Source: an uncultured Pseudomonadales bacterium (GTDB lineage: Bacteria > Patescibacteriota > Microgenomatia > UBA1400 > PJMF01). From it: a DNA stretch of 64,000 bases. The DNA lies in the NCBI GenBank assembly GCA_964583795.1, contig CAZOWX010000002.1, positions 14,966 through 78,965 on the forward strand. Reading direction: 5' to 3'. Positions within the stretch are counted from its first letter, which is position 1; every line of letters begins with the position of its first letter. This document shows positions 1 to 64,000 of the stretch, one piece after another. A program made the translations under genes and the position numbers. The notes beneath the pieces are model-generated. The model ran no database searches, was not told where the DNA came from, and saw nothing but the letters and a program-made list of their open reading frames with translations.

Positions 1-528
1 GTTTTTGATACGCATTTTCAATTGTTGCACTCAGCGATTTGTTGCCCTTTAGTATCCAAGACAGAGCATCAATCATCGTCATATCTGAAAAGCCTAGACG
101 CAACTTTCCCAAGACGATTCTCACCACATAACGGCATGAAAGCGGGTCCGTTTTTTTAAGCAGTACCGTAAGCTCGTTTACTTTTCGCTCTTGAGATCCT
201 TGACCGTTATCTTCAGCAATTTGAGTGAGCAGTGAAAACACTTCAGAAATAGTGAGTTGGGAGTCTGTTTGCGCTTTTTTTTCCTTAATCATCTGAGCCA
301 CATACCCCAAATCTCCAAGGTTTTTGTACATTTCCAAGACTTCTTTACCATCACCCTGATCATCAGAATCATTCAAAACTCTGGAAATTGCACGCATCAC
401 CATCTTGTCAGATAGCTGAAACTCTTTTGATTCGTAGCGTGCGACCAGTTTTCCTTGCAACAAGTACGACGTTAATTGAATTTCATCGGACTCCAGTTTT
501 TTAAATAAGTCACACAACAAGTTCGTCA
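1..528 (-). CDS. ATP-dependent DNA ligase, N-terminal portion (3' end lies beyond window start)
   Basis: Minus-strand frame open from ATG (complement of 526-528) to position 1; absent from ORF track because truncated. Hand translation MTNLLCDLFKKLESDEIQLTSYLLQGKL...VRIVLGKLRLGFSDMTMIDAL resembles the N-terminal DNA-binding domain of ATP-dependent ligases. Confidence 0.45.
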
Positions 529-695
529 TCTCTAAGCGTTTACTAGTCACTTCAATTTGGGAAAGTAGGTTAGAGAGTTGGGAAAAAAGCATAAGAAAAA
601 TACAAATGAAAATAACGGTTCTGTCAATTATATAGCGAGCTCAATAAGAAAAGGGTGCCAAATTCAGAGAGAAACACTTTTTACAAAAAAACTTA

Positions 696-990
696 AACGT
701 CGTCATCCTCGACCTGACGGTCAAGTCCTGGCCAACGGCAAAGAATTGACGATCAAGCATCGGGGATCCATTTCAACACATGTATTGAAACCGGTATTGA
801 TTTCATGTCTGCTTTATATTGCAAGCTCGCAATGTTATGTAAACAGGCTAAAAAACTGGAAAAATTTTAAGAAAAGAAGAAATAACAATACCAATCGATA
901 TTTTTTAGGGTTTTTTCTGGATCCCCGATGCTCTATTGCACTCTCTTGACCGTTGGTCAGGATTTCGCTGTCGGGTCGAGGATGACAGCC
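696..990. repeat. Two inverted copies (696-776 and 903-990) of a ~75-bp hairpin element (GTCATCCTCGACC...GTCGAGCATCGGGGATCC); third copy at 23913-23985
   Basis: Direct sequence comparison; ORFs 578..949 and 835..1053 are translations of these copies (shared ...HPRPD...HRGS peptide). Confidence 0.7.
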
Positions 991-997
991 ATCCCAG

Positions 998-1068
998 CAC
1001 CTGACACCTGCTGTGCCCGCCGTAGCAAAGTGCGAAGGAGGGACACCTGACACCTGACACCTGACACC
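998..1068. repeat. Tandem CACCTGACA-type repeat (about 5 units)
   Basis: cacctgacacctg...cacctgacacctgacacctgacacc seen directly; related CTGACAC units again at 39575-39630. Confidence 0.7.
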
Positions 1069-1077
1069 TAGAATATT

Positions 1078-2172
1078 CTAACCAGCCAGCGTATACTTCA
1101 CCCCCTTCGTCACCCCATGCTTCTCAATGATCCCTTTATCCATCAAGTCTTTGAGGTCACGAAGAATCGTATCAACACTCACATTCGGCAAGATCTTAGC
1201 GGCATCTTGGCTCATGATTTCACCCTGTTTTTGTACCAGCTCAAAAAGCATAATCTGACGCTCAGAAAGGGCGATTTGACGCCCTAAGCGGCTTTGCAAC
1301 TGCAAATCTTTGGAAAGCTTCAACACTTGCTGCTTCACTCGATCAAGCTCAATCGCTAAACCATAGCAAAAATACTCCAACCAATACGTCAAGTCATTTT
1401 GCTCATTTTGCTGCACCGACAAAATCGCGTTGTAATACCCTTCAACATCACTATCAAAATATGATTCGAGTGATAAAAAGCGCTTGAAGTCATAGTTCTC
1501 AGCATAGAGCACCAACATTGCAAGCGCTCGTGCCGTTCGGCCATTGCCTTCGATAAATGGGTGGATTCGCACCAATTCATAATGAGTCAGTGCTGCTCGA
1601 AATACCGGGTGAAGTTTCCGACCTTCTTCACTATTTAGCCATTCCAAAAACTCTTCAATTAAAAAGGGGATTTCTACAGAAACTGGAGGACGAAAAGCGA
1701 TTTGGCCGGTTTGGACACTACGAACAACGACTTGTTGTTTGCGATACTGACCAACTTGTTCATCAGTCAAAATTCGCTGCGTGGTAAGCGCATGAAGCGT
1801 TTGCAAAATTTCCTCTGAGTAGACTACTTCTTTACCCACAAAATCTTGCCATTGATCAAGCCACTCCAAAACGCTTCGATAGTTGATCACTTCTTGAACA
1901 TCACGATCTTTTGCCACTATTCCGGAGCGCATTTTGGCCGACTCGACATCACCAATATCATCAAGTCGAACAAGTTGTTCGGTTTGTTCTTGAGTGAGAT
2001 CATTTCCCTCTAAGTGCGTTCCATGAAATACTGTTCGGGCTCTGGCTTCATCTCGAAATTTACTTTCCCAGGCAGGAACAATTGGTGAGTGCTCAATTAG
2101 CGCCTTTGCCGCCTCAATGCGAGAGACGTACAGCAGTAAGTTGTTGGTGATGGTGAACTTGGGTTGAAACAT
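1078..2172 (-). CDS. Fic/Doc family protein (AMPylator-type) with C-terminal HTH-like region
   Basis: Canonical Fic motif HPFIEGNGRTARAL; start chosen at MFQPKFTIT (ATG 2172); track ORF extends to 2187. Confidence 0.8.
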   Translation of the reverse strand: MFQPKFTITNNLLLYVSRIEAAKALIEHSPIVPAWESKFRDEARARTVFHGTHLEGNDLTQEQTEQLVRLDDIGDVESAKMRSGIVAKDRDVQEVINYRSVLEWLDQWQDFVGKEVVYSEEILQTLHALTTQRILTDEQVGQYRKQQVVVRSVQTGQIAFRPPVSVEIPFLIEEFLEWLNSEEGRKLHPVFRAALTHYELVRIHPFIEGNGRTARALAMLVLYAENYDFKRFLSLESYFDSDVEGYYNAILSVQQNEQNDLTYWLEYFCYGLAIELDRVKQQVLKLSKDLQLQSRLGRQIALSERQIMLFELVQKQGEIMSQDAAKILPNVSVDTILRDLKDLMDKGIIEKHGVTKGVKYTLAG

Positions 2173-2391
2173 ATCACACCTCGTCATCCCGATGAAAATC
2201 GGAATCTGATCGAGGAAAACGTTATTCTTTTATTAACAAAGACATGTTGTGTGTGGTTCGGTTGTAGGGTTGTTGCACATGTCTCCACACATAACAACAC
2301 AACGATACAACAACTTAACAACTTCCACAGGATATTGTCGCATATTTTGCAGGAAAAAGGAAGTGGGCCTACACTTTGCACTTAATTGGGA

Positions 2392-5300
2392 TTAAAAACA
2401 CGAACCATAGTGAACTCTTTGGTCTGTATACGAGGTGTAATCTTTTTCTTTCAAAGCATGCCATAATCTCCATACATATTCACCCTGGGTAGGACATTCA
2501 TTCCAAACTCTTCCATATTCATTAAACGAATTATTTCGAACTGCAAAGGCTTTGACAAAATTATCCTCATTGTCATATTGCCCATTTGCCCCAATTGCAT
2601 TGAGCAACCGACAAGCAGCATCAGCTGCAGCATATACGTTTGTTGGGCTACAAGTGGTTTCTGACGCCGGATTACGACAATCAAAGTGGTCTCCATCTTG
2701 CGATACGAAATTTGAAGTTGCCGGTGGTTTTGTATAAAACGCAATTTTCCAAGCATCGTACACCCAATTTAATGCAGTAAATTGCCAAACACCTCGAGCA
2801 GAAGCATAGTTGGGATTCTGATGGTTAGTGTATGATTGGCTCTCACTGTGGGCCGTCGCAATCACCAAATATGGATCACACCCATGCTTCGCTCCCGCCG
2901 CATTAGCAGCATCAACAACAAGCTGAGGCGGAATCGTAAAATTAAGATAGCTATCATTCCAATATTGAATACGAAACTCTTCAAATCCAGTTGCTGGAGC
3001 ACCTAAATCAGTATTCGACGGAATACTATTATCCCCAATTGCCTGCCCTCGGCTCTGGCAGTGCAATAAAAAGTCCTCAGTATTTTTCTTTGGGTCAGTC
3101 ACTGCTCTGGCACACTCCAACAGATTCTGACCAGCCGATGAAACTTGCTGGACTACAGCTCTCGTCGAGTGGTTGAAAATTTTCGCTAGCCAGGGAATTC
3201 TGGCACTAACTTGCGGAGGCTCTTGACTCAGGTAAATCTCATCGCGTACTTCTTTTGGTTGGTACACCACATGCGTCTCTCCATCGACAGTAACTTCAGT
3301 GGGTTCATTGTACCCAACAATGTCCGGGTCACTGGCTAGGGAACTGCCAAAAATAGACTCAAACGTTGTTAAGTAATCACCGTCATCTTGAAACTGCCCT
3401 GATTGCTGCGCTTGTGCAAACAAAGCATCAAACGCTTCTGCCACATACTTGGTGCGAAATCCATGTGGTGTCACATTGTAAATCACAGTTTGTGGCTGAG
3501 GAGTGCGGTTTCCCACCACGCTATTCCCTTTATCTCGGTACTCTTGAATCTTGATCTTGTTTTCTGCACTGCTAATCGGTTTTCCACCTTTCATAGCAGC
3601 CGCTTGATCAGGATCAGTATCGTTGGGCGCGAGTTGAGAACCAATCCGTGAGCCGGACTCAGCGTCTTCTGTTATCGGATGCGTACACGCATCGGTGAGC
3701 TGCGCTTGTGCATACGCGTTGATAAAGTTAATCAAACCTTTTTCAAGTGGGCGGTTGCATTCGGGATCAAAACAGCGAATAACTGGAATTGGTGAAGGAT
3801 CATCACTTGCAGCTTGCAAGTTGGTTCTATTTTGATCCCACACTTTCTTTACATCGAGTTGTACTTGTTGGGGCGTAAAAACATTTACTGTGCGAGTGAT
3901 TACATCATCCACTGCCCCAGGTTCTCCCTCTTTAAAGTCAGTAATGGTATCGGGAACGTGGTACACCAAAAAATCCACAACATGGTCACTTTGCTCGTTA
4001 ATAGCGACACCTGGACGAATTTGCTGGCTAGGATTATCAGGAGAGATCGCGTGTTTGGTCGCATCTTTATCAATTTCAGTCACTAACACCAAAAATGCTG
4101 GCCGATAGGCAGTCTCCTGGTACAAATCCACTCGGGACATCTCGTTTGCAAGTCTTTGCTCTTGTTCGGATGGCGCTTGCCCCTCCTCTTGCGGTTGAAA
4201 CACGTTTTTACAAATATCCGGGTGTGCACTCACTTCACCCGCCAACTGTCCATACGTTTTTTCTGTCCCATAAATTTTACGTGTCGTGAGGGCACAATCA
4301 CCACTTGGGTCAGCTTCTTTGCAAATATCGACCGAAGCCTTGAGCACTTCTTGCTCAGCCAAACACAACGAGTACAAAGAAGATAGCTTGTAAAACGGCC
4401 CCTGGTGAAGACCGTTGATCTCATCTGGCGTTTGATTCAGATACTCCCCTTGTCCTCCTGGAGTATGCAGAGACGGATTGTTCGCACCAAACCACTGTTC
4501 AACCGACTCAAATCGATTGGTGAATTCTCGTTTTTTCTGATCGTTAGTCAAAGAGTAATCGTATGCTCGCCATTTGACCTCATTCTCGTTTCTCAGTACT
4601 CCAAAGATGCGGTTGACACCAGTGCTAGAAACACCAAATGTGGCACTTGGTTCAAACAAACAGGCAGTAGAATCAATGGCGTTTCGACAACTTTCTCGTT
4701 GATAAAAAATCAATCGCTCGATCGTCCCGGAACCACCATTTCTCGTTTGATAATCCGCTGGATTCGAACACGTCATCGAGTAATCACTGAGCAACTTGTT
4801 GGTAATATCATCTGCACTCGAGCTAACCGAGTAAAACGGATAAATAAAACGCTTGTAGTAATCGCCAGCTGGGGGAAGTCCGGTATGCCCAGTACTTTTG
4901 TCACACGTTGCCGGATCGATCTCATTTCCTTGCGCGTCGTAAATTTTCCCGTTGATGTAATACAGCCAGGAATCACTGGCACTGTCACATTTATTGGGGA
5001 CCAAGGTCGTAGCAATCTTCCCATCAGGAGGAGTGTGTGATTTGTAAAAAGTCAGATGCTGTTGCAGCGATTTCGCTGGATCTGGACCATACTCAGTGAA
5101 CGCCGCCACATTGGCGCCATTGTTTGGGTAATTTTTATAGCTATCCAACCCACTGGTTCCTAATTCATACACATTCGCAACAACGGTGCCTCCATAAACC
5201 CCAGACTCTGTTATGAACGTCGAAAAATCAGGATAGACACTATTATACATATCGAGCGGAGCTGGCACCGGAGTGTATTTGGCAGTTGCAGCCGCATTTT

Positions 5301-5814
5301 TGAAAGTGGTGAAAAACCCACCATACTCTCTCGCTGCGGTTGTCGTCTGATCGGGACAAGCAGTTGAACACAACTTCCACTCTTTATCGAGGTTGTTCAC
5401 TTCATTGCCAAATACAACCAAAGTCCCTGGTTTAATGGCTGAATTATTGAGCTTTTCAGCAATTGCGGAAGCAGTACCACTGTTTAAACTCGCATTGTGA
5501 TCGACACCGACAATGCGCACAATCTTGGTTAGCCCATCTGAAGCATTTAAGACGCTATTAATTTGATCTGCGGTATCATTGATACCTATCATCACAGTAA
5601 TAGTCGTACCACCTTTATTTTTGACCAACTCGGCAATTTTGATGTTATTGCCGTAGTCAAAAAACCCCGCATGTGTCCCTATTGCAGTGTTTGAACTCGA
5701 GGTATTTTGTTGGGCATTGGAAAAAAGCGGAAAACCCAGCGAACCAACAACTCTCACCACAGCCACAACTCCCAGAAGTACCACTAACGCAGTAATCAAA
5801 CCGTTTCTCCGCAT
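2392..5814 (-). CDS. Large secreted/membrane-anchored multidomain protein; C-terminus possibly lytic transglycosylase (SLT)/lysozyme-like
   Basis: Long ORF; N-terminal signal/TM MRRNGLITALVVLLGVVAVV; C-terminal ATAHSESQ...ARGVWQF...YAAADAA resembles SLT motifs ES / GLMQ / AYNAG. The track ORF start (5970) runs through a heptamer DNA repeat, so start set at ATG 5814 (alternative 5883). Confidence 0.5.
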   Translation of the reverse strand: MRRNGLITALVVLLGVVAVVRVVGSLGFPLFSNAQQNTSSSNTAIGTHAGFFDYGNNIKIAELVKNKGGTTITVMIGINDTADQINSVLNASDGLTKIVRIVGVDHNASLNSGTASAIAEKLNNSAIKPGTLVVFGNEVNNLDKEWKLCSTACPDQTTTAAREYGGFFTTFKNAAATAKYTPVPAPLDMYNSVYPDFSTFITESGVYGGTVVANVYELGTSGLDSYKNYPNNGANVAAFTEYGPDPAKSLQQHLTFYKSHTPPDGKIATTLVPNKCDSASDSWLYYINGKIYDAQGNEIDPATCDKSTGHTGLPPAGDYYKRFIYPFYSVSSSADDITNKLLSDYSMTCSNPADYQTRNGGSGTIERLIFYQRESCRNAIDSTACLFEPSATFGVSSTGVNRIFGVLRNENEVKWRAYDYSLTNDQKKREFTNRFESVEQWFGANNPSLHTPGGQGEYLNQTPDEINGLHQGPFYKLSSLYSLCLAEQEVLKASVDICKEADPSGDCALTTRKIYGTEKTYGQLAGEVSAHPDICKNVFQPQEEGQAPSEQEQRLANEMSRVDLYQETAYRPAFLVLVTEIDKDATKHAISPDNPSQQIRPGVAINEQSDHVVDFLVYHVPDTITDFKEGEPGAVDDVITRTVNVFTPQQVQLDVKKVWDQNRTNLQAASDDPSPIPVIRCFDPECNRPLEKGLINFINAYAQAQLTDACTHPITEDAESGSRIGSQLAPNDTDPDQAAAMKGGKPISSAENKIKIQEYRDKGNSVVGNRTPQPQTVIYNVTPHGFRTKYVAEAFDALFAQAQQSGQFQDDGDYLTTFESIFGSSLASDPDIVGYNEPTEVTVDGETHVVYQPKEVRDEIYLSQEPPQVSARIPWLAKIFNHSTRAVVQQVSSAGQNLLECARAVTDPKKNTEDFLLHCQSRGQAIGDNSIPSNTDLGAPATGFEEFRIQYWNDSYLNFTIPPQLVVDAANAAGAKHGCDPYLVIATAHSESQSYTNHQNPNYASARGVWQFTALNWVYDAWKIAFYTKPPATSNFVSQDGDHFDCRNPASETTCSPTNVYAAADAACRLLNAIGANGQYDNEDNFVKAFAVRNNSFNEYGRVWNECPTQGEYVWRLWHALKEKDYTSYTDQRVHYGSCF

Positions 5815-5898
5815 GGCTATATTATACGATAGGGGGGAAGAAGTTGGGAGTCGGAAGTTGATTTGTTGATTAGACTTGTTCATCAGGATACGGTAGTT

Positions 5899-5940
5899 AC
5901 CCAGTACCCAGTACCCAATACCCAATACCCAATACCCAAA
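5899..5940. repeat. Heptanucleotide tandem repeat (CCCAGTA/CCCAATA) x about 6 at the 5' end/upstream of the large surface protein gene
   Basis: acccagtacccagtacccaatacccaatacccaatacccaaa seen directly. Confidence 0.8.
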
Positions 5941-5941
5941 T

Positions 5942-6391
5942 CTAACACACCCCACCGAAACAGATGTCAAAGATTTTGATGGTACTTACTCCAGTAAATC
6001 TGGCAATGAAGTCTAATATAATCCAAGAACTTAGTGAGACAATCAACCCAATAATGGCATACGTCAAAGTGTTTTTCCCGCCTTCCACTCCTTTTGAGTT
6101 GCCTCCGGAGAGTAAATACTGGAACGAACCAACGATCATCATCACAAATCCAGCAAATCCAATCCCACTGATCGCCACGGCCAAAACATTTCCCACTATT
6201 CCCTCGATAGCATGGATGGTAAGGACTCCACCTTCGTCTACACCTTGAGTTTCAGGATTATCAACGCTCACATACCCCTTGTTCGGGTCATCAAGTGGTT
6301 TTATTTGTTGGGCATTTGCTTGAGTCGGGGCACCAACAACGAACACCATCATCCCTACAATGAGCACAAGTTTGTATATCGATTTGAACAT
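5942..6391 (-). CDS. VirB2/TrbC-like pilin family protein (paralog 1 of 7)
   Basis: Signal peptide plus two hydrophobic helices around a GG...GGNSKGVEGGK loop; same architecture and motifs as the six tandem genes at 9444-11860. Confidence 0.5.
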   Translation of the reverse strand: MFKSIYKLVLIVGMMVFVVGAPTQANAQQIKPLDDPNKGYVSVDNPETQGVDEGGVLTIHAIEGIVGNVLAVAISGIGFAGFVMMIVGSFQYLLSGGNSKGVEGGKNTLTYAIIGLIVSLSSWIILDFIARFTGVSTIKIFDICFGGVC

Positions 6392-6446
6392 AATGGAATT
6401 ATAATACACAAAAGCCTTGAAGCGAAATACCCCTCTTTAAAAAAGC

Positions 6447-7664
6447 ATGACCCCTACACAAATTCACCATATATTGCCATTTTTGAAAGGACTGAAGTCC
6501 GATCGTGTATTTATTAAATCATTTATTTTTTTTGTGTTGCTCAACACGGGAATTTATCTCAATATAGTAACCTTCCATTCAATTATTCCTCATGGAGATT
6601 CTACAGCTCAAATGCATCACTTTTTACTTGACTACAGAGCTACGCACACACCATTTAGCCTACTACGATCACTTAATCAAACAGATGCCCAATGGTACAT
6701 AGGCATTGCTACTCATGGATATCCAACTCCCCCTAATAATATTTACGACTTCACAGACACAAGCAAATTTAGCAGTTTGGCATTCGCTTTTTTTCCAGTT
6801 TTCCCGCTTCTGATCGCTCTCGTTAACTTAGCGGTACATAACATAGAGCTCTCTGCTTTTATCTTGAATAGTCTCTTTTTGATTGCTGGTTTTGTGAGTC
6901 TTTATGGATTGATTCGAACATTTGGATACAGCGCAATAATCAGCGCAAAAACCTGTCTGTTTTTCTTCTTTTATCCTTTTTCATTTTATTTTCGAAGTTA
7001 CTTTACTGAACCGCTCTTCTTATTACTGCTCATTTGGTTCTACTATTTTTTTACTCAAAAAAAATATATCTTCGCAGCCGTTTTGCTATCGGTGCTAACC
7101 GTAACGAGAGGATCAATCATACTTTTTTTACCGTTTTTCTGGTTACTCACTTTTCAGGACACTGAAAATCTCATGAAGTCACTGGCAATTGTCACGGTTA
7201 CAGTATTACCACTGGGAGCGTGGTCAATCTTTAACTTTGCTCAAACGGGTGATCCACTGTACTTTTTACATATCAGAGATTTGTGGATTCCCTCAGATAT
7301 TCCTTTTCGAAGTTCGATTATTTTTAATATCGCGGTTATCGCAAGTTTTTTTGACTTTCCCATCTTGTTCAGTACATTTAATAAAACGGATATTTTACTC
7401 ATCTTTGCATATGGGTTCCTACTATTAAAGTCCAGAGAAGTAGCTTCAAAAAAAATCTGGATCTCTAATATTTTTCTTTGGCTCTCACCACTCATTTTTG
7501 CCAGTACGATGTCTTTTAACCGTTATTTGTCAGTCATCTTCCAACCATATCTTTATATCGTCAAAAAATTTCCAGACTGGCTATTGAGTCTTACTTTTGT
7601 TTTACAATATATCATTCTCAATATTTTTGTTTTGTTCTTTATTAATGGACATTGGATTGGATAA
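6447..7664 (+). CDS. Polytopic membrane protein, possible GT-C fold glycosyltransferase (ArnT/PMT-like)
   Basis: 405 aa, about 10 predicted TM helices, F/L/I/Y rich, AT-rich gene; family assignment tentative. Confidence 0.35.
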   Translation: MTPTQIHHILPFLKGLKSDRVFIKSFIFFVLLNTGIYLNIVTFHSIIPHGDSTAQMHHFLLDYRATHTPFSLLRSLNQTDAQWYIGIATHGYPTPPNNIYDFTDTSKFSSLAFAFFPVFPLLIALVNLAVHNIELSAFILNSLFLIAGFVSLYGLIRTFGYSAIISAKTCLFFFFYPFSFYFRSYFTEPLFLLLLIWFYYFFTQKKYIFAAVLLSVLTVTRGSIILFLPFFWLLTFQDTENLMKSLAIVTVTVLPLGAWSIFNFAQTGDPLYFLHIRDLWIPSDIPFRSSIIFNIAVIASFFDFPILFSTFNKTDILLIFAYGFLLLKSREVASKKIWISNIFLWLSPLIFASTMSFNRYLSVIFQPYLYIVKKFPDWLLSLTFVLQYIILNIFVLFFINGHWIG

Positions 7665-9265
7665 TTATGAATTATTTTCAAAAATTAGCGCTAATAATCC
7701 TCAATCACATCCATGAGAGCTTTTCTCAAATGTGGTTTGACTTCTCAAAAACCAGGATTTTTTGTTTCGGAATTGATTTCTTACCCGTTTGGATTTTACT
7801 CTTCAATCTTATTTTTCACTTGCTCATTACCATTAACATTGCCAGTCTCAACTATGATGAGTTTATTTTACTTTCCATTAGCAAACAACCCACGCACGAG
7901 TTCTTTAACACCATACAAGCTGAGCCACATCCTCTAGGATTCTACTTATTATTGCGATTGTTTCAACTCACTCACTTCAGCACATCACAAATAAGAATTA
8001 TCCTTACTGCGTTTTTTCACAGCGTGTTACTGTTTACAACAATTTTCGCCTACAAATCAAAACTCATTGAAAAATTCAATGCAAAGCTTGGTCTTTCCTT
8101 AGTTTTTACTTCGTTTGTCATCTTTCAGGTTGGTATACAAGTTAAACAAGACGTCGTTTCATTTCCTCTCTTTTTCGTGTTTTTTGTCTCCTCATTTTGT
8201 TTGGCTTTTCTGAAAACAAGACATCCACAGGTACTCAAAAGTGTCTCTTTTTTCTCAGTTACTTTGCTTTTATTTTTTAGTTATATCTACTTATTATTCT
8301 CAAGCATTACCATACTATTGTTCCTAGTTTTTGCAATGAAAAAAAAGGCCGCTAATGGAACGTTTTTTTTCTGTACACTCATTGTTTTAACAATAAGTTC
8401 ATTGTTCTATTTTTATGCTTACGGTCATTATCAGATTGAAAATAATTACTTGCAAAAAAATCGATTTTTGTGGACACAAACAGTTCCTAATAGTTTTATA
8501 GCAGGAATTCCTGGTTCAATCGCAGGAGCGCAACTTGACGGCCCTATCGGAGATGCTTTTACGATCATCTTTATTGTCTTGTTTTTTACTGCAATCAAGC
8601 AAAATCGGAAATCATCAGAAACTGCACACAGATGGGTTTTGGCAGCCTTTCTCATTTTTCTCTTGACGACCTCGTTTTCACGATTGTTTGTTCAGGACCG
8701 ATACAGTGTCCCAGTATTTATGGTGTTTATGTTTATTTGTGGATCAGTGGTCGGGATTAAGTTACGTCAATCATTGATCTGGATACTTCTTTTCGTGCTT
8801 TACATTCGTTCGGCAACTGTTATTTTATCAGCTTCAGATAACACTCGTTCGTTTGAAACACTTGCACGTGTTTTATCAGAAGTATCTCAAAATCAAAAAA
8901 CAGGGTTACTGTCTAACTTGCCCGGCGGAGGTTTATATCTCAAAGTTCGATTTGCACCAAAACTACCGCAGATTATTCCACTTAGCACTTCAAAAAACTC
9001 GGCACTCATCCCAAAACCAATATTTAATCATCAATATTTAAGCGAGTCAGCTGAAAGCATAGAAAAAACCAGTTCTGACCTCCAGGCTGACTTTCGATCG
9101 CTTCAATTTTCTCAGTTTGTGCTAGTTGACTCATACAGCAGTGCCTACAGCTTTTATGACCCTGAACACCGAACTAAATCTGCTCTCGCTAGTATGTGTA
9201 CTAAAAACGATGAACTCGTCCAGTTTAATTCAGTTGACGTAGTTTTGTTTTCTGATTGTCAATAA
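7652..9265 (+). CDS. Polytopic membrane protein, possible GT-C glycosyltransferase with C-terminal soluble domain
   Basis: 537 aa; multiple TM helices in N-terminal two thirds; overlaps upstream gene by 13 nt (likely operon). Confidence 0.35.
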   Translation: MDWIIMNYFQKLALIILNHIHESFSQMWFDFSKTRIFCFGIDFLPVWILLFNLIFHLLITINIASLNYDEFILLSISKQPTHEFFNTIQAEPHPLGFYLLLRLFQLTHFSTSQIRIILTAFFHSVLLFTTIFAYKSKLIEKFNAKLGLSLVFTSFVIFQVGIQVKQDVVSFPLFFVFFVSSFCLAFLKTRHPQVLKSVSFFSVTLLLFFSYIYLLFSSITILLFLVFAMKKKAANGTFFFCTLIVLTISSLFYFYAYGHYQIENNYLQKNRFLWTQTVPNSFIAGIPGSIAGAQLDGPIGDAFTIIFIVLFFTAIKQNRKSSETAHRWVLAAFLIFLLTTSFSRLFVQDRYSVPVFMVFMFICGSVVGIKLRQSLIWILLFVLYIRSATVILSASDNTRSFETLARVLSEVSQNQKTGLLSNLPGGGLYLKVRFAPKLPQIIPLSTSKNSALIPKPIFNHQYLSESAESIEKTSSDLQADFRSLQFSQFVLVDSYSSAYSFYDPEHRTKSALASMCTKNDELVQFNSVDVVLFSDCQ

Positions 9266-9395
9266 GCTCATTGTTAAAGCAAATAAAGTTGATACAGTTT
9301 CACTGCATAAACAGAGCTGCATAGTGTCTATGATAGGCATTATTAAACTGTTCAATTTATCTAATACTTCTTAAAAAGATCTACCATGTAAACAA

Positions 9396-9424
9396 AAACC
9401 CCCTCTTTTGAGGGGGTTGGATTT
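9396..9424 (-). terminator. Rho-independent terminator downstream of pilin gene 9444..9845
   Basis: Minus-strand hairpin ccccctcaaaagaggggg followed by a T-run (plus strand aaaaaccccctcttttgagggggtt). Confidence 0.6.
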
Positions 9425-9443
9425 CAAAATCGAACAGAAAAAC

Positions 9444-9845
9444 TTATTCAAACGCCTTTGGTATAGCAAAGTTGCCTTTAAATGGATCGTCCACACCCAA
9501 GAAAGAGATCACCAACAAGAAGATTGCATACGAGGCAGCAACCACAGCTAAACCAATTACTGCAGCAGTGATTTTATTTCTTGCCTCTTCAGTCTTGCCT
9601 TTATCGCCGCCTGAAGTAATCCATTGAATTCCACCCCAAACCAAGTAAGCAAATACGAGCAAAGCAGCGACAAACATCACCATATTGAGTAAACCGGTAA
9701 TCAATTTTCCAAAATCCTGAATCTTAAAACCACCTTTACTTAAATCAATTGAAATTGACTCAACTTGTGCAAAAGCTGTAGTAACAGCAGTCAAACTGCT
9801 AGCAGCCACCGAAGTCAGGGCGATTACTTTTTTGGGCAAATTCAT
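9444..9845 (-). CDS. VirB2/TrbC-like pilin family protein (paralog 2)
   Basis: Signal peptide; LVWGGIQWITSGGDKGKTEEARNKITAAVIGLAVV motif shared by all paralogs. Confidence 0.55.
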   Translation of the reverse strand: MNLPKKVIALTSVAASSLTAVTTAFAQVESISIDLSKGGFKIQDFGKLITGLLNMVMFVAALLVFAYLVWGGIQWITSGGDKGKTEEARNKITAAVIGLAVVAASYAIFLLVISFLGVDDPFKGNFAIPKAFE

Positions 9846-9952
9846 ATATACCTTTCATTCACCATGTTTATGGATAAACGATTATTGTAAATATCTGAGC
9901 TTCTCTAGCTTATATTTTACCCTGTACGACTTCAAGAGTCAAATTGAACAAA

Positions 9953-10330
9953 CTATTCTTCAGGGATACAAAGAGCGCCCCTACAGTTAGGTGGTGCAAC
10001 ACGAGTCGCAGGCGCATTCACAACATTAATCCCCAAAAAAGTCTGAAGTATCATGAAAATAGCCCCGACGCTTGCCAAAACAGCTAAGCCAATCATGGCG
10101 TGGGTAATTTTCTTACGAGCTGACTCCACCTTTCCAGTGTCACCTTGAGACATGATCCAATCAACTGCGCCCCATAGCATGTAAAAGAACGCCAAAATAG
10201 CAGCAAAAACCAGCAGACCTCGCATGAATCCCTCGACCGTCGGTCCAAATTGATTTAATGGCGAAATCTCTCCCACTCTACTTTCAATGTTAATCGTCGC
10301 TGGCGATTGTAAGAGCATTTGAAAAAACAT
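9953..10330 (-). CDS. VirB2/TrbC-like pilin family protein (paralog 3)
   Basis: MLWGAVDWIMSQGDTGKVESARKKITHAMIGLAVLASV; same family motif. Confidence 0.55.
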   Translation of the reverse strand: MFFQMLLQSPATINIESRVGEISPLNQFGPTVEGFMRGLLVFAAILAFFYMLWGAVDWIMSQGDTGKVESARKKITHAMIGLAVLASVGAIFMILQTFLGINVVNAPATRVAPPNCRGALCIPEE

Positions 10331-10345
10331 AAAAGACTCTCTTTG

Positions 10346-10702
10346 TTAACAGGTGATACCTGGTCCTGGGATACAAATATTGAGTAAATTCAGCCCAAAC
10401 AACGAACCAACTAGCTGAACAATTGCCACGGAAGCGGCAAGAATCGCCAATCCCACCACAGCTCCAGTCATTTTCTTGCGTGCCGAAGAAACTTTCCCCT
10501 CTTCCCCGCCGGCCATAATCCAATCAAGAGCCCCCCAAAGTAAAAACAAAAGGGCGACCAAATTTCCTACCATGATCAATGCTCGCCATAGCAAAACAAT
10601 ATAGTTTGTCAAAGCAGCTGTTCCATCTCCGGCTCTACCTCCGTACCCAGGCGTCAAAACCGGATTATGAATTTGAGTAAGTAGTGTCAATAAAGGTAAC
10701 AT
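10346..10702 (-). CDS. VirB2/TrbC-like pilin family protein (paralog 4)
   Basis: LWGALDWIMAGGEEGKVSSARKKMTGAVVGLAIL; start set at ATG 10702 (MLPLLTLL), 3 nt after the upstream gene's stop. Confidence 0.5.
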   Translation of the reverse strand: MLPLLTLLTQIHNPVLTPGYGGRAGDGTAALTNYIVLLWRALIMVGNLVALLFLLWGALDWIMAGGEEGKVSSARKKMTGAVVGLAILAASVAIVQLVGSLFGLNLLNICIPGPGITC

Positions 10703-10704
10703 CG

Positions 10705-11130
10705 TTACTCCACAATAACAGGGGCCCCACCCACACCAGGACATCCTGACACAGGGTTTAATATACTTAACATATTGCCAGGATTAAGAATATCCAAACC
10801 GACAACTGTTCCCACGACAGCAATTACGCCATAGGCCACAATGACAATGATTAAACCGATTGCTCCATTCGTCATTTGCTTCTTCGCGCTATCAACCTTT
10901 CCACTATCGCCACCAGCCAACGCCCACTGCAACCCACCAAACACAAAGTAAAGCAAGAACGCTAGTCCCGCAATCACTGTCAAAAATCCAATAATTAAGG
11001 AAATAATATCATTAAAGTTTGTCAATGCCTTGGTGCCACACTCACCAACAGTAGCATCGGTTTTAAAAAATCCAGAGCCGGGCACTTTAAACCCATCTCC
11101 AAACTGTGCTATTAAGTTAAGTATCATCAT
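10705..11130 (-). CDS. VirB2/TrbC-like pilin family protein (paralog 5)
   Basis: FGGLQWALAGGDSGKVDSAKKQMTNGAIGLIIVIV. Confidence 0.55.
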   Translation of the reverse strand: MMILNLIAQFGDGFKVPGSGFFKTDATVGECGTKALTNFNDIISLIIGFLTVIAGLAFLLYFVFGGLQWALAGGDSGKVDSAKKQMTNGAIGLIIVIVAYGVIAVVGTVVGLDILNPGNMLSILNPVSGCPGVGGAPVIVE

Positions 11131-11142
11131 ACGATAATAGTG

Positions 11143-11514
11143 CTATACCCCAGTGAGTTTGGGGTTGAGTATGTAAGTCGCATCACCAAAGAAAATCAAA
11201 CCAATAATCGCTGCAATCGTAAAGGCACTCACAATAATTAGCAGCCCAATCAAGCTCATGTAAATACTTTGCCAGGCGGTTTCCACAGCCTTAACATCAT
11301 TTGAGGAAGTAATGTACTTAAAGCCAGCGAGTACCAAGTTAAAAAGTGCCCAAATGCCCGCAATGACAGTAATCAGCTTAATCATATTTGAAGCAAAAAT
11401 AATGATCCCAATTTCACCCGGCGCTACTAAACCTTGATACTTTGCAACTCCCGGAGGAGGACTAATTTTCCCCCAAGGAGATGCTTGCGCTAGTAGTGTC
11501 GAAAACAAAGTCAT
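11143..11514 (-). CDS. VirB2/TrbC-like pilin family protein (paralog 6, divergent)
   Basis: Two-TM architecture with ...KYITSSNDVKAVETAWQSIYMSLIGLLIIV. Confidence 0.45.
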   Translation of the reverse strand: MTLFSTLLAQASPWGKISPPPGVAKYQGLVAPGEIGIIIFASNMIKLITVIAGIWALFNLVLAGFKYITSSNDVKAVETAWQSIYMSLIGLLIIVSAFTIAAIIGLIFFGDATYILNPKLTGV

Positions 11515-11527
11515 ACGCTGATTCGAT

Positions 11528-11860
11528 TTACCCGATAATTGTTACCCCTGTAATAAATTCCACTATCTGTATAATCCAGTATGCACTAAACATTACCAAA
11601 AAACCAATGATCGCTGAGGTGATTTTCTTTTTTCCTTCTTCCACCCCTTTTGATGAATCTGATGCAATTATACTCAATCCACCCAAAATCAACAAGAAAA
11701 GCAAAAAAATTCCTGCAAACACAAATAAGTTGGTAACCACCAAATTGACCAAGTCAGACAAGCTTTTGTATTTTTCTCCAACTGTTTTACAGTTACCGGC
11801 AGCATCACATCCCAAGACAATTGACTTTTCCAGATCAATTTGAGCGAGTAAGTGTAACAT
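11528..11860 (-). CDS. VirB2/TrbC-like pilin family protein (paralog 7)
   Basis: GGLSIIASDSSKGVEEGKKKITSAIIGFLVMF. Confidence 0.5.
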   Translation of the reverse strand: MLHLLAQIDLEKSIVLGCDAAGNCKTVGEKYKSLSDLVNLVVTNLFVFAGIFLLFLLILGGLSIIASDSSKGVEEGKKKITSAIIGFLVMFSAYWIIQIVEFITGVTIIG

Positions 11861-12054
11861 CGGTCACCTTTATAAAGCTGTTATTATTATACTACAAGCA
11901 AGGCTTCCTGTCTGGCAAGCAGTGAAGTTTTCCACTTGAGGAAAAAGCTGCTTAGCTTTTTAAGCATCAAAGTCCCATGCCGCTACTTCGAACGAATCAC
12001 TCTTGAGGAGACTTGCGCCACCCACCATTGAGTGTATATAATTCTTCCTCACCT

Positions 12055-12606
12055 ATGAAACAATCTGTTATCGACCAAGACACTGCCTTGATTTCTGATC
12101 TAAAGTCGGGCATACCAGAAGCAGTCGAGGTGTGGTACCGCAAGTACCTCAGAACCGTTCAAGCTTTTATCAATACTAAAGTCGACAATAAAAAAGATGT
12201 CGAAGAAATTACTCGTGAAACTTTTTTAAACTGTCTTCGGGATTTGCCACTTTTTCTGGGAAAATCATCACTCAAAACCTGGATGTTTCGTATCGCCTCA
12301 CATGAAGTTGCTGACTATTATCGGCGTCGTTATGCAAAAAAATTTATTCATGCAATCCCTTTGTCCACATATCTTTTTCATGAAGAACCAAAGCGCATGC
12401 ACGAGACTTCCTCTTACGTAGTCGAGGTTCTCAAGCGCATGCGCAATGAGTACAAGCAATTAATTATTCTGAAATATGTTGATAACTTGTCTGTCAAAGA
12501 AATCGCTCTAAAAGTGAATAGATCAATTAAATCGGTCGAGTCAGATCTGTTTCGCGCTAGAAAGGAGTTTCGAGTACTATATCAAACTGTTAGCGCAAAC
12601 AGGTAA
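12055..12606 (+). CDS. ECF-type sigma-70 family RNA polymerase sigma factor
   Basis: Region 2-like EITRETFLNCLRDLPLF...WMFRIASHEVADYYRRR and region 4-like LSVKEIALKVNRSIKSVESDLFRARKEF; divergent from the pilin array; track start 12013, ATG MKQSV at 12055 preferred. Confidence 0.7.
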   Translation: MKQSVIDQDTALISDLKSGIPEAVEVWYRKYLRTVQAFINTKVDNKKDVEEITRETFLNCLRDLPLFLGKSSLKTWMFRIASHEVADYYRRRYAKKFIHAIPLSTYLFHEEPKRMHETSSYVVEVLKRMRNEYKQLIILKYVDNLSVKEIALKVNRSIKSVESDLFRARKEFRVLYQTVSANR

Positions 12607-12683
12607 AATAGCTACAAGTTGCAAGCTTCAAGATACAAGGCACTTGCCCCATCGGCAATAAGAAGCATAAAAAGAGGTTGTGA

Positions 12684-12989
12684 GTGCTGAAAAAAACTCT
12701 CAAACAAAAAAGCAAAATTATTGCACATATTTTGCAAAAGCTTCACTCGGCCACCAACACAACTATGAAAACAACGCATGAGCCATTTTTAAACGAGCTT
12801 CAACAAACAGCTCGCCGACAATCACGATTACAAAACAACTCCGTTTTTCCAAAGTTTATGAATCCAGTCAATGCCTTTATTGGGGAAAAACCCTGGCAAA
12901 CACTCGTATTGTCATCGTTTATTTTTTCATGGATTGTGTTTCTTTTTTGGTTTGAATTTTTTTATAATTTCGTGCACAATATAGTGTAG
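12684..12989 (+). CDS. Small single-TM protein, possible anti-sigma factor
   Basis: Immediately downstream of the ECF sigma gene; C-terminal TM helix SSFIFSWIVFLFWF; assignment positional only. Confidence 0.25.
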   Translation: MLKKTLKQKSKIIAHILQKLHSATNTTMKTTHEPFLNELQQTARRQSRLQNNSVFPKFMNPVNAFIGEKPWQTLVLSSFIFSWIVFLFWFEFFYNFVHNIV

Positions 12990-13059
12990 TTATTCACCCC
13001 ACTGCTAGAAAAAAAGAGCTCAGAACTGCCCCGAGTCATGAGGAACGGGGAGTGTTAGT

Positions 13060-13371
13060 ATGGATAAAAGAACATTACTTACTTCAACTTTTTACAGCAT
13101 CTTGCAAGCTTCGAGTGGTTTAATTCTCCATCCGTATCAGACCATGCAACATTTGGTTGAAGACAGGATTTTTCTATGGCTGACGTTTTTACCGATCTAT
13201 CTGGGGATATTGTTTTATAGCACTTGGTGGTTTTCATTACAGTTTTTATTCCGCTACTTACCGTATCTGGGAGCTTGGGCTTTCTCGCTGATTTGGGGAA
13301 GTAGCTTTTTACTTTTCTGGCAAATTTTGCTGCTCTATTTATTTTTGCGGTTTTTCATGACGCTGCGATAA
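13060..13371 (+). CDS. Small integral membrane protein (hypothetical)
   Basis: 103 aa, three hydrophobic segments. Confidence 0.3.
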   Translation: MDKRTLLTSTFYSILQASSGLILHPYQTMQHLVEDRIFLWLTFLPIYLGILFYSTWWFSLQFLFRYLPYLGAWAFSLIWGSSFLLFWQILLLYLFLRFFMTLR

Positions 13372-13612
13372 AGAGTTTTCCTTGTTTCAATAATTTTGCG
13401 TGCTCGTGCAACAAGAAGGGCTCGTCATCCTTGACTTGCTAACTAGACTATTTAAGCGAGCAAGTCAGATCGTGAAATTCTGGTCCCGCACTGCGGGACC
13501 AAAATTTCACGATCTGACTGAACTGATTTTGAAAGTGTATCAGTTCAGTCAAGGATGACGACTTTTTATTTTTTTTCTTTCAATACACATTGAACCACTT
13601 CACGATCCACAA

Positions 13613-13660
13613 TCACCCCACTATTAACTGTTTCACTGTCCACTATTCACTAGCACTGCC
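13613..13660 (+). promoter_or_regulatory. Conserved upstream motif CCACTATTAACTGTTTCACTGTCCACTATTCACTA (copy 1); followed by TATAAT 8 nt before the ATG of 13679
   Basis: Near-identical copies in gene orientation upstream of 14793 (+), 26208 (-), dnaA 56664 (-) and at 26395-26440; contains a CACTATT direct repeat. Confidence 0.5.
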
Positions 13661-13678
13661 CTCCGCTATAATCACTCC

Positions 13679-14545
13679 ATGAATCTTCCCATCATCCTCG
13701 CTTTAGTCACCTTTATTGGCTGGGGGACAGGTGATTTATTCACGGTGGTTGCGACTCGCAAAATTGGGGCACTACTGACCACTTTTTGGGTGTTTGCCTT
13801 TAGTTTTTTTCTCTCGTTGCTCGTTTTTCCTCTGGTGCCACATTCATTTGGAAGTATCACGCTGCCACTTCTAATGTTTAATATTTTTTTGGGGATCTTG
13901 CTTGTTTCCGGCAATGTACTGATTAGCGAAGCGTTCAGAATCTCGAGTGCTCCACTAGTTGGAATTATTATTCAAGCCTTTCCAGCAGTTGTGTTGGTGC
14001 TCTCTGCGCTCATTTTTCACGATGTCATCACTCCAATTCAGATGGTGTTTACTGCAGTTATTTTCTGTGGTGTTTTTCTATGTAGCGTTGATCTGGGCAA
14101 GTTAAAACGAGCCGAAAAAATTCTTGACCGAGGAACGACGTTGGCGCTGATTGCGATGGTATTTCTCTCAACTTTTTTCACTTTTTCTCGCATCCTAATT
14201 AACGCGTATGACTGGTTTCTTCCCAGTTTCATTGCTACAGCATGTTTCCCTATTATTTTGCTCTTTATTCATGTCAAAAAAGAGCAATTTACTTTTCCCA
14301 AAGAACTCCCTATTCTCGGGGCTACATTTATGATTGCATTACTGATTCGTTCCGGTGATTTTGCGCTTAACTGGGGCCTCTCGATACCTAGGGCCAGTAG
14401 CATTGTCGCGCCGATTGCTGGAGCAGCTCCAATCTTGTTTGTAATTACCTCATCAGTCATTTTTAAGGACAAACTCACTAAACAGCAAGTTGCCGGTATT
14501 GTCACCACCTTGATTGGGATTGTGTTGCTGACCATGCAGCAGTGA
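13679..14545 (+). CDS. EamA/DMT-family transporter
   Basis: 288 aa, 10 TM helices, N-terminus MNLPIILALVTFIGWGTGDLF typical of EamA permeases. Confidence 0.55.
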   Translation: MNLPIILALVTFIGWGTGDLFTVVATRKIGALLTTFWVFAFSFFLSLLVFPLVPHSFGSITLPLLMFNIFLGILLVSGNVLISEAFRISSAPLVGIIIQAFPAVVLVLSALIFHDVITPIQMVFTAVIFCGVFLCSVDLGKLKRAEKILDRGTTLALIAMVFLSTFFTFSRILINAYDWFLPSFIATACFPIILLFIHVKKEQFTFPKELPILGATFMIALLIRSGDFALNWGLSIPRASSIVAPIAGAAPILFVITSSVIFKDKLTKQQVAGIVTTLIGIVLLTMQQ

Positions 14546-14749
14546 GTCCTGCTACGATTAGCTCCAAGAAATAACAGCTCCTGAACGGTCTGACTCTCAA
14601 CAGTCGCCAAACACTTCAGCTTAGCTGTCCGGTAGGCAGGGATGACGACTTTTTAGTTTTGTTGCTTTTGAAAAATTTTAAGACCAATTTAACACTTGCT
14701 CGCGGTTTATAGTTCTTGAATTTTTGAGCTGGAACATGAAGCTTGTAAC

Positions 14750-14790
14750 CCACTATTAACTGTTTCACTGTCCACTATTCACTACTTTTC
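14750..14790 (+). promoter_or_regulatory. Conserved upstream motif (copy 2) immediately 5' of the mevalonate operon
   Basis: cccactattaactgtttcactgtccactattcactac. Confidence 0.5.
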
Positions 14791-14831
14791 CTTTGCATGA
14801 TTTTGATCCATTTTTGCGACTATGTGAGTGT

Positions 14832-16019
14832 ATGGTTGACTCTACGATTCAACTCCACAATGCTCCTGGTGACACAGCAGAGCAACAATTTCACCACCGC
14901 CAAAATCTAGTCAGACAAGGGTGGGATGATGTTGCGCTGGATTCACTGCTGCAAACTCGACTCGATATCGATCAAGTTAGCACAAAAAATTGTGAGAATA
15001 TGATCGGCAGTGTTGAAGTCCCGGTAGGACTTGCTGGGCCAAGTACAGTTCAACTCGACAATCAAACAATGGAACTATGGATCCCCCTTGCCACCACAGA
15101 AGGCGCACTCGTGGCGAGTGTCAGTCGTGGAATGAAGTTACTCAGCCAAGCAGGAACAACAACAGTCATCACGCAAAAAAAAGGCATGTCACGTGCTCCA
15201 GTTTTTGAGTGCACCAATGGCAAAATAGCCCAAGAGTTTGCTGCGTGGTTGGACACTCAAACCCAGTTTTTTGCGCAGCAAGCAAGAGAGTCATCTTCAC
15301 ATCTCACTTATCTGAATCACACCGCGTTTATTCAAGGTCGAAGCGTCTTTGTCCGGTTTCACTTTGACACGAGTGAGGCCATGGGAATGAACATGATTAC
15401 GATTGCTCTGGAAAAAATCATCGGAAAGTTATTCAGCACTTTTTCTGGAGTAAAACTACTGAGCATCTCTGGCAACGTCTGTACTGACAAAAAGCCTGCA
15501 CATATTAACACGATCTTCGGACGCGGGTGGTGGGTGCAAGCGGAAAGTTTTATTCCCAAAGAGTTGATTGAACGATCACTGCACTCTGACGTGGAAACAA
15601 TTTTAAAAGTTCACACGCAAAAAAACCTCGTTGGCGGTCATATTGCTGGATCTTTGGGTCAAAACGCACATATCGCCAACGTTGCCGCAGCGTTTTATCT
15701 GGCAACGGGCCAAGATCTCGCACACACCGTCAACGCAAGTTTGGGATCAACCACAATTGAATCGACCGCTGACGGGATCTACTGTGCGGTGACTTTACCG
15801 GAAGTTGATGTGGGAAGTGTTGGTGGTGGAACAGTGCTTCAGCCGCAATCACAAGCACGACAACTGATTTGCCAAGATAAAAATGTTGCGGTAAACTCGC
15901 AACTCTTAGCCGTCACGCTCAGCGTCGGTTGCTTAGCCGCAGAATTGTCACTACTTGGAGCGCTAGCAGCAAAACATTTGGGGCGCGCTCACAATCAACT
16001 GGGCAGGGGAATCAAATGA
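14832..16019 (+). CDS. mvaA: Hydroxymethylglutaryl-CoA reductase
   Basis: ENMIGSVEVPVGLAGP, EAMGMNM and GGT motifs; track ORF starts at TTG 14793, first ATG at 14832. Confidence 0.8.
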   Translation: MVDSTIQLHNAPGDTAEQQFHHRQNLVRQGWDDVALDSLLQTRLDIDQVSTKNCENMIGSVEVPVGLAGPSTVQLDNQTMELWIPLATTEGALVASVSRGMKLLSQAGTTTVITQKKGMSRAPVFECTNGKIAQEFAAWLDTQTQFFAQQARESSSHLTYLNHTAFIQGRSVFVRFHFDTSEAMGMNMITIALEKIIGKLFSTFSGVKLLSISGNVCTDKKPAHINTIFGRGWWVQAESFIPKELIERSLHSDVETILKVHTQKNLVGGHIAGSLGQNAHIANVAAAFYLATGQDLAHTVNASLGSTTIESTADGIYCAVTLPEVDVGSVGGGTVLQPQSQARQLICQDKNVAVNSQLLAVTLSVGCLAAELSLLGALAAKHLGRAHNQLGRGIK

Positions 16020-17059
16020 AATTTAGCAAACCAATTGGCATTGTTTCGTATGGAGTCGCACTTCCGACTCTCTGCATTCAGACACATGAAATTGAAAAAG
16101 CCAACAATGCTCACGGAGTTGCGGCATCGCTTGGAATTAAGTCAAAAACCGTTCCCGATAAAGATGAAGATACTGTGACGTTAAGCACTCGGGCCCTTTT
16201 TCAAGCGCTTGAGCGCACTTCTCCAGAAATCAAAGACGAAATTGGAGCACTCTTTATCGGCAGTGAAAGTCACCCGTATGCCGTAAAACCCAGTGGTAGT
16301 ATTGTGGCAAATGCATTGGGTTTGAATCCAAAGTTGTCACTGGCTGATCTACAATTCGCGTGTAAAGCCGGCACCCAATCACTACAAATCACCTTTAGTT
16401 ATCTTGAGGCTGGATTAACCCAATCTGCTGTGGCCATTGGCGCGGATACCGCCCAAGGAGCACCGGGAGATGCATTAGAGTACAGTGCAGCCGCTGGAGC
16501 AGCTGCTTTTATTTTGGGAACTGAGAATGTACTGGCAAAAGTGATCGCCTCGACCTCTATTGCAACAGACACTCCAGATTTTTGGCGTCGTCCCAAACAA
16601 AGTTATCCAAAACATGCCGGTCGATTTTCCGGTGAACCGGCGTACATGACTCATATTATTGATAACACTCATCAGATTCTTGATGAAGTGAATATGGATA
16701 TTAAAGACTTTGACTTGATTGTATTTCACACTCCCAATAAAAAATTCCCTCAAGCTGTAGCCAAAACACTCAATTGCACCAAAGAGCAACTGCAACATAG
16801 TTTAATTGTAGAAACGGTTGGCAATACCTATGCTGCGGCCAGTTTGATTGCTTTCGCAAACGTACTTGATCACGCGGGTGCAAATCAAAAGATTTTGGTC
16901 GTCTCATACGGATCGGGTTCTGGATCAGACGCATTTGTATTTGAAACCACAAATCATTTACCAAAGTCGCGAAAAAATTGGACGTCGCTCGTTTCAGATC
17001 AAATTGCAGCGCTTAAACCAATAGAATATCACCAGTACTTACAGCATTTGCATCATTAG
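16016..17059 (+). CDS. mvaS: Hydroxymethylglutaryl-CoA synthase
   Basis: ATGA overlap with mvaA stop; MKFSKPIGIVSYGVALP...; HMGCS/KAS III-like thiolase fold with active-site Cys region. Confidence 0.75.
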   Translation: MKFSKPIGIVSYGVALPTLCIQTHEIEKANNAHGVAASLGIKSKTVPDKDEDTVTLSTRALFQALERTSPEIKDEIGALFIGSESHPYAVKPSGSIVANALGLNPKLSLADLQFACKAGTQSLQITFSYLEAGLTQSAVAIGADTAQGAPGDALEYSAAAGAAAFILGTENVLAKVIASTSIATDTPDFWRRPKQSYPKHAGRFSGEPAYMTHIIDNTHQILDEVNMDIKDFDLIVFHTPNKKFPQAVAKTLNCTKEQLQHSLIVETVGNTYAAASLIAFANVLDHAGANQKILVVSYGSGSGSDAFVFETTNHLPKSRKNWTSLVSDQIAALKPIEYHQYLQHLHH

Positions 17060-17061
17060 CT

Positions 17062-18174
17062 ATGACAATCTCTATCATCGGCTCTAGCATTACTCAATTT
17101 GGCGAACTGTGGGATAAATCCCTAATTGATTTAGCCAAACAAGCAGTTGATGAATCACTCACTGATGCGAAGTTAGAACACGCTGACATTGAAGCAGTAT
17201 TTGTGGCCAACATGAGCAGCCACGTCTTCGATGGCCAGGCACAACTCGGGGCTTTGGTTTCACAATTCTTTCCCCACTACCCAAGTGCTTTTCACTCTGA
17301 AGCATCGTGTGCTTCTGGAAGTATGGCTCTCTTGAGTGCTCAGTATGCACTGCTTTCTGGTCGCTATACAACGGTGATGGTTGTCGGAGTAGAAAAAATG
17401 ACCGATGCTCCAAGCAGTGATGTCACTCAGATGCTGTCCGGTGCGGCAAAAAAATCAGAAGAAGAGGGGAGTACTTTTCCTGCCCTGTATGCTCTACTCG
17501 CGCAAATTCATATGAGCGAGTTTGGTACTTCACGCGAGATGTTAAGTGCTGTCGCTGTGCAAAATCATGAGCATGCATTTCAGAATCCTCATGCTCAATA
17601 CCATAAACACTTAACACAAGAGATTGTTTCCAATAGCACACTCGTTGCACCACCACTACGGTTGCTTGACTGCTCGCCTATTACTGATGGTGCTTCAGCA
17701 CTCATTCTTACCACCAAACCGGTAAAAAATGCAGTTCAAATCTTGGGCCGAGGTCATGGTCAGGACTCTCTTGATTTGGCATCTCGGGAAAAACTAACTA
17801 CATTGCAAGCCACAGTTCGAGCCAGTCGCGAAGCATTTTCTGAAGCGAAGCTCGATCATAAAAAAATTCAAGTCATTGAAGTGCACGATTGTTTTACCAT
17901 TGCCCAACTGTTGGCACTCGAAGATTTGGGATTTTATGAAAAAGGCAAAGCCGGAATCGCTACACTCAGTGGAAAAACCACTTTTGGTGGAGAGATCGTC
18001 GTTAATCCTTCCGGAGGATTAAAGGCCAGTGGTCATCCGGTTGGCGCCACTGGTGTGAAACAAGTTGCCTATTTAACAAAATTAATACAGCAAGATCAGT
18101 TTCCGCTCGCTCTCGCCCATAATGTGGGTGGTAGCGGAGCAACCGCAATTGTGCACATCATTGGAAAGGTGTAA
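17062..18174 (+). CDS. Thiolase (archaeal-type acetyl-CoA acetyltransferase)
   Basis: EASCASGSMALLSAQYALLSG...VVGVEKMTDAP; C-terminal GHPVGATG; in archaea forms a complex with HMGCS and DUF35. Confidence 0.75.
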   Translation: MTISIIGSSITQFGELWDKSLIDLAKQAVDESLTDAKLEHADIEAVFVANMSSHVFDGQAQLGALVSQFFPHYPSAFHSEASCASGSMALLSAQYALLSGRYTTVMVVGVEKMTDAPSSDVTQMLSGAAKKSEEEGSTFPALYALLAQIHMSEFGTSREMLSAVAVQNHEHAFQNPHAQYHKHLTQEIVSNSTLVAPPLRLLDCSPITDGASALILTTKPVKNAVQILGRGHGQDSLDLASREKLTTLQATVRASREAFSEAKLDHKKIQVIEVHDCFTIAQLLALEDLGFYEKGKAGIATLSGKTTFGGEIVVNPSGGLKASGHPVGATGVKQVAYLTKLIQQDQFPLALAHNVGGSGATAIVHIIGKV

Positions 18175-18176
18175 CT

Positions 18177-18464
18177 ATGTATCCCTCACAGTACTGGCGC
18201 GAAAGCAAAAAATGGGCGTCTCTGATTGGTCAAAAAGGCAAAGTGTTGGCTGTCACTACGGTTCACACACCTCCTCCTGAATACGAGCAATACTCTCCGT
18301 ATAACCTAGCTTTAGTTGAATTTAGCAATTTTCGCAAGCTGCTTCCCGTTCCTCCAGCGTACGAACTCTCAATGGGGCAAACAGTTGAAGTGGTGCTACG
18401 AAAAGGCGGCACAACCTCGGATGATGAAATCATTGCGTATCAATTAAAAGTTATTCCTGCCTAA
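18177..18464 (+). CDS. DUF35-like OB-fold protein (thiolase/HMGCS scaffold)
   Basis: 95 aa directly after the thiolase; OB-fold-like sequence with no Zn-ribbon cysteines; assignment by synteny and size. Confidence 0.45.
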   Translation: MYPSQYWRESKKWASLIGQKGKVLAVTTVHTPPPEYEQYSPYNLALVEFSNFRKLLPVPPAYELSMGQTVEVVLRKGGTTSDDEIIAYQLKVIPA

Positions 18465-18469
18465 ACTTC

Positions 18470-19102
18470 ATGAACACCGCAGACCTCGTCACTTTAGTGG
18501 ATGAAAGCGATCAAGTCATTGGATCGATGGATAAAGTTGAGGCCCACAAAGGGACAGCAATCCGACATCGAGCAATTAGCGTGTATTTATTTCAACAAAG
18601 AGATGACGGCGAATACCTGCTCATTCAGCAACGCAGTACCAAAAAAATTCTCGGTAGCCTGCAGTGGGCGAACACCGTTTGCGGAAATGTTTGGCCAAAT
18701 GAAAGTTATCATCAATGTGCAATGCGACGATTGTCGGTAGAGCTGGGAATTACTTCAGTAAACATTACGCCTATTCATAAGTTTGAGTATCACCTACAGT
18801 GTAGTGAACAATTCAGCGAATGGGAAATCGATCAAGTATTTGCAGGATGGTACGATGATGCAGTGACCGCAAATCCAGATGAAGTAAGAGACTTTGTTTG
18901 GGTGAAGTGGGAGGATTTAATAAACAAAAACAAGAATACACCATTTGATCATTCCCCCTTTAGAAGTAAAACAATTGAGATAACAAACCCAACAACACAA
19001 CAACTCAACAACACAACAACGCTTCAGCTGAGTCCTTGGTTCGTCCACATGCTTGATGATACCCAATTAGTTAACAAGCTAAATTCATTTGTAAACCAAT
19101 GA
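18470..19102 (+). CDS. idi: Isopentenyl-diphosphate delta-isomerase, type 1 (Nudix fold)
   Basis: HRAISVYLFQ...LLIQQRSTKKILGSLQWANTVCGNVWPNE...AMRRLSVELGI matches IDI-1 conserved blocks; carries an in-frame QQLNNTTT repeat insertion near the C-terminus. Confidence 0.7.
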   Translation: MNTADLVTLVDESDQVIGSMDKVEAHKGTAIRHRAISVYLFQQRDDGEYLLIQQRSTKKILGSLQWANTVCGNVWPNESYHQCAMRRLSVELGITSVNITPIHKFEYHLQCSEQFSEWEIDQVFAGWYDDAVTANPDEVRDFVWVKWEDLINKNKNTPFDHSPFRSKTIEITNPTTQQLNNTTTLQLSPWFVHMLDDTQLVNKLNSFVNQ

Positions 19103-19986
19103 CCACAACGGCTTCATCACCAGCAAAAGTCATTTTATTTGGCGAGCATGCTGTGGTACACGGGCATCCTGCTGTCGTTGCTACACTTGGACTCAAGGTG
19201 AATGCCACAGTAGAAGATTCAACATCTTCATCTCAATATTCTGAATTTATACAAAATATTTTGAGAATATTTGAACAAAAGTATCAACGCTCAACGAACA
19301 ATCTTAAAGTAACAATTCACAGCGAAGTACCCATTGGTGGTCACCTCGGATCATCGGCGGCAACTGCGAACGCTTTGTTTCAAGCTCTTTTACAACATTT
19401 CGAAATTTCGTTTACACAAAATCAGTTGCTCGATTTAGTCTATAAAAGTGAGCAGTTTGCTCATGGAAACCCCAGTGGCATTGATCCAACTGTAGTTGTT
19501 TATGGTGGAATTTTAGCATTTCAAAAAAAAGATGGTGAACTTACATTTTCACACATTCACACAACCGCTTTTCAAAACACACCATTTTTCCTTGTCCAAT
19601 CCGGAACGCCAAAAGAAAATACCAAGGAAATGGTCGCAAAAGTACAAGCACTGATTGATGCTAATGAAGAGAAAAAACAGGTATTAGAAAAGATCGGACA
19701 ACTGTCGCAAGCTGTCACCCTTGATCTAAGACACAATAATTTCAACCCTATTTTCATAACCCAAAATGAACGACTACTTGAAAAAATCGAGGTTGTCGGT
19801 AAAAAAGCGCAATCAATGATCAGTCAAATTGAACTAATTGGGGGTTTTGCAAAAGTAACCGGCGGGGGTGGTTATCAAGAGGGAAGCGGGATGCTTCTCG
19901 CCCATCATCCCCAACCAGAAATTCTGCGAAACTTTTTGCAAACAAACAATTGGGAATTTTTTGATGTGAATCTAGGAGAACTATGA
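19099..19986 (+). CDS. mvk: Mevalonate kinase (GHMP kinase)
   Basis: SPAKVILFGEHAVVHGHPAVVA and PIGGHLGSSAATANA (GHMP motif II). Confidence 0.7.
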   Translation: MTTTASSPAKVILFGEHAVVHGHPAVVATLGLKVNATVEDSTSSSQYSEFIQNILRIFEQKYQRSTNNLKVTIHSEVPIGGHLGSSAATANALFQALLQHFEISFTQNQLLDLVYKSEQFAHGNPSGIDPTVVVYGGILAFQKKDGELTFSHIHTTAFQNTPFFLVQSGTPKENTKEMVAKVQALIDANEEKKQVLEKIGQLSQAVTLDLRHNNFNPIFITQNERLLEKIEVVGKKAQSMISQIELIGGFAKVTGGGGYQEGSGMLLAHHPQPEILRNFLQTNNWEFFDVNLGEL

Positions 19987-20954
19987 ACAACGTTACTGTA
20001 TCCGCACCTGGCAAGCTATTACTTTACGGCGACCACTCTGTGGTGCACGGACATCCCTGTATCGTCACCGCTGTCGATCAGCGAATGTACGTTACCGTTC
20101 AAGAAAGCGCTAAGAGACAACTTTGCGTCATTGCTCCAGATGTTGACACACAAAAATACGAAAAAGCAATTGCGCAACTAGGAGAAGGGACTACTCCAAA
20201 GTCGGTTGCTTTTATCGAACATTGTTACAAGCGGTTTTTAGAAAAACATCCACAATCAACAGGGATCGTAGTTACTACCAAAAGTGATTTTTCGTCACTG
20301 TTTGGGTTTGGTTCCAGTAGTGCAGTGACAGTCGCGTTTGCGAAAGCGCTAAGCACACTTTACTCTGTTACACTCTCAAATAAAGAGTTATTTGATCTTT
20401 GCTATAGCGCTGTCATTGACGTCCAAGGAGTTGGCTCCGGGTTTGACATTGCCGTCGCAATCTGGGGTGGAACAATTTACTATGTCAGTCCAGCAAAAAC
20501 TGTCGAGTCAGTGAATTGTCCTGATTTACCGCTCATTGTTGGATACACGGGTGTAAAAGCCGATACGCCAACGCTCATTCGGCAAGTTGCGCAACAAAAA
20601 GAAAAACATCCTGAAGAAGTTGAACACATCTTTCAAAGCATCACTCAAATTGTTGATCAATCCAAAGTATGCTTAGAAAAACAAGACTGGCACAAAGCAG
20701 GAAAACTCTTGACAGAGAATCAGCAACTGTTGCGAAAACTGCATGTGAGTAGTACAGTCCTAGACAATTTAATCAATGCTGCCAATCTAGCCGGAGCGTA
20801 CGGAGCAAAGCTCTCGGGTGCTGGCGGTGGAGACTGTATGATTGCTTTTTGCGATGCCGCTCATCACATGAGAGTGATTGAAGCCATCCAGAAAGCCGGT
20901 GGCACTCACATGAGTGTGAGTACCAATGCAACGGGGGTAAGGATTGAGAAATAA
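19983..20954 (+). CDS. GHMP kinase, putative phosphomevalonate kinase
   Basis: SAPGKLLLYGDHSVVHGHP, GFGSSSAVTVAFAKA; second GHMP kinase in the operon, exact substrate not resolvable from sequence. Confidence 0.5.
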   Translation: MNNVTVSAPGKLLLYGDHSVVHGHPCIVTAVDQRMYVTVQESAKRQLCVIAPDVDTQKYEKAIAQLGEGTTPKSVAFIEHCYKRFLEKHPQSTGIVVTTKSDFSSLFGFGSSSAVTVAFAKALSTLYSVTLSNKELFDLCYSAVIDVQGVGSGFDIAVAIWGGTIYYVSPAKTVESVNCPDLPLIVGYTGVKADTPTLIRQVAQQKEKHPEEVEHIFQSITQIVDQSKVCLEKQDWHKAGKLLTENQQLLRKLHVSSTVLDNLINAANLAGAYGAKLSGAGGGDCMIAFCDAAHHMRVIEAIQKAGGTHMSVSTNATGVRIEK

Positions 20955-21100
20955 AAAAATAAATTACTTTAAATAATAGAGTCAGATCCTCGATCTCGAT
21001 GGCTTCACTTGGTACGTCCAGGGCGAACCAGGTTCACTCATCGGGTCAAACCTACCTCGCTGGTAGACAGGTATGACAACGTTGAAGGAGCCACATACAC

Positions 21101-22081
21101 ATGCAAAAAGCCACAGCCAAAGCCTCATCGGATATTGCCCTCATCAAATATTGGGGGAAGAAAGATGAAATACTTCGTCTGCCCGAGAACTCGAGTATCT
21201 CTCTCATCTTGGATGGACTGGATACCACAACTACGGTAGAGTTCCAACCAGAGCTAAAAAAGGACTTTGTCACCATTTCAGGTGAAATAGAAGAAGGAGA
21301 AGAGGGGCGGGTGATCAAACATTTAGATCGCATTCGCAAGTTAGCAAATATTTCTACTTATGCAAAAGTTGTCTCGGACAATAACTTTCCGAAAGCAACA
21401 GGCCTGTCAAGTTCGGCATCAGGTTTCGCAGCATTATCATACGCTGCATCAAAAGCGGCAGGACTCAATTTGTCAGAAAAACAACTCAGCATTTTATCCA
21501 GACAAGGTTCCGGCAGCGCCTGCCGTTGTGCTTGTGGGGGGATCGTGCAGTGGCTCGATGGAGACACTTCTGAAACTTCGTACTCAAAATCGCTTTACGA
21601 TTCTCACTATTGGGACATTCGTGATGTGATAGCAGTAGTTGATGAAGGGAAGAAAAGCATTTCATCAACGGCAGGACACACCACAGCTCGAAGCAGTATT
21701 TTCTATCAATCCAGGCAAGATAATTTGCCAAAAAAAATCAAGGCTTTAAAAAATGCTCTGAAGAAAAAAGACTTTACACAATTGGGAGAGATTGCAGAAG
21801 GAGATGCTCTTGAATTTCACACCATTCTACTCACTTCTCACCCTGCTCTCATTGCCTGGTATCCCGGGACCATTGAAGTCATGCTCGCAGTGCAAGCGAT
21901 GAGAAAAGAGGGAGTAGAAGCGTATTTCACTATTAACACAGGGTTTAATGTTCACATTTTGACTCTCCCCGAAAATGAAAAGAAAGTGCGATCTCGGTTG
22001 CAAAAATTACCTTTAGTGCAAAAAACACTGATCGCTAAAATTGGTGAAAAACCAAAGTTTTTAACAAAGCACTTATTCTAA
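21101..22081 (+). CDS. mvaD: Diphosphomevalonate decarboxylase
   Basis: ASSDIALIKYWGKKDE...NSSISLIL, GLSSSASGFAAL motifs. Confidence 0.8.
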   Translation: MQKATAKASSDIALIKYWGKKDEILRLPENSSISLILDGLDTTTTVEFQPELKKDFVTISGEIEEGEEGRVIKHLDRIRKLANISTYAKVVSDNNFPKATGLSSSASGFAALSYAASKAAGLNLSEKQLSILSRQGSGSACRCACGGIVQWLDGDTSETSYSKSLYDSHYWDIRDVIAVVDEGKKSISSTAGHTTARSSIFYQSRQDNLPKKIKALKNALKKKDFTQLGEIAEGDALEFHTILLTSHPALIAWYPGTIEVMLAVQAMRKEGVEAYFTINTGFNVHILTLPENEKKVRSRLQKLPLVQKTLIAKIGEKPKFLTKHLF

Positions 22082-22088
22082 AAAAAAC

Positions 22089-22634
22089 ATGTCTGAAACA
22101 ATTGTAGAAGTTACTGAAAACGGAGAGATGGTGGGCCCTATTGATAGAGATGTGGCTCATCAAAAAAATATCCCCCACGCAATTGTAATGATTTTACTTC
22201 GAACACCAAAATCATCACCCCAAGCATTGTTTCAAGTTCGAGGGAAAAATGTAAAAAAATATCCAGGGTTTATTACGTTAACAGCAACTGGTCATATCAG
22301 ATATGAGGAAGGAAGAACGCTACAAGAACTTGCAAAAACAAATGCAAAAGAAGAACTTGAACAGGAAACAAAAGGTTTCGTTCTTTTGGGAGATATCGGA
22401 AAGATTGATTTGAAGCTGACAACCCAAGGATTCTTTTCTGATGGAGAAGAACGACAATATGTCTTTATTTTTACTGCTGAGATAGAGCACTTGCCACAAT
22501 TACAATCTGCTAAAAACGAAGAGGTCGCTCAACTGAAAATGCTTACAATCGATGAGGTTTTAAAGCTCGCAAAACAAGGACAAGTTACACCATTTGCTTT
22601 AGAAGCATTACGGTTGCTTAAATTAATTGATTAA
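22089..22634 (+). CDS. Nudix-fold protein (degenerate Nudix box)
   Basis: Nudix-like core ...TATGHIRYEEGRTLQELAKTNAKEELEQE; function unclear. Confidence 0.4.
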   Translation: MSETIVEVTENGEMVGPIDRDVAHQKNIPHAIVMILLRTPKSSPQALFQVRGKNVKKYPGFITLTATGHIRYEEGRTLQELAKTNAKEELEQETKGFVLLGDIGKIDLKLTTQGFFSDGEERQYVFIFTAEIEHLPQLQSAKNEEVAQLKMLTIDEVLKLAKQGQVTPFALEALRLLKLID

Positions 22635-22657
22635 AATCTTTTTACTTTCATAAATAC

Positions 22658-23200
22658 ATGCCTCTCGATGACGCTACAGAGCTTTTTTATCAGGTAGATC
22701 AACACGATCGCGAGATTGGACGGATCACTAGAAAACAAGCCCACTCAAATCCTAACATCATTCATCGTAGTGTTGCCGCATTAATCATTAACCAAAATGA
22801 TGAGATGTTATTTCAAAAACGAAGTCTACAAAAAGATATGAACCCTGGATTTTGGAGCTATGGTGTAGGGGGACATGTAAACTATGGTCAAACATACCAA
22901 TCAGCCATAGTTAGAGAACTACAAGAAGAGTTGGGGTTAATTCATCCTCAAGTTCGATTCCTCAAAAAAATTCTTGTCCCGAGTGAAAAAGAAACAGAGA
23001 TGAAATCAGTATTTGAAGTGCGATTAAAAGAAGTACCTCACTTTGTTTTGGATTCTACAGAAGTATCCGAAGTACAATGGGTGAGTATTGATAAAATTAC
23101 TCATTTTGTGAACACCCATCCATTTACTGACTGGACCATCATGACATTAAAACATACCGGGTATTTAGATGAAAACTTCATACAAAAAGGAGAAATATGA
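22658..23200 (+). CDS. Nudix hydrolase
   Basis: Nudix box GGHVNYGQTYQSAIVRELQEELGL. Confidence 0.6.
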   Translation: MPLDDATELFYQVDQHDREIGRITRKQAHSNPNIIHRSVAALIINQNDEMLFQKRSLQKDMNPGFWSYGVGGHVNYGQTYQSAIVRELQEELGLIHPQVRFLKKILVPSEKETEMKSVFEVRLKEVPHFVLDSTEVSEVQWVSIDKITHFVNTHPFTDWTIMTLKHTGYLDENFIQKGEI

Positions 23201-23898
23201 CAAAAACAAGCTTATCTAACCCTAAACATATTGCCATCATCATGGACGGTAATCGACGCTGGGCAAAACAACACAAACTTAAAGCTTTGCAAGGACATCA
23301 GTATGTCACCGACAAAGTAATAGAACCATTACTCGATGCTTGTGTAGAGCGAGGAGTGGAGTACTTAACTCTCTGGGCATTTAGTACTGAGAACTGGCAG
23401 CGCGACAAAGCAGAAGTTGAAGGATTAATGAAAATCTTTCGCAGCGCTTTTTCAAAAAGTGCTCAAGATTTATACAAGAAAGGAGTGCGTCTCAATTACA
23501 TCGGTGACATGTCGAAATTCCCACCAGACATTCAAGAAGGTGTAAAAAAATGGATGGATATTTCAAAGAATAATACGAAGATAACAGCCACATTTGCTCT
23601 CAATTACGGTGGTCATGATGAAATTATTCGAGCAATTCACAAACTCAAAGCAATAAACATTGATTCGCAAACAGTGACAGCGGATCAATTTTCAAGCTTG
23701 CTTGATACTGCCAAATTGCCAAACCCCGATCTGCTTATTCGACCAGGGGGAGAACAACGGCTTTCTGGTTTCATGCCGTGGCAGACAGTGTACACCGAGC
23801 TATACTTCACCGATGTTCTCATGCCAGACTTTGATGAAAGCGAACTGCAAAAAGCAATAGAGGAGTATCAAAGTCGGTCAAGACGTTTTGGACGGTAA
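23197..23898 (+). CDS. uppS: Undecaprenyl-diphosphate synthase (cis-isoprenyl transferase)
   Basis: HIAIIMDGNRRWAK, ...RPGGEQRLSGF motifs. Confidence 0.9.
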   Translation: MTKTSLSNPKHIAIIMDGNRRWAKQHKLKALQGHQYVTDKVIEPLLDACVERGVEYLTLWAFSTENWQRDKAEVEGLMKIFRSAFSKSAQDLYKKGVRLNYIGDMSKFPPDIQEGVKKWMDISKNNTKITATFALNYGGHDEIIRAIHKLKAINIDSQTVTADQFSSLLDTAKLPNPDLLIRPGGEQRLSGFMPWQTVYTELYFTDVLMPDFDESELQKAIEEYQSRSRRFGR

Positions 23899-23912
23899 AC
23901 AAAACCACTTCA

Positions 23913-24680
23913 GCGTCATCCTCGACCCGACAGAGAAATCCTGGCTACCAGCCAAGAGAGATCAGTCGAGCATCGGGGATCCATAAAAAAATCCCTTTAT
24001 AGAATCGGTCAACGTGGCTATTTTATCCGGTCGTACCAGAGCTCAAAATTCATAGTTTCCTGAATTAACATTGCGAGCACACAGTGCTCTTTTGACAAAA
24101 AAAACTACAGCTTGCTTAAAATGTGTAGAAATGAATCCCTGATGCTCGTCAAAAGAAGGCAGCAATTGGGGTGATCTTGTGAATTCCTGATCCCGCAGTG
24201 CGGGATCAGGAATTCACGATCTGACTGAACTGATTTGAAAAGTGTATCAGTTCAGTCAAGGGTGACAACTTTTTGTTTTTTTTGCTTTCGAAACGGATTT
24301 GCTAATACCCTTTTAATGGATTTACATTGCCTTAATGTTTTTTCTTGATCGTTACCCAGACAAACTGTAGTTGGAGAAATTGGCTCATTGGGTGAAGTCG
24401 TCACGATCATTTACTCAAGATTTTAAACATTAAGGATTCTGACTTTAGATCCTGAATCCGTCATGCTCGTACCTCGCTTGACTGTCCAGGATGACGAGGA
24501 TTATCTGAATAAAAAAGGTTTTAAAACACCAATGGAGAAGTGGTTTAAAAATAAGTAGAGAAGTGGTCTTCTATTTTATTTTTATGATTTAATTTGTAAA
24601 AAAGTTATCAAAGGTTACTGACTTTAGATCCCGATTTTCATCGGGATGACGACAGCTATTCAACTTATCACTTACAACTT
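23913..24680. repeat. Gene-free ~1 kb region packed with dispersed hairpin elements (75-bp element copy; CCCGCAGTGCGGGA hairpin; GTCATCCCGATGAAAATCGGGATC hairpin; GGATGACAAC+T-tract module)
   Basis: Direct comparison with copies at 696-990, 13470-13600, 14638-14690, 27560-27640 and 44380-44990. Confidence 0.7.
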
Positions 24681-24885
24681 GTAACTTTAATGGTTTTCCA
24701 CATCACATGTAATTCTTGCATATGGCTCGTTTAATTACGTCTCATAAGTATTCAACAAATCAAACAGCGCTTAAGTACCACATTGATATAGTTCGGGTTA
24801 TTTCTCCCCTTGTAATGTGAAAAGCGTGAAAATAAGAAATATTATAGGTTGTTAGCAGTTTCCCTCTTCTCTGCTAATCCTCAAC

Positions 24886-25173
24886 TCACTTTTTCTTTTC
24901 TGACTCTTGATCGAGTTTTTTTTGAATTTTGGTCAGTTGCATCGTTACTAAAACAGCAATAACAGTAATCACCGTGGCGTAAATAAACAACGATAACACA
25001 CCACTTCCCTGCCCCAAGTATGGTTTGATGTACACTTCAACCAAATTCTTAATAAACTCATTCCATGCCAAAGCAACCACAACTCCAAAACCACCAGTAG
25101 AAAGTAAAATCATTTGCGAAATCAATGCTCGTGGAAATTCACGGATATCATTTGGAGTTTTAAGACTTGGCAT
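24886..25173 (-). CDS. Small membrane protein (hypothetical)
   Basis: 95 aa, two hydrophobic helices, lysine-rich C-terminus. Confidence 0.3.
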   Translation of the reverse strand: MPSLKTPNDIREFPRALISQMILLSTGGFGVVVALAWNEFIKNLVEVYIKPYLGQGSGVLSLFIYATVITVIAVLVTMQLTKIQKKLDQESEKKK

Positions 25174-25227
25174 AGAATCCTTTTCGTAACGTATGAAGTC
25201 AATATATTAGCATAAATTGCGAATAAA

Positions 25228-25258
25228 ACAAAAAAGAGGGGCGAACCCCTCCTTTTTT
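25228..25258. terminator. Bidirectional intrinsic terminator
   Basis: gaggggcgaacccctc hairpin flanked by A-run 5' and T-run 3'. Confidence 0.6.
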
Positions 25259-25278
25259 ACATTAAGTCAAGTCGGATA

Positions 25279-26184
25279 CTAATTGCCACCTTTTCCTGCA
25301 TTGGGAAGTCCGATTCCCCCTCCCAACTTCTGATCAATCTTCGCTTTAAATGATGCCAAAGGTTGTGCACCAACTAAAGGCTCTTTTTCAATAAAGAAAG
25401 TCGGTGTTCCACCTGCTCCAACTCGCTGTGCTAAAGTAGAGTCTGCCTCCGTTGCTTTCTTGTACTTGTCAGATTTCACACACGATACAGCTTTGTCACC
25501 ATTAGCACCCGCCGCATTAGCAAGCTCTGCATACTTCGCAAACAAAGCATCCCCTGAAAGTGGTGTCCAAATGGCTTGATTGGTAAAGAGTTGATCATGC
25601 ATTTGCTCAGCCTTACCCTGCTCTGCAGTACATCGAACTAACTGTGCAGCTGAGTTTGCATTGGGGTGAAACGAAAGTGGCTGATCACGCAGCACGATCT
25701 TCATCTTTCCCGATTTCACATAATCTTCGACCAACTGCTTGTGGGTATCGGTATAGTACCGTCCACAAAATGGACACTGATAATCCGTAAACTCAACCAT
25801 AGTGATTTTGGCATTTTTATTGCCAATAACCATTACAGGATCTTTTTGAATTTCCTTCCAATCGGCATCGGATAATGGCGCTGCTTCTGGAGGTGCTTGT
25901 TGCTGTTGAGCAGCTGGCTGTTGGGCAACACTTCCTGATCCTCCACCGGCCCTCAAGGTTTGATTTTCTTTCCACATCGAACCAAACACAAAACCAAAAA
26001 GGAAAAGCCCTCCGCCTAAAACTAATAACAGAAAGTTGTTATTGATAAATGACAACATCGCAGACAAAGAATAATTGTTTGCCATTGGTGACGCGGTTGT
26101 TATTGATGGAGTATTATCCGAAACAGATTCCACTTTTACCACCCTTTTATTCGGCGCGCGGTCGACCGCTTTTTTTGTTGGCAT
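25279..26184 (-). CDS. DsbA-family thiol:disulfide oxidoreductase, membrane-anchored
   Basis: CPFC active site (EFTDYQCPFCGRYY); N-terminal TM helix; start set at MPTKK (ATG 26184) preceded by AAGGAG 5 nt upstream. Confidence 0.75.
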   Translation of the reverse strand: MPTKKAVDRAPNKRVVKVESVSDNTPSITTASPMANNYSLSAMLSFINNNFLLLVLGGGLFLFGFVFGSMWKENQTLRAGGGSGSVAQQPAAQQQQAPPEAAPLSDADWKEIQKDPVMVIGNKNAKITMVEFTDYQCPFCGRYYTDTHKQLVEDYVKSGKMKIVLRDQPLSFHPNANSAAQLVRCTAEQGKAEQMHDQLFTNQAIWTPLSGDALFAKYAELANAAGANGDKAVSCVKSDKYKKATEADSTLAQRVGAGGTPTFFIEKEPLVGAQPLASFKAKIDQKLGGGIGLPNAGKGGN

Positions 26185-26274
26185 ACTGCTCCTTGAAAAA
26201 TTCATCACTATTTTTTTATCGATCTCACTCTATCAAAAAAAAAGACGTGTGGAAAGCGGGAATTTGATTTTAGT

Positions 26275-26312
26275 TAACAGTAAACAGTGAATAGTTAATA
26301 GTGGGCCGTCAA
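26275..26312 (-). promoter_or_regulatory. Conserved upstream motif (copy 3, minus orientation) 5' of the DsbA-like gene
   Basis: Reverse complement cccactattaactattcactgtttactgttaac. Confidence 0.45.
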
Positions 26313-26394
26313 AGAGTTTTTCTAGTAGCTAGTTGAGAGCAAAGAATGTTTAGCTTCGTCACCATTGTCGATAGCAGTTCTGAGTACTATTTTA

Positions 26395-26440
26395 GTGTTA
26401 ACTATTAACTGTTTCACTGCTAACTGTCCTTTATCTTCCT
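26395..26440 (+). promoter_or_regulatory. Conserved motif (copy 4); with copy 3 forms an inverted pair flanking an ~80-bp spacer at the 3' end of trxB
   Basis: taactattaactgtttcactgctaactgtcc. Confidence 0.4.
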
Positions 26441-27432
26441 TCCAACCATCGCTCTGCATCCAGTGCTGCTTGGCACCCTTGTGCCGCTGCAGTGATCGCT
26501 TGTTTGTAGCGCACATCCACTGCATCTCCAGCAGCAAATACTCCTTCAACACTTGTCATTGTGGGAAATGCCACGAGCCCTTCTTCACTGAGAGCCGCTT
26601 GAGCTTGTTCCACTCCATTTTTTGTGGCACTGGTACGATTCACAATGTATCCATGCCCATCCAGTTCCACACTATTATCCAAAAACTGAGACGTCGGGCG
26701 ATGTCCAATTGCTAAAAACACTCCATCCGTTGGAACAACCTGCTCTTTCCCATCTGTCACAACTCTCAATCCTTCTACTTTTTGTTCACCGACGACTTCT
26801 TTTGTTTCAGTATTCCATAGCACTTTGATCTTCGGATGATTCAGCACTCGCTCTTGCATAATTTTGCTCGCACGAAACGCATCACGTCGATGAACAATCG
26901 TTACCGATTTGGCAAATTTCGTTAACGCCATTGCATCTTCCATCGCACTATCACCGCCACCAATCACAATCGTATCTTTTTCTCGAAAAAACGCGGCATC
27001 ACACACAGCGCACGTCGAAACACCGCGACCAATGAGTCGCTCTTCTCCAGGGATTCCCAACATTACCGACTCTGCCCCTGTGGCTATGATCACCGCTTTA
27101 GTCTGATACTCTGTTTCTTTTTCACCTGTCCCTATGTACACTTTTTTCACGGTTGGGTCGGAAAAATCAACTCGCTCAACATTCTTATACTCAACCTTCG
27201 CTCCAAAATGTTCTGCTTGCTTACGCATCTCATCCATTAGCTTTGGACCATCGACGCCATGTTCAAATCCGGGATAATTTTCAATCACTGTTGTCCACAT
27301 CAGTTGCCCACCGGCTTTTTCACCAGCAAGGATCAAAGGCGCCAAACTGGCTCTCGCAGCATAAATGCCGGCAGTGTATCCCGAAGGACCGGAGCCGATA
27401 ATGATAACATCATGGAGAGTGGGAGTGGACAT
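26431..27432 (-). CDS. trxB: Thioredoxin-disulfide reductase
   Basis: IIIGSGPSGYTAGIYAARA (FAD), CAVCDAAFF redox-active disulfide, GGGDSAMEDA (NADPH). Confidence 0.9.
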   Translation of the reverse strand: MSTPTLHDVIIIGSGPSGYTAGIYAARASLAPLILAGEKAGGQLMWTTVIENYPGFEHGVDGPKLMDEMRKQAEHFGAKVEYKNVERVDFSDPTVKKVYIGTGEKETEYQTKAVIIATGAESVMLGIPGEERLIGRGVSTCAVCDAAFFREKDTIVIGGGDSAMEDAMALTKFAKSVTIVHRRDAFRASKIMQERVLNHPKIKVLWNTETKEVVGEQKVEGLRVVTDGKEQVVPTDGVFLAIGHRPTSQFLDNSVELDGHGYIVNRTSATKNGVEQAQAALSEEGLVAFPTMTSVEGVFAAGDAVDVRYKQAITAAAQGCQAALDAERWLEGR

Positions 27433-27732
27433 AGCAGCTCCAAGTTAATTTCTAATTGACCGAATTGATCTAATTTCTAAAAAAATGCTTCCAAAGACAA
27501 CTCTTTAGAAGGATTGTATTTCTGTATTGCAACCGTAACTTCAAAATTCCTCAATAAATTTTTGAGTCAGATCCTCGATCTCGATGGCTTCATCCCGCAG
27601 TGCGGGACCAGGTTCATTCATCGGGTCAAGGATGACGGACACGTCCTAACTCGTCTAATTGACCGAACTTCTAAAGCTGCCCTCAAAAGGCTTTCCTTTA
27701 GAACAATTCGGTCAATTAGAAATTCGATTAAT

Positions 27733-28059
27733 TTACTTAACCTTCGCAATCATACTTTCATACCCGGCTTTTCCAGCAAAACCAACTTGGCGATCGACCT
27801 CTTGTCCATCTTTAAACATGACCACTGTTGGGATGCTCATCACCCCATACTTTGATGGAGTGGTCTGGTTCTCATCAACATTCATTTTTACAATTGTCAC
27901 ATCGTTTTGCTCTCCACTTAACTCATCCAGAATTGGAGCCGCCATCTTACATGGACCACACCACTCAGCATAGAAATCAACAAGAACCGGTTTATCGGAC
28001 TTGAGAACCATCGCCTCAAACTCTTCATCGGTGATGTGTGCTGCTTTTGCATCTGACAT
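27733..28059 (-). CDS. trxA: Thioredoxin
   Basis: WCGPCK active site. Confidence 0.9.
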   Translation of the reverse strand: MSDAKAAHITDEEFEAMVLKSDKPVLVDFYAEWCGPCKMAAPILDELSGEQNDVTIVKMNVDENQTTPSKYGVMSIPTVVMFKDGQEVDRQVGFAGKAGYESMIAKVK

Positions 28060-28158
28060 AGTTGTTTCTCATCGCATTTTTTCGATGAGCCTCCTTTTTA
28101 TAGTATGTAGTATATGGTATTTCGTATATAGGGATTGATTGCCTCCATAATCCATAAT

Positions 28159-28395
28159 CTAATACTTCAGTACTTCAGCCAAAACTGCATCAAGGTCTTC
28201 AATTCTTCTCTCCTTCGAACAGCGCATTGCTTCTGTCGTCAAAATTGATCGAGCGACACTCGTCAGTGAGTTTCGCGCCGCAATGACTTGTCGAACTATT
28301 TCGATGCACTCTCGGTCAGACTCATACATTTGAGTAATTCCGTTGATTTGACCGGCAATACGCTTGAGCTGGACTAAAACTTGATCAGAAGACAT
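28159..28395 (-). CDS. CsoR/RcnR/CstR-family (DUF156) metal- or persulfide-sensing transcriptional repressor
   Basis: 78 aa all-helical; two Cys (C30, C59) at the W-X-Y-Z positions with no His at C-4, i.e. CstR-like rather than Cu-CsoR-like. Confidence 0.65.
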   Translation of the reverse strand: MSSDQVLVQLKRIAGQINGITQMYESDRECIEIVRQVIAARNSLTSVARSILTTEAMRCSKERRIEDLDAVLAEVLKY

Positions 28396-28442
28396 TGTTT
28401 GTTTGGTTGGTTGTTGGTTGTTAGAAAAATAGCGACAAACTC

Positions 28443-28464
28443 ATTATACCCCCAGGGGGTATGC
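28443..28464. promoter_or_regulatory. Candidate CsoR-family operator (ATACCCCCAGGGGGTAT palindrome) about 50 bp upstream of the repressor gene
   Basis: Perfect GC-rich inverted repeat of the type bound by CsoR-family repressors (B. subtilis copZA operator TACCC-N-GGGTA). Confidence 0.45.
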
Positions 28465-28508
28465 GAGTCAATAGTAATCTTTCTTTTGTAGCATTCTAAC
28501 TCAAGAGC

Positions 28509-28844
28509 TTACTGAACATCCTCAACTTTCGCCGCAAAGAGAGTGTCTCCACTATATTGGCCGCTGATCCGAACCCTTTTGCCTTCAAACCCAGCCAGAT
28601 CAACATTGTAACTATCAACTTCAGTTTGTTTACCCTGTCCATCGACAACAGAAAACACTCCATTTGTTAGAGTGAGTTTTCCTTCTAGGGTGGTGTCTCC
28701 AACTCGTGCTTGGGACTGAGATTCACTTGAAACTGGTTGTTCACTTACTGATGTCTTTGGTTGACACCCCACCAACAGAGCACTCCCCAAAAGCAGCAAA
28801 AAAACATTTTTCACTTGAGTTATCATACACAATCCTTTCCCCAC
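28509..28844 (-). CDS. Lipoprotein (hypothetical)
   Basis: Lipobox LLVGC after signal peptide. Confidence 0.4.
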   Translation of the reverse strand: MGKGLCMITQVKNVFLLLLGSALLVGCQPKTSVSEQPVSSESQSQARVGDTTLEGKLTLTNGVFSVVDGQGKQTEVDSYNVDLAGFEGKRVRISGQYSGDTLFAAKVEDVQ

Positions 28845-28932
28845 AATTCCTTTGACAGTTTGTTTTCTAATGCTGTACTATACCATCACATATACATGAT
28901 AATGCATTATCTAGTTCCCTTGGAGGAGTAAT

Positions 28933-29556
28933 ATGAAAAAAACGAAACTCACATTACTTGCTTTGGTGCTTTCAAGTTCACTTATCGTTGGAACAACAAC
29001 GATTCAAGCGGAAAACGAGACGGAAACAGAGAGCGAGCCAACAAGTATTCCTCAAAACAGAAATGCGTTTAGAAAAGAAATTGAAGAGAAAAGAGAGACT
29101 GTACAAGAAGAGCGTCAAGAAAGAATTGAAGAACGAAAAGAAAAACGTGAAGAAGTGAAGGCTACAATTACTGAGCGCGCACAAAATCGTCAAGAACATC
29201 GCTCTGAAGTCGCGAAACAACACGCTGAAAATTTACAGAAGCGTTTTGAAAATCACTACACTCGACTTTCAAATATTGCCAGTCGAATTCAAACGCGACT
29301 CAATACTCTTGAAGAAAAAGGCGAAGATGTCAGTACAGCTCAGGCAAAACTTGATACTGCAAACGCTTTGCTGCAACAGGCTCAGACACTGGGCGACGAA
29401 GCAGTGAAGGGTTTTGAAACTATTGATCCTCAGAAATACGAAGAACAACGAGAGTTAGCTCTTGCGGCTCGAGATAAAGCAGGGAAAGCACGGCAAGCGT
29501 ATGTCGATGCGATGCAAAGTATGAAAGATGCCTTACTTGCTTTGAAAAAACAATAA
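28933..29556 (+). CDS. Secreted coiled-coil protein (hypothetical)
   Basis: Signal peptide then E/K/R/Q-rich heptad-like sequence. Confidence 0.4.
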   Translation: MKKTKLTLLALVLSSSLIVGTTTIQAENETETESEPTSIPQNRNAFRKEIEEKRETVQEERQERIEERKEKREEVKATITERAQNRQEHRSEVAKQHAENLQKRFENHYTRLSNIASRIQTRLNTLEEKGEDVSTAQAKLDTANALLQQAQTLGDEAVKGFETIDPQKYEEQRELALAARDKAGKARQAYVDAMQSMKDALLALKKQ

Positions 29557-29580
29557 GTCTTTTTTGAAGGAGAAAATCAT

Positions 29581-29832
29581 ATGACAAGAAATTTTTTTTA
29601 TCATTCAGCTGCAGCCTTAATTATCGGATCCTTCCTGTTAAGTGGTTGCAACAGTACTCAACCCACACCAGATACTGAAAGTGAAACAGGCGTAGAAAGT
29701 AGCACAGAAATGAAAGCTCAAGACTCTGCGATGGAAACCGAACAAAAGTTATCAACTTCGACTGAAGTTGATGATCTAGAGCAAGATCTTGAAAACACCA
29801 CGATTGGAACTGAAGACTTTAGTGATCTATAA
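29581..29832 (+). CDS. Small acidic lipoprotein (hypothetical)
   Basis: Lipobox LLSGC; E/D/T/S rich. Confidence 0.35.
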   Translation: MTRNFFYHSAAALIIGSFLLSGCNSTQPTPDTESETGVESSTEMKAQDSAMETEQKLSTSTEVDDLEQDLENTTIGTEDFSDL

Positions 29833-29853
29833 CAACTGCTTTTTTCACTATTC

Positions 29854-30324
29854 CTATTTAGTGTTCACCCTCTCCACCGTCAATGTAGTCGACACCTTTG
29901 GATTGTGTTGATGTACAATCACAAGCTGTCCTCCAAACTTTTCAATAATGGATTGTTTTTCTGATTGATGAGGCGTGTGCGAAGAGATTGCCAAAAAGTT
30001 TGGTTTGATTCTTTCAATCAATGCTTCGTGGTCAGAAGGCCTTGAAAACTTCTGAGGTAAAACAAACACCACATCGGCAATTTTTGTCTTCATAATTGCG
30101 GACACTCGCTGCTCCTCATTCCAAATCGGCCGGTTTTCGCCCTTTAACTGCCTCACCCTCAAGTCAGACTCGACTCCAACAACAAGAATATCCCCTAACT
30201 CTTTCGCTCTTTGTAAAAACAGTTTGTGCTCTTTGTGAAACAGGTCAAACACTCCTGTCACCAGTACCACTGTTTTTTGGCGACGATGAATCGATAACCA
30301 CTGCACAGCGGACTGGACTGTCAT
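29854..30324 (-). CDS. Cytidylyltransferase-family nucleotidyltransferase (TagD/RfaE domain II-like)
   Basis: VLVTGVFDLFHKEHKLFLQRAKELGD matches the (T/H)xGH nucleotidyltransferase motif. Confidence 0.55.
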   Translation of the reverse strand: MTVQSAVQWLSIHRRQKTVVLVTGVFDLFHKEHKLFLQRAKELGDILVVGVESDLRVRQLKGENRPIWNEEQRVSAIMKTKIADVVFVLPQKFSRPSDHEALIERIKPNFLAISSHTPHQSEKQSIIEKFGGQLVIVHQHNPKVSTTLTVERVNTK

Positions 30325-30363
30325 ATCGTTTCCCTTGTATTTCTTGACATCGATAAAAATAAA

Positions 30364-31353
30364 TCATTGCTCCATGCTGTAGCCACACCAACTCTTCCCT
30401 TCTGAAAAAATGCCATTCCAAAGACGCAGCTGTTCTTGATCAAATCCACCTTTTTCTAAAATGTGCAACCACTCAGATAATACCCAACTTCTTGTGTCTC
30501 TTGGATGGAAAAACGCAAACCCTCTATCAACTGACTCTGTAGAGCGCCGCGGAGACATGTACAATCGTTGGAGATAGTAACTAGGCAAATCAAACAAAGA
30601 AACCACAACAATACACACTTTTTTGAAAAAAGCGGTAAAACTCTTTTTCATTTCTACGTGATTTTCATCGCGTTCTATTCGTGTCCCGTAATAGTTATGA
30701 CTTTCGTCTTCATCTGAGTAATTTATATATTCCTTTATCCATCTGTTTGCATTGATTAACTCGTTTTGTGTACCCAATACGAGTGTCGCTTGTATCACTT
30801 CATACGCAGAATATACGGATCGCTTTTTCTTTGGGATTTCCAAGTGTTTTTGGTCCAACCACAAATTAAAACACCACCCCCACTCTCCACTACTTCCATG
30901 CAGTCGATACTTGCCAATCAATGTTGTCCACAGAACAACAAGCATCCGAGTAAACCAAAGCGTTCCAGGAATGGTTACGACGAGCAAATCAATATCATCG
31001 GCAATTGAGCGGACATTATTCATTGCCAACGAACCGGTGACATACACCGATGAAATCGTCGGAATTTTTTTTAAAATGCTCAAAAGAGTTGAAACTTCTT
31101 TCCATTTCCCTTTTGAAAATTGTTCGCGCTCTTCTCGAGTTTTCAAGCTTGCAGGACTTTTTTGTAAAACCAAGAAACCACGCTCTTTTGTCACCAATGA
31201 CGTGCTATGAAGCGTTTCGAAAAGCTGCTTTTTGTCAGAGGTAGTAACACCTATCAAACGGTTGAAAAGTTCTTCATTCGTCAATGGATACTGAAAAATG
31301 GCACTGTACGCGAGTGTCGCAAGGGTACTTTCAAGCAAAAAGGTCTTTTTCAC
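30364..31353 (-). CDS. Pol-beta-superfamily nucleotidyltransferase domain protein (hypothetical)
   Basis: GSLAMNNVRSIADDIDLLVV resembles the GS...D.D minimal nucleotidyltransferase motif. Confidence 0.35.
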   Translation of the reverse strand: MKKTFLLESTLATLAYSAIFQYPLTNEELFNRLIGVTTSDKKQLFETLHSTSLVTKERGFLVLQKSPASLKTREEREQFSKGKWKEVSTLLSILKKIPTISSVYVTGSLAMNNVRSIADDIDLLVVTIPGTLWFTRMLVVLWTTLIGKYRLHGSSGEWGWCFNLWLDQKHLEIPKKKRSVYSAYEVIQATLVLGTQNELINANRWIKEYINYSDEDESHNYYGTRIERDENHVEMKKSFTAFFKKVCIVVVSLFDLPSYYLQRLYMSPRRSTESVDRGFAFFHPRDTRSWVLSEWLHILEKGGFDQEQLRLWNGIFSEGKSWCGYSMEQ

Positions 31354-31544
31354 TCGAGTATCATAACATATTAGGGAGTAGTATATAGGGTGTAGGATGT
31401 AGGAACTATACTTCTAACTAATCTGACCCCTTACAAAACAAAAAAACCAACCATTACTGGACTTCTTGCTAAATTGACAATAAAGTGAATGAAGCAACAA
31501 GTCTACTATTTTGGAGATTGGTTTTGATTTTTTTCGCACTGAAG

Positions 31545-33266
31545 CTACTTAGCCACGCCTTGTTGAGCCCCTGCTCCCACTCCGTATTGACCAAGTACTT
31601 GGTTCATTCCTTGAGAGACCGTTGCTGTACTTTGGGTCAGCGCTCCAGACCCAGCATTAACCATGTCCAGGTAGTACTTGATGATGCGATCGTTAATCCC
31701 GTTATCGTGAGTGTATGCGTTGAGATACCACGACTTTGCATAGGGAGCATCTTGAATAAAGGCTCCAACATACTGTTTGTTTGCAATCTCGTCAGCCAAA
31801 TCCACTCGCGAGTACAACTCACCAAAGGCACGCACATTCGAGGCGTCAGCATATAATTTTTTCTCAACATCGGCAGAACTTAAATACTTGAGTAAAAGCC
31901 ACGAACCTTCTTTTTGACTGCTTTGTGCATTGACGCCCTCTGCCCAAAAACTTGCCCAAGTCGTACGCGGTTTATCAGCCAATTGAGGCACTGGCACCAC
32001 ATCAAACTGCAAGTTAGGATTTGCCGACTTCACTTCATGTGCTCTCCATGATGGCGCAAGCATCATCGCTACGTCACCTTTGGCAAAAGCGACAGTTGCA
32101 TTGGGAAGTGTTGTATCCCAGACACCGAGCTTTCCTGAAAAGTCAAGGTAAAAGGAGATCGCTTCCAAAGCTTGTTCGGATGTTGGATTTGCAGGATTAG
32201 CTCCATTTTGCAACATCAGTAGTGCAATAATTTCCGGAAAATGCTCAACATTTGAGGCCGTTCCCATGGCAATTCCACCACGAGTTATCTTCCCCCCTGA
32301 TTTAATAGTTAACTCTTGCGATAGTCGTTTTAACTCTTCCCAATCCTTTGGTGGAGTTTTGTTGGCAATCGTAAAAATGTCTTTGTTATAGTACAAGCCT
32401 AAACCGTCGATCATGAGTGGGATCCCTACCACATTCCCATTCAAGGTAAGCTGCTGTGTCGCTGTCGGATAAAAGGTCTTTGAGAACTCATCCTTAGTCA
32501 TAATTTTTTCTGGTAAAGGACTGAGCTCGTTTTTGAGCATTGGCACCCAACTGGCATGAAAGCGAAATACGTCTGGGCCACTGCCTTTGGAGATCTCGGC
32601 CTGCAAGCGCTCACGATAATCTTGATACGATTGTTGAGTGTATTGAACTTGATACTCCGGATTCGCTTTTTCAAAATCACTCAGCACCTGTTGCATGACT
32701 GTGGTTGGCTCCCAAAGCCCCCAATACACAATTGTTTTCTTTTTGACTGGAGCAGTGGTACTTGTTTTGGGGTTAGAGATTGACTTGTTTTTATTTAAAA
32801 ACCAATACGCTCCAAAGGCCAATAAACCAACAAACAATATCCCGAGCAATAAAAAGGGCAAAAACCGTAAAATGGATTTTTTCGGTTGATCAGCACCACC
32901 AGCACTACTTGGAGGGGGGGTACTTGCTTTAAATTGGGTCGCCGTTCCCACTACTGTGGCATTGGGCTTCACTGAACTTACCGGAGGTTGAGTCATTGAA
33001 GGCTTCATTCCCACTTGAGCTGAACCTCCAACCGATTTCACGGATGAGGCATTCATAACGGGATTGTTCGGGAAAGTTGTCGGAGTCGAGTTAACAGGAT
33101 TTGCACTCATGGTAGCACCAGCAGGGGCTCCGGGAGCTTTCGCCGAAAATGCGGCTGATGACGGTTGTGGGACACTTTGTTGAGCGCTTGCCATTCCCAC
33201 AGGGTTCCCTGGTTGAAATGGGTTCAATGGTTTTACGTTTGGGGTGGGAAGTGTATTATCAGGCAT
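31545..33266 (-). CDS. ABC transporter substrate-binding protein (family 1, sugar-type), N-terminal TM anchor and long low-complexity linker
   Basis: about 170-aa P/S/A/T-rich linker, TM, then MalE-like SBP domain (IVYWGLWEP...DVFRFHASW); no permease or ATPase adjacent. Confidence 0.55.
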   Translation of the reverse strand: MPDNTLPTPNVKPLNPFQPGNPVGMASAQQSVPQPSSAAFSAKAPGAPAGATMSANPVNSTPTTFPNNPVMNASSVKSVGGSAQVGMKPSMTQPPVSSVKPNATVVGTATQFKASTPPPSSAGGADQPKKSILRFLPFLLLGILFVGLLAFGAYWFLNKNKSISNPKTSTTAPVKKKTIVYWGLWEPTTVMQQVLSDFEKANPEYQVQYTQQSYQDYRERLQAEISKGSGPDVFRFHASWVPMLKNELSPLPEKIMTKDEFSKTFYPTATQQLTLNGNVVGIPLMIDGLGLYYNKDIFTIANKTPPKDWEELKRLSQELTIKSGGKITRGGIAMGTASNVEHFPEIIALLMLQNGANPANPTSEQALEAISFYLDFSGKLGVWDTTLPNATVAFAKGDVAMMLAPSWRAHEVKSANPNLQFDVVPVPQLADKPRTTWASFWAEGVNAQSSQKEGSWLLLKYLSSADVEKKLYADASNVRAFGELYSRVDLADEIANKQYVGAFIQDAPYAKSWYLNAYTHDNGINDRIIKYYLDMVNAGSGALTQSTATVSQGMNQVLGQYGVGAGAQQGVAK

Positions 33267-33319
33267 AAGCTATTTTACCATGCTTTTAACTAGAGACATT
33301 CAGATCTATAATAGCACCC

Positions 33320-35083
33320 ATGCGTGTTTTACGACAAGAGTGGTTCAGCGGACACATAAAAGCTTTCTTCTTGGGAGCTGTCTTGGCTGTGTTTGCGCTG
33401 GTTATCGGAGGCTCACTCGCTTACTATACAACATATCATAGTCGGTTTTACGAGGGAGTCTTCATCGACTCTGTTGACGTCTCTCGTTTGACCAAGGCTG
33501 AGGCGTTACAAAAACTGCAGGAAAACACAGTTGTCCCCAGCACAACCGTCACGCTGCAACTTGACCAAACTTCGCTAGCATCTTCTTCTGCGGCTTTAGG
33601 AGTTCATCATGAATATGATGACACACTCGTGACTGCACTCCAGTGGGGGCGTAGTAGTACTATTATTAATAACATCGCCACTATTTTTTCAACCTATACA
33701 CAAGCTAAAAATTTTGAGTCTCCACTCGCATTTGACACTGAACTGACAACAGCATTTACCAAACAGTATGCAACCCTGGCAGATCATCCTGGAAAAAATC
33801 CCAGTGCTCATCTTGAAAACGGGAAGATCATCATTGATGCAGGTGCATTTGGTCAAGCAGTCGACATCGAACAAACCAACCAAGCCATACTCTCAGCCGC
33901 AAACACCTCTTCTCCAGTTATTACCGCTGTTATGAAAGATACGGGAATTCAACTGAATCCGGAACAAATTACAGCGGCAGTAACTCGTGCACAAAAACTG
34001 GTTGGAAAAACCCTCAAAGGGAAAGTTGATATTGTTACGGTCGATATTGATGACGCACAACTCGTGGCGGCGCTGACTTTCCCAGAAGGCTATGATGATG
34101 AGCTCATCAGCTCAATCACTGATGAGTTTAAAGAGAAGATTGATCGACCGGCAAAAAACGCAGTTTTTTCTTTCGACCCATCATCGCTCAAGGTTTCTGA
34201 GTTTCAACCAGACCTTGACGGGATCACGATCGATCAACAGCTTGCTCATGATGAAGTCGTGAAAGCTCTAAAAACGTTTGAGTCTGATACTGCTCCGAAA
34301 GAACTGGTGATAGAAATTCCCAAAACGGCGAAAAAGGCCGAGATCACGTTGGGTTCGCTTAACAACTTGGGGATTAACGAACGCATTGGGTTTGGTGAAA
34401 CGTATTATTATCATTCAATTCCCTCTCGTGTACACAACGTTTCCCAAGCCAGCAAAATCTTGAACAATACTATTGTAAAACCCGGCGAAGAGTTTTCATT
34501 CAATAAGACACTCGGAGAAGTTTCGAAGAGCACGGGTTTTCTGCCGGCATACATCATCCAATCTGGTCAAACAGTACTTGGTGATGGTGGGGGCGTGTGT
34601 CAAGTCAGTACGACACTTTTCCGATCGCTCCTTGACTCGGGATTAAAAATCACCAAACGCAAAGCTCACACTTACAGAGTCAGCTACTACGAGCTCAATC
34701 GCGAACCAGGGTTTGATGCGACTGTTTTTTCTGGTGACGTGGATCTGCGTTTTGTGAATGACTCACCAGGAGCGGTACTGCTTCACTTTGAGACGTTTCC
34801 CGATGATCGCTATATGTTTGTGACTATTTATGGCACAGACGATGGTCGAACCACAGAAATTTCAGAATATAAAAAATGGGATTCTCGAGGAGCTCCACCA
34901 GCCCAATATATTGATGATCCCTCTCTGCCTCCCGGGAAGCTCGTTCAAATCGATTTTGCAGTGGGTGGGATTAAGGCCCAGTTCAAGCACACGGTTCGTG
35001 ATAAAACGGGCAACTTAATGTATGAAAATGTCTACTACTCAAATTACATCCCGTGGTCAGCGAAGTATCGGAGAGGAGTTTAG
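33320..35083 (+). CDS. VanW-family protein with N-terminal TM anchor
   Basis: C-terminal VanW domain GGGVCQVSTTLFRSLLDSGLKITKRKAHTYRVSYY. Confidence 0.7.
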   Translation: MRVLRQEWFSGHIKAFFLGAVLAVFALVIGGSLAYYTTYHSRFYEGVFIDSVDVSRLTKAEALQKLQENTVVPSTTVTLQLDQTSLASSSAALGVHHEYDDTLVTALQWGRSSTIINNIATIFSTYTQAKNFESPLAFDTELTTAFTKQYATLADHPGKNPSAHLENGKIIIDAGAFGQAVDIEQTNQAILSAANTSSPVITAVMKDTGIQLNPEQITAAVTRAQKLVGKTLKGKVDIVTVDIDDAQLVAALTFPEGYDDELISSITDEFKEKIDRPAKNAVFSFDPSSLKVSEFQPDLDGITIDQQLAHDEVVKALKTFESDTAPKELVIEIPKTAKKAEITLGSLNNLGINERIGFGETYYYHSIPSRVHNVSQASKILNNTIVKPGEEFSFNKTLGEVSKSTGFLPAYIIQSGQTVLGDGGGVCQVSTTLFRSLLDSGLKITKRKAHTYRVSYYELNREPGFDATVFSGDVDLRFVNDSPGAVLLHFETFPDDRYMFVTIYGTDDGRTTEISEYKKWDSRGAPPAQYIDDPSLPPGKLVQIDFAVGGIKAQFKHTVRDKTGNLMYENVYYSNYIPWSAKYRRGV

Positions 35084-35372
35084 TTTCTAGGGCTTAGGGT
35101 TTAGGCATTTGGCCTTAGGGGTTGACTTTTAATTTTTCGACTTCAGATTTGCTTTTACGTGTCCCTTAGGACGTTTTTTCTTTAAAAAAATTGAATATTT
35201 ATATCCGGAATCATCAGCATTTCTACCACTATATAAGCTGGAATTATTAATTACAACACTGGTAGCACAAATTGCGGCTCATCTCGGCGAAGTACCACAA
35301 GCACTCTTTGCAGGGTTAATGGGATCTCAAAGCCCTCAAGACTAAACAGGTGTCGATCGTATTCATAAGACG

Positions 35373-35759
35373 TCAACCGTACTTTCCAGGTTTTCTCACC
35401 TTCAGTCCCTTGATCATCTGGAAATGTTTCACATTATCAGTAACCAAGGTCAGTCCTTCTTCCATTGCTGTCGCGGTAATCAGTGCGTCAAAAAACCCGA
35501 CTCCATGAGAAGGACCATATTGTAATACAATCTCACAAGCCTTTTTGTGAATGCTTTCACTTCCCCAATGAATCTTGCTATTATTTGCAATCTGAACAAC
35601 TTTCTTTTTTTCCTGTTTATTGAACGATCCTTGAAGCAACTCGCCATACGTTACGTATGACATCACATAATCCAAATGAGCATTGAGAAAATTTTGAGAA
35701 GGGAGATGTTTTCTGAGAACGGAGATGAAAACCGTCGTGTCAATCAAGATTGAGTTCAT
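35373..35759 (-). CDS. vapC: PIN-domain toxin VapC
   Basis: MNSILIDTTVFISVLR N-terminus, acidic residues typical of PIN; 20-nt overlap with the upstream antitoxin. Confidence 0.65.
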   Translation of the reverse strand: MNSILIDTTVFISVLRKHLPSQNFLNAHLDYVMSYVTYGELLQGSFNKQEKKKVVQIANNSKIHWGSESIHKKACEIVLQYGPSHGVGFFDALITATAMEEGLTLVTDNVKHFQMIKGLKVRKPGKYG

Positions 35760-36045
35760 ATCGAGGTTTTCTAATGTTATTGACCCATGCTACGGGATCT
35801 GCCATGTCGTCCCGATCTGCCCACATGCCTGCGGCTGCATCAAGAGCTTTCTTTAGCCGTTCTTTTCTCTTTTGCTCATCTTGAGAGGCAACTTTTTCAT
35901 CAGTCACGGGAATAATAAGAGCTTTCACTTTGCCAAACTTTTTCACCACAAAACGTTTTCCCAAATAATCGACCTGATCTAGAATCTCAGCCAAAGTATC
36001 CCTTGTTTGCTTGACAGTCAGTGTGGTATATGGTGTTTGAGACAT
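35740..36045 (-). CDS. vapB: Antitoxin (VapB/Phd-like)
   Basis: 101-aa protein immediately upstream and overlapping vapC. Confidence 0.5.
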   Translation of the reverse strand: MSQTPYTTLTVKQTRDTLAEILDQVDYLGKRFVVKKFGKVKALIIPVTDEKVASQDEQKRKERLKKALDAAAGMWADRDDMADPVAWVNNIRKPRYELNLD

Positions 36046-36144
36046 AGTTGGTTGATTTTATTACAAAATGTACAAAGCGTCAACTTTGACACAAGAATTC
36101 AAAATCTGCTCAATCTTCAGGTTACCATCTGCTAAAATACAGTC

Positions 36145-37452
36145 ATGAACCCACCCAGTCAACCGTTGACCGTTCTCGCTATAGAATCGTCCTGTGACGA
36201 GACTGCTTGTTCAGTAGTACAAAAAAGTGACAGTGAACCATTGGCTCACGTCCTCTCCTCTGTTACGGCAACCAGTCTGGCCAAGCATAAAGCAACCAAA
36301 GGAATTGTTCCTGAAATAGCTGCGAGAGAGCAGTTAAAGTATATATTGCCGGTTATTGAGGAAGCGCTGAGTAAACTCAAAACTCAAAACTCAAAATTCA
36401 AAATTGGTAGTCAAAAAACATCCAATAACCAATACCCAACAACCAATACCCAACTTGATGCAATAGCGGTTACCGTCGGTCCAGGATTAGCTGGGTCGCT
36501 CTTAGTCGGGATTGAGACCGCTCGTGCCCTCGCAATGGCGTGGAATCTTCCCATTATTCCGGTCAATCACATAAAGGCTCACCCGTATGCAAATTTCATC
36601 AAAAGTCAAAGCTCAACAAACGATAAACTGGTTCGTGCAGTTGTGAATGAACGATCAACAACTCAACAACTCAACAGCTCAACAACAGTCCCAAACTTTC
36701 CCCTTCTCTCCTGGGTAATCTCCGGCGGACATACCGATTTATTTCTAATGAACTCTCACACCGATATTCAACGACTTGGTGGAACTGTCGATGATGCGGC
36801 TGGTGAGTGCTTTGACAAGTGCGCTCGCGTTCTTGGATTTGATTATCCAGGCGGACCGTTTATCGAAAAATTGGCAGGGGGAAAAAGGAAGATCCCCAAT
36901 GGCCAAGCTCATCCCCCTCGCTTTGCACTTCAGGATGACAAAAACCATCATTTCGGCGAAAGCCGGGATCTATCCACAGTTGTTGTGTCAACAACCCAAC
37001 AACCGAACAACACAACAACTATCCCCCTCCCCCGCCCGCTCTTTTACGAGAAGACTCTGAACATGTCCTTTTCCGGTCTTAAGGCAGCTTTTTTGCGATC
37101 ATTCAACGAAAACAAAGAAACAATCCCACTAGAAGAACTTCAGCACAAACTCGCAACTGCGTTGCAAGAAGCAGTCACAGACATTATCGTCAAACGTACC
37201 CAGCAAGCACTCGAGCTCTATCCGCAAGTTCGCTCAATCATCGTCTCTGGTGGCGTCAGTGCAAATCAGAAATTAAGAGAAAAACTCGACACTCACACCC
37301 AACAACCCAACAACACAACCACTCAACAACTGACAATGCACTTTCCCTCTATTGATTACTGTACCGACAACGCAGCAATGATCGGCAGCTACGCGCTGTT
37401 TCACATGGATGAAAAAACGGATTGGAAAAATGTAAAACTTGACTTAAGCTAA
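36145..37452 (+). CDS. tsaD: tRNA N6-adenosine threonylcarbamoyltransferase TsaD, with several in-frame repeat insertions
   Basis: LAIESSCDETACSVV N-terminus, HIKAHPYA, GGVSANQKLREKL; about 95 aa longer than typical TsaD because of low-complexity inserts (NNQYPTTNTQ; STTQQLNSSTT; HFGESRDLSTVVVSTTQQPNNTTT; HTQQPNNTTTQQL). Confidence 0.8.
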   Translation: MNPPSQPLTVLAIESSCDETACSVVQKSDSEPLAHVLSSVTATSLAKHKATKGIVPEIAAREQLKYILPVIEEALSKLKTQNSKFKIGSQKTSNNQYPTTNTQLDAIAVTVGPGLAGSLLVGIETARALAMAWNLPIIPVNHIKAHPYANFIKSQSSTNDKLVRAVVNERSTTQQLNSSTTVPNFPLLSWVISGGHTDLFLMNSHTDIQRLGGTVDDAAGECFDKCARVLGFDYPGGPFIEKLAGGKRKIPNGQAHPPRFALQDDKNHHFGESRDLSTVVVSTTQQPNNTTTIPLPRPLFYEKTLNMSFSGLKAAFLRSFNENKETIPLEELQHKLATALQEAVTDIIVKRTQQALELYPQVRSIIVSGGVSANQKLREKLDTHTQQPNNTTTQQLTMHFPSIDYCTDNAAMIGSYALFHMDEKTDWKNVKLDLS

Positions 37453-37484
37453 AGGATAGAGTTACAACAACAAATATTCAATCA

Positions 37485-38519
37485 ATGCAAACAAACCCTC
37501 CTGATTTTGTTGAACAAGAAAATAATATTGAGAGACTCACTCAGTCTTGGCTTGCAGATTTTGAAGCAGAACTTGAACAAAACCCAGACGTACACTCTTT
37601 TCTTCGCCACTGCGTAATCAAAGACTTAAAGGAAAGAGTCCGTGTAACCGAAGAAAATGGGTGTTTAGTCGTATTTGTCGACGAAGATCACCATGAAGTG
37701 AACAATGAATCCCTGGCGGTTTGGGAGCTCTTACTAGAAAGAAAACAGGTTGAGGGATTATTTATCGAGTATTTTTCTCCAGAGCTCAAATACAATTCTC
37801 GTAAAAGTCCTATTTTTATAAAACCAATACTTAGTGCTTTCTTTAAAATGAAGCGGTATAAACTCCGACTTTTTTCAGCAAACCAAGTTGTAAAAATTGC
37901 AAGAGAAAATCAAGTTCAAATTTCAACTTGTGATATAGCCAATTCATGGAGATACCAACTCGGATACTTTCTAGCATACATCCTTTCAACTTTGAATCTG
38001 TCCCTTTTCTTAGCTCAAACTTTTCAAGAACATCAATGGATTTCTCCAACGGTCTCACTAGCATTTTCAATTTATATTGCATTTAAAGAAACACTCAATC
38101 TCACCGCTGAAAACACAGAAAATTCAGCATTTTTGAAAAAAATAGAACATTGGATTGTCACGTTTGAAGATGCTCGTCGACACTTTGTAGCAAAAGGAAT
38201 TGAGACCAAAACAAAACAGACTCAACAAAAACGGACCGAACATGGTTCGCCTCGTCCAGAATTTATTGTTCGCTATCCCAAGGCTCATAACAATAGAATT
38301 ATTCAAGATCTCCTTTACCCAATTCCAATAAAAAAACTGGCGTATCGAATAATAGCCCCATACCTCGACTTCAGCATCAGAACTTTTGTTCCATACTCAG
38401 ATGGTGAGGATGTCTCAGCAGAGGAAAAAAGAAAGTATAGTGGTTGGAAACTTCTAGAAAGAATTCAATTCCCGTTTTTCGATTTTGCTATTGAAGACCG
38501 CCCTCGAGAAAACACTTAA
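37485..38519 (+). CDS. Hypothetical protein
   Basis: 344-aa ORF, no recognisable motif. Confidence 0.3.
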   Translation: MQTNPPDFVEQENNIERLTQSWLADFEAELEQNPDVHSFLRHCVIKDLKERVRVTEENGCLVVFVDEDHHEVNNESLAVWELLLERKQVEGLFIEYFSPELKYNSRKSPIFIKPILSAFFKMKRYKLRLFSANQVVKIARENQVQISTCDIANSWRYQLGYFLAYILSTLNLSLFLAQTFQEHQWISPTVSLAFSIYIAFKETLNLTAENTENSAFLKKIEHWIVTFEDARRHFVAKGIETKTKQTQQKRTEHGSPRPEFIVRYPKAHNNRIIQDLLYPIPIKKLAYRIIAPYLDFSIRTFVPYSDGEDVSAEEKRKYSGWKLLERIQFPFFDFAIEDRPRENT

Positions 38520-38530
38520 AGATTCTGACC

Positions 38531-39208
38531 TTATCCAAACAGCCCCTCCACCACCGGCGCTAAAATCAAAACAACTGCCATAAACACTGCAAAAAACACA
38601 ATCGCCATAAGAACAGTCTTTATCGAAAGTCCTGCTGATTTTTTAGCCACAGCCAACTCTTCTTCCAACCGTCTCTCATTGTTTTGCAGTTTCTGATCAT
38701 GCGTTTGTTGAGAAGATACCACTTGAATAGACAAAACATCGTGAGAATCGTCATTCATTTCAAGCTCGATCATGTCTCCAATATCTAGGTAGGAGTACAT
38801 CTCTCGCTCAATGTTGTACTCCATTTTCGATTGATCAACAGAAATATAAAAATCATAATGAAGCCCATACTTTGAACGGTACGCAAAGACTCTTTTATTC
38901 GTGATAGTGACTTGTTTTTTACTAATATTTTTTGACCAAATAACAACAAGCAGGTTTCGCAAACTCCATATGACCCAATGCAGTGTTCCAACAGCAAGAG
39001 CTCCAATCAAAAGCGTCACAATCGTGATTGGCTTTTTTATACTTAAGGTGTGTGGGAAGTCCTCAAGCAAAATGCTGGAAAAAGCAAACAGCAGTACTCC
39101 ACTCCCAACCAACTGAAATACGCTTTCCTTTAACACGTTCTTCGTTAAAAGCATCCATTGTGAGGCAGGATTCAATTGTTGACTGCTTGAAGGGTTCTCC
39201 ATACTCAT
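38531..39208 (-). CDS. Membrane protein, possible bacterial PH (YdbS/T-like) domain
   Basis: Two TM hairpin then soluble domain; C-terminal TM. Confidence 0.3.
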   Translation of the reverse strand: MSMENPSSSQQLNPASQWMLLTKNVLKESVFQLVGSGVLLFAFSSILLEDFPHTLSIKKPITIVTLLIGALAVGTLHWVIWSLRNLLVVIWSKNISKKQVTITNKRVFAYRSKYGLHYDFYISVDQSKMEYNIEREMYSYLDIGDMIELEMNDDSHDVLSIQVVSSQQTHDQKLQNNERRLEEELAVAKKSAGLSIKTVLMAIVFFAVFMAVVLILAPVVEGLFG

Positions 39209-39639
39209 ACTATAGCACCATGTGCTATAATTCTCGATAACAAGTGAATCCGGCTAGTCACCGGCAATCTTTCATATAGAAGCTTGAAGCAATCCGCTAT
39301 CGTTATAACGGATTTTTTTAGAGCTATTTTTAAGAAGGATTGATTTGAGAGGAAATCTTTTAGCGTAACACAGCTTATAACACGGGTCAAGCAAGGGACA
39401 CGTGAAAATGGAAATTTTTTTCATTCCGATGTAGGGTTCTTGTCATAATTTCGGACCGATAGTTCGTAAATTTGAAAGACATCTTGAGAAAACGCTCAAA
39501 GAAAGTAGAGCTCAACGGGTACGCCCGTCATAGCAGAAAATAAGAGGTTTCAGGTTTCAGCTTTCAGGTGTCAGGTAATTCCTGAGACCTGACACTCTGA
39601 CATCCGACACCGAAACTACGATGGTACCGAGTGGAAAGC

Positions 39640-39695
39640 ACTCTCGTATATACTTAATGGAGTATGTAGGAGAGTGCTTTTTTGTTGCCCGCCGA
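39640..39695 (+). terminator. Intrinsic terminator-like hairpin in the valS leader (possible attenuator)
   Basis: aagcactctcgtatatacttaatggagtatgtaggagagtgcttttttgtt; preceded by gatggtaccgagtgg, a T-box-like sequence. Confidence 0.4.
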
Positions 39696-39912
39696 AGTAG
39701 ACAGATTTTCAATATGGCTGAACAAGCCCAAAAGTGAAAAATCTGGTACGAAGGAGGGTTAGAAACGTTTGTAATCTTGAACAGTCCTGAGAGCTTGCGC
39801 CGGCAGGCAGGAATCGAGCACAACGGATTCAGGATCTAAAGTCAGTCTATAATAAAAACAGGCCCAGACTTTCCGGGCAACTTAAAGAAGTTAATTAAAA
39901 TAAGGAACAACT

Positions 39913-42678
39913 ATGCAGAAAAACTTTGACCACAACCAATCAGAAACCCACACTTACGAACTTTGGGAAAAAGCTGGAGCATTTAATCCGGACGAGGTAA
40001 AAAGGATGAGGGAGGATCAAAAAGGACAGATCCCGTATCGCCACGCTCCTCACGGTCGCTTGGCAGTACGGGATGACAAAGACGATTTAAAAAGTGTATC
40101 GTCTTTGTCAACACCACACTCCAAGCGTCAACAACTCAACAACTCAACCACTCAACAACCATTCTCCATCATCATGCCTCCTCCCAATGCCAACGACCCG
40201 TTGCATGTGGGTCACGCGATGTTCATCAGCATCGAAGATATTTTGATCCGCTATCATCGCATGAAGGGTGATGACACAATCTGGATCCCAGGGACTGATC
40301 ACGCTGGTATCGAAACACAGTTCGTCTTCGAAAAAAAACTTGCCAAACAAGGTAAAAGCCGGTTTAACTTTGATCGAGACACTCTCTACAAAATGATTTG
40401 GGATTACGTCCAAGAAAATTCAGGAGTCGCTGTCGATCAAATGAAAAAGCTTGGTGCAAGTGCCGACTGGTCACGGTTTACGTTCACACTCGATCCATCC
40501 GTCGTAAAGTTTGTGACAAACACTTTCAAAAAAATGCATCAGGATGGACTCGTTTACCGCGATCAAAAACTGGTGCATTATTGCGTCAAATGTGGTACCA
40601 GCTACTCAGAACTTGAAGTGGTTCACAAAGAACAAACGGATAAATTGTATTACCTCAAATATGGCCCGTTTACTCTTGCCACAACTCGGCCTGAAACGAA
40701 GTTTGCCGACACTGCGGTGGCAGTTCATCCAGATGATACTCGCTACAAAAAATATATTGGAACTGAAATTGAAGTCGAGGGACTGACCAGCAAGTTCAAG
40801 ATGAAAGTCATCGCCGACGAGTATGTCGATAGTGAATTTGGAACAGGTGTCGTGAAGATTACTCCCTACCACGACTTTAACGACTACGAAGTTTGGCAAC
40901 GACATAAAAATGAAATTCCTGCACCAAAACAAGTCATTGGCTTTGACGGGAAGTTAACCGCTATTGCTGGAAAGTATGCTGGAATGAAAGTCAAAGCTGC
41001 TCGAGATCTGATTGAAAAAGACTTGCAAGAAAAAGGCTTACTGGAAAAAGTGAATAACAACTATCTGCACACTGTTGGGGTATGTTATCGCTGTGGAACG
41101 GTTCTCGAACCACTCCCCTTGCCTCAATTTTTTATCAAAGTAAAAGATAAAACCAATAATCTGACACAAAAAGTGTTGGAAGTTTTAGATAAAAAAGAGA
41201 CCAAGATTTATGGAGCTGGTCGAGAAAAAATTTTAAGAAACTGGTTGGAAAACCTTAAAGATTGGAACATCAGTCGCCAAATTGTGTGGGGAATTCGGAT
41301 TCCGGTGTGGTACCCGGTGGAAGGAAATGAAGAGAAAATTTCCGTGTCGTTCATCAATCAAAAAGGAGAGTTTCAAAAAAACGAAACCGTAAAACAACGA
41401 CTCGACGAAGGCTACACGATAGAAGAGATGAAGAAAGGATTGCAACAAGTCTATCCGTCAGCTGAATTGGATTTTGTTGTGGCAACAGAGGATCCTGGAA
41501 TCGATAAGTCAAAGGGCAAAAGTCAAAAGTCAAACAGCACAACAACCCAACCACACGACCACACGACAACACGACCACACGACAACACGTCCACAATGTT
41601 GGAGTCTGCTACAAGCTACAAGCCACAAGCTTCAAGCAAACGCGCCTCATCGGTTTCCTACTTTCCAGAAACCGACACGTTTGACACTTGGTTTTCATCA
41701 GGACAGTGGCCAGTCGTCACTTTAAAGACCAACAACTCAACAACACAACAACACAACAACGACTCTGATTTCGACCGGTTTTATCCAACCACTGTCATGG
41801 AGACTGCCTACGACATTTTGCTGTTCTGGGTAATGCGTATGATGATGATGGGCATTTACTTGGAAAATAAAACACCGTTTGAGCATGTCTACTTGCATGG
41901 GCTCGTCCGCGATGAAAAAGGTCAAAAGATGAGCAAGAGTAAAGGCAATGTGATCAACCCACTGGAGTTTGTGAGTAAATACGGCGCGGATGCCGTCAGA
42001 ATGGCTCTGGTAATGTCCTCTACTCCGGGTTCTGATAGCGCTGTGGGGGAAAATAAAATCAAAGGCATGCGCAACTTTTCCAATAAGATTTGGAATGCCT
42101 CTCGTTTTGTAATGATGGCATTGGACGAACAGAGTAATGCCTCTTATTCAAGAGAGAATCTGCAAATGGAAAAGTCAAAAGTCAAAAGTCAAAAGTCAAG
42201 AGACGACCAAGTTTCTTTTCCTCAGCTGGAAAATCAGAATGATATTCAAGAAGGAAACCGTCATCCCGGCGAAAGCCGGGATCCAGTGAAGTCTGCAACC
42301 GATGTTCAAAAAGACGACGGGGTCCTTCTCCGCCAGTCGGCGGATCAGGATGACAGTGCCTTTAAAAAAAGACTTCAAGAAGTATCTGACGCTGTCTCAG
42401 ACCATTTAGAAAAACTGCGTCCCGGTCAAGCTGCAGAGCTGGTCTACAACGAGTTTTGGCACTGGTTTTGTGATGTGTGTATCGAAGATCAGAAAAAAGG
42501 CAATCTTTCGCGAGGCGCTTTGTTAGAAGGGCTGATTACTTTTCTCAAACTCCTCCACCCATTCGTCCCATTCGTCACTGAAGCACTCTGGCAAGAGCTC
42601 TGGCAAGGAGGTGATGATACGATGAAAGAAATGATGGGAAGTGGGTTGCTAATCGTGGCAGACTGGCCAGGGAAGTAG
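39913..42678 (+). CDS. valS: Valine--tRNA ligase with in-frame repeat insertions
   Basis: HIGH-region PPPNANDPLHVGHA, KMSKS as KMSKSKGN, editing and anticodon-binding regions; inserts QQLNNSTTQQ, KSQKSNSTTTQPHDHTTTRPHDNTST, NNSTTQQHNN, KSKVKSQKS, RHPGESRDP. Confidence 0.9.
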   Translation: MQKNFDHNQSETHTYELWEKAGAFNPDEVKRMREDQKGQIPYRHAPHGRLAVRDDKDDLKSVSSLSTPHSKRQQLNNSTTQQPFSIIMPPPNANDPLHVGHAMFISIEDILIRYHRMKGDDTIWIPGTDHAGIETQFVFEKKLAKQGKSRFNFDRDTLYKMIWDYVQENSGVAVDQMKKLGASADWSRFTFTLDPSVVKFVTNTFKKMHQDGLVYRDQKLVHYCVKCGTSYSELEVVHKEQTDKLYYLKYGPFTLATTRPETKFADTAVAVHPDDTRYKKYIGTEIEVEGLTSKFKMKVIADEYVDSEFGTGVVKITPYHDFNDYEVWQRHKNEIPAPKQVIGFDGKLTAIAGKYAGMKVKAARDLIEKDLQEKGLLEKVNNNYLHTVGVCYRCGTVLEPLPLPQFFIKVKDKTNNLTQKVLEVLDKKETKIYGAGREKILRNWLENLKDWNISRQIVWGIRIPVWYPVEGNEEKISVSFINQKGEFQKNETVKQRLDEGYTIEEMKKGLQQVYPSAELDFVVATEDPGIDKSKGKSQKSNSTTTQPHDHTTTRPHDNTSTMLESATSYKPQASSKRASSVSYFPETDTFDTWFSSGQWPVVTLKTNNSTTQQHNNDSDFDRFYPTTVMETAYDILLFWVMRMMMMGIYLENKTPFEHVYLHGLVRDEKGQKMSKSKGNVINPLEFVSKYGADAVRMALVMSSTPGSDSAVGENKIKGMRNFSNKIWNASRFVMMALDEQSNASYSRENLQMEKSKVKSQKSRDDQVSFPQLENQNDIQEGNRHPGESRDPVKSATDVQKDDGVLLRQSADQDDSAFKKRLQEVSDAVSDHLEKLRPGQAAELVYNEFWHWFCDVCIEDQKKGNLSRGALLEGLITFLKLLHPFVPFVTEALWQELWQGGDDTMKEMMGSGLLIVADWPGK

Positions 42679-42715
42679 TTGTGAGTGGTCAGTTGTTGGT
42701 CTTACCGCTGACGGA

Positions 42716-43549
42716 TCAGTTGGTGCCAATGCGTTGTTTGGAGGATTCAAGGATCCCTACTACAGCTCTTGCTGTATGCCCTTTATCATCTGGCATTGAG
42801 TACCCCCACTTCTTAGCAGTTGTACTTAATACTTCATGAGCACTGTATCCAGGATACAAAAGTGTCATTGAATCAATACTTCGAGGATCATCGGAAACAA
42901 AGTAGTCCGGGTGAGGGCAAACGCCACTATCTGAAACCTCTATAATGTGCTGAAATTCATATTCAACCCCTCCCCGAACCAAGACTCCATATTTAGACTC
43001 AATATTCGCTTTTTGCAAAATTGCCTTCAAATTATCAGCTGTTTGAACATTTGCTGAAATGAATTCAATAACGATTTCTTGACCGGATAAAGCGATTCGC
43101 AATTGTCCATCAATTCCATTTGTTGAGATTGTAATACTTTCTCTATTAATTCCGACTTTCTCTAGCTCTGCTATGATGTCCACAGCTGGTTGAACAGTCC
43201 TTGCATATTTTAAAAGTCCTAAGCGAGCTTTATTTGAATCTACAACTGCAAGAACGTCTTCAACTGATTGAAATAAATCATCATTGAATCCCTCTTGTTT
43301 GTTTTTTGCTAAAAAGGGATTATTATCGACAAGAATTATTCTTTTCGAGCCTGAAACTAACAAGGCTGTAACAATATCTCCACCAGATCCAATGTAGATC
43401 AACGGCATAGTACTTGCTTCAGGGAGTTCTCTGAGTAAAGAATCCTTCACTTGTAACGTAAATCTTAGGTTTTCCTTTTCATTTGTTTTAAGTTGATCAA
43501 GCTTACGACAAATCGTCTCAACAATAATTGATTCTTTACCATCGTTCAT
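42716..43549 (-). CDS. Hypothetical protein
   Basis: 277 aa; no motif recognised. Confidence 0.3.
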   Translation of the reverse strand: MNDGKESIIVETICRKLDQLKTNEKENLRFTLQVKDSLLRELPEASTMPLIYIGSGGDIVTALLVSGSKRIILVDNNPFLAKNKQEGFNDDLFQSVEDVLAVVDSNKARLGLLKYARTVQPAVDIIAELEKVGINRESITISTNGIDGQLRIALSGQEIVIEFISANVQTADNLKAILQKANIESKYGVLVRGGVEYEFQHIIEVSDSGVCPHPDYFVSDDPRSIDSMTLLYPGYSAHEVLSTTAKKWGYSMPDDKGHTARAVVGILESSKQRIGTN

Positions 43550-43854
43550 ACAAGATGATTAAAAAAGTAACTTATTAGCAATGGTACGTTAAAGCAAAAA
43601 GGAAAACAAACATCCATATCTTTGGTAAGAATTCATCATTTCCATACAGTAAACTCGCATTCGTTCATACTGCGGAGAAGCAAGCAAACCAACATCCTTC
43701 TAAGGCTTTCTCCATAATCCATAATCCATAATCCACATTCCCCCTCCTCCTGCTACAATATTCAGAGATGGAATCGCTTGCTTTATTTTTCTTTACCTTG
43801 CGTTTGTCGCTCGCATTACTGAGTGAGTTTTTTTTCGTGGCTGTGCGCTTGCTG

Positions 43855-44232
43855 ATGGGCACAAAAACGTTTTTCTTATCGTTTTTCCTATCATTAGTCG
43901 TTGCGAGTTCGTGGACCGTACAATTGGTGTTCCCAACTCCTCCACCGCAACCACAGGTGGTCATCCTCAAGGATCGTCAAGCGGTTGAGACACGTATTGC
44001 CTTTTGGGAAAGTTTGTCCGCAGTATCACCGACGCGCGATATCTTTCTCAACTTGGAAAAACTCTATCGTTACATTGATGAAAATGATCGCGCACTGCTC
44101 TATCGCAAACGCGCGTTTGAACTGGACCCAAATAATCCGGAGTTTGTGAATGATGAGTGGTTGTGGGAGGAGGAAGAGACCGCTTCACAAGCAGCCAGTC
44201 CTTCAGCTACGGTCGGAAGTGAAAGTCTTTAG
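43855..44232 (+). CDS. Secreted TPR-like protein (hypothetical)
   Basis: Signal peptide MGTKTFFLSFFLSLVVASS; LEKLYRYIDENDRALLYRKRAFELDPNNPEF TPR-like; track ORF begins earlier (43768). Confidence 0.3.
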   Translation: MGTKTFFLSFFLSLVVASSWTVQLVFPTPPPQPQVVILKDRQAVETRIAFWESLSAVSPTRDIFLNLEKLYRYIDENDRALLYRKRAFELDPNNPEFVNDEWLWEEEETASQAASPSATVGSESL

Positions 44233-44379
44233 TGCCTAGTCTATAGTCTTTAGAAGTTGTGGAGTAACCGTGTTGCTCTTCCTTCGCCAAAGGCTACAGA
44301 GCACACAGTAAGTTGTTGCAAAAGTGAAAATGATTTTCATTCGTACAAATCTCCCTTCTTTTGACTCCTTCACAAACCA

Positions 44380-44990
44380 GTCCACTTCCGTCATCCCGAC
44401 GAAAGTCGGGATCTAAAGTCAGAGTTCTTTGGGATTGTTTGAAAAAATATTCTTTTAATTCCTCAACGGTTTTTTCATTGTATTGAAATTAAGGAAATGG
44501 ATCCCGGCCTTGCGCCACCGCTAAAGCTTTATGCGACACGCGGTCGCCGGGATGACGACTTTTTAGTTTTTTTGCTTTCGAATAAGTTTTTCACAAATTA
44601 AAACGCAGTATCCTGTTGGAATGCGAAATAGTATTGAGATAAAAAGGAAACGCTTGTCATCCTTGCGGAGGCGAGGATCTGACTGTAAATGGCTTTGGAG
44701 TCAGGTCCTCGATACTTGGCCCGCCCTGGGCGGGCCAGGTTCAAGGATGACAACTTTTTTATTGTAGTGGCTTTTGAAATAGTTTTTCTCAATCATCTCT
44801 CTGTATTTTCCGAAATGACGACTTTTTAGGTTTTTTGCTTTCAAAATACTAAGTTTTCCTCAATCAACTCTCCGATTTCGACGGCTTTACTCGATCGAGC
44901 TGAGCTCAACGGGTTCATTCATCGGGTCAAGGATGACGACTTTTTTATTTTTGCGGTTTCGAAATTGACTTTCTAGGCTTGGTCCAGACC
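44380..44990. repeat. Cluster of at least 5 hairpin plus T-tract modules (...GGATGACGAC TTTTTAGTTTTTTTGCTTTCGAA) and GTCATCCCGACGAAAGTCGGGATC hairpins in a convergent intergenic gap
   Basis: Tail modules at 44550-44600, 44745-44800, 44812-44860, 44932-44985; hairpins at 44390-44425, 44500-44550, 44700-44745. Confidence 0.7.
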
Positions 44991-45039
44991 TCATCGAGAC
45001 GGCTGAAAAAGTAAAGATAAAGAACGTAAAACAACAAAA

Positions 45040-45063
45040 AAGGGCTCCTTTCGGAGCCCTTAA
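45040..45063 (-). terminator. Rho-independent terminator after rplY and the small downstream ORF
   Basis: gggctcctttcggagccc hairpin followed by T-run on minus strand. Confidence 0.7.
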
Positions 45064-45078
45064 GTCGTTGAAATTTTA

Positions 45079-45264
45079 CTACTCTTTTTGAGCTCTGCGA
45101 GCACAAGCAGCTTGAGATCTTACTTGAATAGCTTTAGTTATATCGGAATCATTGTTCAAAGCAGAAATTGCATCTGCAGTAACTCTTCTCCCTTTTTCAA
45201 ACTGGGCTATTGGAATTCCACTAACTCTAAAACGTTGAATTTCTCTATTTCCATTTTTGCTCAT
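45079..45264 (-). CDS. Small basic protein (hypothetical)
   Basis: 61-aa ORF co-directional with rplY and sharing its terminator. Confidence 0.3.
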   Translation of the reverse strand: MSKNGNREIQRFRVSGIPIAQFEKGRRVTADAISALNNDSDITKAIQVRSQAACARRAQKE

Positions 45265-45341
45265 ATTTTCTCCTTTTTAATAACACTCACAAGCCTGTAT
45301 TATACTACAAACTCAGCACAGTGTCAACTCTTATAGGACTA

Positions 45342-46034
45342 TTATTCTTTCTTCTCTTCTGCCTGGGCGGCATCTGAAGTGGCCGTCTGCTCAGCAGCAG
45401 GTTTTTCACCCTCGGCTGCAGCTGCGCCTTCGGCAGCTTCTTCTGCTGGAGCTTCAGCTGGCTCCTCGGCCATTTGCTGTACTTCTTGGATCTGCACTAG
45501 TACTTCGTCTGGTTCTAAATCAAGAGTGAGTTTCTCTGGATCAGCCTTCAATTCTTTCACGGTGAACTCTTGACCAATTTCAGTAAACAACGCTAAATCG
45601 ATCTGGAAAGCATCTGGGAAGTCGGTTGGCAACGCCTCGACTTCGATCTCCTCATGCATCAAGTTCACACTGGCATCTTTCACCAAAAGCTCGCCAATCA
45701 GCTCAACAGGGACTGCTGCACTGACTTTTTCTTTCAAAGAAACTTGACGGAATGACACGTGAACCAGTTTTTTGGTCAGCGGATTGTACTCGACACTGTC
45801 AACTAAAGTCGGTCGGGTTTGCTTTTCCTCGCCAACTTGCAGATACACGACTGCGGTCTCTCCAGCATCTTTGTAGATTTGAGAAAATGCCTTGGCTTCC
45901 ACACTGATCGCCACCGGCTCTTTAATCTTTCCTGAAATATTGGCTGGAACTTGACCCGAGACACGAAGTCTTTTGGTTTTTTTGCCAAAAAGATCACGCT
46001 TAACTGCTTTGAGGTTGTACTGCTGGGTAGTCAT
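45342..46034 (-). CDS. rplY: 50S ribosomal protein L25 / general stress protein Ctc, acidic C-terminal tail
   Basis: MTTQQYNLKAVKRDLFGKKTKRLRVSGQVPANISG... L25 N-terminal domain; E/A-rich tail. Confidence 0.75.
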   Translation of the reverse strand: MTTQQYNLKAVKRDLFGKKTKRLRVSGQVPANISGKIKEPVAISVEAKAFSQIYKDAGETAVVYLQVGEEKQTRPTLVDSVEYNPLTKKLVHVSFRQVSLKEKVSAAVPVELIGELLVKDASVNLMHEEIEVEALPTDFPDAFQIDLALFTEIGQEFTVKELKADPEKLTLDLEPDEVLVQIQEVQQMAEEPAEAPAEEAAEGAAAAEGEKPAAEQTATSDAAQAEEKKE

Positions 46035-46039
46035 ATTTT

Positions 46040-46225
46040 TGTTGTTGGGTTGTTAGTTGTTAGGTTGTTAGGTTGTTAGAGACAAGCGAGCGCATATTGT
46101 ACCAAGTTTTTTAGAGAATCTCTAGAGGGTGTCGCTTGCTTTGAGTTGTTGGGTGATTGAGTTGTTAGGTTGTTAACAACTTAACAACCCAACAACTTGC
46201 TCGCCGGCGAGGCGAGCACAACAAC
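46040..46225. repeat. GTTGTT(A/G)GGTTGTT repeat tract plus palindromes (GTTGTTAACAAC; GCTCGCCGGCGAGCGAGC) forming the rplY 5' leader
   Basis: mRNA-sense reads CAACAACCTAACAACCTAACAAC... immediately before the rplY ATG. Confidence 0.7.
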
Positions 46226-49200
46226 TCATCTGAACTTCACTCCTGCAAAACTGTGTTCACCTCCCCAGAAAGAAAACTCAATTTTATCGTTGGAAATCTT
46301 GGCGTCAGGAGCAATGACCGTAGGGACGTATTGGGAGTCGTAGAAAATCGACACTTTTGTCGGAGTTGCTCCCGTTCCAGGCTGTTTTTGATCAAAAAAT
46401 GCAAACGAGGCTTGTTTGCCAATCGACTCTTCTTCATACTCTAGAACCACTTTAGCGGTCGTTTGCGGCAACACCTCGATATAGGCACCCACCACCAGTG
46501 AGTTTTTGTCTTGATATTGTTTTATCTGATCAGCCGATAACTGTTGGTCATTCACCACCACGGCTTTGAGTCGGACGCCTTGCGGCAAGTACCAACGGAC
46601 GTAGTTCTTATACGATCCACCCGGCCAGCTATTGGTATCGCTGCTGTTTTCATAGTTAATAATCCGCTGATGGGTAATCACGTCTGGCTTTATCTGAATC
46701 ATGTGGTCAACTTTTTTCTTAATCGCTATGTTGACTTTATTGACCCCCACATTGGAATCAATTTGAAACACTCTGCTCACCAGACACTGATCGGACACAA
46801 TCTGGGTCGGACAGGGCGGCTTGATGACACTGCCAGTCCACCCCAAGGATCCGACCGTCGTTTCTGTCGCAAGATCTTGAAAAGAGAGCGTCATCTCGGC
46901 CTGCTTGAGTTGGGAAGAAACCGCGTCCATCAGCTTAAGCGTATGCGCATCATCCACGGTCTTGAGTTTGTTGAGTGCCGATTCGAGGACGCTTGAGACA
47001 AAATCGGGTTTGGATATTGGCTGCGAAGTACTCACCAAACTTGTTTTTGCATAGAAAAAAGCCCGATCGGAAAGGTTGTTTTCAGTCACATGCTCATCGT
47101 CGTAAGCTGCAACAGTCACACCATCAAGCGCCCCCACGATTTTAGCTAATGAGTTGGTATTCAGCCCCACGACGGCATCAATCTTGGTATTGAGACCTTT
47201 TTCTAAAAAGAACTGCAGCTGCTTTGCGCTCACTTCAAAATCTGGATTCCAGTTCCCATCGCGCAAAAACCAGTTCTTTTCACCTAAATATTGCGTCACT
47301 TCTTCTGGAGGAATGACTTCACCGCCAATCCCTTCAGAAAGAGAATCTGGTGCAATCATCTTCGCATCCGAAATCTTGCCGTTGGTCAGTGTCAATAATG
47401 CAACGCCTTGAACAAAGCCTCCAGTAGCGCGCAACTCCTGAGCATCTTGAAGCACGATGGCAATCGTCTTTTTACTTTCTTTTGTGAGCGTGTTGGGAAT
47501 CACTTCAGTAAGCTGTTGCCCCACCAAAACTTGTCGTCGAACCTCAGAAATCGACTCGATCAGCTCTTGTTGTTGTTGGGCGCTGAGCTGTGTTTGAAAA
47601 AAGATGTTTGACTCTGGCCCCTTGAGCTCCCCTTCAAGCAATGAGAGCTGCTTATACACGGTGTCGGTTTGGCCGAGGCTAGGAATAAGGGTCCCAACAG
47701 GGTCACCGTCAACCGCACCTACAACTTGTCGAATTGTTTTGATGTGACTGTGTTGGATAACTTGGAGCGCTTGACTGAGTGTTGAAAGCTTTTGAGCGAC
47801 CTCTAGATGCGCATATGACTCAGAAAAAACCCCTGTACCCAACACGATTGAATACAAAGACAACTGTTTTTCCAATGCGCTTTGCCAAAACACTAGTTGT
47901 TTCACATCCTCTTGTGTTTTGGCACTCCCCTGCTCAAACCCCAAGGCAACTTGTTTCGCAAAATGGACCATTTTAGAACTGGAGAAAAAGAAAAAACCGA
48001 CTAAAACCAGGGTTGTTAAAACAACCGCTGTAAGAAACCAAAACAAACCTTTCTTTGCGGCATACCACTTCCCTACCCGAGTATCTTTACCAAATAAGAC
48101 TTGAATTGCACTGAGCTGTTGTTTTTTGTGTAACCCTTTGGGTGCTGGAGGCTTCATCGCTCCAGAAAACATGTTGGCAATTTTTTTCTCAAGCAGTTTT
48201 TTTTGATGATCTTCTTGAACAGTTTGTTCTTGACGCTTCTCTTGTTCTTGATGTTGTTCGTGTTGTACTCGAGCAGCGGCTTGAGGGCTTACTTGGGGGA
48301 CAATCCGTTTTATTTCCGGTTCAGACGGTAAGTGATGTTCTAAACTGGTTGAAAACTGGTGCAAAATGATTTTTGACCGCCGAATATCTGGCATCGGCTG
48401 CTCTGGAATCAACACTGGTGGGCGCTTCACTTGAGTAACCAGGGGCGCGGCAACGGTCACTTGAATCGATTTTTCTTGAATACTTTTGGGCACTAAATCG
48501 GCAAGCGGCAAGTGAAGTGCCTGCGGTAAAACAGGCTCTTTCTTCACCGACGGCTGTTCACTCACAGGTTTTGACAGGGTTACCACTTTTTCTCGAGCAG
48601 TGGTGAGGGTATCCTTTGGTTTTTCTGGTTGAGTAGTTTGTGCAAGAGTGTGCTTGTTTTTCTCTTCTTGAACAGTGCTCTTTTCTTTGACTGGCTGTGG
48701 TTCTTTCTCTGGCAGCGGTGCCTCTTTTGGCTCTGGAGGCTGCTGCAGCGACTTTTCAACTACTGGCTTTTGTAGAGGAATTCTCGGCTTAGGAATATCC
48801 GATGCTTGGTACTCCTCCACTTTTGGCGGTTGATAGTGAAACTTTGCCTGAACGATAAGCTCAGAAACAAGTGATTCTTCTGTCACTTGGGAGGAAATGG
48901 CAAACTCTTTAAAATCACCACTCCACAAAGCGCTCACTTCTTTTTGCAACAATACATCCTCGCCATGAAATCGGCGCCGAAACTCTGACTGAATCGACTT
49001 AAGAACTTTTTTGGCAAGTAAAGGCTTTTTGCTCACCACTACTCTTCTCTTCCCTCCTCGAGGATCAAAGCTTAGGCTCACTACTGCCTCAAGCATTTCA
49101 GTCTCTTTGATAAACCCCAGTTGCTCAAAGGTAAGCGGAAAGCGCGATTGGTGTAAAAAGTGAACAATTTGCTGATAGTTCAGATTAAAGAACTCATCCG

Positions 49201-49615
49201 ATAACACGTCTTGATAACTCAGAATGCTTGTGTATGGCGATCGTTGTTCAAAAAAGACGTTTATATCAATTAATTTTTGTCCGTTTATCTCAAATTTAGC
49301 ATTTCCTTTATATGAATAGGGGTGATGCATCACCACATAACTCAACCCTTTAATCTGCTGAAAGATTTTTATTATTTGCTTTGACTGATCAATGGAAAGA
49401 TGGTCCACATCGTCGAGCCAAAACACTTTATACCATGTGGAGGAGAGTCCTGAATCAAGAAAAGTGGAAAGGGAGGAGATGTCGGAACTTTTCCGCGTTA
49501 CTTGTAACCCATACTGTTCAAGCAAATCGGTAAAGATGTCCGCCAACGCAGGGCTTTGGGAAAAAAGCAAAACGTTGACATCTTCAGGTAGTGTTTCAGT
49601 CACAAAGGCACTCAT
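46226..49615 (-). CDS. Large bitopic protein: cytoplasmic N-terminal domain, proline/charged linker, single TM, about 600-aa extracellular domain (hypothetical)
   Basis: TM LFWFLTAVVLTTLVLVGFFFF mid-protein; track start 49690 lies in a CAAC-type repeat, ATG MSAFVTE at 49615 preferred. Confidence 0.45.
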   Translation of the reverse strand: MSAFVTETLPEDVNVLLFSQSPALADIFTDLLEQYGLQVTRKSSDISSLSTFLDSGLSSTWYKVFWLDDVDHLSIDQSKQIIKIFQQIKGLSYVVMHHPYSYKGNAKFEINGQKLIDINVFFEQRSPYTSILSYQDVLSDEFFNLNYQQIVHFLHQSRFPLTFEQLGFIKETEMLEAVVSLSFDPRGGKRRVVVSKKPLLAKKVLKSIQSEFRRRFHGEDVLLQKEVSALWSGDFKEFAISSQVTEESLVSELIVQAKFHYQPPKVEEYQASDIPKPRIPLQKPVVEKSLQQPPEPKEAPLPEKEPQPVKEKSTVQEEKNKHTLAQTTQPEKPKDTLTTAREKVVTLSKPVSEQPSVKKEPVLPQALHLPLADLVPKSIQEKSIQVTVAAPLVTQVKRPPVLIPEQPMPDIRRSKIILHQFSTSLEHHLPSEPEIKRIVPQVSPQAAARVQHEQHQEQEKRQEQTVQEDHQKKLLEKKIANMFSGAMKPPAPKGLHKKQQLSAIQVLFGKDTRVGKWYAAKKGLFWFLTAVVLTTLVLVGFFFFSSSKMVHFAKQVALGFEQGSAKTQEDVKQLVFWQSALEKQLSLYSIVLGTGVFSESYAHLEVAQKLSTLSQALQVIQHSHIKTIRQVVGAVDGDPVGTLIPSLGQTDTVYKQLSLLEGELKGPESNIFFQTQLSAQQQQELIESISEVRRQVLVGQQLTEVIPNTLTKESKKTIAIVLQDAQELRATGGFVQGVALLTLTNGKISDAKMIAPDSLSEGIGGEVIPPEEVTQYLGEKNWFLRDGNWNPDFEVSAKQLQFFLEKGLNTKIDAVVGLNTNSLAKIVGALDGVTVAAYDDEHVTENNLSDRAFFYAKTSLVSTSQPISKPDFVSSVLESALNKLKTVDDAHTLKLMDAVSSQLKQAEMTLSFQDLATETTVGSLGWTGSVIKPPCPTQIVSDQCLVSRVFQIDSNVGVNKVNIAIKKKVDHMIQIKPDVITHQRIINYENSSDTNSWPGGSYKNYVRWYLPQGVRLKAVVVNDQQLSADQIKQYQDKNSLVVGAYIEVLPQTTAKVVLEYEEESIGKQASFAFFDQKQPGTGATPTKVSIFYDSQYVPTVIAPDAKISNDKIEFSFWGGEHSFAGVKFR

Positions 49616-49862
49616 GGGCAGGACACGGGCTAGTTTATTGGTTGGTTCGTTGCTTGGTTGATTAGTTACAATATTGTACGACAAGAGCAACTGGTATTTC
49701 TAAGAACATTCGCTCTCAGCTTTTTTTTGATATAACTGTCCAACCAATCAACAAAGCAACGATGCAACTAACACCATCTTACGGCAAAAAGGGGGGAAGA
49801 GGGGAGAGGGAGTTGTTCGTTGTTAGTTATCGAATGAGCGTTGTTGCAAGCATTCTTATCTG

Positions 49863-50450
49863 CTACTTCCAGGTAAATGCGGCAAAGAGTGTCGCGAAGA
49901 TATTTCCAAATACGACGCTCAGTGCAAAGCTATATAAACGATCCTTCCAAACAGCAATAAATTTCGGTTTGTCTAGTCGGTGTTTTTCTACGAGCAAAAA
50001 GGCTGCCGTGTTTATCGCAGCAAAAATGAAACCCACGCCTAACATCGCCGCACCAAGTTCAACCTTGAGAACACTGTCCATTATCCACAGGGTCGGTGCA
50101 TACAATATCAAAAAGGGGAAACCAAAAATTGGAGCACAAACAGCTAAAACCACCAAGGCAATCACAAAGCTGGTAATATAGCGTTTTTTCGCTGTCGCGC
50201 TCACTGGTTTTGATACATACAGCAACGCGAGTAGCGATGCGTACAGCAGAACAAGAGGGAGTTCGGTAAAAAAACGATACACTGATGCGCCTAGCGCTGT
50301 TGATTCATCGGGTTTCGGGAAAACAATTGAAAAAAGTATTTGCGCAACAAAAGCGACAATTAACGCACCCCACTGCTCTTTTTCAGACCGTTTAATCAAG
50401 ACAAAAAAAATAACCCCAATCAAAGCTGTTGCAGAAAAAAAATATATCAT
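49863..50450 (-). CDS. Integral membrane protein (hypothetical)
   Basis: 195 aa, about 6 TM helices. Confidence 0.3.
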   Translation of the reverse strand: MIYFFSATALIGVIFFVLIKRSEKEQWGALIVAFVAQILFSIVFPKPDESTALGASVYRFFTELPLVLLYASLLALLYVSKPVSATAKKRYITSFVIALVVLAVCAPIFGFPFLILYAPTLWIMDSVLKVELGAAMLGVGFIFAAINTAAFLLVEKHRLDKPKFIAVWKDRLYSFALSVVFGNIFATLFAAFTWK

Positions 50451-50510
50451 TGCTCAATTGTAGGACGCTTTATCATTTTGAAACAACTAAGAAAAAAACT
50501 CTTTCAGTTT

Positions 50511-50978
50511 CTACAGTGAGTCTTTTGCGGCATCAAGCGCTTCGTTGACCAATCGGTCTGCATCTTTATTTTCAGCACGGGGGACGTGCGCAAAAGAAGC
50601 AGAGCAGGGGAGTGTTTCTAATAACGTTTGAGCTTTTTTTACCAATGATTGCAAGTGAGCCTCTTTGACTTTCCAGTGTCCTTGTACTTGTTCAACCACC
50701 AACTTCGAGTCCAATAAAAAACGCACGCTCTTAACTGTTTGTGACTGACAAAATCGGCTTACCCACTCAATTGCGTAGAGAAGCGCCTCATACTCTGCAA
50801 CGTTATTGGTTTGTTCACCGATATACGCTTTGTGCTCGTGAACCAATGACTGGCCGGCGTGAATCACAATCCCAATTCCGGCTGGCCCAGGGTTACCACG
50901 CGCGCCGCCGTCGGTATGAATTGTGAGGGTCAGTTGTTGGGTTGCTGAGTTGTTGGGTTGCTGGGAAGGAGTGGTCAT
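50511..50978 (-). CDS. rnhA: Ribonuclease HI
   Basis: HTDGGARGNPGPAG, NNVAEYEALLYAIEW, HVPRAENKDADRL motifs; N-terminal 12 aa (PSQQPNNSATQQ) come from a CAAC repeat. Confidence 0.85.
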   Translation of the reverse strand: MTTPSQQPNNSATQQLTLTIHTDGGARGNPGPAGIGIVIHAGQSLVHEHKAYIGEQTNNVAEYEALLYAIEWVSRFCQSQTVKSVRFLLDSKLVVEQVQGHWKVKEAHLQSLVKKAQTLLETLPCSASFAHVPRAENKDADRLVNEALDAAKDSL

Positions 50979-51072
50979 AAATTTGAGGTGATTGCTAATC
51001 GGTTTTCCCCATTAACTATTCAATAAACAACAGTATGGCAAAAACCAAGCAACTAACAAACCAAGAAACTTT

Positions 51073-51522
51073 TCAACCATTCTTTGGGCTAATATACAAC
51101 CGTCGTTGCAAGCCTTCACCTTCTGAGTGCGTTTCGACTTGAGGATGGTCTTTCAGTGTCATATGGATCACTAACCGCTCGTTTGCGGGAAGGTATGGGA
51201 GGTATTGTGGGTTTCCGCTTTCAATCACCCGTTGGGCAAAACGGTTGGCCATGTTTTTAAGAACGTCATCGCGTTTTTCTTTGTAATCATTAACATTGAC
51301 CACCACGCGTTTTTCCTCAAGAGTGTCTCGGAATGAAACGGTTACCATGCGCTGCAAAGCACTTATCGTTTCTCCATGATGGCCAATCAACATGCCACTC
51401 TCTTCATCCGAGACGTTAATCTGAATGGTTATCGTTCCATCGTTTTCTTCAGCTGAAGTTTGGGCGTCAGAAACTCCCATATGAGACAAAAGGTCCTGCA
51501 CATAACTTAAAATGTCTTGCAT
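51073..51522 (-). CDS. jag: Jag/KhpB RNA-binding protein (KH + R3H)
   Basis: R3H-like C-terminus; position downstream of yidC. Confidence 0.7.
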   Translation of the reverse strand: MQDILSYVQDLLSHMGVSDAQTSAEENDGTITIQINVSDEESGMLIGHHGETISALQRMVTVSFRDTLEEKRVVVNVNDYKEKRDDVLKNMANRFAQRVIESGNPQYLPYLPANERLVIHMTLKDHPQVETHSEGEGLQRRLYISPKNG

Positions 51523-51570
51523 ATATTTTTTCGAACCACTGTTTTGTTTGTGGCTCTCCTAAAAATAAGT

Positions 51571-52380
51571 TTAACTATTGAACAACTTAAGTTTTCGCGC
51601 CCCCAGTTTTACATACGAAACTAGACCACCTGGGCCAGAAATAAAGTACTGTTGAACAGCACTAAACACGGTCGTAACTACCCAGTAAAGCGCTAGCCCC
51701 GACTGAAATCTCCAGGCAATAAATCCAGTAAAAATCGGCATCATAAACATCGTTTGTTTTTGCATGGTTGCCGCCATGTCGGCAAAATCTTCTTCCTTTT
51801 CGTTCTCTTTCTGAACCGCTTTTTGTTTGCTTTGATTTGGAACGATATCTGGAATCTCAGCCCCTGGAGCAATCATGAGGGAAAGCACTAACTGAGAAAC
51901 TCCGGCTAAAATGGGCAAAATGTGTAAAGGGTCGGGTTTGCTCAGGTTGAGCCAGTAAAAGTCTGGGTTAATCGGGACACCATTGATTTCGGTTTGACCG
52001 ATAAAGTGTTGCAAGACTTGATACAAAACAATTAATAATACAATCTGAACGAGATAGGGGAGACACCCCGACAATGGGTTAATGTTATAGCGCTTGTACA
52101 ACTCCATTTGTGCTTGTTGTAGCTTGGCTGAGTCTTTGCCATGCTTTTTCTTCAACTTGTCGAGCTCTGGTTTGAGATCCATCATTTTCTTTTGAGACTT
52201 CAGCGCACCCACAGAAAACGGTACCAACAAGAAACGGATCAACACGGTGAGAACGATAATCGCTATTCCAAGATTGCCAGTAAGTTGATAAAGCTGAAAC
52301 AAGATTTGAATCGTGAAATCCTTCATAGGATTAAAGAGCGATCCGGCAAACTGAGCAATGGGACTTAAAAAATTAAACAT
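51571..52380 (-). CDS. yidC: Membrane protein insertase YidC (short form)
   Basis: 5-TM YidC/Oxa1 core; synteny rnpA-yidD-yidC-jag. Confidence 0.8.
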   Translation of the reverse strand: MFNFLSPIAQFAGSLFNPMKDFTIQILFQLYQLTGNLGIAIIVLTVLIRFLLVPFSVGALKSQKKMMDLKPELDKLKKKHGKDSAKLQQAQMELYKRYNINPLSGCLPYLVQIVLLIVLYQVLQHFIGQTEINGVPINPDFYWLNLSKPDPLHILPILAGVSQLVLSLMIAPGAEIPDIVPNQSKQKAVQKENEKEEDFADMAATMQKQTMFMMPIFTGFIAWRFQSGLALYWVVTTVFSAVQQYFISGPGGLVSYVKLGARKLKLFNS

Positions 52381-52454
52381 ATCAATGTGCTTTTCTGGTG
52401 TTTGTTTTATAGGTGCTTTGATTCAACGACTTTTTCGGCTGTCCACTCTTCGTT

Positions 52455-52751
52455 TTATACTCTTTGCTTTGACTTCAATACATTCCAAACTCCCCAACAA
52501 CCTAAGATCCTTTTTACTCCGAAAAATAACCCTGAGATTGTACCATGGTTTTTGACCATACGAAGGGTGTAATGGCTACAGCTCTCGTCATAACGACACT
52601 GAAAATGAAACCCAAAAGCCCCCACTAACACACTATTGAGAACTTGCGAAATCACTTTTTGATACAACACTATCAAGGCCGTCACGACAATCATCGGGAT
52701 ACTTTTAGAGGCGGTGTGTAATGTTTTGAACTTCTTTAGCAAGTTGATCAT
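52455..52751 (-). CDS. yidD: Membrane protein insertion efficiency factor YidD
   Basis: YQKVIS...CRYDESCSHY...RILGC matches the YidD pattern. Confidence 0.7.
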   Translation of the reverse strand: MINLLKKFKTLHTASKSIPMIVVTALIVLYQKVISQVLNSVLVGAFGFHFQCRYDESCSHYTLRMVKNHGTISGLFFGVKRILGCWGVWNVLKSKQRV

Positions 52752-53022
52752 ATGACGAGTTTTTTCCTTTGGGGAAAAATATCACAACAAGTTGTTTTTG
52801 TGATAACTGAGCCTTTGCTTTCAGCAAGACGCTTTTCATTCGTCGCGAAAGAATGTGTCGTTGAACGGCCAACTTACTCACTTTCTTTGGGACAATGATG
52901 GCAAACTGTGTGTCTTGTGATGGGCGCCACCAAACTTGAAAACTCTGGGCGTTTTGACGTTTTGCGGTTTTGAAAAACTGCGTTTCATGACGAAGGTCAA
53001 GCCTATTCTCTTGAGGAAGCAT
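52705..53022 (-). CDS. rnpA: Ribonuclease P protein component
   Basis: Small basic protein between rpmH and yidD; overlaps yidD start. Confidence 0.7.
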   Translation of the reverse strand: MLPQENRLDLRHETQFFKTAKRQNAQSFQVWWRPSQDTQFAIIVPKKVSKLAVQRHILSRRMKSVLLKAKAQLSQKQLVVIFFPKGKNSSYDQLAKEVQNITHRL

Positions 53023-53059
53023 ACCATTCCTTCAGCTTTCCAAGCTCACCATGATCCCT

Positions 53060-53203
53060 TTAGACAGTCAAGCGCTTGCGCCCTCTAGCTCTTCGTCTTT
53101 TGAGCACTGTACGACCATCTTTGGTCGTCATTCTTTTCAGAAATCCGTGTACTCGAACGCGTTTCATTTTTTTTGGTTGCCAGGTGCGCTTGGTCTTGGG
53201 CAT
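53060..53203 (-). CDS. rpmH: 50S ribosomal protein L34
   Basis: Not in ORF track (47 aa). Hand translation of minus strand: [47 protein letters not shown]. Confidence 0.85.
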
Positions 53204-53459
53204 ACTCTACTCCTTAGATTTTGGGCACAATAAGAACAAACATTATACTTGAGAAAAATGAGAAAGGAAAGAGGAGGAGGGACAGATTCAGAGGTTGGGG
53301 GTTAGGGTTTTGGCCTTAGTCAATAAACCTCACTCATCAATTCATCCTGCCGGAGCGGTTAACCACGATAGCGGTCTGAGCATCTATGGTCAGAGCGCTT
53401 GATAAAGTAAAAGCATGTCTACTTGTTACGAAAACTCTACTCGAAAGTTCTTCTGGTTT

Positions 53460-54560
53460 CTAACTGCTCAACTTAAAGGGAACGGCAATATATGTTACTT
53501 GAGGAATCTTTTTACAGCTGAGACGAACGGGCTTGAGCGGATCGTTGCAATAAATTTGGCACTCTTCACCAGCAATTCGTTGTAAAAATTCCAAAAGGTA
53601 TCTCCCATTAAACGCGATCTTCAAACTTTCTTGGGTGTTTGATTTCGCGCTCAGGGAACTCGTGTATTCCCCTAAAAGAGAGGAGTGTGCACTCACACTC
53701 ATTTGGTCGGGAAAAACTTCAATTTGCACAATACTAGAGCCTTCGGCGCTAAAGATCATGGCTGATCGGATGTGGTGTTGCAGTTCATCGGCATCGACTG
53801 AAACTTCAATTGCGAACTCTTTGGGGATCACCGCTTTATAATTGGGAAACTCTCCTTCAAGAGTCCTCAACACAATCTGGGCACTCGGGAGAGAAAAAAA
53901 GACTTGTTTAGCACCTTGAGAAAAAGAAAGCATCACCGTATCCACTTTTTGAGACACAACAACTTTCTCAATTTCATTGATTGCTTTGGCTGGAAATAAG
54001 ATCTGCTTTGGCTCTTTGACTGAAAGCGCAGGTTCCAGGAGAGACATGCAGTACCCATCGGTAGCAACAATGTGTGACTGCTCAGACAAAGCAAACAAAA
54101 CTGCTGTCAAAATGGGTCGGTTTTCGTCTTTGCTTGATGTAAAGGTAACATAGTTCACCGCATCACTCAAAATAGACGCGGGCAAAGTCAGCGTCTCTCC
54201 CTCAACTTGTGGAAATGGAGGGAAGTCTTGTTCTGGGAACGTGTTTACCACGCTTTTGGTTTGATTCGAAGTAACTGACAGTGAAAGCCCACTCAAAACA
54301 AGACTCACTGATCCTGTCAGACTGGAAACAAGCTCACTAAAAACTTTAGCAGGAATAACACAAGAGCCTTCTTCGGCAACGGATCCGGCAATTTTTTGTC
54401 TCATACCAATGTTCAGATCAGTGGCAGTGAGCCAAATTTCTGAGTTTCTGGCTTCTAACAAGATACATGACAGAATTGGTAGCTGCGGCTTGGTGGAAAG
54501 AAAACGAGAAACAGTTTTAATTCCAGTGAGGAGGTTGGTTTGTAAAACATCGATTTTCAT
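53460..54560 (-). CDS. dnaN: DNA polymerase III beta subunit (sliding clamp)
   Basis: MKIDVLQTNLLTGIKTVSRFLS... three-domain clamp; track ORF extends upstream into oriC (54743), ATG at 54560 preferred. Confidence 0.8.
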   Translation of the reverse strand: MKIDVLQTNLLTGIKTVSRFLSTKPQLPILSCILLEARNSEIWLTATDLNIGMRQKIAGSVAEEGSCVIPAKVFSELVSSLTGSVSLVLSGLSLSVTSNQTKSVVNTFPEQDFPPFPQVEGETLTLPASILSDAVNYVTFTSSKDENRPILTAVLFALSEQSHIVATDGYCMSLLEPALSVKEPKQILFPAKAINEIEKVVVSQKVDTVMLSFSQGAKQVFFSLPSAQIVLRTLEGEFPNYKAVIPKEFAIEVSVDADELQHHIRSAMIFSAEGSSIVQIEVFPDQMSVSAHSSLLGEYTSSLSAKSNTQESLKIAFNGRYLLEFLQRIAGEECQIYCNDPLKPVRLSCKKIPQVTYIAVPFKLSS

Positions 54561-55146
54561 AGTTGCAGCACTTTTGAAAAAACTTTGTGTAAACGGTCTG
54601 TTCGTAGTATAGAGAACAAAAGATTTTTTACAAAAGTATTTTTTAGTGAATCTTACACAAACAGTACTAAATAAATATAAACTAGTAGTAGGTAATAGTA
54701 GAACTGTGGAGAAAACGAACAACTGCGTGAAGCTGCTCAACAAGTTCGGGAAAAGTTTTTGTGTAAAACCTGAGGAAATGTGTGGAAAACCTCAGTGCAT
54801 AAAAGGTGTGAAACCCGTCCTTTGTGTGAAACCAGAATGAAGTAAACCACATTCCCCCAATGCCAATGCACCAATTCACACCGCTTATCAACAGGGTTTT
54901 CCCCAAAGTTTTGCACAATAGTGGAAAACTAGCTTATAAAACTCAATAAACATTGGTTTATCAATGTAAAGTTAACTCTATGTCGTAAGTTTGCGAATAG
55001 TTGCAGACGATGAAAATTGTTTTGGTCGGTGTTTGGTGCACTGACAAGAATTTGTGAAGACTCTTTTTGTTGAAAATCAACTGAGGGGAGAGATTGTGAT
55101 GCAGGGAAACAAAGTCCTCTGAGGGATTTGAAAATTGTTTTTTCAC
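54561..55146. other. Putative oriC (dnaA-dnaN intergenic region)
   Basis: At least 6 DnaA-box-like 9-mers (tgtggaaaa, tgtgtaaaa, gtgtgaaac, tgtgtgaaa, ttatcaaca, agtggaaaa) plus AT-rich tract 54600-54690. Confidence 0.6.
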
Positions 55147-56664
55147 TTATTCCTCGGACTGGAGCGTGGAAAGAGAAGTGGGCGTACCACCAGACAAAGA
55201 AGTTCGTATGGCCTGGACTTGCGTTCTCAGCTCTTCGTCTTGTGGCAACGCCTCTTCGATTTTTTTCACAGCATGCATCACGCTGGTGTGGTCTCGATCC
55301 CCAAAATAGCGACCAATCTCTGCAAAGGGAATCTCGAGGTGGTGCTTGATGAGATACATGGCGATGTGTCGAGCGTTGGCGATGGGTTTGGCCCGTTTTG
55401 GACCACGAAGATCCATTAGTTTTATATGGTACTGGTTGGAGATGGTTTTGATGATTTCTAGCGGTTTTGCATAAATTTTTTCTTTTTTCTGATCGCTCAC
55501 TTGATGCTGACTAAGAATTTCTTGGACAAGATCGTGGGTAATCATTTTGTGACGAAGAATGTGTTCTGAGTGGAGTGCTTTGACGATACCCTCGAGCTTT
55601 CTGGTGCTGGTGATTGCTGCTGCAATTCTTTGAGCGATGTCCATGGGAATGGTGAACTGAATTTGTTTGGCTTTAATCAAAACAATGGCGGTTCGCAGCT
55701 CAAAAGACGGCTGTTGAATATCAATGATAAGGCCGCCTTCGAGTCTCGACTGAATTCTGTCATCCAGCGGGCTAATTTCATGTGGCGGCCGATCAGAAGT
55801 CAAGATAACTTGACCCCGCGATTTTAGCACTGAGTTAAAGGTGTGAAAAAATTCTTCTTGCATGGCTCGTTTTCCAGCCATGAACTGAATGTCATCAATC
55901 AACAAAATTTGGACGCTGCGATAGCGCTGTTTGAGCTGAATGGTTTTTTTTGTCTGAATCGCCTCGACGATCTCATTCATAAACTCTTCGCCAGTGCGGT
56001 AAATGAGATTGAAGTTTTGGTTGTTCCGAAGGATGTTTTGACCGACGGCTTGCATAAGATGCGTTTTTCCAACACCCACTCCGCCGTAGAGAAACAAGAC
56101 GTTGTAGGCTTTTCCTGGATTTTGGGAGACTGCAACCGCCGCTGCATGGGCCATCTCGTTGGTTGATGAGACGGCAAACGTGTCAAATATGTAGTTTTTG
56201 TTGAGGCCAGCTTGTTGAATTTTGTAATCAACGAGGTCGTCTGCTGATTGTTGAATGCTGGCTTGAGAAAACAGCGATGCAGCAGAAGGCGAAATTGGTG
56301 TTTGAGATGGCTCATTGGTTTGCTTTGGAATATCAAAACCGATGGATTGTTGTTCTTCGTTGTGAGGCGTCCTTTTGCGCTGTTTTCCTGTGGGAAGTGT
56401 GAAATCCCCCACTTGAAGCTTGAGTTCAACCGGTTTTTCTAAAATTGTTTCCAGTGTTTGTGCAATGGTTTGTTTAAAACTTTTTTCAATAATGGAGATG
56501 TGAAAAGAGGTTGGGGATTCAAGCGTGCACACAATTTTATCTGGTTGCTCTTGGACGTCTGAAAGAACGTTGGGGAAAATCCAAGTTTTAAAAACCCCTT
56601 GTGACAGAGCTACTGAAAGTTCTGCACAGACTTTTCCCCATAATTCTTCTGGTGAGTAGGTCAT
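55147..56664 (-). CDS. dnaA: Chromosomal replication initiator protein DnaA
   Basis: Walker A GGVGVGKTHL, IDDIQF, sensor motifs, C-terminal DNA-binding domain. Confidence 0.95.
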   Translation of the reverse strand: MTYSPEELWGKVCAELSVALSQGVFKTWIFPNVLSDVQEQPDKIVCTLESPTSFHISIIEKSFKQTIAQTLETILEKPVELKLQVGDFTLPTGKQRKRTPHNEEQQSIGFDIPKQTNEPSQTPISPSAASLFSQASIQQSADDLVDYKIQQAGLNKNYIFDTFAVSSTNEMAHAAAVAVSQNPGKAYNVLFLYGGVGVGKTHLMQAVGQNILRNNQNFNLIYRTGEEFMNEIVEAIQTKKTIQLKQRYRSVQILLIDDIQFMAGKRAMQEEFFHTFNSVLKSRGQVILTSDRPPHEISPLDDRIQSRLEGGLIIDIQQPSFELRTAIVLIKAKQIQFTIPMDIAQRIAAAITSTRKLEGIVKALHSEHILRHKMITHDLVQEILSQHQVSDQKKEKIYAKPLEIIKTISNQYHIKLMDLRGPKRAKPIANARHIAMYLIKHHLEIPFAEIGRYFGDRDHTSVMHAVKKIEEALPQDEELRTQVQAIRTSLSGGTPTSLSTLQSEE

Positions 56665-56774
56665 AACTTTTTTGATGTTTTTCTTGAGGAAACTCGAAGA
56701 AAAAGCAGATGAGGGCAGTCAGTTTTCCACAATATACACATAGTTTTACACAATTGGCAAGAGGGGGTTTAGTA

Positions 56775-56830
56775 GTTAACAGTGAAACAGTGAAACAGTG
56801 AAATAGTGAAACAGTTAATAGTGAATAGTT
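56775..56830 (-). promoter_or_regulatory. Conserved upstream motif (copy 5, expanded by a CAGTGAAA x4 tandem) about 110 bp upstream of dnaA
   Basis: Reverse complement ctattcactattaactgtttcactatttcactgtttcactgtttcactg. Confidence 0.45.
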
Positions 56831-56860
56831 TTGGTGACTTGTTCCGATGGAGTGTCTGAG

Positions 56861-56917
56861 TTGGTTGGTTGGTTGGTTGGTTGGTTGGTTGGTTGGTTGG
56901 TTGGTTGGTTGGTTGGT
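56861..56917. repeat. (TTGG)14 microsatellite
   Basis: Seen directly; ORF 56588..56935 (TNQPTNQP...) is its translation and is not credited. Confidence 0.9.
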
Positions 56918-57045
56918 CCGAAAGGAAAAGTACAACTCAAAGCTTTTTAGCTAGCTCATGATTATTGAAAAAAATGAAAATGTAGAAATGACAGCATACT
57001 TGCTGTTGTTTGAAACGAGAATCTTGTGCCTAATAGTTCTGATGA

Positions 57046-58929
57046 CTAATAGTTTGTCTGCTTATCAGCTAACACCTTCGCTTGGGCGGCTTGTTGTTCG
57101 CTGAGTTTTTGTTGGGCAAGAAGCTCTTCTGGGTTGGTGGTGATGAGCTGGTGTTCTATGTCTGAAGCTAAAACGCGAAGTGCGACATGATTTTGTCCGG
57201 CAAAAAAGATGCCCTCGCCAACGTCTGACGCTAGTAACAATCGCTGTTCACCCTCAGAAAGATAAAAGGTTTGGGTTAACACTGGCAAGGCGGCGCTGGA
57301 CTGTTTCATCAAAAACTGAATTGATGAGTTGGTCACAATCGCTTTTCCGTATTCGTTGCCCAAAAAGTCTTCAACGTCTTGAGTAATAGTGGTGATACCT
57401 AAAAAGTACTTTCTGGCGCGCTTGGCCATTCCGTGCAGAAACGAAGCACTGTCGGCATATTTCATGAAGTACCACGCTTCATCGACAATTAAAATTCTCT
57501 TTTTGAGTTTTTTCTTCACTCGAGTCCAGATAAAATCCAGGATCATGAACATGGCAATGGGGCGCAACTCTTCATGTAAATCTTTGACTGAAAAGACGGT
57601 GAAAGGATTGTGAATGTCCAGGTTCGATTTTTGATCAAAAATGCCTCGAAAAGAGCCTTTGATGAACTTTTCCAGACGTGCTGAAAGGTTGAGTGCATCC
57701 TGGGTTTCCATTCCGATTAATGCCTTGTAGAGGTCTTCCATTAATGGTGGTTCGTTGGCTTGTGTGGCGGGATCAGGGGTGATACCTTTTGATTTGTATG
57801 CAGCGACGAGCGCCTGATCTAAAATGGCATCTTCTGTCGGAGTCATTTCTCCGAGCATAACTCGAAGCAATGTGTGCAAAGAAATAATTTTTTGTCCCAA
57901 CTCATTTTCGCCTTCTTCATAGACGTTTGAGAGGTCAAATGGGTTAATTTTCGTTTTGGCGCCAAAAGTGAAGTTAATATACTCGCCACCAACAGACTGG
58001 CACATCTCTTCATACTCATGTTCAGGATCGAGTATCAAAATGTCTGCACCAAAAATGAGCATACGCATTGCCTCAAGTTTGATGGCATACGATTTTCCTG
58101 CACCGGACTTGGCAAATACGACCATGTTGGCGTTTTCCAGACTAAACCGGTCAAAAATAACCAAAGAGCCATTGTGCTCGTTAATGCCGTACACAATGCC
58201 GGTGTCTTGAGTGAGCTCTGAAGAAGTGAACGGAAATGTTGTGGCCAGAGAAGTGGTGTCCATATTTCTGGTAACGAGCAGTCGGTCAACACCCATGGGG
58301 AGTGTTGTTTTAAACCCGTCTTCCATCTGTAAAGAGGCTTTTTTTGAAACAATGAGTAAACTACCCAAGAGCGATTGGAGTTGTTTGGTAACTCTTTCTA
58401 GCGATGCTTTATCAACGTCCATCAGTGTTACATACAGTCCAAACTGGTAAAAGCGCTCAGAGCCCTTTGCGAGCTGTTCTTGGAGAGTCCTGGCGTCCTC
58501 GAGCTTGACCTCGGTGTTGATGTTGCTGATTTTGCCAGAGCGAATATCGGATTGAATTTCTGCTTCCATTTCTGTGATTTTGCGGCGCAAGTTGTCCAAA
58601 ATTTTGTCAATCTCTTGGGGGAAAATGTACATACCGATATCAAGTCTGTGCGGGAAGTTGATCAGTGGTGACAGCCAGTTTGCGGGGACGGTGCGAGGAT
58701 ATCCTGCGATGAAAAATGTCCGAGTGTAGGTGGAGTTGATTTTTTGATAAGTAAAATCAACCTCAATCGCTTCCGGAGCAATAATATCCTGAATACTTAC
58801 GAGTCCTTGAGCAAATTGCTTGAGCACCTTTTGGTTTTCTTGGTCTTGTTGGCGTTTTTGTTGATCAGCATCAGAACCTTGCGGCTTTTTCAGAAAGGGA
58901 AGTGGAAGATTGAGTGAAAATTTTGCCAT
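57046..58929 (-). CDS. Type IV secretion system ATPase, VirB4/TrbE/PrgJ family
   Basis: Walker A VVFAKSGAGKSYAI, Walker B RILIVDEAWYF, conserved VirB4 C-terminal domain. Confidence 0.8.
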   Translation of the reverse strand: MAKFSLNLPLPFLKKPQGSDADQQKRQQDQENQKVLKQFAQGLVSIQDIIAPEAIEVDFTYQKINSTYTRTFFIAGYPRTVPANWLSPLINFPHRLDIGMYIFPQEIDKILDNLRRKITEMEAEIQSDIRSGKISNINTEVKLEDARTLQEQLAKGSERFYQFGLYVTLMDVDKASLERVTKQLQSLLGSLLIVSKKASLQMEDGFKTTLPMGVDRLLVTRNMDTTSLATTFPFTSSELTQDTGIVYGINEHNGSLVIFDRFSLENANMVVFAKSGAGKSYAIKLEAMRMLIFGADILILDPEHEYEEMCQSVGGEYINFTFGAKTKINPFDLSNVYEEGENELGQKIISLHTLLRVMLGEMTPTEDAILDQALVAAYKSKGITPDPATQANEPPLMEDLYKALIGMETQDALNLSARLEKFIKGSFRGIFDQKSNLDIHNPFTVFSVKDLHEELRPIAMFMILDFIWTRVKKKLKKRILIVDEAWYFMKYADSASFLHGMAKRARKYFLGITTITQDVEDFLGNEYGKAIVTNSSIQFLMKQSSAALPVLTQTFYLSEGEQRLLLASDVGEGIFFAGQNHVALRVLASDIEHQLITTNPEELLAQQKLSEQQAAQAKVLADKQTNY

Positions 58930-59120
58930 GTAAATATCGACGTTTTACTTATTCAGACACACAATGAGTGTTGTCACTGTTTGTGTTTTGTCTTAACAAT
59001 GCTTTCTTCAACTAAATTTTTCTTCTGATACACTTTGTCATTTGACTAAAACCCACGATCGTAAGAATTACGACCCCGAACTACTTTTACAGTTTTTAGC
59101 AGCCACAAACGCTCCTCGAA

Positions 59121-60422
59121 CTAGTTTTGTGTCGGAGGAGTTGGCATAGCCGACGAAAAGGGGGGCTGCTGAGTACTTACTCCAGGAAAAACCGGCTGAG
59201 GAATGGCTGCTTGTGGCTGCGTGTTGCCCGCGTTGCTCATTGGTGACGCTTGACTGAGCGTCTGATTAATCATGCTTTGAACTTCCGCTGCTGGTGGGGT
59301 TAGTGGAGTTGGCTCTGTGGGCAGCTCTGGTGGCGTGGCCACCGCAGGAGACTCGCTGATAGGGCTGTCAACTGGATTTGCCACTGGAGCGCTCGTCATT
59401 GCTGGTTGTGGTATTGGTTCTACTGGTGCTGTTCCGGCCATTTGAGCAGGTGTAGAAAATCCAAGCGGTGTCTGGTTAAATTCAGGCATCTTTGGCTCTT
59501 CTGCGACACTCATGACTGGAATTATTGGTGTTGTGGCTGTTGGAATTGGCTCTGGTTGAGCCGAAACTGGCGGCATTGTTGGTGCAGGCATCACTGTCTG
59601 TGCTGGAGTGAAGCTTTGGATGGGAGGTTGAGTCATTCCCGTTGGTGCCGTAGTCATGCTTGGGACACTAGGTTCTGTTGCGGGTGGTGCCATGTTTGGC
59701 ACGGGTGTGGTGGTATCCATCATAAAGTCTCCTTGTATTTTTGCCTGGACAAGAGGCGTTGTGTAATGCGATGTGTCCGTGACCTTTAATCCTTCAAATG
59801 ATTCAGGGTTGTATGAAGAGTATAGCATTTGAATCAGCTCTTGAGTGGTTAGTTGCCGAGAGTACAGGCCAATGCGAGCGAGTTGATCGATGAGGTGGTC
59901 TTTGCGTGGTATTAAGTTCGTTTTTGCTTTTTCAATGATGTAGTTTTTTTCAAAACTCGAGAGCGGTTTGTTTTTGGCTCCGGGGACAACGCTTTGAGTG
60001 GTGAGGCCCATCTCAACGGCTGACAGAGGAATCACGATATAAAATTTCTTATCAAGGACGTTTTGATCTTGGACCAGAGCTTGGACAAACTCACGGTACT
60101 CTTTTATTTTTTGTCGATACGTTGGGTTGGTTGTTGTATCTTCCATGTCTTGAATTGTTTTAATGTAGGCAGTCACATCTTTTGGTTGTGAGCGAATGAC
60201 GATCTGAATGGGAAACGAAAGTGAGTTGAGCAGCGCCGCATACGCATAAATAGTAGCGTCTTGTTCGCCTTCTGACAGCAGTCCAAAGTTCATGGCACTA
60301 ACGCTAATGACCAAGGATGTTGCTCCGTCGCCCAAGATAATTAGGTCATTGGTAATGTCATACAGGTCCAAAAACAACTGGGTAGTGGACTGACTAATAT
60401 CGTGAATCTGCTTTTTTGCCAT
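59121..60422 (-). CDS. Hypothetical T4SS-associated protein with about 150-aa P/T/A/M-rich C-terminal tail
   Basis: Sits between the PrgI-like gene and VirB4; N-terminal about 280-aa globular region; tail low-complexity. Confidence 0.3.
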   Translation of the reverse strand: MAKKQIHDISQSTTQLFLDLYDITNDLIILGDGATSLVISVSAMNFGLLSEGEQDATIYAYAALLNSLSFPIQIVIRSQPKDVTAYIKTIQDMEDTTTNPTYRQKIKEYREFVQALVQDQNVLDKKFYIVIPLSAVEMGLTTQSVVPGAKNKPLSSFEKNYIIEKAKTNLIPRKDHLIDQLARIGLYSRQLTTQELIQMLYSSYNPESFEGLKVTDTSHYTTPLVQAKIQGDFMMDTTTPVPNMAPPATEPSVPSMTTAPTGMTQPPIQSFTPAQTVMPAPTMPPVSAQPEPIPTATTPIIPVMSVAEEPKMPEFNQTPLGFSTPAQMAGTAPVEPIPQPAMTSAPVANPVDSPISESPAVATPPELPTEPTPLTPPAAEVQSMINQTLSQASPMSNAGNTQPQAAIPQPVFPGVSTQQPPFSSAMPTPPTQN

Positions 60423-60455
60423 TGTTGTTCTTTACATACTCATGTCAAAACAAAG

Positions 60456-61553
60456 TTATACCAAACCAGGGTCACTATTGGTATCAGTAGCGCGGATTTC
60501 AATAGGATCGATAATGGTATTGTCGAGTACTAACTTTTGCGTTGGGAATAGTATACCGCCCTTCTCTGCCTTCATGAAATATTCTCCGTTTTTGAGTGGC
60601 GTACTGATAAAAAATTGACCAATTTTATTTGTCTTGACTGCACGAACCGGCATTCCTTGATCATCTTCAATTTCCACAATTGCGTTCTCGACAATATTGC
60701 CATACTGATCAAAGACCATTCCGACAACCAAGTTTGGTTTGTTTGGTTTCTGAGGGAACGGTAAGTCTTGGGAAGTTGTCACTACCTTGATATTCAAGTC
60801 TGTGGTGGGAGAGGGTGTTTGTGAAGGAGCTATTGGGGCGTTGAACACGTCGACTATCTGGTTTGTTTTTTCTTCAACAACCTGTTCAATTGGCTCTGGA
60901 GCAACTTGAATAATGGGAGGGATCACTTCTGGAATCTGGTCAGCTCGGAGGCGTTCTTCTTGCACCGGTGTATTGGGGGTCGTAAAGAGATCTTCATATT
61001 GTTTCAGAGAGTGAGGCGTTGAGGTGAGGTTTGGTTTCGAAAAACTTTCAACGGCTTCTACATGGGTAACTTGCACCGCATCAAAAAGAGTCATGATCGA
61101 GCTCACCTGTTGTTGTTCCAGCAAATCAAGCGGATTGAGCTGTGTCTCGGAAGGAAGTGTGTGGATGTACTCATAGATTCTTTGTTGTCGAAGTGGTGAG
61201 AGGTCAACTTCTTGTTGAAAAGCAGAGACGTCTTTTGCGGTGTGGGTGAAGTATCCAGGTAAATCACCTGATTTTTGCCAAAAGAATTGAGTTGGTTTGT
61301 AAATCGCCCGGAATAAGGCGATAAACCACTGATCAAGAGGTCGTCCTTCGTACGGTACAAAAGCGATCATGGCGCCAAGTCCGACAAAAAATACGATCAT
61401 TGGCCATTTAATAATGTCAGGAAGGTTGGTTTGGTGGAGCACCACACCGATAAGAATGCCGCCTGCCAGTTCTAGGAACTGTTTGAGCGTCATGTTCCCA
61501 ATCAAATGGAACTCATACGAGGTGACGGCTTGTGGTATTGGGTGATCTTGCAT
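60456..61553 (-). CDS. PrgI-like (VirB3-analogue) two-TM protein fused to C-terminal beta-sandwich domain
   Basis: N-terminus SYEFHLIGNMTLKQFLELAGGILIGVV plus second TM, typical of PrgI-family proteins that precede VirB4 in Gram-positive-type T4SS; C-terminal carboxypeptidase-regulatory-like fold (GMVFDQYGNIVENAIVEIED). Confidence 0.45.
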   Translation of the reverse strand: MQDHPIPQAVTSYEFHLIGNMTLKQFLELAGGILIGVVLHQTNLPDIIKWPMIVFFVGLGAMIAFVPYEGRPLDQWFIALFRAIYKPTQFFWQKSGDLPGYFTHTAKDVSAFQQEVDLSPLRQQRIYEYIHTLPSETQLNPLDLLEQQQVSSIMTLFDAVQVTHVEAVESFSKPNLTSTPHSLKQYEDLFTTPNTPVQEERLRADQIPEVIPPIIQVAPEPIEQVVEEKTNQIVDVFNAPIAPSQTPSPTTDLNIKVVTTSQDLPFPQKPNKPNLVVGMVFDQYGNIVENAIVEIEDDQGMPVRAVKTNKIGQFFISTPLKNGEYFMKAEKGGILFPTQKLVLDNTIIDPIEIRATDTNSDPGLV

Positions 61554-61832
61554 TTTTTAGGTTCTAGGTTATAGGTGCTAGGTTCTAGTTATTGTTGTGT
61601 TGTATTGAGTTTATCCAATTACTCCAAGTGGCTTTGGAATTTGATTGGGTGTTTTTGTTGTTCGTTATTTGTTGGCTTGCCTCGCCGTAGCGTTTCGCGA
61701 AGGCGGGGAGTTAAGATGTTCTTCTTACTTTATCAAGAAAAGGAGTTTTGACCAAGTGACGAAGTATGTCTTAAGAGAAAAAAGTGTCAGTAAATAATGA
61801 CGACTGAAGACTGATTTCTGACAACTTGTTGG

Positions 61833-62822
61833 TCATTCTACTTTGACAGCGGGAGAGATGGCTTCGACGTCAAAACTTTCACTTCCTGCAAAGCCAATTC
61901 CTACAAAACGTATGTATGGGACTATATATCCGTTTTGTTCGTTTTTTCGGTACTCAAGTAAGGCTTTATCAAAAGTAACTTCTCTGAGCGTGTCGGTATA
62001 GCTTTCAAAATCTTCTCTACTGCTTACATTAATAAAAGTAACATTTTTAAATGTGACTTGTTGTTCTATCTGATCAAGGCTGAGGGTGTTATGCGTTTCC
62101 ACTTTTTCAAATGTTTTTCCGATAGGATAAAAACTGGCTTTTTTAATATTTCCCTCTAAATCAGTCCAAAACTCTGCTGGTGGCTCTGCTGTGTCTCCAG
62201 AAATAAGGGGAAAACCATCAAGAAGAACGCTGACTTTAAACAACATTGCATTTGCAGCTTCTTTATTGGGGGCCGCAACAATGTGATTATCCATAAGCAT
62301 GTATTGGGGGTCAGATATAACTGTGTTTTCTGTCATACCTAATTTGATCAGTAAATCTTGAATATTTTCCAAAGCAAGGTCCTTTCTTTCTGTTATACCT
62401 GTCTTTGGTATCAAACCATCCTTATTATAAAAAGCAATCGAAATATCATTATTCGAACTTTTTTCTAATAAAATAGTGGCTTCTTCATTCCTCCAATAGG
62501 GAAGTGTGCTTTTTTTTACCAGTTGTAGATTTTTGACAAATTGTTGAACCAAGTCATCAGCTTTTGAGCTTTTATCTTCAAGATTTCTGTATACAGTGAT
62601 TTTTTTTGGGATTTCTATAGAGATTTGGTTGAAAACTATTTTTGGTGAGTATTTTTGAGTGTTTGTGACAATTGTTTCTATTGGAACTGGTGGTGGAGTG
62701 AGTGCTTGCAAAACAGCAGAGACAACAAGCAGCAGCGCAACGATACTCAAAAAAATTCGAGTTGATTTTTTCTTAAACAGGTTTGCTAAAAAATCTTTTA
62801 TATTATCGGCCATAATATTCAT
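61833..62822 (-). CDS. Bitopic extracellular protein (hypothetical, T4SS-associated by position)
   Basis: N-terminal TM IFLSIVALLLVVSAVL then about 290-aa ectodomain; overlaps M23 gene by 20 nt. Confidence 0.3.
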   Translation of the reverse strand: MNIMADNIKDFLANLFKKKSTRIFLSIVALLLVVSAVLQALTPPPVPIETIVTNTQKYSPKIVFNQISIEIPKKITVYRNLEDKSSKADDLVQQFVKNLQLVKKSTLPYWRNEEATILLEKSSNNDISIAFYNKDGLIPKTGITERKDLALENIQDLLIKLGMTENTVISDPQYMLMDNHIVAAPNKEAANAMLFKVSVLLDGFPLISGDTAEPPAEFWTDLEGNIKKASFYPIGKTFEKVETHNTLSLDQIEQQVTFKNVTFINVSSREDFESYTDTLREVTFDKALLEYRKNEQNGYIVPYIRFVGIGFAGSESFDVEAISPAVKVE

Positions 62823-63771
62823 TACAGACTATACCAATATCTTTTGTGTTTTGGGAGTATTCTCCGTTGAGTGAACTATAAAGGGCATACTCATTGAGGC
62901 CTGTAACTTCATAGTGTAAATGAACAAACCAATCTTTTACGCCCCCAGAACCCCCAACTAGGCCAATTTCCTCACCACCCTCTACTGTGTCCCCAACTTG
63001 TTTTGTACTGGCTGCGGCCATGTGTAGGTACATTGTTTGGTACGTTCCGTGATCTATTTTGACGTAATAACCGTACTTTTCCTCTTCATTTTGAGATGAA
63101 TGCACGACTGTTCCGGGTGCGGCGGCATAGATGGGGACCTCACCACCCAATCCAGGAGGGTTTGTTCCAATATCATACGCGTCGGGCTTATAGTTGGGGC
63201 CAAGTCCTCCACAGTGTGTCCCGATTATTGGCCTTCCGTTATCATCTGGAATGCATTTTAAGGGAGTAGGGTTACTTTTCGGTCCAGTAAACGGTGGTAG
63301 TTGTGAAATATGTCCGTCAATTGGCCAGCAGTCTGCCACCTGAGTTTTTGGACAGTCTCCAAAACAGGTTTGAGCTCTGGCGTTAGCCTCTTCAGCCGAG
63401 TCGTTTGCCGTAAATGACACCTTTATATCATTTTTAACTAAGGAGTTATTAAAACGAGAGTCTGAGGCATCAATGTCAAACTCCAGAGATATTGCAGCCT
63501 CTTTTTCTACTGTTTTCCCCTTCAAAGTTATTAGCTGATCGAGGACTGATTGTGGAATATCAGGCGGAACAACGGTATTTAAGTCTTTATCAATGGTTGA
63601 CATAGCTTCTGTAACATCTGTTATGATGATTGTCTCAGGAACATCTGGTTTTTTTGTAATCTCGATTCTGTAATGAATTTTCTGAGGCTCTTGAGCATTG
63701 GTTGGGCTTGGTATTTTTTTAACAGTGATATATCGAGATTCTTCAATATCTGTTGAATAGTACGGCGCCAC
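62803..63771 (-). CDS. M23-family (LytM) peptidoglycan endopeptidase
   Basis: HGTYQTMYLHM ... WFVHLHYEV motifs; the frame stays open upstream to the window end (hydrophobic TM-like stretch 63780-63900), so the true N-terminus may lie beyond 63771. Confidence 0.7.
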   Translation of the reverse strand: MAPYYSTDIEESRYITVKKIPSPTNAQEPQKIHYRIEITKKPDVPETIIITDVTEAMSTIDKDLNTVVPPDIPQSVLDQLITLKGKTVEKEAAISLEFDIDASDSRFNNSLVKNDIKVSFTANDSAEEANARAQTCFGDCPKTQVADCWPIDGHISQLPPFTGPKSNPTPLKCIPDDNGRPIIGTHCGGLGPNYKPDAYDIGTNPPGLGGEVPIYAAAPGTVVHSSQNEEEKYGYYVKIDHGTYQTMYLHMAAASTKQVGDTVEGGEEIGLVGGSGGVKDWFVHLHYEVTGLNEYALYSSLNGEYSQNTKDIGIVCNEYYGR

Positions 63772-64000
63772 TTGCGTGGTGCTGGCGTCGGGGAGAAAGG
63801 CTGAGAAAATGGCTGTGGTGGTCAGTAAAGAAAGTGTGGTGACGGCGACGAGTGGAGTGGCGACGGCGACGGTGGTGGTGGTATTTACGGCGATCGGGAC
63901 TCCAGAGGTGGTGATCGTACCAAGTGTCTTACTTAAGGCTGCTTTGGCTGGTGCAGCGGCTGATTGAGTTAAGCCGTCAAGAGCTCCTTTTGCGGCCTTG

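Follow-up and report, generated by a model that had tools for sequence, protein, structure and literature searches.

Seven order-conserved, pilin-like genes divergent from an ECF-type sigma factor gene in a Patescibacteria genome

A run of small, related membrane-protein genes raises the question of whether its members are variants of a single surface pilin or distinct parts of one machine, and of whether they are pilins at all. The window analysed here, a stretch of 64,000 nucleotides (64 kb), carries seven such genes at the originally predicted coordinates, all on the minus strand (11860 to 9444, plus 6391 to 5942). They are listed here as W1 to W7, with a slash marking the leader junction.

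11528..11860, minus strand: W1, the first pilin-like gene, 110 aa; short leader MLHLLA/Q; PF18895 28.3 bits; family HMM E = 3.5e-25
11143..11514, minus strand: W2, 123 aa; short leader MTLFSTLLA/Q; PF18895 28.5 bits
10705..11130, minus strand: W3, 141 aa; short leader MMILNLIA/Q; PF18895 35.5 bits
10346..10702, minus strand: W4, 118 aa; short leader MLPLLTLLT/Q; C-terminal C-x7-C; PF18895 22.4 bits, below the gathering score; family HMM E = 2.8e-41
9953..10330, minus strand: W5, 125 aa; short leader MFFQMLLQSPA; C-terminal C-x4-C; PF18895 22.7 bits; family HMM E = 1e-31
9444..9845, minus strand: W6, 133 aa; full Sec signal peptide …TAFA/QVE; PF18895 34 bits
5942..6391, minus strand: W7, 149 aa from ATG 6391; full Sec signal peptide …QANA/QQI; C-terminal C-x4-C; PF18895 35.3 bits

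The assignment of these proteins to a pilin family, and not to some unrelated small-membrane-protein family, is upheld by profile searches. All seven match Pfam PF18895 (T4SS_pilin), five of them above the gathering score of 26.6 bits and W4 and W5 below it (22.4-22.7 bits), and all are recovered by a family HMM built in this analysis (E = 1e-25 to 1e-46). PF18895 is also matched by 114 of 114 aligned homologues. The next best open reading frame in the window reaches only E = 0.095 against the family HMM, and the window therefore contains exactly seven copies and no eighth. Genes in the tandem part are separated by 13, 12, 2, 15 and 107 nt, so the very short gaps noted previously are real, with a true minimum of 2 nt in place of 3 nt. 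The motif W..GG..W(I/A)..GGD.GK...A(R/K)KK(I/M)T.A.IGL, originally described as common to all seven, is complete in four and degenerate in W1, W2 and W7; one alignment column, a Gly, is invariant across the paralogues.

A signal peptide had been predicted for every protein. W6 and W7 do possess one, with the n-h-c organization of the Sec type, but W1-W5 instead start with a hydrophobic leader of 6-11 residues. The N-termini of W1-W5 are not extendable, because each has an upstream stop codon or lacks an upstream start codon; the W1 ATG is abutted on its upstream side by a TGA stop, and the W4 start at 10702 is consistent with the orthologues and with the L001 gene call. Leader length is bimodal among family members around a conserved Ala junction, with most leaders 5-12 residues long, and Ala/Gln is kept at this junction in 103 of 114 members. 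Cleavage would be expected to occur there. AlphaFold predicts a two-helix hairpin with pLDDT > 90 (in W3, helices H33-71 and H76-110). Two observations are counted against the pilin interpretation set out below: the hairpin is a generic fold, and a canonical signal peptide is absent from five of the seven proteins. Each protein contains either no Cys or two, always outside the hydrophobic core, and the single Cys in each tail of W3 (N-terminal and C-terminal) forms a pair that is kept in orthologues. The window also carries a DsbA-like gene (25279-26208).

Like Agrobacterium VirB2 and RP4 TrbC (PF04956), the array proteins are small, with two hydrophobic helices, a short basic loop and a leader ending in Ala/Gln, a junction shared by all of the eight real VirB2/TrbC proteins compared; both families are also associated in the genome with VirB3/VirB4 homologues. 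They differ in that most leaders are short where VirB2 and TrbC have a signal peptide of 40-50 residues, in that seven distinct subunits take the place of one major pilin, and in that the host is monoderm and the tails carry Cys pairs (predicted disulfides). Canonical conjugative pilins are known to undergo head-to-tail cyclisation. Neither profile nor fold comparison established homology to canonical VirB2. Strict membership of PF04956 was not found (best Pfam E-value in the window, 0.96), hhalign of the family against real VirB2 proteins was not significant (E = 0.35), a PDB-sequence profile search for solved conjugative pilins returned nothing, and Foldseek gave a best E-value of 2 (4.9 for the A. 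pernix pilin). Of the VirB2/TrbC-like assignment in the original prediction, the PF18895 family and the two-helix hairpin are upheld, and strict membership of TrbC/VirB2 is an overstatement.

We interpret the seven genes, with a probability of about 0.7, as the pilin-like (VirB2-analogous) module of a Patescibacteria (CPR) monoderm-type type IV secretion system (T4SS), encoding distinct subunits of a heteromeric filament or stalk. The basis for this interpretation is family membership, the hairpin fold, positional orthology, promoter conservation and T4SS linkage in other lineages; filament formation and the individual subunit roles are presumed from it. We know of no filament of the PF18895-type array family seen to date, and a pilus is normally lacking in monoderm T4SSs; both points count against our interpretation. 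The alternative that survives best, although unlikely, is that these are not filament subunits but membrane-resident T4SS channel or stalk parts, or chaperone-like partners of the giant enzyme encoded beside W7, with the pilin name reflecting the generic hairpin only. Such a role would fit the lack of significant similarity to canonical VirB2 or solved pilins, the five missing signal peptides, the constant pairing of W7 with the giant protein, and the fact that NCBIfam yields only sub-threshold matches, to a Mycoplasma ICE 'pilin-like conjugal transfer protein'. Monoderm MPF-FATA systems are moreover described as having no pili (PMC12102498), which again speaks against a filament. Set against this alternative, the VirB2 architecture is matched point by point (Ala/Gln leader, short ectodomain, TM1, basic loop, TM2, short tail), and there are weak cross-matches of the family to TrbC (7 of 114, best 5.8e-4) and CagC (4 of 114), with both Pfam assignments falling on one protein in the homologue P0070. 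Seven co-expressed small hairpins, one with its own strong promoter, also make a polymer a better fit than a fixed channel.

Whether the seven are versions of a single subunit can be judged from their orthologues. In three other genomes (L010, L011 and L003) every gene is matched by an orthologue in the same position, at 49-76% identity, against 14-36% between paralogues; the off-diagonal values of the orthology matrix are 11-36%. Identities are 54-58% for W1, 72-76% for W2, 64-70% for W4, 49-56% for W5 and 53-71% for W7, whose TM core is near-invariant; the W6 loop WGGIQWITSGGDKGKTEEARNKITAA shows one substitution across four genomes and is otherwise invariant. About 15 further loci repeat the order of subfamilies, W1-W2-W3-(W4)-(W5/W6)-W6-W7, and no DNA-level repeats were found between the array copies. 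From positional orthology, conserved order and the lack of repeats it follows that the seven genes are, at the level of sequence comparison, an old, order-conserved set of distinct subunits and not a recent variable expansion.

Published work has read such arrays in terms of antigenic variation or host range (PMC12102498), and the original prediction likewise saw antigenic or functional diversification in the expansion. On the antigenic reading the paralogues would be variants of a single surface pilin, multiplied and diversified to let the cell change the filament it exposes or suit different host strains; the low identity between them and the greater divergence of their tails than of their core might suggest this. 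Orthologue tails also evolve faster (N-terminal 34-58% identity, C-terminal 22-57%) than the core (63-88%), and lineages differ in array size (4 to 11), W1-, W2- and W6-type genes having been duplicated. Bartonella (Trw) and Anaplasma VirB2/TrwL paralogues provide precedents, with several tandem VirB2-type genes whose exposed parts vary more than the core; those arrays are lineage-specific amplifications, cited for diversifying selection and concerted evolution (PMC12102498). The paralogues in the window, in contrast, are ancient, and each keeps its positional orthologues; DNA repeats through which gene conversion might act are absent between them. Positional orthology and recurrent order argue for non-redundant subunits. 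Ectodomain motifs are shared between genomes (WG.I.PPPGV..YQ in W2, I.NPVL..GYGG in W4). The high divergence predicted for the mature N-terminal regions holds among paralogues and not among orthologues. Leader type and promoter vary from member to member, a sign of different roles, and in Southlakia epibionticum ML1 the T4SS cluster includes a series of six pilins that is reported to be essential (Wang et al. 2023, PMC10633639; also PMC12857230). We therefore regard antigenic variation as quite improbable. Chance open reading frames, or decayed pseudogene copies around a single functional gene, might be suspected from the two proteins just under the Pfam gathering score, but are refuted by the family HMM scores and by the intact reading frames and intact, conserved orthologues of all seven.

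The array has its own transcription signals.

11886..11895, minus strand: -10 element GTAGTATAAT of the W1-W5(-W6) operon promoter
9914..9942, minus strand: internal sigma-70-type promoter TTGACT-17-TAAAAT, 5' of W6, with 10 of 12 consensus positions
9397..9418, minus strand: intrinsic terminator 3' of W6, AACCCCCTC-AAAA-GAGGGGGTT then a T-run; 9-bp stem with 6 GC pairs

The -10 element, picked up by the promoter scan, is invariant in four genomes within an intergenic region that is otherwise diverged among them, and most related loci have TATAAT boxes 5' of their first pilin gene. The W6 promoter, TTGAC[TA]CTTGAA…TAAAAT, is unchanged in the four genomes. Because it combines a full signal peptide with a terminator and a conserved promoter of its own, W6 is the likely candidate for the major subunit.

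Divergent from the array, as originally described, is an ECF-type sigma factor gene.

12013..12606, plus strand: ECF-type sigma factor gene; likely start ATG 12055, giving 183 aa
12684-12989 and 13060-13371, plus strand: two small membrane-protein ORFs 3' of the sigma gene

The sigma protein has two domains, Sigma70_r2 and r4_2, and scores 58.6 bits against TIGR02937 (cutoff 42.9). In about 15 distinct related loci the same gene stands divergently beside the first pilin gene; it is a recurrent partner of detached arrays and may control them. The array promoter looks sigma-A-type (TATAAT), so that any role of the ECF sigma factor here is putative, a point that we count against our interpretation. 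The two small ORFs, with one and 2-3 hydrophobic segments respectively, have no family match, and relatives carry a 74-aa ORF at their position; their products are possible anti-sigma partners.

The secretion genes lie elsewhere in the window.

57046..63771, minus strand: T4SS cluster (Pfam: TraG P-loop/AAA_10, PrgI, Peptidase_M23)
62803-63771, minus strand: M23 peptidase of this cluster
60456-61553, minus strand: PrgI/VirB3-like protein of this cluster
57046-58929, minus strand: VirB4-like ATPase, adjoining dnaA (55147-56664) and dnaN

This cluster, which also encodes a 329-aa protein and a 433-aa Pro-rich protein, contains no pilin gene detectable with the family HMM, which we count in favour of our interpretation, and the genes scanned in the window include no relaxase. 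The VirB4 ATPase is indeed about 45 kb from the array beside oriC, next to dnaA/dnaN and near the GC-skew minimum at about 52-54 kb. Given this distance, the link to the T4SS rests on other lineages, and this too counts against our interpretation. Four-gene PF18895-family arrays stand directly 5' of prgI-virB4-dnaA in L050/51, L057, L060, L068 and L070, and L073 has one pilin ORF, at a contig edge, in the same position.

The other neighbours of the array are larger membrane or surface proteins.

2392..5811, minus strand: giant surface protein gene, 1,139 aa when read from MRRNG, in an ORF open as far as TTG 5970
6447..9265, plus strand: genes for two polytopic membrane proteins (405 and 537 aa), splitting the array between W6 and W7

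The giant protein (~1,150 aa) is lineage-restricted, with only 17 homologues found and no Pfam domain among them, and its gene always lies directly 3' of W7, the last pilin gene. It has an N-terminal membrane anchor, many conserved Cys and a GH-A-like TIM barrel; AF2 models residues ~45-300 at pLDDT 80-94, and the top Foldseek matches are GH5 and GH26 hydrolases (4e-5 to 1e-3). A G-N-E motif is conserved (E137 is kept in 90% or more of the sequences), T-E-x-G (E240) is invariant, and an SLT match is weak (E = 0.047). The 405-aa and 537-aa proteins contain no fewer than 8 and 10 hydrophobic segments, respectively, and have no family match; both genes are missing from L010 and L003, and L011 has only one.

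Type IV pili and type II secretion systems use operons of major and minor pilins or pseudopilins, for example GspG-H-I-J-K. They offer a functional analogy only: several small, distantly related subunits in conserved order, membrane-inserted before assembly, one presumably abundant and the rest specialised. The array proteins differ in being hairpins and not an N-terminal helix with a globular head, in lacking the prepilin-peptidase G/F motif, and in that the assembly ATPase is from a different family. In the arrangement that we favour, akin to a major pilin with a set of minor pilins, the module in this lineage stands apart from the origin-proximal virB4/prgI cluster and beside the divergent ECF-type sigma gene. 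Each subunit would be a two-helix membrane hairpin with its N- and C-terminal tails, bearing paired cysteines, outside and its short basic loop (GGD.GK…A.KK) in the cytoplasm, facing the future lumen of the filament. W1-W5, with short leaders and tight packing, would share the single TATAAT promoter; W6, the putative major subunit, would be made from its own promoter; and W7 would be followed by the giant protein, which may act on wall or host polysaccharide through its glycoside-hydrolase-like barrel. The subunits would build up in the membrane until extracted by a VirB4-type machine into a heteromeric filament or stalk crossing the wall and touching the host bacterium.

Taken as a whole, the original observation is partly confirmed and its interpretation partly supported. 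Arrays of this kind have already been published (PMC12102498, PMC10633639) and treated as VirB2-like pilins (PMC12102498, PMC10633639, PMC12857230). Quiñonero-Coronel et al. (2025, PMC12102498), searching with PF18895, the family of the window's array, located arrays of 2-11 divergent tandem genes (about 25% mean identity) in 383 Patescibacteria assemblies, with a relaxase missing from most of the T4SS clusters; sigma factor, signal peptides and leaders are not mentioned there. The published arrays, including that of Southlakia, share with ours PF18895, tandem divergent genes at about this mean identity and a monoderm-type T4SS (VirB4, PrgI/VirB3) near dnaA. The window's array differs in lying 45 kb from virB4, in having a divergent ECF-type sigma gene as its partner, and in being split by two membrane-protein genes and then followed by the lineage-restricted giant protein; our orthology data, as against the published antigenic or host-range reading, favour fixed, non-redundant subunits. 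What the present analysis adds is the positional orthology and order of the subunits, the partnership with the sigma gene, the bimodal leader length and the giant protein after the last pilin gene.

The window contains seven genes of the T4SS pilin-like family PF18895, named W1 to W7 here in transcription order. They and their immediate neighbors are arranged as follows.

Pilin-like genes and adjoining features in the window
11528-11860, minus strand: W1, pilin-like gene
11143-11514, minus strand: W2, pilin-like gene
10705-11130, minus strand: W3, pilin-like gene
10346-10702, minus strand: W4, pilin-like gene
9953-10330, minus strand: W5, pilin-like gene
9444-9845, minus strand: W6, pilin-like gene
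5942-6391, minus strand: W7, pilin-like gene
12013-12606, divergent from W1: ECF-type sigma factor gene
6447-7664, plus strand: polytopic membrane-protein gene, between W6 and W7
7652-9265, plus strand: polytopic membrane-protein gene, between W6 and W7
2392-5811 (ORF to 5970), minus strand: giant surface protein of 1,139 aa, directly downstream of W7

The original prediction had recognized seven pilin-like genes at these positions and proposed a search with T4SS pilin profiles. All seven products (110-149 aa) match Pfam PF18895 (T4SS_pilin), five of them above the gathering score of 26.6 bits (28.3-35.5 bits), and the assignment is real, far beyond chance. W4 and W5 lie under the gathering score (22.4-22.7 bits); their orthologs bear PF18895 annotation, and an HMM of 127 family members, made from W1-W7 and about 120 database homologs, detects W4 at E = 3e-41 and W5 at E = 1e-31. 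The same HMM scores the whole set at E = 1e-25 to 1e-46 and identifies no eighth copy across the window ORFs; since the next-best score is only E = 0.095, we count exactly seven copies. NCBIfam yields sub-threshold matches only, to a Mycoplasma ICE 'pilin-like conjugal transfer protein'. The intergenic gaps from W1 through W6 are 13, 12, 2, 15 and 107 nt. The loop motif at first thought common to all seven is found in full in W3-W6 and in degraded form in W1, W2 and W7, and a single Gly is the one invariant column among the paralogs.

The reading of these proteins as T4SS pilin-like holds at the level of family and genomic context, whereas no significant similarity to VirB2/TrbC emerges. The best PF04956 (TrbC/VirB2) score in the window is E = 0.96, or 10 bits against a cutoff of 27.9, and when the family is compared by hhalign with eight genuine VirB2/TrbC proteins from annotated plasmids the result is E = 0.35 with a probability of 0.2%; strict membership of the TrbC/VirB2 family was rejected on these values. 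Weak matches to TrbC occur in seven of 114 family members (best 5.8e-4) and to CagC in four. The profile of these 114 members retrieves nothing relevant from all PDB chain sequences, and Foldseek comparison of the pilin model with the PDB returns generic helical hairpins only, none significant. Because profile and fold searches thus give no significant VirB2/TrbC similarity, we file the genes under PF18895 and term W1-W7 VirB2-analogous, which stops short of demonstrated VirB2 homology.

An AF2 model of W3, computed from a 114-sequence alignment, predicts a helical hairpin (residues 33-71 and 76-110, pLDDT 90-96) flanked by N- and C-terminal tails of low confidence, and hydropathy indicates the same two-helix pattern in all seven proteins. 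Cysteines number zero or two per protein and lie only in the tails; W3 carries one at either end, and both are kept in its orthologs. This confinement of cysteines to the tails fits a topology in which both termini would lie outside and the basic loop would face the cytoplasm, the future lumen of a filament.

How the seven genes came about bears directly on what they may do. The original prediction took the expansion to suggest antigenic or functional diversification of a surface filament. To place the array in its family we gathered related loci with an alignment of W7 orthologs, fetching 80 metagenome and 7 genome loci and classifying the pilin ORFs by subfamily in 30 of them. The nearest relatives proved to be metagenome contigs and MAGs labeled 'Patescibacteria group bacterium'. 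The same locus is present in three other genomes, the Logan contig L010, the JGI contig L011 and L003 (JBDTME010000002.1), all of which have a divergent sigma gene, exactly seven pilin genes, a protein of ~1,150 aa and a Fic protein, in that order. In an all-against-all comparison each window gene is 49-76% identical to its positional orthologs in these genomes and 11-36% identical to any other gene; the paralogs W1-W7 share 14-36% identity among themselves. About 15 more distinct loci have the order W1-W2-W3-(W4)-(W5/W6)-W6-W7, with differences in array size arising from duplicated W1-, W2- or W6-type members. No DNA repeats join the seven genes.

These observations are hard to square with a variable array of the Bartonella Trw or Anaplasma type. 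Those arrays reflect recent amplification or concerted evolution, whereas here the order is conserved and no copies are linked by repeats; recent amplification is ruled against by the gulf between ortholog (49-76%) and paralog (14-36%) identity. Region-wise amino-acid identity was used in place of dN/dS; with orthologs only 49-76% identical, synonymous sites are saturated. Between orthologs, identity reaches 63-88% in the TM core, as against 34-58% in the N-terminal and 22-57% in the C-terminal tail, and ectodomain motifs are kept. The only contigs from the same species carry the same gene set, and for W6 and W7, at least, the protein sequences do not differ. Positional orthology, fixed subfamily order and the lack of DNA repeats thus argue against antigenic variation by recent amplification, and form the signature of seven old, order-conserved, specialized and non-redundant subunit types.

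Arrays of this kind have been described. Quiñonero-Coronel et al. 2025 (PMC12102498) ran PF18895 and related profiles on 3,035 Patescibacteria genomes and found 441 VirB2-like arrays of 2-11 genes each in 383 assemblies, with a mean identity of about 25% and greatest abundance in Microgenomatia and Saccharimonadia; they noted T4SS genes near dnaA, and proposed antigenic variation or host-range adaptation. Since such arrays are already published, the one identified here is a true example of a known phenomenon and, as an instance of it, ordinary. The positional orthology, the sigma factor linkage, a bimodal leader length and a hydrolase-like partner are modest additions.

It had also been claimed that all seven proteins have a signal peptide. 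A normal Sec signal peptide is present in W6 (…TAFA/QVE, the slash marking the junction) and W7 (…QANA/QQI) only. The N-termini of W1-W5 offer just 6-11 hydrophobic residues: MLHLLA/Q in W1, MTLFSTLLA/Q in W2, MMILNLIA/Q in W3, MLPLLTLLT/Q in W4 and MFFQMLLQSPA in W5. The sequence upstream of these five genes provides no usable alternative start codon, and in W1 a TGA stop lies immediately 5' of the ATG. The junction Ala is kept in 103 of 114 family members (about 90%), with Gln at +1 in 64. Among the 103, leader length is bimodal: 78 leaders are 5-12 residues long and 25, the full signal peptides, are 17-38 residues. Nearly all leaders of at least 18 residues contain K/R (23/24), as against 20/78 of the short ones, and one subfamily mixes long (…AHAA/ITNTAVPGG) and short (MQYLAQ/ITNTAVPGG) types. 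The junction is a point of likeness to real VirB2/TrbC proteins, in which (eight proteins from annotated plasmids) A-x-A/Q is invariant.

The genomic context connects the array to a secretion system. The T4SS cluster of the window adjoins dnaA/dnaN, with GC skew turning at about 52-54 kb, and encodes a VirB4-like ATPase (57046-58929) and a PrgI/VirB3-like protein (60456-61553), along with an M23 peptidase and two proteins of no assigned family; the family HMM finds no pilin gene in it. PF18895 genes thus occur with VirB4 and VirB3/PrgI in the same window, and in other loci they are adjacent. Four-gene arrays stand immediately upstream of prgI-virB4, usually with dnaA nearby, in the related loci L050/51, L057, L060, L068 and L070, and a single pilin ORF at the edge of the L073 contig is placed likewise. 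In the four such arrays that were classified (L050, L057, L060 and L070) the members resemble W6 and W7. The second, detached form has 6-9 genes including W1-W4 types, and in ~15 distinct loci an ECF-type sigma gene diverges from its first pilin gene. We saw no locus with both arrangements. Between the PrgI-like and VirB4-like genes of the window lies a gene for a soluble 433-aa protein (59121-60422, minus strand) with a Pro/Thr/Ala-rich C-terminal half of ~200 residues and no family match, which may be a candidate for the TrsD-type component reported for Patescibacteria. Several related loci additionally have an extra pair of pilin-domain ORFs 3-5 kb beyond the sigma gene (L006 1163-2940, L016 2785-4579, L017 760-2474, L018 1-1556 and L045 786-1543), the first being ~400 aa with a pilin-like domain in most of them, though not in L045; the window has no equivalent.

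The divergent ECF sigma factor of the original prediction is borne out. The product of 12013-12606 matches Sigma70_r2 (39.1 bits), Sigma70_r4_2 (44.1 bits) and TIGR02937 (58.6 bits, cutoff 42.9), placing it in ECF group 4; no anti-sigma domain is recognizable downstream. The Patescibacteria array paper (PMC12102498) makes no mention of a sigma factor. Synteny suggests that this factor may control the array. No ECF-type promoter motif was found upstream of the array, and the conserved element there is TATAAT-like, so that the array promoter looks housekeeping-type. This element, GTAGTATAAT, precedes W1 and is invariant in four genomes; the predicted promoter element of W1-W5(-W6) is at 11886-11895. 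W6 has a predicted promoter of its own, TTGAC[TA]CTTGAA-N11-TAAAAT (9914-9942), likewise invariant in four genomes, and is followed by a strong intrinsic terminator at 9397-9418. In the window 25 nt separate the TATAAT-type box from the W1 ATG, and there is an AAGGTGA Shine-Dalgarno sequence. Most related loci likewise have a TATAAT box ahead of their first pilin gene; in many (L006 and L016-L022) it ends just 7-9 nt short of the ATG, a spacing that suggests leaderless or near-leaderless mRNAs in those loci.

The giant protein encoded after W7 is restricted to this lineage, with 17 homologs among 5.8 billion clusters, and wherever it is detected among the fetched loci (L003, L004, L010, L011 and L017) its gene is directly 3' of the last pilin gene. 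The protein combines an N-terminal anchor with a putative GH5/GH26-like TIM barrel and many invariant cysteines. Its N-terminal domain has no sequence-level family match; an AF2 model of residues ~45-300 shows an alternating β/α domain (pLDDT 80-94), for which the best Foldseek matches are GH5 mannanases (1wky, 3jug) and GH26 lichenases at E = 4e-5 to 1e-3. In clan GH-A enzymes, which are (β/α)8 barrels, strand 4 is followed by the acid/base Glu (N-E) and strand 7 by the nucleophile Glu. In the giant protein G135-N136 and T239-E240-x-G242 (TEYG) are invariant, and at least 90% of sequences have E137. We infer that it is probably a surface glycoside hydrolase working with the pilin module. An SLT (PF01464)/VirB1 identity for its C-terminus was rejected: the match scores E = 0.047 (13.7 bits, cutoff 21.3), pLDDT is below 50 in this stretch, and a profile search of PDB sequences was empty.

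The two membrane-protein genes between W6 and W7 encode products with at least 8 (6447-7664) and at least 10 (7652-9265) hydrophobic segments and no Pfam or other profile match; they resemble GT-C-type glycosyltransferases by eye only. Their counterparts number none in L010 and L003, where the array is uninterrupted, and one in L011, which argues that the two in the window are later insertions outside the system.

Several other features of the region deserve mention. The gene at 1078-2187 (minus strand), for a Fic/DOC protein with a DeoR-like HTH at its C-terminus, is kept directly downstream of the giant-protein gene in L003, L004, L010 and L011. In Bartonella, Fic domains act as T4SS effectors; the adjacency here may be no more than conserved gene order. 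Genes for a DsbA-like thioredoxin-fold protein and a thioredoxin-reductase-like flavoprotein (25279-27432, minus strand) are consistent with disulfides both in the pilin tails, with their paired cysteines, and in the Cys-rich giant protein. The plus strand at 14793-23898 carries a mevalonate-pathway operon that is apparently complete and encodes HMG-CoA reductase, HMG-CoA synthase, thiolase, GHMP kinases and diphosphomevalonate decarboxylase, together with three NUDIX proteins and undecaprenyl-diphosphate synthase; this set of genes also flanks the array in L010 and L003. Across window positions 1-64000 ARAGORN finds no tRNA genes, and no Rfam family reaches the gathering threshold. Three MAGs labeled 'uncultured Pseudomonadales bacterium' (L004, CAYOQI010000005.1; L005, CAZHLX010000029.1; L006, CAZWKL010000006.1) carry arrays of Patescibacteria type and so are probably mislabeled; L004 additionally encodes the giant and Fic proteins, and L006 has a divergent sigma gene and an ORF of ~1,150 aa after the last pilin gene.

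Taken jointly, these data lead us to a tentative reading, to which we give a probability of roughly 35%: that the array encodes an obligately heteromeric T4SS filament or stalk of seven types, with a dedicated ECF-sigma circuit and a novel short-leader route of export and processing. The seven fixed subunit types would be related in the manner of major and minor pilins, and the detached form of the array would have been brought under the sigma circuit. Most subunits would use, in place of a Sec signal peptide, a hydrophobic leader of 5-12 residues ending L-[LI]-A/Q; they would retain the VirB2-like Ala/Gln junction and follow an export and processing route yet to be described. The last subunit may partner the lineage-specific giant putative glycoside hydrolase, acting on the wall of the host or of the cell itself.

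Living attached to host bacteria, Patescibacteria account for much of the bacterial diversity that is still uncultured. In the sole species tested, Southlakia, the T4SS and the pilin series of its cluster are essential (Wang et al. 2023, PMC10633639). If the seven genes are indeed old, order-conserved types, the model would no longer be a surface antigen that varies but a defined structure of several subunits. The conserved Ala/Gln junction behind very short leaders offers a concrete handle on processing, the recurrent sigma factor neighbor one on array regulation, and the giant hydrolase-like partner one on host contact.

Follow-up and report, generated by a model that had tools for sequence, protein, structure and literature searches.

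7/8-nt tandem-repeat arrays between the genes of a Patescibacteria genome: a candidate lineage-specific repeat family

Heptamer arrays and small dispersed repeats are already known, notably from filamentous cyanobacteria, where Elhai et al. are said to have described, in 2008, heptanucleotide arrays of the STRR type together with small dispersed repeats; a member of the Patescibacteria is an unexpected host. Like the arrays reported here, STRRs consist of units of ~7 nt, with many unit sequences per genome, and are mostly intergenic, dispersed and lineage-specific. Both kinds lack target-site duplications (TSDs) and a transposase, co-occur with MITEs, and include identical short copies with sharp edges. 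The hosts differ, a large filamentous cyanobacterium there and a small Patescibacteria genome here, and sequence homology with STRRs is not expected. Unlike STRRs, the arrays described below mix 7-nt and 8-nt units within one array and have sister families that lie in frame in essential genes.

A different precedent is offered by proteins that bind contiguous short repeats. ParG has ACTC-box arrays, with at least four contiguous repeats of ~7–8 bp and a conserved core upstream of unrelated promoters. The same layout, in direct or inverted orientation and upstream of several unrelated promoters, is found for omega (ParB) of pSM19035 and resembles what we see here; omega needs at least four contiguous heptads, tolerates either orientation, and loses activity when the heptad array contains a gap (PMC9499535). 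In contrast to the omega and ParG sites, our arrays are chromosomal, do not keep a strict heptad and are not conserved among relatives, and no cognate ribbon-helix-helix (RHH) or ParA gene accompanies them in the DNA analysed. ParB is also reported to bind a parS-related motif present in multiple copies (bioRxiv 10.1101/280743).

Dispersed palindromes form a third group. REP/BIME elements, including CGTC-tagged REPs (PMC3733652), resemble two of our arrays (C and D, below) in lying between co-directional genes and being able to fold into a long hairpin, here in the trxB 3′ region; they differ in that the arms here are tandem arrays without a fixed stem-loop bearing a tetranucleotide tag, while most copies are solo and form no hairpin. 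Rickettsia palindromic elements (PMC3733652) and Borg tandem repeats (PMC9879509) illustrate how repeats can invade a compact genome and be tolerated in frame in proteins. Here, this likeness concerns sister arrays and MITE pieces in the genes for TsaD and ValRS, whereas the arrays of the family under study stay intergenic; unlike genic Borg repeats (PMC9879509), the sister arrays have units whose length in nucleotides is not divisible by three.

Five arrays of one repeat family

We analysed a 64-kb stretch of one genome (hereafter the window). DnaA homologues place the organism within Patescibacteria (candidate phyla radiation, CPR), near sequences labelled Woesebacteria. A sequence-only reading of the window had proposed a conserved ~35-bp motif upstream of unrelated genes, and its copies are real: five were found (arrays A–E, Table 1), with none expected by chance. 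An exact 34-mer occurs twice in the window (13619–13652 and 14751–14784; 0.00 expected from shuffles), and the identity between A and B stretches to 36 nt (CCCACTATTAACTGTTTCACTGTCCACTATTCACTA). Clusters of at least three ACTRT units at 6–9 nt spacing number four, against 0.01 expected from 100 dinucleotide shuffles. Array D, which has one ACTGC unit, is the fifth copy and was recovered by a repeat search rather than by the ACTRT cluster scan.

All five arrays consist of 4–7 head-to-tail units of ACTRTT plus 1–2 variable nucleotides. The ACT anchors are spaced by 7, 8, 7 and 7 nt in A and B, by 7, 7, 7 and 7 nt in C, by 7, 8 and 7 nt in D, and by 7, 7, 8, 8, 8, 8 and 7 nt in E; Tandem Repeats Finder (TRF) reports a period of 7/8 with 4.6–4.8 copies. 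Unit number varies between copies, with four units in A–D and seven in E, whose order (ACTATTC-ACTATTA-ACTGTTTC-ACTATTTC-ACTGTTTC-ACTGTTTC-ACTGTTA-ACTA) includes near-perfect 8-mer repeats. Because the copies resolve into such 7/8-bp units, the 35-bp motif is a short tandem-repeat array of variable length and not a fixed 35-bp site. Two details noticed earlier hold at this level: the description of the dnaA copy as CAGTGAAA amplified four times agrees with TRF (period 8, 4.8 copies), and the CACTATT direct repeat recurs at a distance of 22 nt in A and B. The ACT core is unchanged in 24/24 units; intragenic CAACAAC arrays show a similarly invariant core. The AT content of A and B is 64%, versus 57.5% for the window.

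C and D had been seen to pair as an inverted repeat, and they do, with a stem of ~25 bp and a loop of ~95 nt (RNA fold z = −3.1). This is the only site with an inverted ACTRTT pair, three of the copies being solo. No further copy of the 94-nt spacer between C and D turned up in the window or the fetched loci, and no TSDs flank arrays A–E or the C/D pair.

Table 1. Arrays of the ACTRTT family, neighbouring regulatory features and palindromic repeats in the window.
Feature	Position	Strand	Details
Array A	13617–13652	+	CC-C(ACTATTA)(ACTGTTTC)(ACTGTCC)(ACTATTC)ACTA; ends 14 nt 5′ of the EamA-promoter TATAAT
Array B	14749–14784	+	36/36 identical to A, sharp boundaries; ends 8 nt 5′ of the conserved mvaA leader/promoter block, 47 nt 5′ of ATG 14832
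Array C	26271–26305	−	CCC(ACTATTA)(ACTATTC)(ACTGTTT)(ACTGTTA)ACTA; ends 15 nt 5′ of the conserved dsbA −35
Array D	26400–26429	+	A(ACTATTA)(ACTGTTTC)(ACTGCTA)(ACTGTCC); adjoins trxB stop codon 26431–26433; inverted partner of C
Array E	56773–56830	−	7 units incl. four TTTCACTG-type 8-mers; ends 12 nt 5′ of the dnaA −35
C/D spacer	26306–26399		unique; between the heads of C and D; hairpin loop
Putative leaderless EamA promoter	13667–13681	+	TATAAT 13667–13672, 6 nt, ATG 13679; equivalent in L050
mvaA leader/promoter block (TTGCATGATTTTGATCCATTTTTGCGACTATGTGAGTGTATG)	14793–14834	+	conserved with L021; array B outside the block
dsbA core promoter TTTCCA-17-TAGAGT	26227–26255	−	conserved in L021; SD AAGGAG 26194–26189, ATG 26184
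dnaA promoter TTGCCA-18-TATATT	56723–56760	−	−35 TTGCCA 56760–56755; overlaps two DnaA boxes
Perfect (CAAC/GTTG)14.5 microsatellite	56860–56917	−	just 5′ of array E; absent in relatives
CGTC-tagged REP/MITE-like elements	2181–2240, 13463–13585, 14636–14692, 24179–24292, 24592–24652, 36942–36970, 42255–42283, 44385–44963

Promoters, neighbouring genes and relatives

Pfam backs the earlier gene calls around the arrays: EamA (13679–14545), HMG-CoA reductase followed by HMG-CoA synthase and thiolase, a DsbA/thioredoxin-like protein (25279–26208, −), a TrxB-like protein (26431–27432, −), DnaA (55147–56664, −) and a VirB4/TraG-like ATPase (57046–58929, −). The start of mvaA (HMG-CoA reductase) is ATG 14832, with a 395-aa product on record, so that array B does lie upstream of mvaA as first read, at the tabulated distance rather than at the ~40 nt given then. 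Arrays A, B, C and E lie directly 5′ of putative core promoters, those of EamA, the mevalonate operon, dsbA and dnaA, respectively; the array overlaps the putative −35 in A and stands 8 nt from it in B, 15 nt in C and 12 nt in E. No function is common to the downstream genes. A gene-oriented placement is seen for four of the five copies, a proportion that falls short of significance (one-sided binomial 0.19).

The mevalonate operon (14832–23898) is complete and of archaeal flavour, in a Patescibacteria genome, and comprises genes for HMG-CoA reductase, HMG-CoA synthase, thiolase, a small OB-fold/DUF35-like protein, a NUDIX protein, GHMP kinases, a decarboxylase and a prenyltransferase; it is syntenic with the relative L021. 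At dnaA, DnaA boxes at 56723–56731 and 56744–56752 adjoin array E, and none lies inside it. Clusters of DnaA boxes flank dnaA on both sides (54760–54917 and 56723–56752), the upstream ones at 20 nt from array E. The cumulative GC skew reaches its minimum at ~52–54 kb, and both signs locate the replication origin in the dnaA/dnaN region. The tetranucleotide microsatellite upstream of array E, read as (GTTG)14.5 (CAAC in the sense direction of dnaA), is located between dnaA and the virB4-like gene, has a length typical for hypermutable contingency repeats, and is missing in the four relatives compared at this locus.

These four relatives (L019, GCA_039934415.1; L020; L053; L054) were compared over 15–21 kb each and have DnaA proteins 79–86% identical to that of the window. 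They share the gene order of a T4SS cluster, dnaA and dnaN, and all four keep two TGTGGAAAA DnaA boxes just 5′ of dnaA, with neither an ACTRTT array nor a (CCAA)n repeat upstream of the gene. For the mvaA and dsbA/trxB sites, the syntenic relative is L021 (21 kb; HMGR 62% identical), with pilins, a sigma factor, the mevalonate operon, DUF5654, dsbA and trxB in order. It retains the dsbA promoter TTTCCA-17-TAGAGT almost base for base as well as the mvaA leader, and has no array at either the mvaA or the dsbA/trxB site, nor any 7/8-nt array in its 21 kb. Across ~99 kb from the five relatives, no ACTRT cluster was found. Since the relatives keep the core elements without the arrays, the arrays stand outside the conserved regulatory architecture, as additions specific to the window's organism. 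The motif is thus not conserved in the sense first proposed, being missing at dnaA in four relatives and at mvaA and dsbA/trxB in L021. A young lineage-specific regulon would still be compatible with this comparison, as the relatives are not very close (DnaA 79–86%, HMGR 62%) and 64 kb of one genome is covered.

The EamA locus has a history of its own. A TATAAT just before the EamA ATG had been pointed out and lies where Table 1 gives it; an EamA homologue from another lineage (L050) carries TGATATAAT 7 nt 5′ of its ATG, and this conserved TATAAT strengthens the suggestion of a leaderless transcript. The EamA/DMT transporter is 70–78% identical to homologues labelled Shapirobacteria, Woesebacteria and WWE3 (CPR lineages) and shares ~60% identity over the full length with one labelled Saccharimonadales. 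EamA was not found at the syntenic locus of L021, and two homologues with fetched neighbourhoods (74–75% identical; among L050, L051 and L052) lie in unrelated gene contexts, which suggests that EamA is horizontally mobile. Arrays A and B bracket the gene, and their flanks show no mutual similarity. Given the absence in L021 and the unrelated contexts elsewhere, the pair may plausibly have arisen when EamA entered by recombination at an array, leaving A and B on either side. A composite MITE-plus-array element was dropped as an explanation, since aligning the A/B flanks with other GGATGACGACTTTTT elements shows the array on A and B only.

Other repeats in the window and in other genomes

The ACTRTT family is not alone. 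Counting arrays of 7/8-nt units with three copies or more gives 29 for the window, versus 0.15 in shuffles, and their units are diverse (TACCCAA, GACACCT, ATCCTAC, GAACCTA, CTAACAAC, CAACAACN, AAAAGTC and others). Several of these families have dispersed copies that are 77–86% alike, as well as inverted pairs. Such arrays (at least three copies) are scarce in the relatives, with three in L019, one in L053 and none in L020, L021 and L054. The L019 spacer orthologous to 61554–61832 bears a heptamer array of unit CTTACAA, where the window has GAACCTA; the position is array-prone in the lineage, with the sequence itself not conserved.

In 22 arrays the sense strand is the G-poor one, against 6 with the opposite arrangement (p = 0.004). 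This bias is driven by intragenic arrays (11:1), the intergenic ones being split 11:5 (p = 0.21), with three of the five exceptions forming upstream arms of inverted pairs; a general orientation rule was, on the intergenic figures, dropped as functional evidence. ACTRTT units carry stop codons in all three antisense frames and in one sense frame, which accounts for their confinement to intergenic DNA. CAACAAC-type arrays lack such stops and are also found in 5′UTRs and in frame within genes.

In-frame 7/8-nt arrays (CAACAACN, AAACTCA, CCAATAA, ACCACACG, AAAAGTC) are present in the genes for TsaD (36145–37452) and ValRS (39913–42678), both essential, along with fragments of MITE/REP-like palindromes, likewise in frame. 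Compared with solved structures, TsaD has four extra segments (aa ~76–101, 155–183, 250–292 and 388–395), as does ValRS (aa ~36–75, 469–583, 603–611 and 738–817), and these extra peptide segments coincide with repeats. The palindromes belong to a CGTC-tagged REP/MITE-like family (CGTCATCCCGACGAAAGTCGGGATC ... GGATGACGACTTTTTAGTTTTTTTG) that often ends in a terminator-like T-run and is dense at 44.4–45.0 kb, a gene-free stretch; CGTC-tagged palindromes (CGTCATCC...) coexist with the C/D pair in the window. Inverted array pairs at 46041–46198, at 2250–2330 and in L019 (5195–5275) present a GT-rich arm and then a CA-rich arm along the direction of transcription, forming hairpins between co-directional genes; C/D has the same architecture with unrelated units. 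Upstream of an L25-like gene (45342–46034; region 46034–46100, −) lies an apparent extended −10 promoter, TGgTACAAT, and the 5′UTR, which lacks a Shine-Dalgarno sequence, is made up of CTAACAAC ×5 ending 6 nt short of the ATG. Rfam covariance models (gathering score) and a tRNA scan gave 0 matches over the whole window.

Beyond close relatives, the 18-mer ACTATTAACTGTTTCACT has 11 single-match loci in a genome collection that excludes the window's genome, versus ~17 chance matches estimated from the size of the collection, and seven further copies in one Terriglobia MAG. In that MAG (DASUFH01; L002, L009, L011, L013, L016 and L018), an AT-rich MITE of ~175 nt sits in a genome of 60% GC and has terminal inverted repeats of ~52 nt with a heptamer-like periodicity (CCCCACTTATTCATTAATCATTGGCTGTTCACTATTAACTGTTTCACTTAA). 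The Terriglobia copies were rejected as the same element, being a MITE terminal inverted repeat of different geometry with the CCCCACTTATT ends outermost. Metagenome and viral scans returned mostly chance singletons and a few true single arrays in unrelated organisms. Single ACTATT/ACTGTT(T)C arrays occur in unrelated phyla at L008 5893–5946 (a Binatia MAG, immediately 5′ of a tRNA gene), L032 5921–5991 (between convergent genes), L045 196–243 and L006 ~3093; they could hint at a shared binding preference or at convergence. In the literature searched, no arrays of this kind were described from Patescibacteria or the candidate phyla radiation.

Origin and possible roles of the arrays

On balance, selfish or neutral repeat DNA is a likelier identity for the arrays than a regulatory site under conservation. 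The reading we favour, with somewhat better than even confidence, is that of a short-tandem-repeat family specific to this lineage, which slippage would have expanded and short-patch recombination would have copied or homogenised. Replication slippage would lengthen and shorten the arrays, as suggested by the extra near-perfect TTTCACTG units in E and by the alternation between 7-bp and 8-bp registers. Short-patch recombination or gene conversion would seed copies at new intergenic sites and homogenise them; we infer such seeding from the complete identity of A and B, their sharp edges and the missing TSDs. The arrays would then be retained where the DNA is under no constraint, in the stretch from the upstream gene's end, or from a MITE terminator, to the next conserved core promoter, a placement that would make them look promoter-associated. 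Any intergenic insertion here would count as upstream of a gene, because the genome is compact and its genes are mostly co-directional. The ACTRTT family would be one among about thirty 7/8-nt arrays that proliferated together with MITE/REP-like palindromes. Its effect on transcription of EamA, mvaA, dsbA and dnaA is probably incidental, that of an AT-rich spacer 5′ of the −35 with no dedicated factor, and we infer that the arrays lack a dedicated function.

The main competitor sees the arrays as operators, or as centromere-like sites, for a protein that recognises short direct repeats lying end to end, which would make dnaA, the mevalonate operon, dsbA and EamA a young lineage-specific regulon. 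We regard this as unlikely, although several features fit it: 4–7 contiguous units whose ACT(R)TT core does not vary, as protein recognition would predict; positions directly 5′ of a putative −35 in four cases and in gene orientation for most copies; a combined direct and inverted arrangement at one site, as in omega operators; and units that contain GTTTCAC, the half-parS heptamer, with E beside the DnaA boxes of dnaA. Against it, the orthologous promoters of the five relatives do without arrays despite conserved core promoter elements, and the perfect identity of A and B is atypical for sites maintained by selection. The mixed 7/8-bp register and the variable distance to the promoter, from overlap to 15 nt, make for a poor fit to the gap-free heptad arrays that omega, the best-known binder of such repeats, needs. 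No RHH, ParB, ParA or other candidate binder was detected by Pfam among 30 ORFs of the window, small ones included. The chromosomal parS, a 16-bp palindrome (TGTTNCACGTGAAACA), has 0 matches at ≤3 mismatches in the 64 kb including dnaA, and the half-site GTTTCAC occurs 21 times versus 14.9 expected (10 of 100 shuffles reach 21, p ~0.1; 7 of the 21 inside arrays), so the parS/ParB idea was abandoned. A regulator for the ACTRTT family alone would also leave ~24 other arrays, with unrelated units at equivalent positions, unexplained, so that many regulators would be required. The regulator site proposed from the sequence is partly supported: the tandem repeats and promoter proximity stand, conservation does not. 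Two other protein-based candidates were set aside: an ECF-sigma promoter (nearby sigma gene 12013–12606, antisense TGAAAC as −35), for which no matching −10 was seen by eye, and units acting as DnaA boxes, which match at 5/9 positions, the true boxes lying beside array E. Placement of the copies is neither random with respect to genes nor accompanied by TSDs throughout, the two outcomes that were to count against regulation, and a regulatory role thereby keeps a place as the less parsimonious reading.

The arrays could also act in cis with no dedicated regulator, as UP-element-like or −35-supplying AT-rich DNA (TTCACT and TTAACT resemble TTGACA) that would strengthen a promoter, or generate one, at its landing site, which we consider quite improbable. 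All four gene-proximal arrays do end 0–15 nt 5′ of a putative −35, A and B are richer in AT than the window, and in A a TTCACT (13646–13651) or TATTCA lies 15–17 nt before the TATAAT, a spacing at which the leaderless EamA promoter may take its −35 from array A. Yet a consensus promoter scan of 13300–14900 gave no promoter, at B, C and E the conserved promoters lack nothing when the array is left aside, and the relatives do well with none; unlike UP elements, the units do not form A/T tracts, and insertion-tolerant sites explain the placement equally well. A transposable origin, with 26271–26429 as a complete MITE whose terminal inverted repeat survives as solo ends in A, B and E, had been offered as the alternative to regulation and now seems very improbable. 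The C/D stem, the wealth of MITE/REP-like elements in this genome and the Terriglobia MITE, with the same 18-mer in its terminal inverted repeat, speak for it. Against this, the TSD test, run on the pair and the solo copies, found none, the spacer is unique, three copies are solo, and the change from four to seven units suggests slippage rather than a fixed terminal repeat. The geometry is moreover reversed, the CCCACTATT heads pointing inward here and forming the outer termini in Terriglobia. As unrelated arrays are also paired inversely (2250–2330 and 46145–46198), pairing is a general property of arrays in this genome. Under the favoured reading, C/D probably behaves as a REP-type hairpin in the trxB 3′ region.

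A bolder synthesis joins repeat biology to regulation: an active, strand-aware process would generate and disperse repeats in this Patescibacteria lineage, placing G-poor 7/8-nt arrays between terminators and promoters, in 5′UTRs and in frame in essential genes, and the ACTRTT family would have been co-opted as putative binding arrays for a factor specific to the lineage, which would link four promoters, those of dnaA, the mevalonate (lipid-carrier) operon, dsbA and the DMT transporter. We hold this to be decidedly unlikely. If the arrays were true operators, they would mark out one of the first regulons in an uncultivated candidate-phyla-radiation bacterium, and replication initiation would be tied to envelope and isoprenoid genes.

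Under the favoured reading of a lineage-specific repeat family, the colonisation of a small genome by repeats is more notable than the motif itself. A supposedly streamlined Patescibacteria genome is heavily colonised by arrays and MITE/REP-like elements, even inside TsaD and ValRS, whereas its relatives are nearly free of them. Copies of such repeats can mislead motif-based regulon prediction, and genomes of this kind are natural experiments in how repeats arise and spread without obvious transposases and in how far promoters and proteins tolerate them.

Follow-up and report, generated by a model that had tools for sequence, protein, structure and literature searches.

What are the short CAACAAC-containing blocks that lie in frame within tsaD, and how did they come to be shared with other housekeeping genes? 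The sequence-only reading had taken them for one short element inserted in frame into tsaD, valS, idi and rnhA. In the window, i.e., the whole 64-kb stretch of DNA analysed here, we found 31 matches to CAACAACYCAACAAC at two or fewer mismatches, where 0.53 were expected and none of 100 shuffles reached as many; together with the translations, this bears out the in-frame occurrence in all four genes. The blocks are built of four units at 8-nt spacing, the basic form being CAACAACN x4 with an 8-nt period and a length of 31 nt, and TRF likewise resolves each of the CAACAAC-type genic arrays into about four copies of an 8-nt unit. Because 3x8 = 24, every frame of a CAACAACN array is a permutation of QQLNNSTT; the encoded peptides are STTQQLNSSTT, STTQQPNNTTT, TQQPNNTTTQQ, RQQLNNSTTQQ, NNSTTQQHNN, PTTQQLNNTTT and SQQPNNSATQQ.

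The idea of a single element did not survive a survey of the window. The CAACAACN unit, present at at least 10 loci, is only the commonest member of a class of mini-arrays, about 30 in number and built from at least 15 different units. Their period is 7 or 8 and their copy number about 4-5, and they are found within genes, in 5' leaders and promoter zones, and in hairpins that resemble terminators. Roughly half of them lie inside conserved genes and half upstream or in intergenic DNA. Period 7 is represented by 11 loci and period 8 by 14 (0.25 and 0.5, respectively, in Markov shuffles), while periods 5, 6 and 9-11 stay at background level. The arrays are short and imperfect (80-95% matches by TRF), several are better described by a 2-unit block than by a single unit, and they have idiosyncratic variants and flanks in common, e.g., CAACCACTCAACAAC at 37316 and 40145. 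An Rfam scan of the window matched no family. A second family of the window, TTAACTG/TTCACTG, resembles the TAACTGA heptamer. A weak three-copy array in rnpA (52948-52973) was rejected as an insertion, the protein fitting its Pfam profile end to end.

The tsaD gene contains four insert regions:

36145..37452, + strand: tsaD, 435 aa (PF00814, 6.5e-66)
36371..36454, + strand: tsaD insert 1, heptamer array AAACTCA x4.4 followed by a CCAATAC/14-mer array (TRF), encoding KTQNSKFKIGSQKTSNNQYPTTNTQ
36599..36687, + strand: tsaD insert 2, an AAAAGTC-like remnant (36599-36623) and TCAACAAC x4 at 36652-36687 (TRF 36655-36686)
36885..37025, + strand: tsaD insert 3, a composite of about 140 nt with a hairpin module, a GTTGTTGTGT arm and CAACAACN x4 (TRF 36989-37019)
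37295..37331, + strand: tsaD insert 4, CAACAACN x4 (TRF 37297-37330), encoding THTQQPNNTTTQQ

The product measures 435 aa, as compared to 341-358 aa in insert-free relatives and 328-342 aa in solved TsaD structures; the earlier reading had put the lengthening at about 95 aa. Its AlphaFold model (pTM 0.80) superimposes on YgjD/TsaD structures with TM 0.86-0.88; the core is confidently folded, and the segments of low pLDDT fall on the inserts. The pLDDT is below 50 at residues 87-100 (insert 1, which is missing from most relatives in the alignment), 171-179 (insert 2) and 248-289 (insert 3), and insert 4 forms a coil at residues 387-396 with pLDDT of about 77. Thus, the expected placement in surface loops around an intact fold was realized for TsaD. 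The hairpin module of insert 3 contains GGATGAC and a CGGCGAAAGCCG stem-loop, and the insert folds with z = -4.7.

The valS gene is organized in a similar manner:

39913..42678, + strand: valS, 921 aa (751-765 aa in syntenic relatives), with Pfam class I tRNA synthetase and anticodon-binding domains
40005..40160, + strand: valS insert 1, a composite of a double hairpin (40030-40127) and TCAACAAC x4 at 40125-40160 (TRF 40128-40159)
41506..41637, + strand: valS insert 2, abutting arrays AAGTCAA x4, CAACAACC/ACCACACG x7 and GCTACAA x4 (TRF)
41728..41763, + strand: valS insert 3, CAACAACN x4 (TRF 41730-41760)
42168..42357, + strand: valS insert 4, AAAAGTC x4.3 at 42168-42204 and a complete MITE of about 100 nt at 42257-42357

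Codon alignment revealed that insert 1 (fold z = -6.0) is missing from four relatives and inserts 2 and 4 from relatives as well, whereas the net length difference to four relatives at insert 3 is exactly +24 nt (8 aa; 41728-41751). The MITE of insert 4 is in frame, has the ends CCGTCATCC and GGATGACAG and a GAAA-loop hairpin, and its region (42250-42360) folds with z = -4.0. In keeping with the earlier claim that conserved catalytic motifs are undisturbed, HIGH and KMSKS are intact in ValS, as are HxxxH, SGGHT and CTDNA in TsaD. Housekeeping genes of the window hold up to 5-6 arrays each, and tsaD and valS gain 77-160 aa; at least six of their mini-arrays have other units and were missing from the earlier list of copies. 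Of the genic entries of that list, 41560-41600 is instead the different octamer ACCACACG x7.

In turn, idi and rnhA carry one array each:

18985..19023, + strand: idi array, CAACAACN x4 (TRF 18986-19020), a 16-mer x2.2 being the better fit; located in the linker that precedes the C-terminal helix
50932..50965, - strand: array at the N-terminus of rnhA (RNase H by Pfam), whose mRNA strand reads (CAGCAACC CAACAACT) x2 (TRF)

The rnhA array adds 14 aa relative to the orthologue of the syntenic relative L002. The idi gene belongs to a mevalonate operon and its product matches NF002995 with 133.7 bits (cut-off 127). Its array is in frame as claimed. In relatives, the site is a variable linker containing T/N/Q, and only about 4-6 aa are added, so that a linker already prone to vary has been remodelled here rather than cleanly interrupted by an insertion, as far as the alignment shows. 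Together with the TsaD insert sites, where length varies in many relatives, idi can be cited in favor of viewing the segments not as insertions but as ancestral linkers of low complexity, the composition of which reflects a preference for certain amino acids or codons. We regard this explanation as highly unlikely. The 8-nt periodicity of the DNA crosses all three codon phases, which selection at the protein level would not create, and identical DNA units occur in non-coding DNA. Moreover, in four relatives the valS segments are missing while the flanks are conserved. With valS and rnhA inserts absent from 3-4 syntenic relatives, lineage-specific insertion is supported for these genes, and the ancestral-linker explanation is largely refuted for both.

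If the segments were inserted, a discrete non-autonomous mobile element of the RPE or MITE type comes to mind, the CAACAAC block being all or part of it and the transposase being encoded elsewhere in the genome. The recurrence of the CAACAACN-type unit at at least 10 loci and the absence of inserts from syntenic relatives are compatible with such an element, as are the homology of tsaD insert 3 and valS insert 1 over about 140 nt, hairpin module included, and the complete 100-nt element in valS with its inverted ends. Yet, conserved flanks, terminal inverted repeats and target duplications are all lacking in the pure arrays (idi, tsaD inserts 2 and 4, valS insert 3 and rnhA), one architecture is common to at least 15 unrelated units, and neither a transposase nor a reverse transcriptase was found among about 60 ORFs scanned in the window. 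The one copy event traced among relatives (see below) is, moreover, a homology-seeded copy between two arrays of one gene. Taken together, we consider a mobile element rather unlikely as the source of the blocks. Diversity-generating retroelements, prompted by the AAC codons, were also rejected, as the arrays span only 31 nt, the scanned ORFs include no reverse transcriptase and no adenine-specific variation was seen; telomerase-like addition was considered and found no support in the evidence.

The strand preference noted earlier proved to be strict in coding DNA, all 14 arrays that lie inside confirmed genes of the window having the C/A-rich strand as sense. Orientation follows transcription and not replication, since the CA-rich strand is sense for both + and - genes of one replichore. 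The 11 genic units read in sense are free of stops (GRAVY -0.7 to -2.6) and yield Q/N/T/S/P/K peptides, whereas the antisense strand gives stops (5 of 11 units) or V/L/C/W residues, with GRAVY of +1 to +3.5. The same asymmetry holds for the 51 genic arrays of relatives, with GRAVY of -1.22 in sense versus +0.85 in antisense (p = 8e-8) and a stop in at least one antisense frame in 40 of them. As antisense stops and hydrophobicity account for the bias in genes, it needs no insertion mechanism and is explained by coding constraint at translation.

Outside genes, we identified arrays in leaders and hairpins:

46041..46082, - strand: 5' leader array of the L25 gene (CTAACAAC x5); 7 nt separate it from the ATG, and a Shine-Dalgarno motif is lacking
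46144..46198, no strand assigned: inverted array pair (GT arm and CA arm), a long hairpin directly downstream of a DUF4012 gene, fold z = -7.2
28396..28424, - strand: 5' leader array of a CsoR-like repressor gene, AACCAAC-type, abutting the ATG
2261..2322, no strand assigned: intergenic inverted pair of CAACAAC-type arrays adjoining a GTCATCC hairpin element at 2182-2216
61555..61588, - strand: array upstream of a PrgI-like gene, GAACCTA x4.4 heptamers ending 2 nt before the ATG (TRF)

The intergenic region 2195-2340 folds no better than its shuffles (z = -0.05). Among the intergenic copies listed earlier, 46040-46200 and 28396-28425 were recovered; 49625-49680 is merely a degenerate CA-rich stretch, and 61560-61625 does contain an array, but mostly of the different heptamer GAACCTA. 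In 11 of 12 informative cases (p ~0.006, not all of them independent), non-coding arrays are oriented with the G-poor strand as sense relative to the next gene. This goes beyond what copying and selection need and may be a sign of a function in RNA or of a process coupled to transcription. Such non-coding arrays may have acquired a secondary use as terminators or as unstructured, CA-rich leaders.

A stronger version of such a role would treat the arrays as functional cis-elements, either sites in 7-8-nt register for a single-strand binder of the cold-shock, S1 or KH type or CA-rich translation enhancers, with the genic copies as spill-over or translation tuning. Apart from the G-poor sense strand, this is suggested by the several arrays that end 1-27 nt before Shine-Dalgarno-less start codons, e.g., those of the L25, CsoR-like and PrgI-like genes, and by the TAACTGA sets positioned directly upstream of starts in Beggiatoaceae (PMC4679880). 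We consider it unlikely, however, as the units vary by locus and by genome and the arrays are not conserved at orthologous sites of relatives. In addition, the position of several upstream arrays, -60 to -27 relative to apparently leaderless starts, probably puts them outside the mRNA.

The distribution of arrays among relatives is patchy. TsaD and IDI matches place the host in Patescibacteria, and in about 77 kb from four relatives (L001, L002, L124 and L127) we found no such arrays. Over 875 kb of related genomes, 58 of 88 loci are without arrays while others reach 22 per 10 kb; of the 75 arrays recorded, 55 lie inside long ORFs. The dominant units differ from genome to genome, and sister genomes with conserved gene order are either free of arrays or carry up to eight in a single essential gene. 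Among the matches listed in a contig search with CAACAACNCAACAACNCAACAAC, most were Bacteroidota arrays of 3-13 copies and one was a Pacebacteria locus.

As for the origin of new arrays, the closest ValS relative found shares about 81% identity, so no copy event is documented in the window's own lineage, and the insertion polymorphism anticipated in the earlier reading was sought in other related pairs. It was found in valS of L194 and L203. The L194 gene bears a derived insert of +24 nt (3x8) that matches, at 36 of 38 nt, the genome-specific variant of another array located 513 nt away; the corresponding 8 aa are missing in L203 and in all eight other aligned ValS sequences, and L203 has a single seed unit at the site. 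The alignment is suggestive of a templated copy made into a seed unit, and the +24-nt signature recurs in the valS gene of the window at 41728-41751. We rejected the general rule that four copies equal one seed plus three added units: it fits two clean sites only, and intergenic arrays are equally long while genic heptamer lengths are continuous over 25-44 nt.

No change in array length was detected between genome pairs or contigs of 99.3-100% identity. This stability, the shortness and imperfection of the arrays and their location in single-copy essential genes (valS and tsaD) make it extremely improbable that they are phase-variable contingency loci whose host genes are turned on or off as units are gained or lost, even though their unit lengths are, like those of classical phase-variable repeats, not divisible by three and a perfect (GTTG)14.5 tract is present at 56860-56917.

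We favor, as moderately probable, the view of the CAACAACN blocks as the most frequent type within a set of lineage-specific short tandem-repeat cassettes that are spread by copying and filtered by selection. Such cassettes, with a 7- or 8-nt unit in about 4-6 copies (25-45 nt), would be dotted over the genome. An existing array would serve as the donor, and the recipient would be a single unit at another site that shares about 7-14 nt of homology; several units would then be added at once, either by switching of templates out of register or by ectopic gene conversion, and small palindromic MITE-like hairpin elements would move with the arrays or settle beside them. A genic copy would be kept only if it lengthens the gene by a number of nucleotides divisible by three (e.g., 3x8 = 24 nt), if the G/T-poor strand, stop-free and Q/N/T/S/P/H/K-rich, is sense, and if the site is a disordered surface loop, a linker or a terminus. 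As survival would depend on length, strand and site, the encoded segments would be tolerated passengers and not functional domains; we infer both the copying mechanism in the window genome and the neutrality of the inserts. Some arrays could have arisen by ordinary replication slippage at local seeds. Neither copying nor coding selection explains why the periods are limited to 7 and 8 and why arrays outside genes do not exceed about 4-6 copies. A more speculative alternative, to which we assign a low probability, is a lineage-restricted activity (polymerase, primase, repair enzyme or retroelement-like factor) that would write cassettes of about 30 nt in a fixed 7-8-nt register and would be present in array-rich Patescibacteria and absent from array-free sisters; the cell would use G-poor cassettes as Shine-Dalgarno-independent leader or promoter modules, with in-frame enzyme loops as collateral.

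Compared with known systems, the arrays are a variant of the heptamer short-repeat systems with RPE-like consequences and not a new mobile element; our literature search retrieved no report of such arrays in Patescibacteria. In Nostoc, Elhai et al. in 2008 reportedly observed small dispersed repeats nested in heptamer arrays, together with small hairpin elements, even in conserved genes. The association of very small repeats with tandem heptamers and hairpins is similar here, while sequence families and phylum differ. Long simple-sequence repeats (LSSRs) have units of 5-11 nt, and those divisible by three dominate coding DNA, according to the survey of Mrazek et al. (2007) as recounted in PMC4679880. 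TAACTGA repeats occur in Beggiatoaceae, Cyanobacteria and Bacteroidetes, and in Beggiatoaceae 2-6 copies stand directly upstream of starts, with S1, Csp or CsrA proposed as the binder (PMC4679880). The window arrays resemble LSSRs, the cyanobacterial STRR (short tandemly repeated repetitive) heptamers and TAACTGA repeats in being short tandem 7-nt arrays (here also 8-nt) of 2-6 copies per set at many loci, and tandem units within the 5-11-nt range exceed chance (25 period-7/8 loci, less than one expected). Shared features further include a genome-specific favourite unit, a patchy phylogenetic spread and exclusion of the stop-carrying orientation from ORFs. The known repeats are predominantly intergenic, often positioned close to start codons; here, many sets are likewise placed directly upstream of starts with no ribosome-binding site, but only about half of the window arrays are upstream or intergenic, and most of those recorded in relatives (55 of 75) are in long ORFs. 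They differ in their genome-reduced Patescibacteria host and in octamers being as common as heptamers. In Beggiatoa, moreover, copies in ORFs are few and peripheral, whereas about half of the arrays here reside in conserved essential housekeeping genes.

The likeness to RPEs drawn in the sequence-only reading is justified for the outcome, i.e., in-frame repeat DNA in housekeeping genes at fold-compatible surface positions with a peptide segment gained and function apparently preserved, as judged from the TsaD fold and motifs. It fits best the two palindromic composites of about 140 nt (tsaD and valS), which together with the 100-nt valS MITE are of RPE-like size, the likeness drawn here being one of architecture. 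The pure CAACAACN blocks, in contrast, are non-palindromic direct repeats of 31-37 nt (31 nt in the basic form) that lack element ends and are not the stable-hairpin palindromes of about 100-150 bp typical of RPEs; significant folds in genes are confined to 36885-37025, 40005-40160 and 42250-42360 (z = -4.0 to -6.0). The host phylum differs too, and the strand asymmetry is here explained by coding constraints. Nor do the pure arrays display the terminal inverted repeats, target-site duplication and cognate transposase of MITE or REP elements, although separate GTCATCC...GGATGAC elements of the window do have inverted ends. Phase variation, defined by unit-number polymorphism that switches a non-essential gene, is likewise not indicated, as the hosts are essential genes and array lengths do not differ between contigs of 99.3-100% identity. 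Borg tandem repeats encode disordered protein regions, with all ORF units divisible by three, so that perfect amino-acid repeats result, and nearly all units unique (PMC9879509). Genome-specific repeat formation, an A/C-enriched coding strand, sites in both ORFs and intergenic DNA, hydrophilic disordered segments and partial repeats flanking the arrays are common to both (PMC9879509). Here, however, the units measure 7 or 8 nt, identical units turn up at numerous loci, and it is solely the summed length of each addition that preserves the reading frame.

Why bacteria pile up 7-base, and here also 8-base, tandem repeats is a question that dates from the cyanobacterial STRR and the 2007 survey. 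Since array-free and array-rich sister genomes with conserved gene order exist side by side, comparative genomics could pinpoint the responsible factor. One-step copying of +24 nt offers a route for non-triplet units into essential genes that avoids a lethal frameshift intermediate. In TsaD and ValS, genome-reduced Patescibacteria accommodate 77-160 additional residues in disordered loops that stem from repeats. Such loops bear on protein-length and 'insertion' statistics of the Patescibacteria radiation, on annotation and homology modelling, and on the origin of new disordered regions.

We found that CAACAACYCAACAAC, with up to two mismatches allowed, matches the window 31 times against 0.53 expected, a count reached in none of 100 shuffles. 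Tandem Repeats Finder delineated arrays of about four 8-nt units in four genes:

18986-19020, plus strand, array in idi
36655-36686, 36989-37019 and 37297-37330, plus strand, arrays in tsaD
40128-40159 and 41730-41760, plus strand, arrays in valS
50932-50965, minus strand, array in rnhA

The repeat described by the sequence-only reading is thus present where it was placed, and translation reproduced its Q/N/T/S-rich peptides. Any frame of the octamer block gives a circular permutation of QQ(L/P/H)NN(S/P/T)TT, since three units (3 x 8 = 24) cross all three codon phases. The host genes encode TsaD (PF00814), ValS, RNase H and, within a full mevalonate operon, a type-1 IPP isomerase (NF002995, 133.7 bits vs cut-off 127). 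The best TsaD and IDI homologues come from Microgenomates-type MAGs of Patescibacteria (CPR), the closest TsaD being just 58% identical. The complete mevalonate pathway operon (14793-23898) comprises genes for HMG-CoA reductase, HMG-CoA synthase, thiolase with an OB-fold partner, two GHMP kinases and diphosphomevalonate decarboxylase, and the region also carries uppS and three NUDIX/IDI-like paralogues (18470, 22089, 22658).

The claim that one short element recurs throughout gave way to a different picture, that of many unrelated units with a common architecture. We scanned the window at every period from 2 to 24 (at least 3 copies, 80% identity) with order-2 Markov shuffles as control, and an excess was found at periods 7 and 8 only (11 and 14 loci vs 0.25 and 0.5 in shuffles), while periods 5, 6 and 9-11 did not exceed background. 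About 30 mini-arrays of the window, five of them in tsaD and six in valS, are built from at least 15 unrelated units, each with about 4-5 copies over 28-37 nt. The units include GACACCT, TACCCAA, AAACTCA, CCAATAC, AAGTCAA and AAAAGTC, as well as ACCACACG, GCTACAA, TCCATAA, GAACCTA and TTCACTG. A block of two units (14 or 16 nt) describes several arrays better than the single unit does (rnhA, 100% vs 80%; 41553, 96% vs 86%; idi, 94% vs 88%). A second array family, TTAACTG/TTCACTG/CACTATT (13617-13652, 14749-14784, 26271-26302/26398-26433, 56775-56818), sits upstream of EamA, HMG-CoA reductase, DsbA-like and dnaA genes, with 100% identity between two of its copies across 36 nt. Its unit is similar to TAACTGA, a heptamer known from Beggiatoaceae, Cyanobacteria and Bacteroidetes.

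Gene order (CTP-transferase, SBP, VanW, TsaD, ValS, L25, DUF4012, RNase H, Jag, YidC) is common to the window and four related loci (L001, L002, L124, L127), whose 77 kb contain no period-7/8 array. Their ValS proteins measure 751-765 aa vs 921 aa in the window and lack all four insert regions, with flanks conserved; insert 3 adds exactly 24 nt net. The 14 N-terminal residues are missing from the RNase H of L002, and its orthologues in L127 and L124 also begin at the short N-terminus. In-frame insertion holds for valS and rnhA. The idi copy is a different case: it occupies a linker whose sequence varies among relatives and is partly T/N/Q-rich there, and it adds only a few residues. As had been expected of loops, the AlphaFold model of TsaD (pTM 0.80; TM 0.86-0.88 to YgjD/TsaD crystal structures) shows low confidence solely at residues 87-100, 171-179 and 248-289, with coil at 387-396, and these are the four insert regions. 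HIGH and KMSKS are intact in ValS, as are the conserved motifs of TsaD, in agreement with the initial remark on catalytic motifs. In alignments of TsaD and IDI with other Patescibacteria, different repeat- or palindrome-derived peptides (GSRIEERESRI..., QSGSPHLTRSDRT..., RRPGSSPYDYAQGRHRSRHAQDD) occupy the same loops of relatives' proteins (P0002, P0005, P0010, P0013, P0020, P0022, P0137, P0142), which makes these loops landing sites used repeatedly within the clade.

Within confirmed genes of the window, the C/A-rich, G-poor strand is the sense strand in 14 of 14 arrays, whichever DNA strand carries the gene, as first noticed from the sequence. The seeming exceptions proved to be a spurious ORF and an array lying ahead of the real start. 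As idi, tsaD and valS (plus) and rnhA (minus) share one replichore, with GC skew turning at ~53-54 kb near dnaA, the bias follows transcription, not replication. Read in sense, the 11 genic units contain no stop and have GRAVY of -0.7 to -2.6; in antisense, stops occur in 5/11 and GRAVY is +1.1 to +3.5. Units found only outside genes have sense-reading stops in 7/13. Among 51 genic arrays of relatives, the sense strand is richer in A than in T in 41 (p = 1.5e-5), GRAVY is -1.22 in sense vs +0.85 in antisense (p = 8e-8), and one or more antisense frames contain a stop in 40. Coding constraints suffice for the genic strand bias. They do not cover arrays up to 192 nt upstream of starts, where G<C holds on the sense strand in 11 of 12 informative arrays (p ~0.006; two are identical copies) and codon selection cannot be the explanation.

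Outside genes, CAACAAC-type arrays upstream of the L25 and CsoR-like genes stop 1-7 nt short of the ATG, and an array of GAACCTA units ends 2 nt upstream of a PrgI-like gene; none of these three starts has a Shine-Dalgarno motif. Other arrays occupy -60 to -27 of starts with a TATAAT-like box 6-13 nt upstream; such genes are probably leaderless, and the arrays would thus be promoter-proximal. Inverted array pairs form hairpins 3' of genes (46100-46230, z = -7.2). Many genes have a TATAAT-like box just 6-13 nt before ATG and no Shine-Dalgarno motif (starts at 36145, 13679, 31545-33266(-), 33320, 43768 and ~5817(-)), which suggests widespread leaderless mRNAs; an SD-like motif is found at only 18 of 65 called starts in the window.

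The chromosomal origin region (50511-57045, GC skew turning at ~53-54 kb) carries rnhA, jag, yidC, yidD, rnpA, dnaN and dnaA, all on the minus strand. Upstream of dnaA are a perfect DnaA box TTTTCCACA (~56723-56731), an array of the octamer TTTCACTG (56775-56818) and, at 56860-56917, a perfect (GTTG)14.5 tract; seen from the dnaA strand, this tract is (CAAC)n. From the called TTG start of dnaN (53460-54743, minus), ~60 residues containing a 15-nt repeat (54616-54645) precede the beta-clamp N-terminal domain; the true start may lie further downstream. Adjacent to the origin is a surface apparatus of type-IV-secretion-like or conjugation-like character (5942-6409, 9444-11514, 57046-58929, 60456-61553): six tandem small ORFs match T4SS_pilin, four above and two below the Pfam cut-off, accompanied by a PrgI-like protein and a TraG/VirB4-like ATPase.

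Some inserts are composite. Insert 3 of tsaD (36885-37025) aligns with insert 1 of valS (40005-40160) over ~140 nt; each consists of a hairpin module with TCGCTTKGCASTWCRGGATGACAAA followed by a CAACAACN x4 block, and both fold much more strongly than shuffles (z = -4.7 and -6.0, respectively). In valS insert 4 (fold z = -4.0), an AAAAGTC array adjoins a complete element of ~100 nt that has the stem-loop CGGCGAAAGCCG and whose inverted ends are CCGTCATCC / GGATGACAG. The parallel drawn earlier with Rickettsia palindromic elements (RPEs) fits these composites. It fails for the pure arrays, which show no common flanks, inverted ends or target duplications; they share the outcome with RPEs but differ in architecture. 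GGATGAC (22 occurrences vs 5.8 expected) marks a mostly intergenic MITE-like hairpin family. Its members, with GTCATCC...GGATGAC ends, lie at 702-986, 13424-13560, 23915-24650, 44390-44940 and 42257-42357, one complete copy being translated within valS, and its GAAA-loop stem CGTCATCCCGRCGAAAGYCGGGATC occurs at 2182, 36942, 42255 and 44385.

The closest known phenomenon is that of dispersed heptamer repeats, represented by the long SSRs of Mrazek (2007), by cyanobacterial STRR and, in Beggiatoaceae, by TAACTGA sets of 2-6 copies that lie upstream of start codons (PMC4679880). The window differs in phylum, in its octamers and, above all, in how densely in-frame arrays occupy essential genes. 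Tandem repeats of Borgs likewise form A/C-rich disordered regions, yet their ORF units are all divisible by three and nearly all unique (PMC9879509). Among the matches listed, exact CAACAACN arrays turn up sporadically in other phyla, and one Pacebacteria MAG has them as well. In a Candidatus Pacebacteria MAG (L009, 5251-5287; 58% GC), a distant, GC-rich CPR genome, a CAACAACT x4 block as in the window encodes ATQQLNNSTT at the C-terminus of a NUDIX-like protein and also makes up the sufC leader; the unit is either independently favoured or horizontally spread.

Across 87 related loci (875 kb) we detected 87 period-7 and 10 period-8 arrays, against 7, 2, 0, 1 and 0 at periods 6, 9, 10, 11 and 12; the many octamers of the window are unusual and set it apart. 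Arrays are absent at 58 of 88 loci and reach up to 10-22 per 10 kb at others, with eight in one tsaD gene (L125). Recurrent units differ genome by genome, and long ORFs host 55 of 75 arrays in the relatives. No array length change was seen between contigs 99.3-100% identical. One event was resolved between L194 and L203/L198 (ValS 89-90% identical): valS of L194 has gained 24 nt (8 aa) at a site occupied in L203 by a single unit AAGAACTCAAGACA, and this derived insert is absent from L203, L198 and the eight other aligned ValS sequences. An older array of that gene, 513 nt further downstream, has a variant specific to L194, and the new array matches this variant at 36 of 38 nt. The event is best read as templated copying, by ectopic conversion or a template switch, into a seed sharing 12-14 nt of homology, with three units entering together so that the reading frame would never be broken. 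Hints compatible with templated copying in the window are the +24-nt valS insert 3, CAA-rich seeds in relatives at the rnhA, valS insert 3 and idi sites, 86% identity including flank between tsaD insert 2 and valS insert 1, and a CAACCACTCAACAAC variant common to window arrays; we infer that the same process may operate in this genome.
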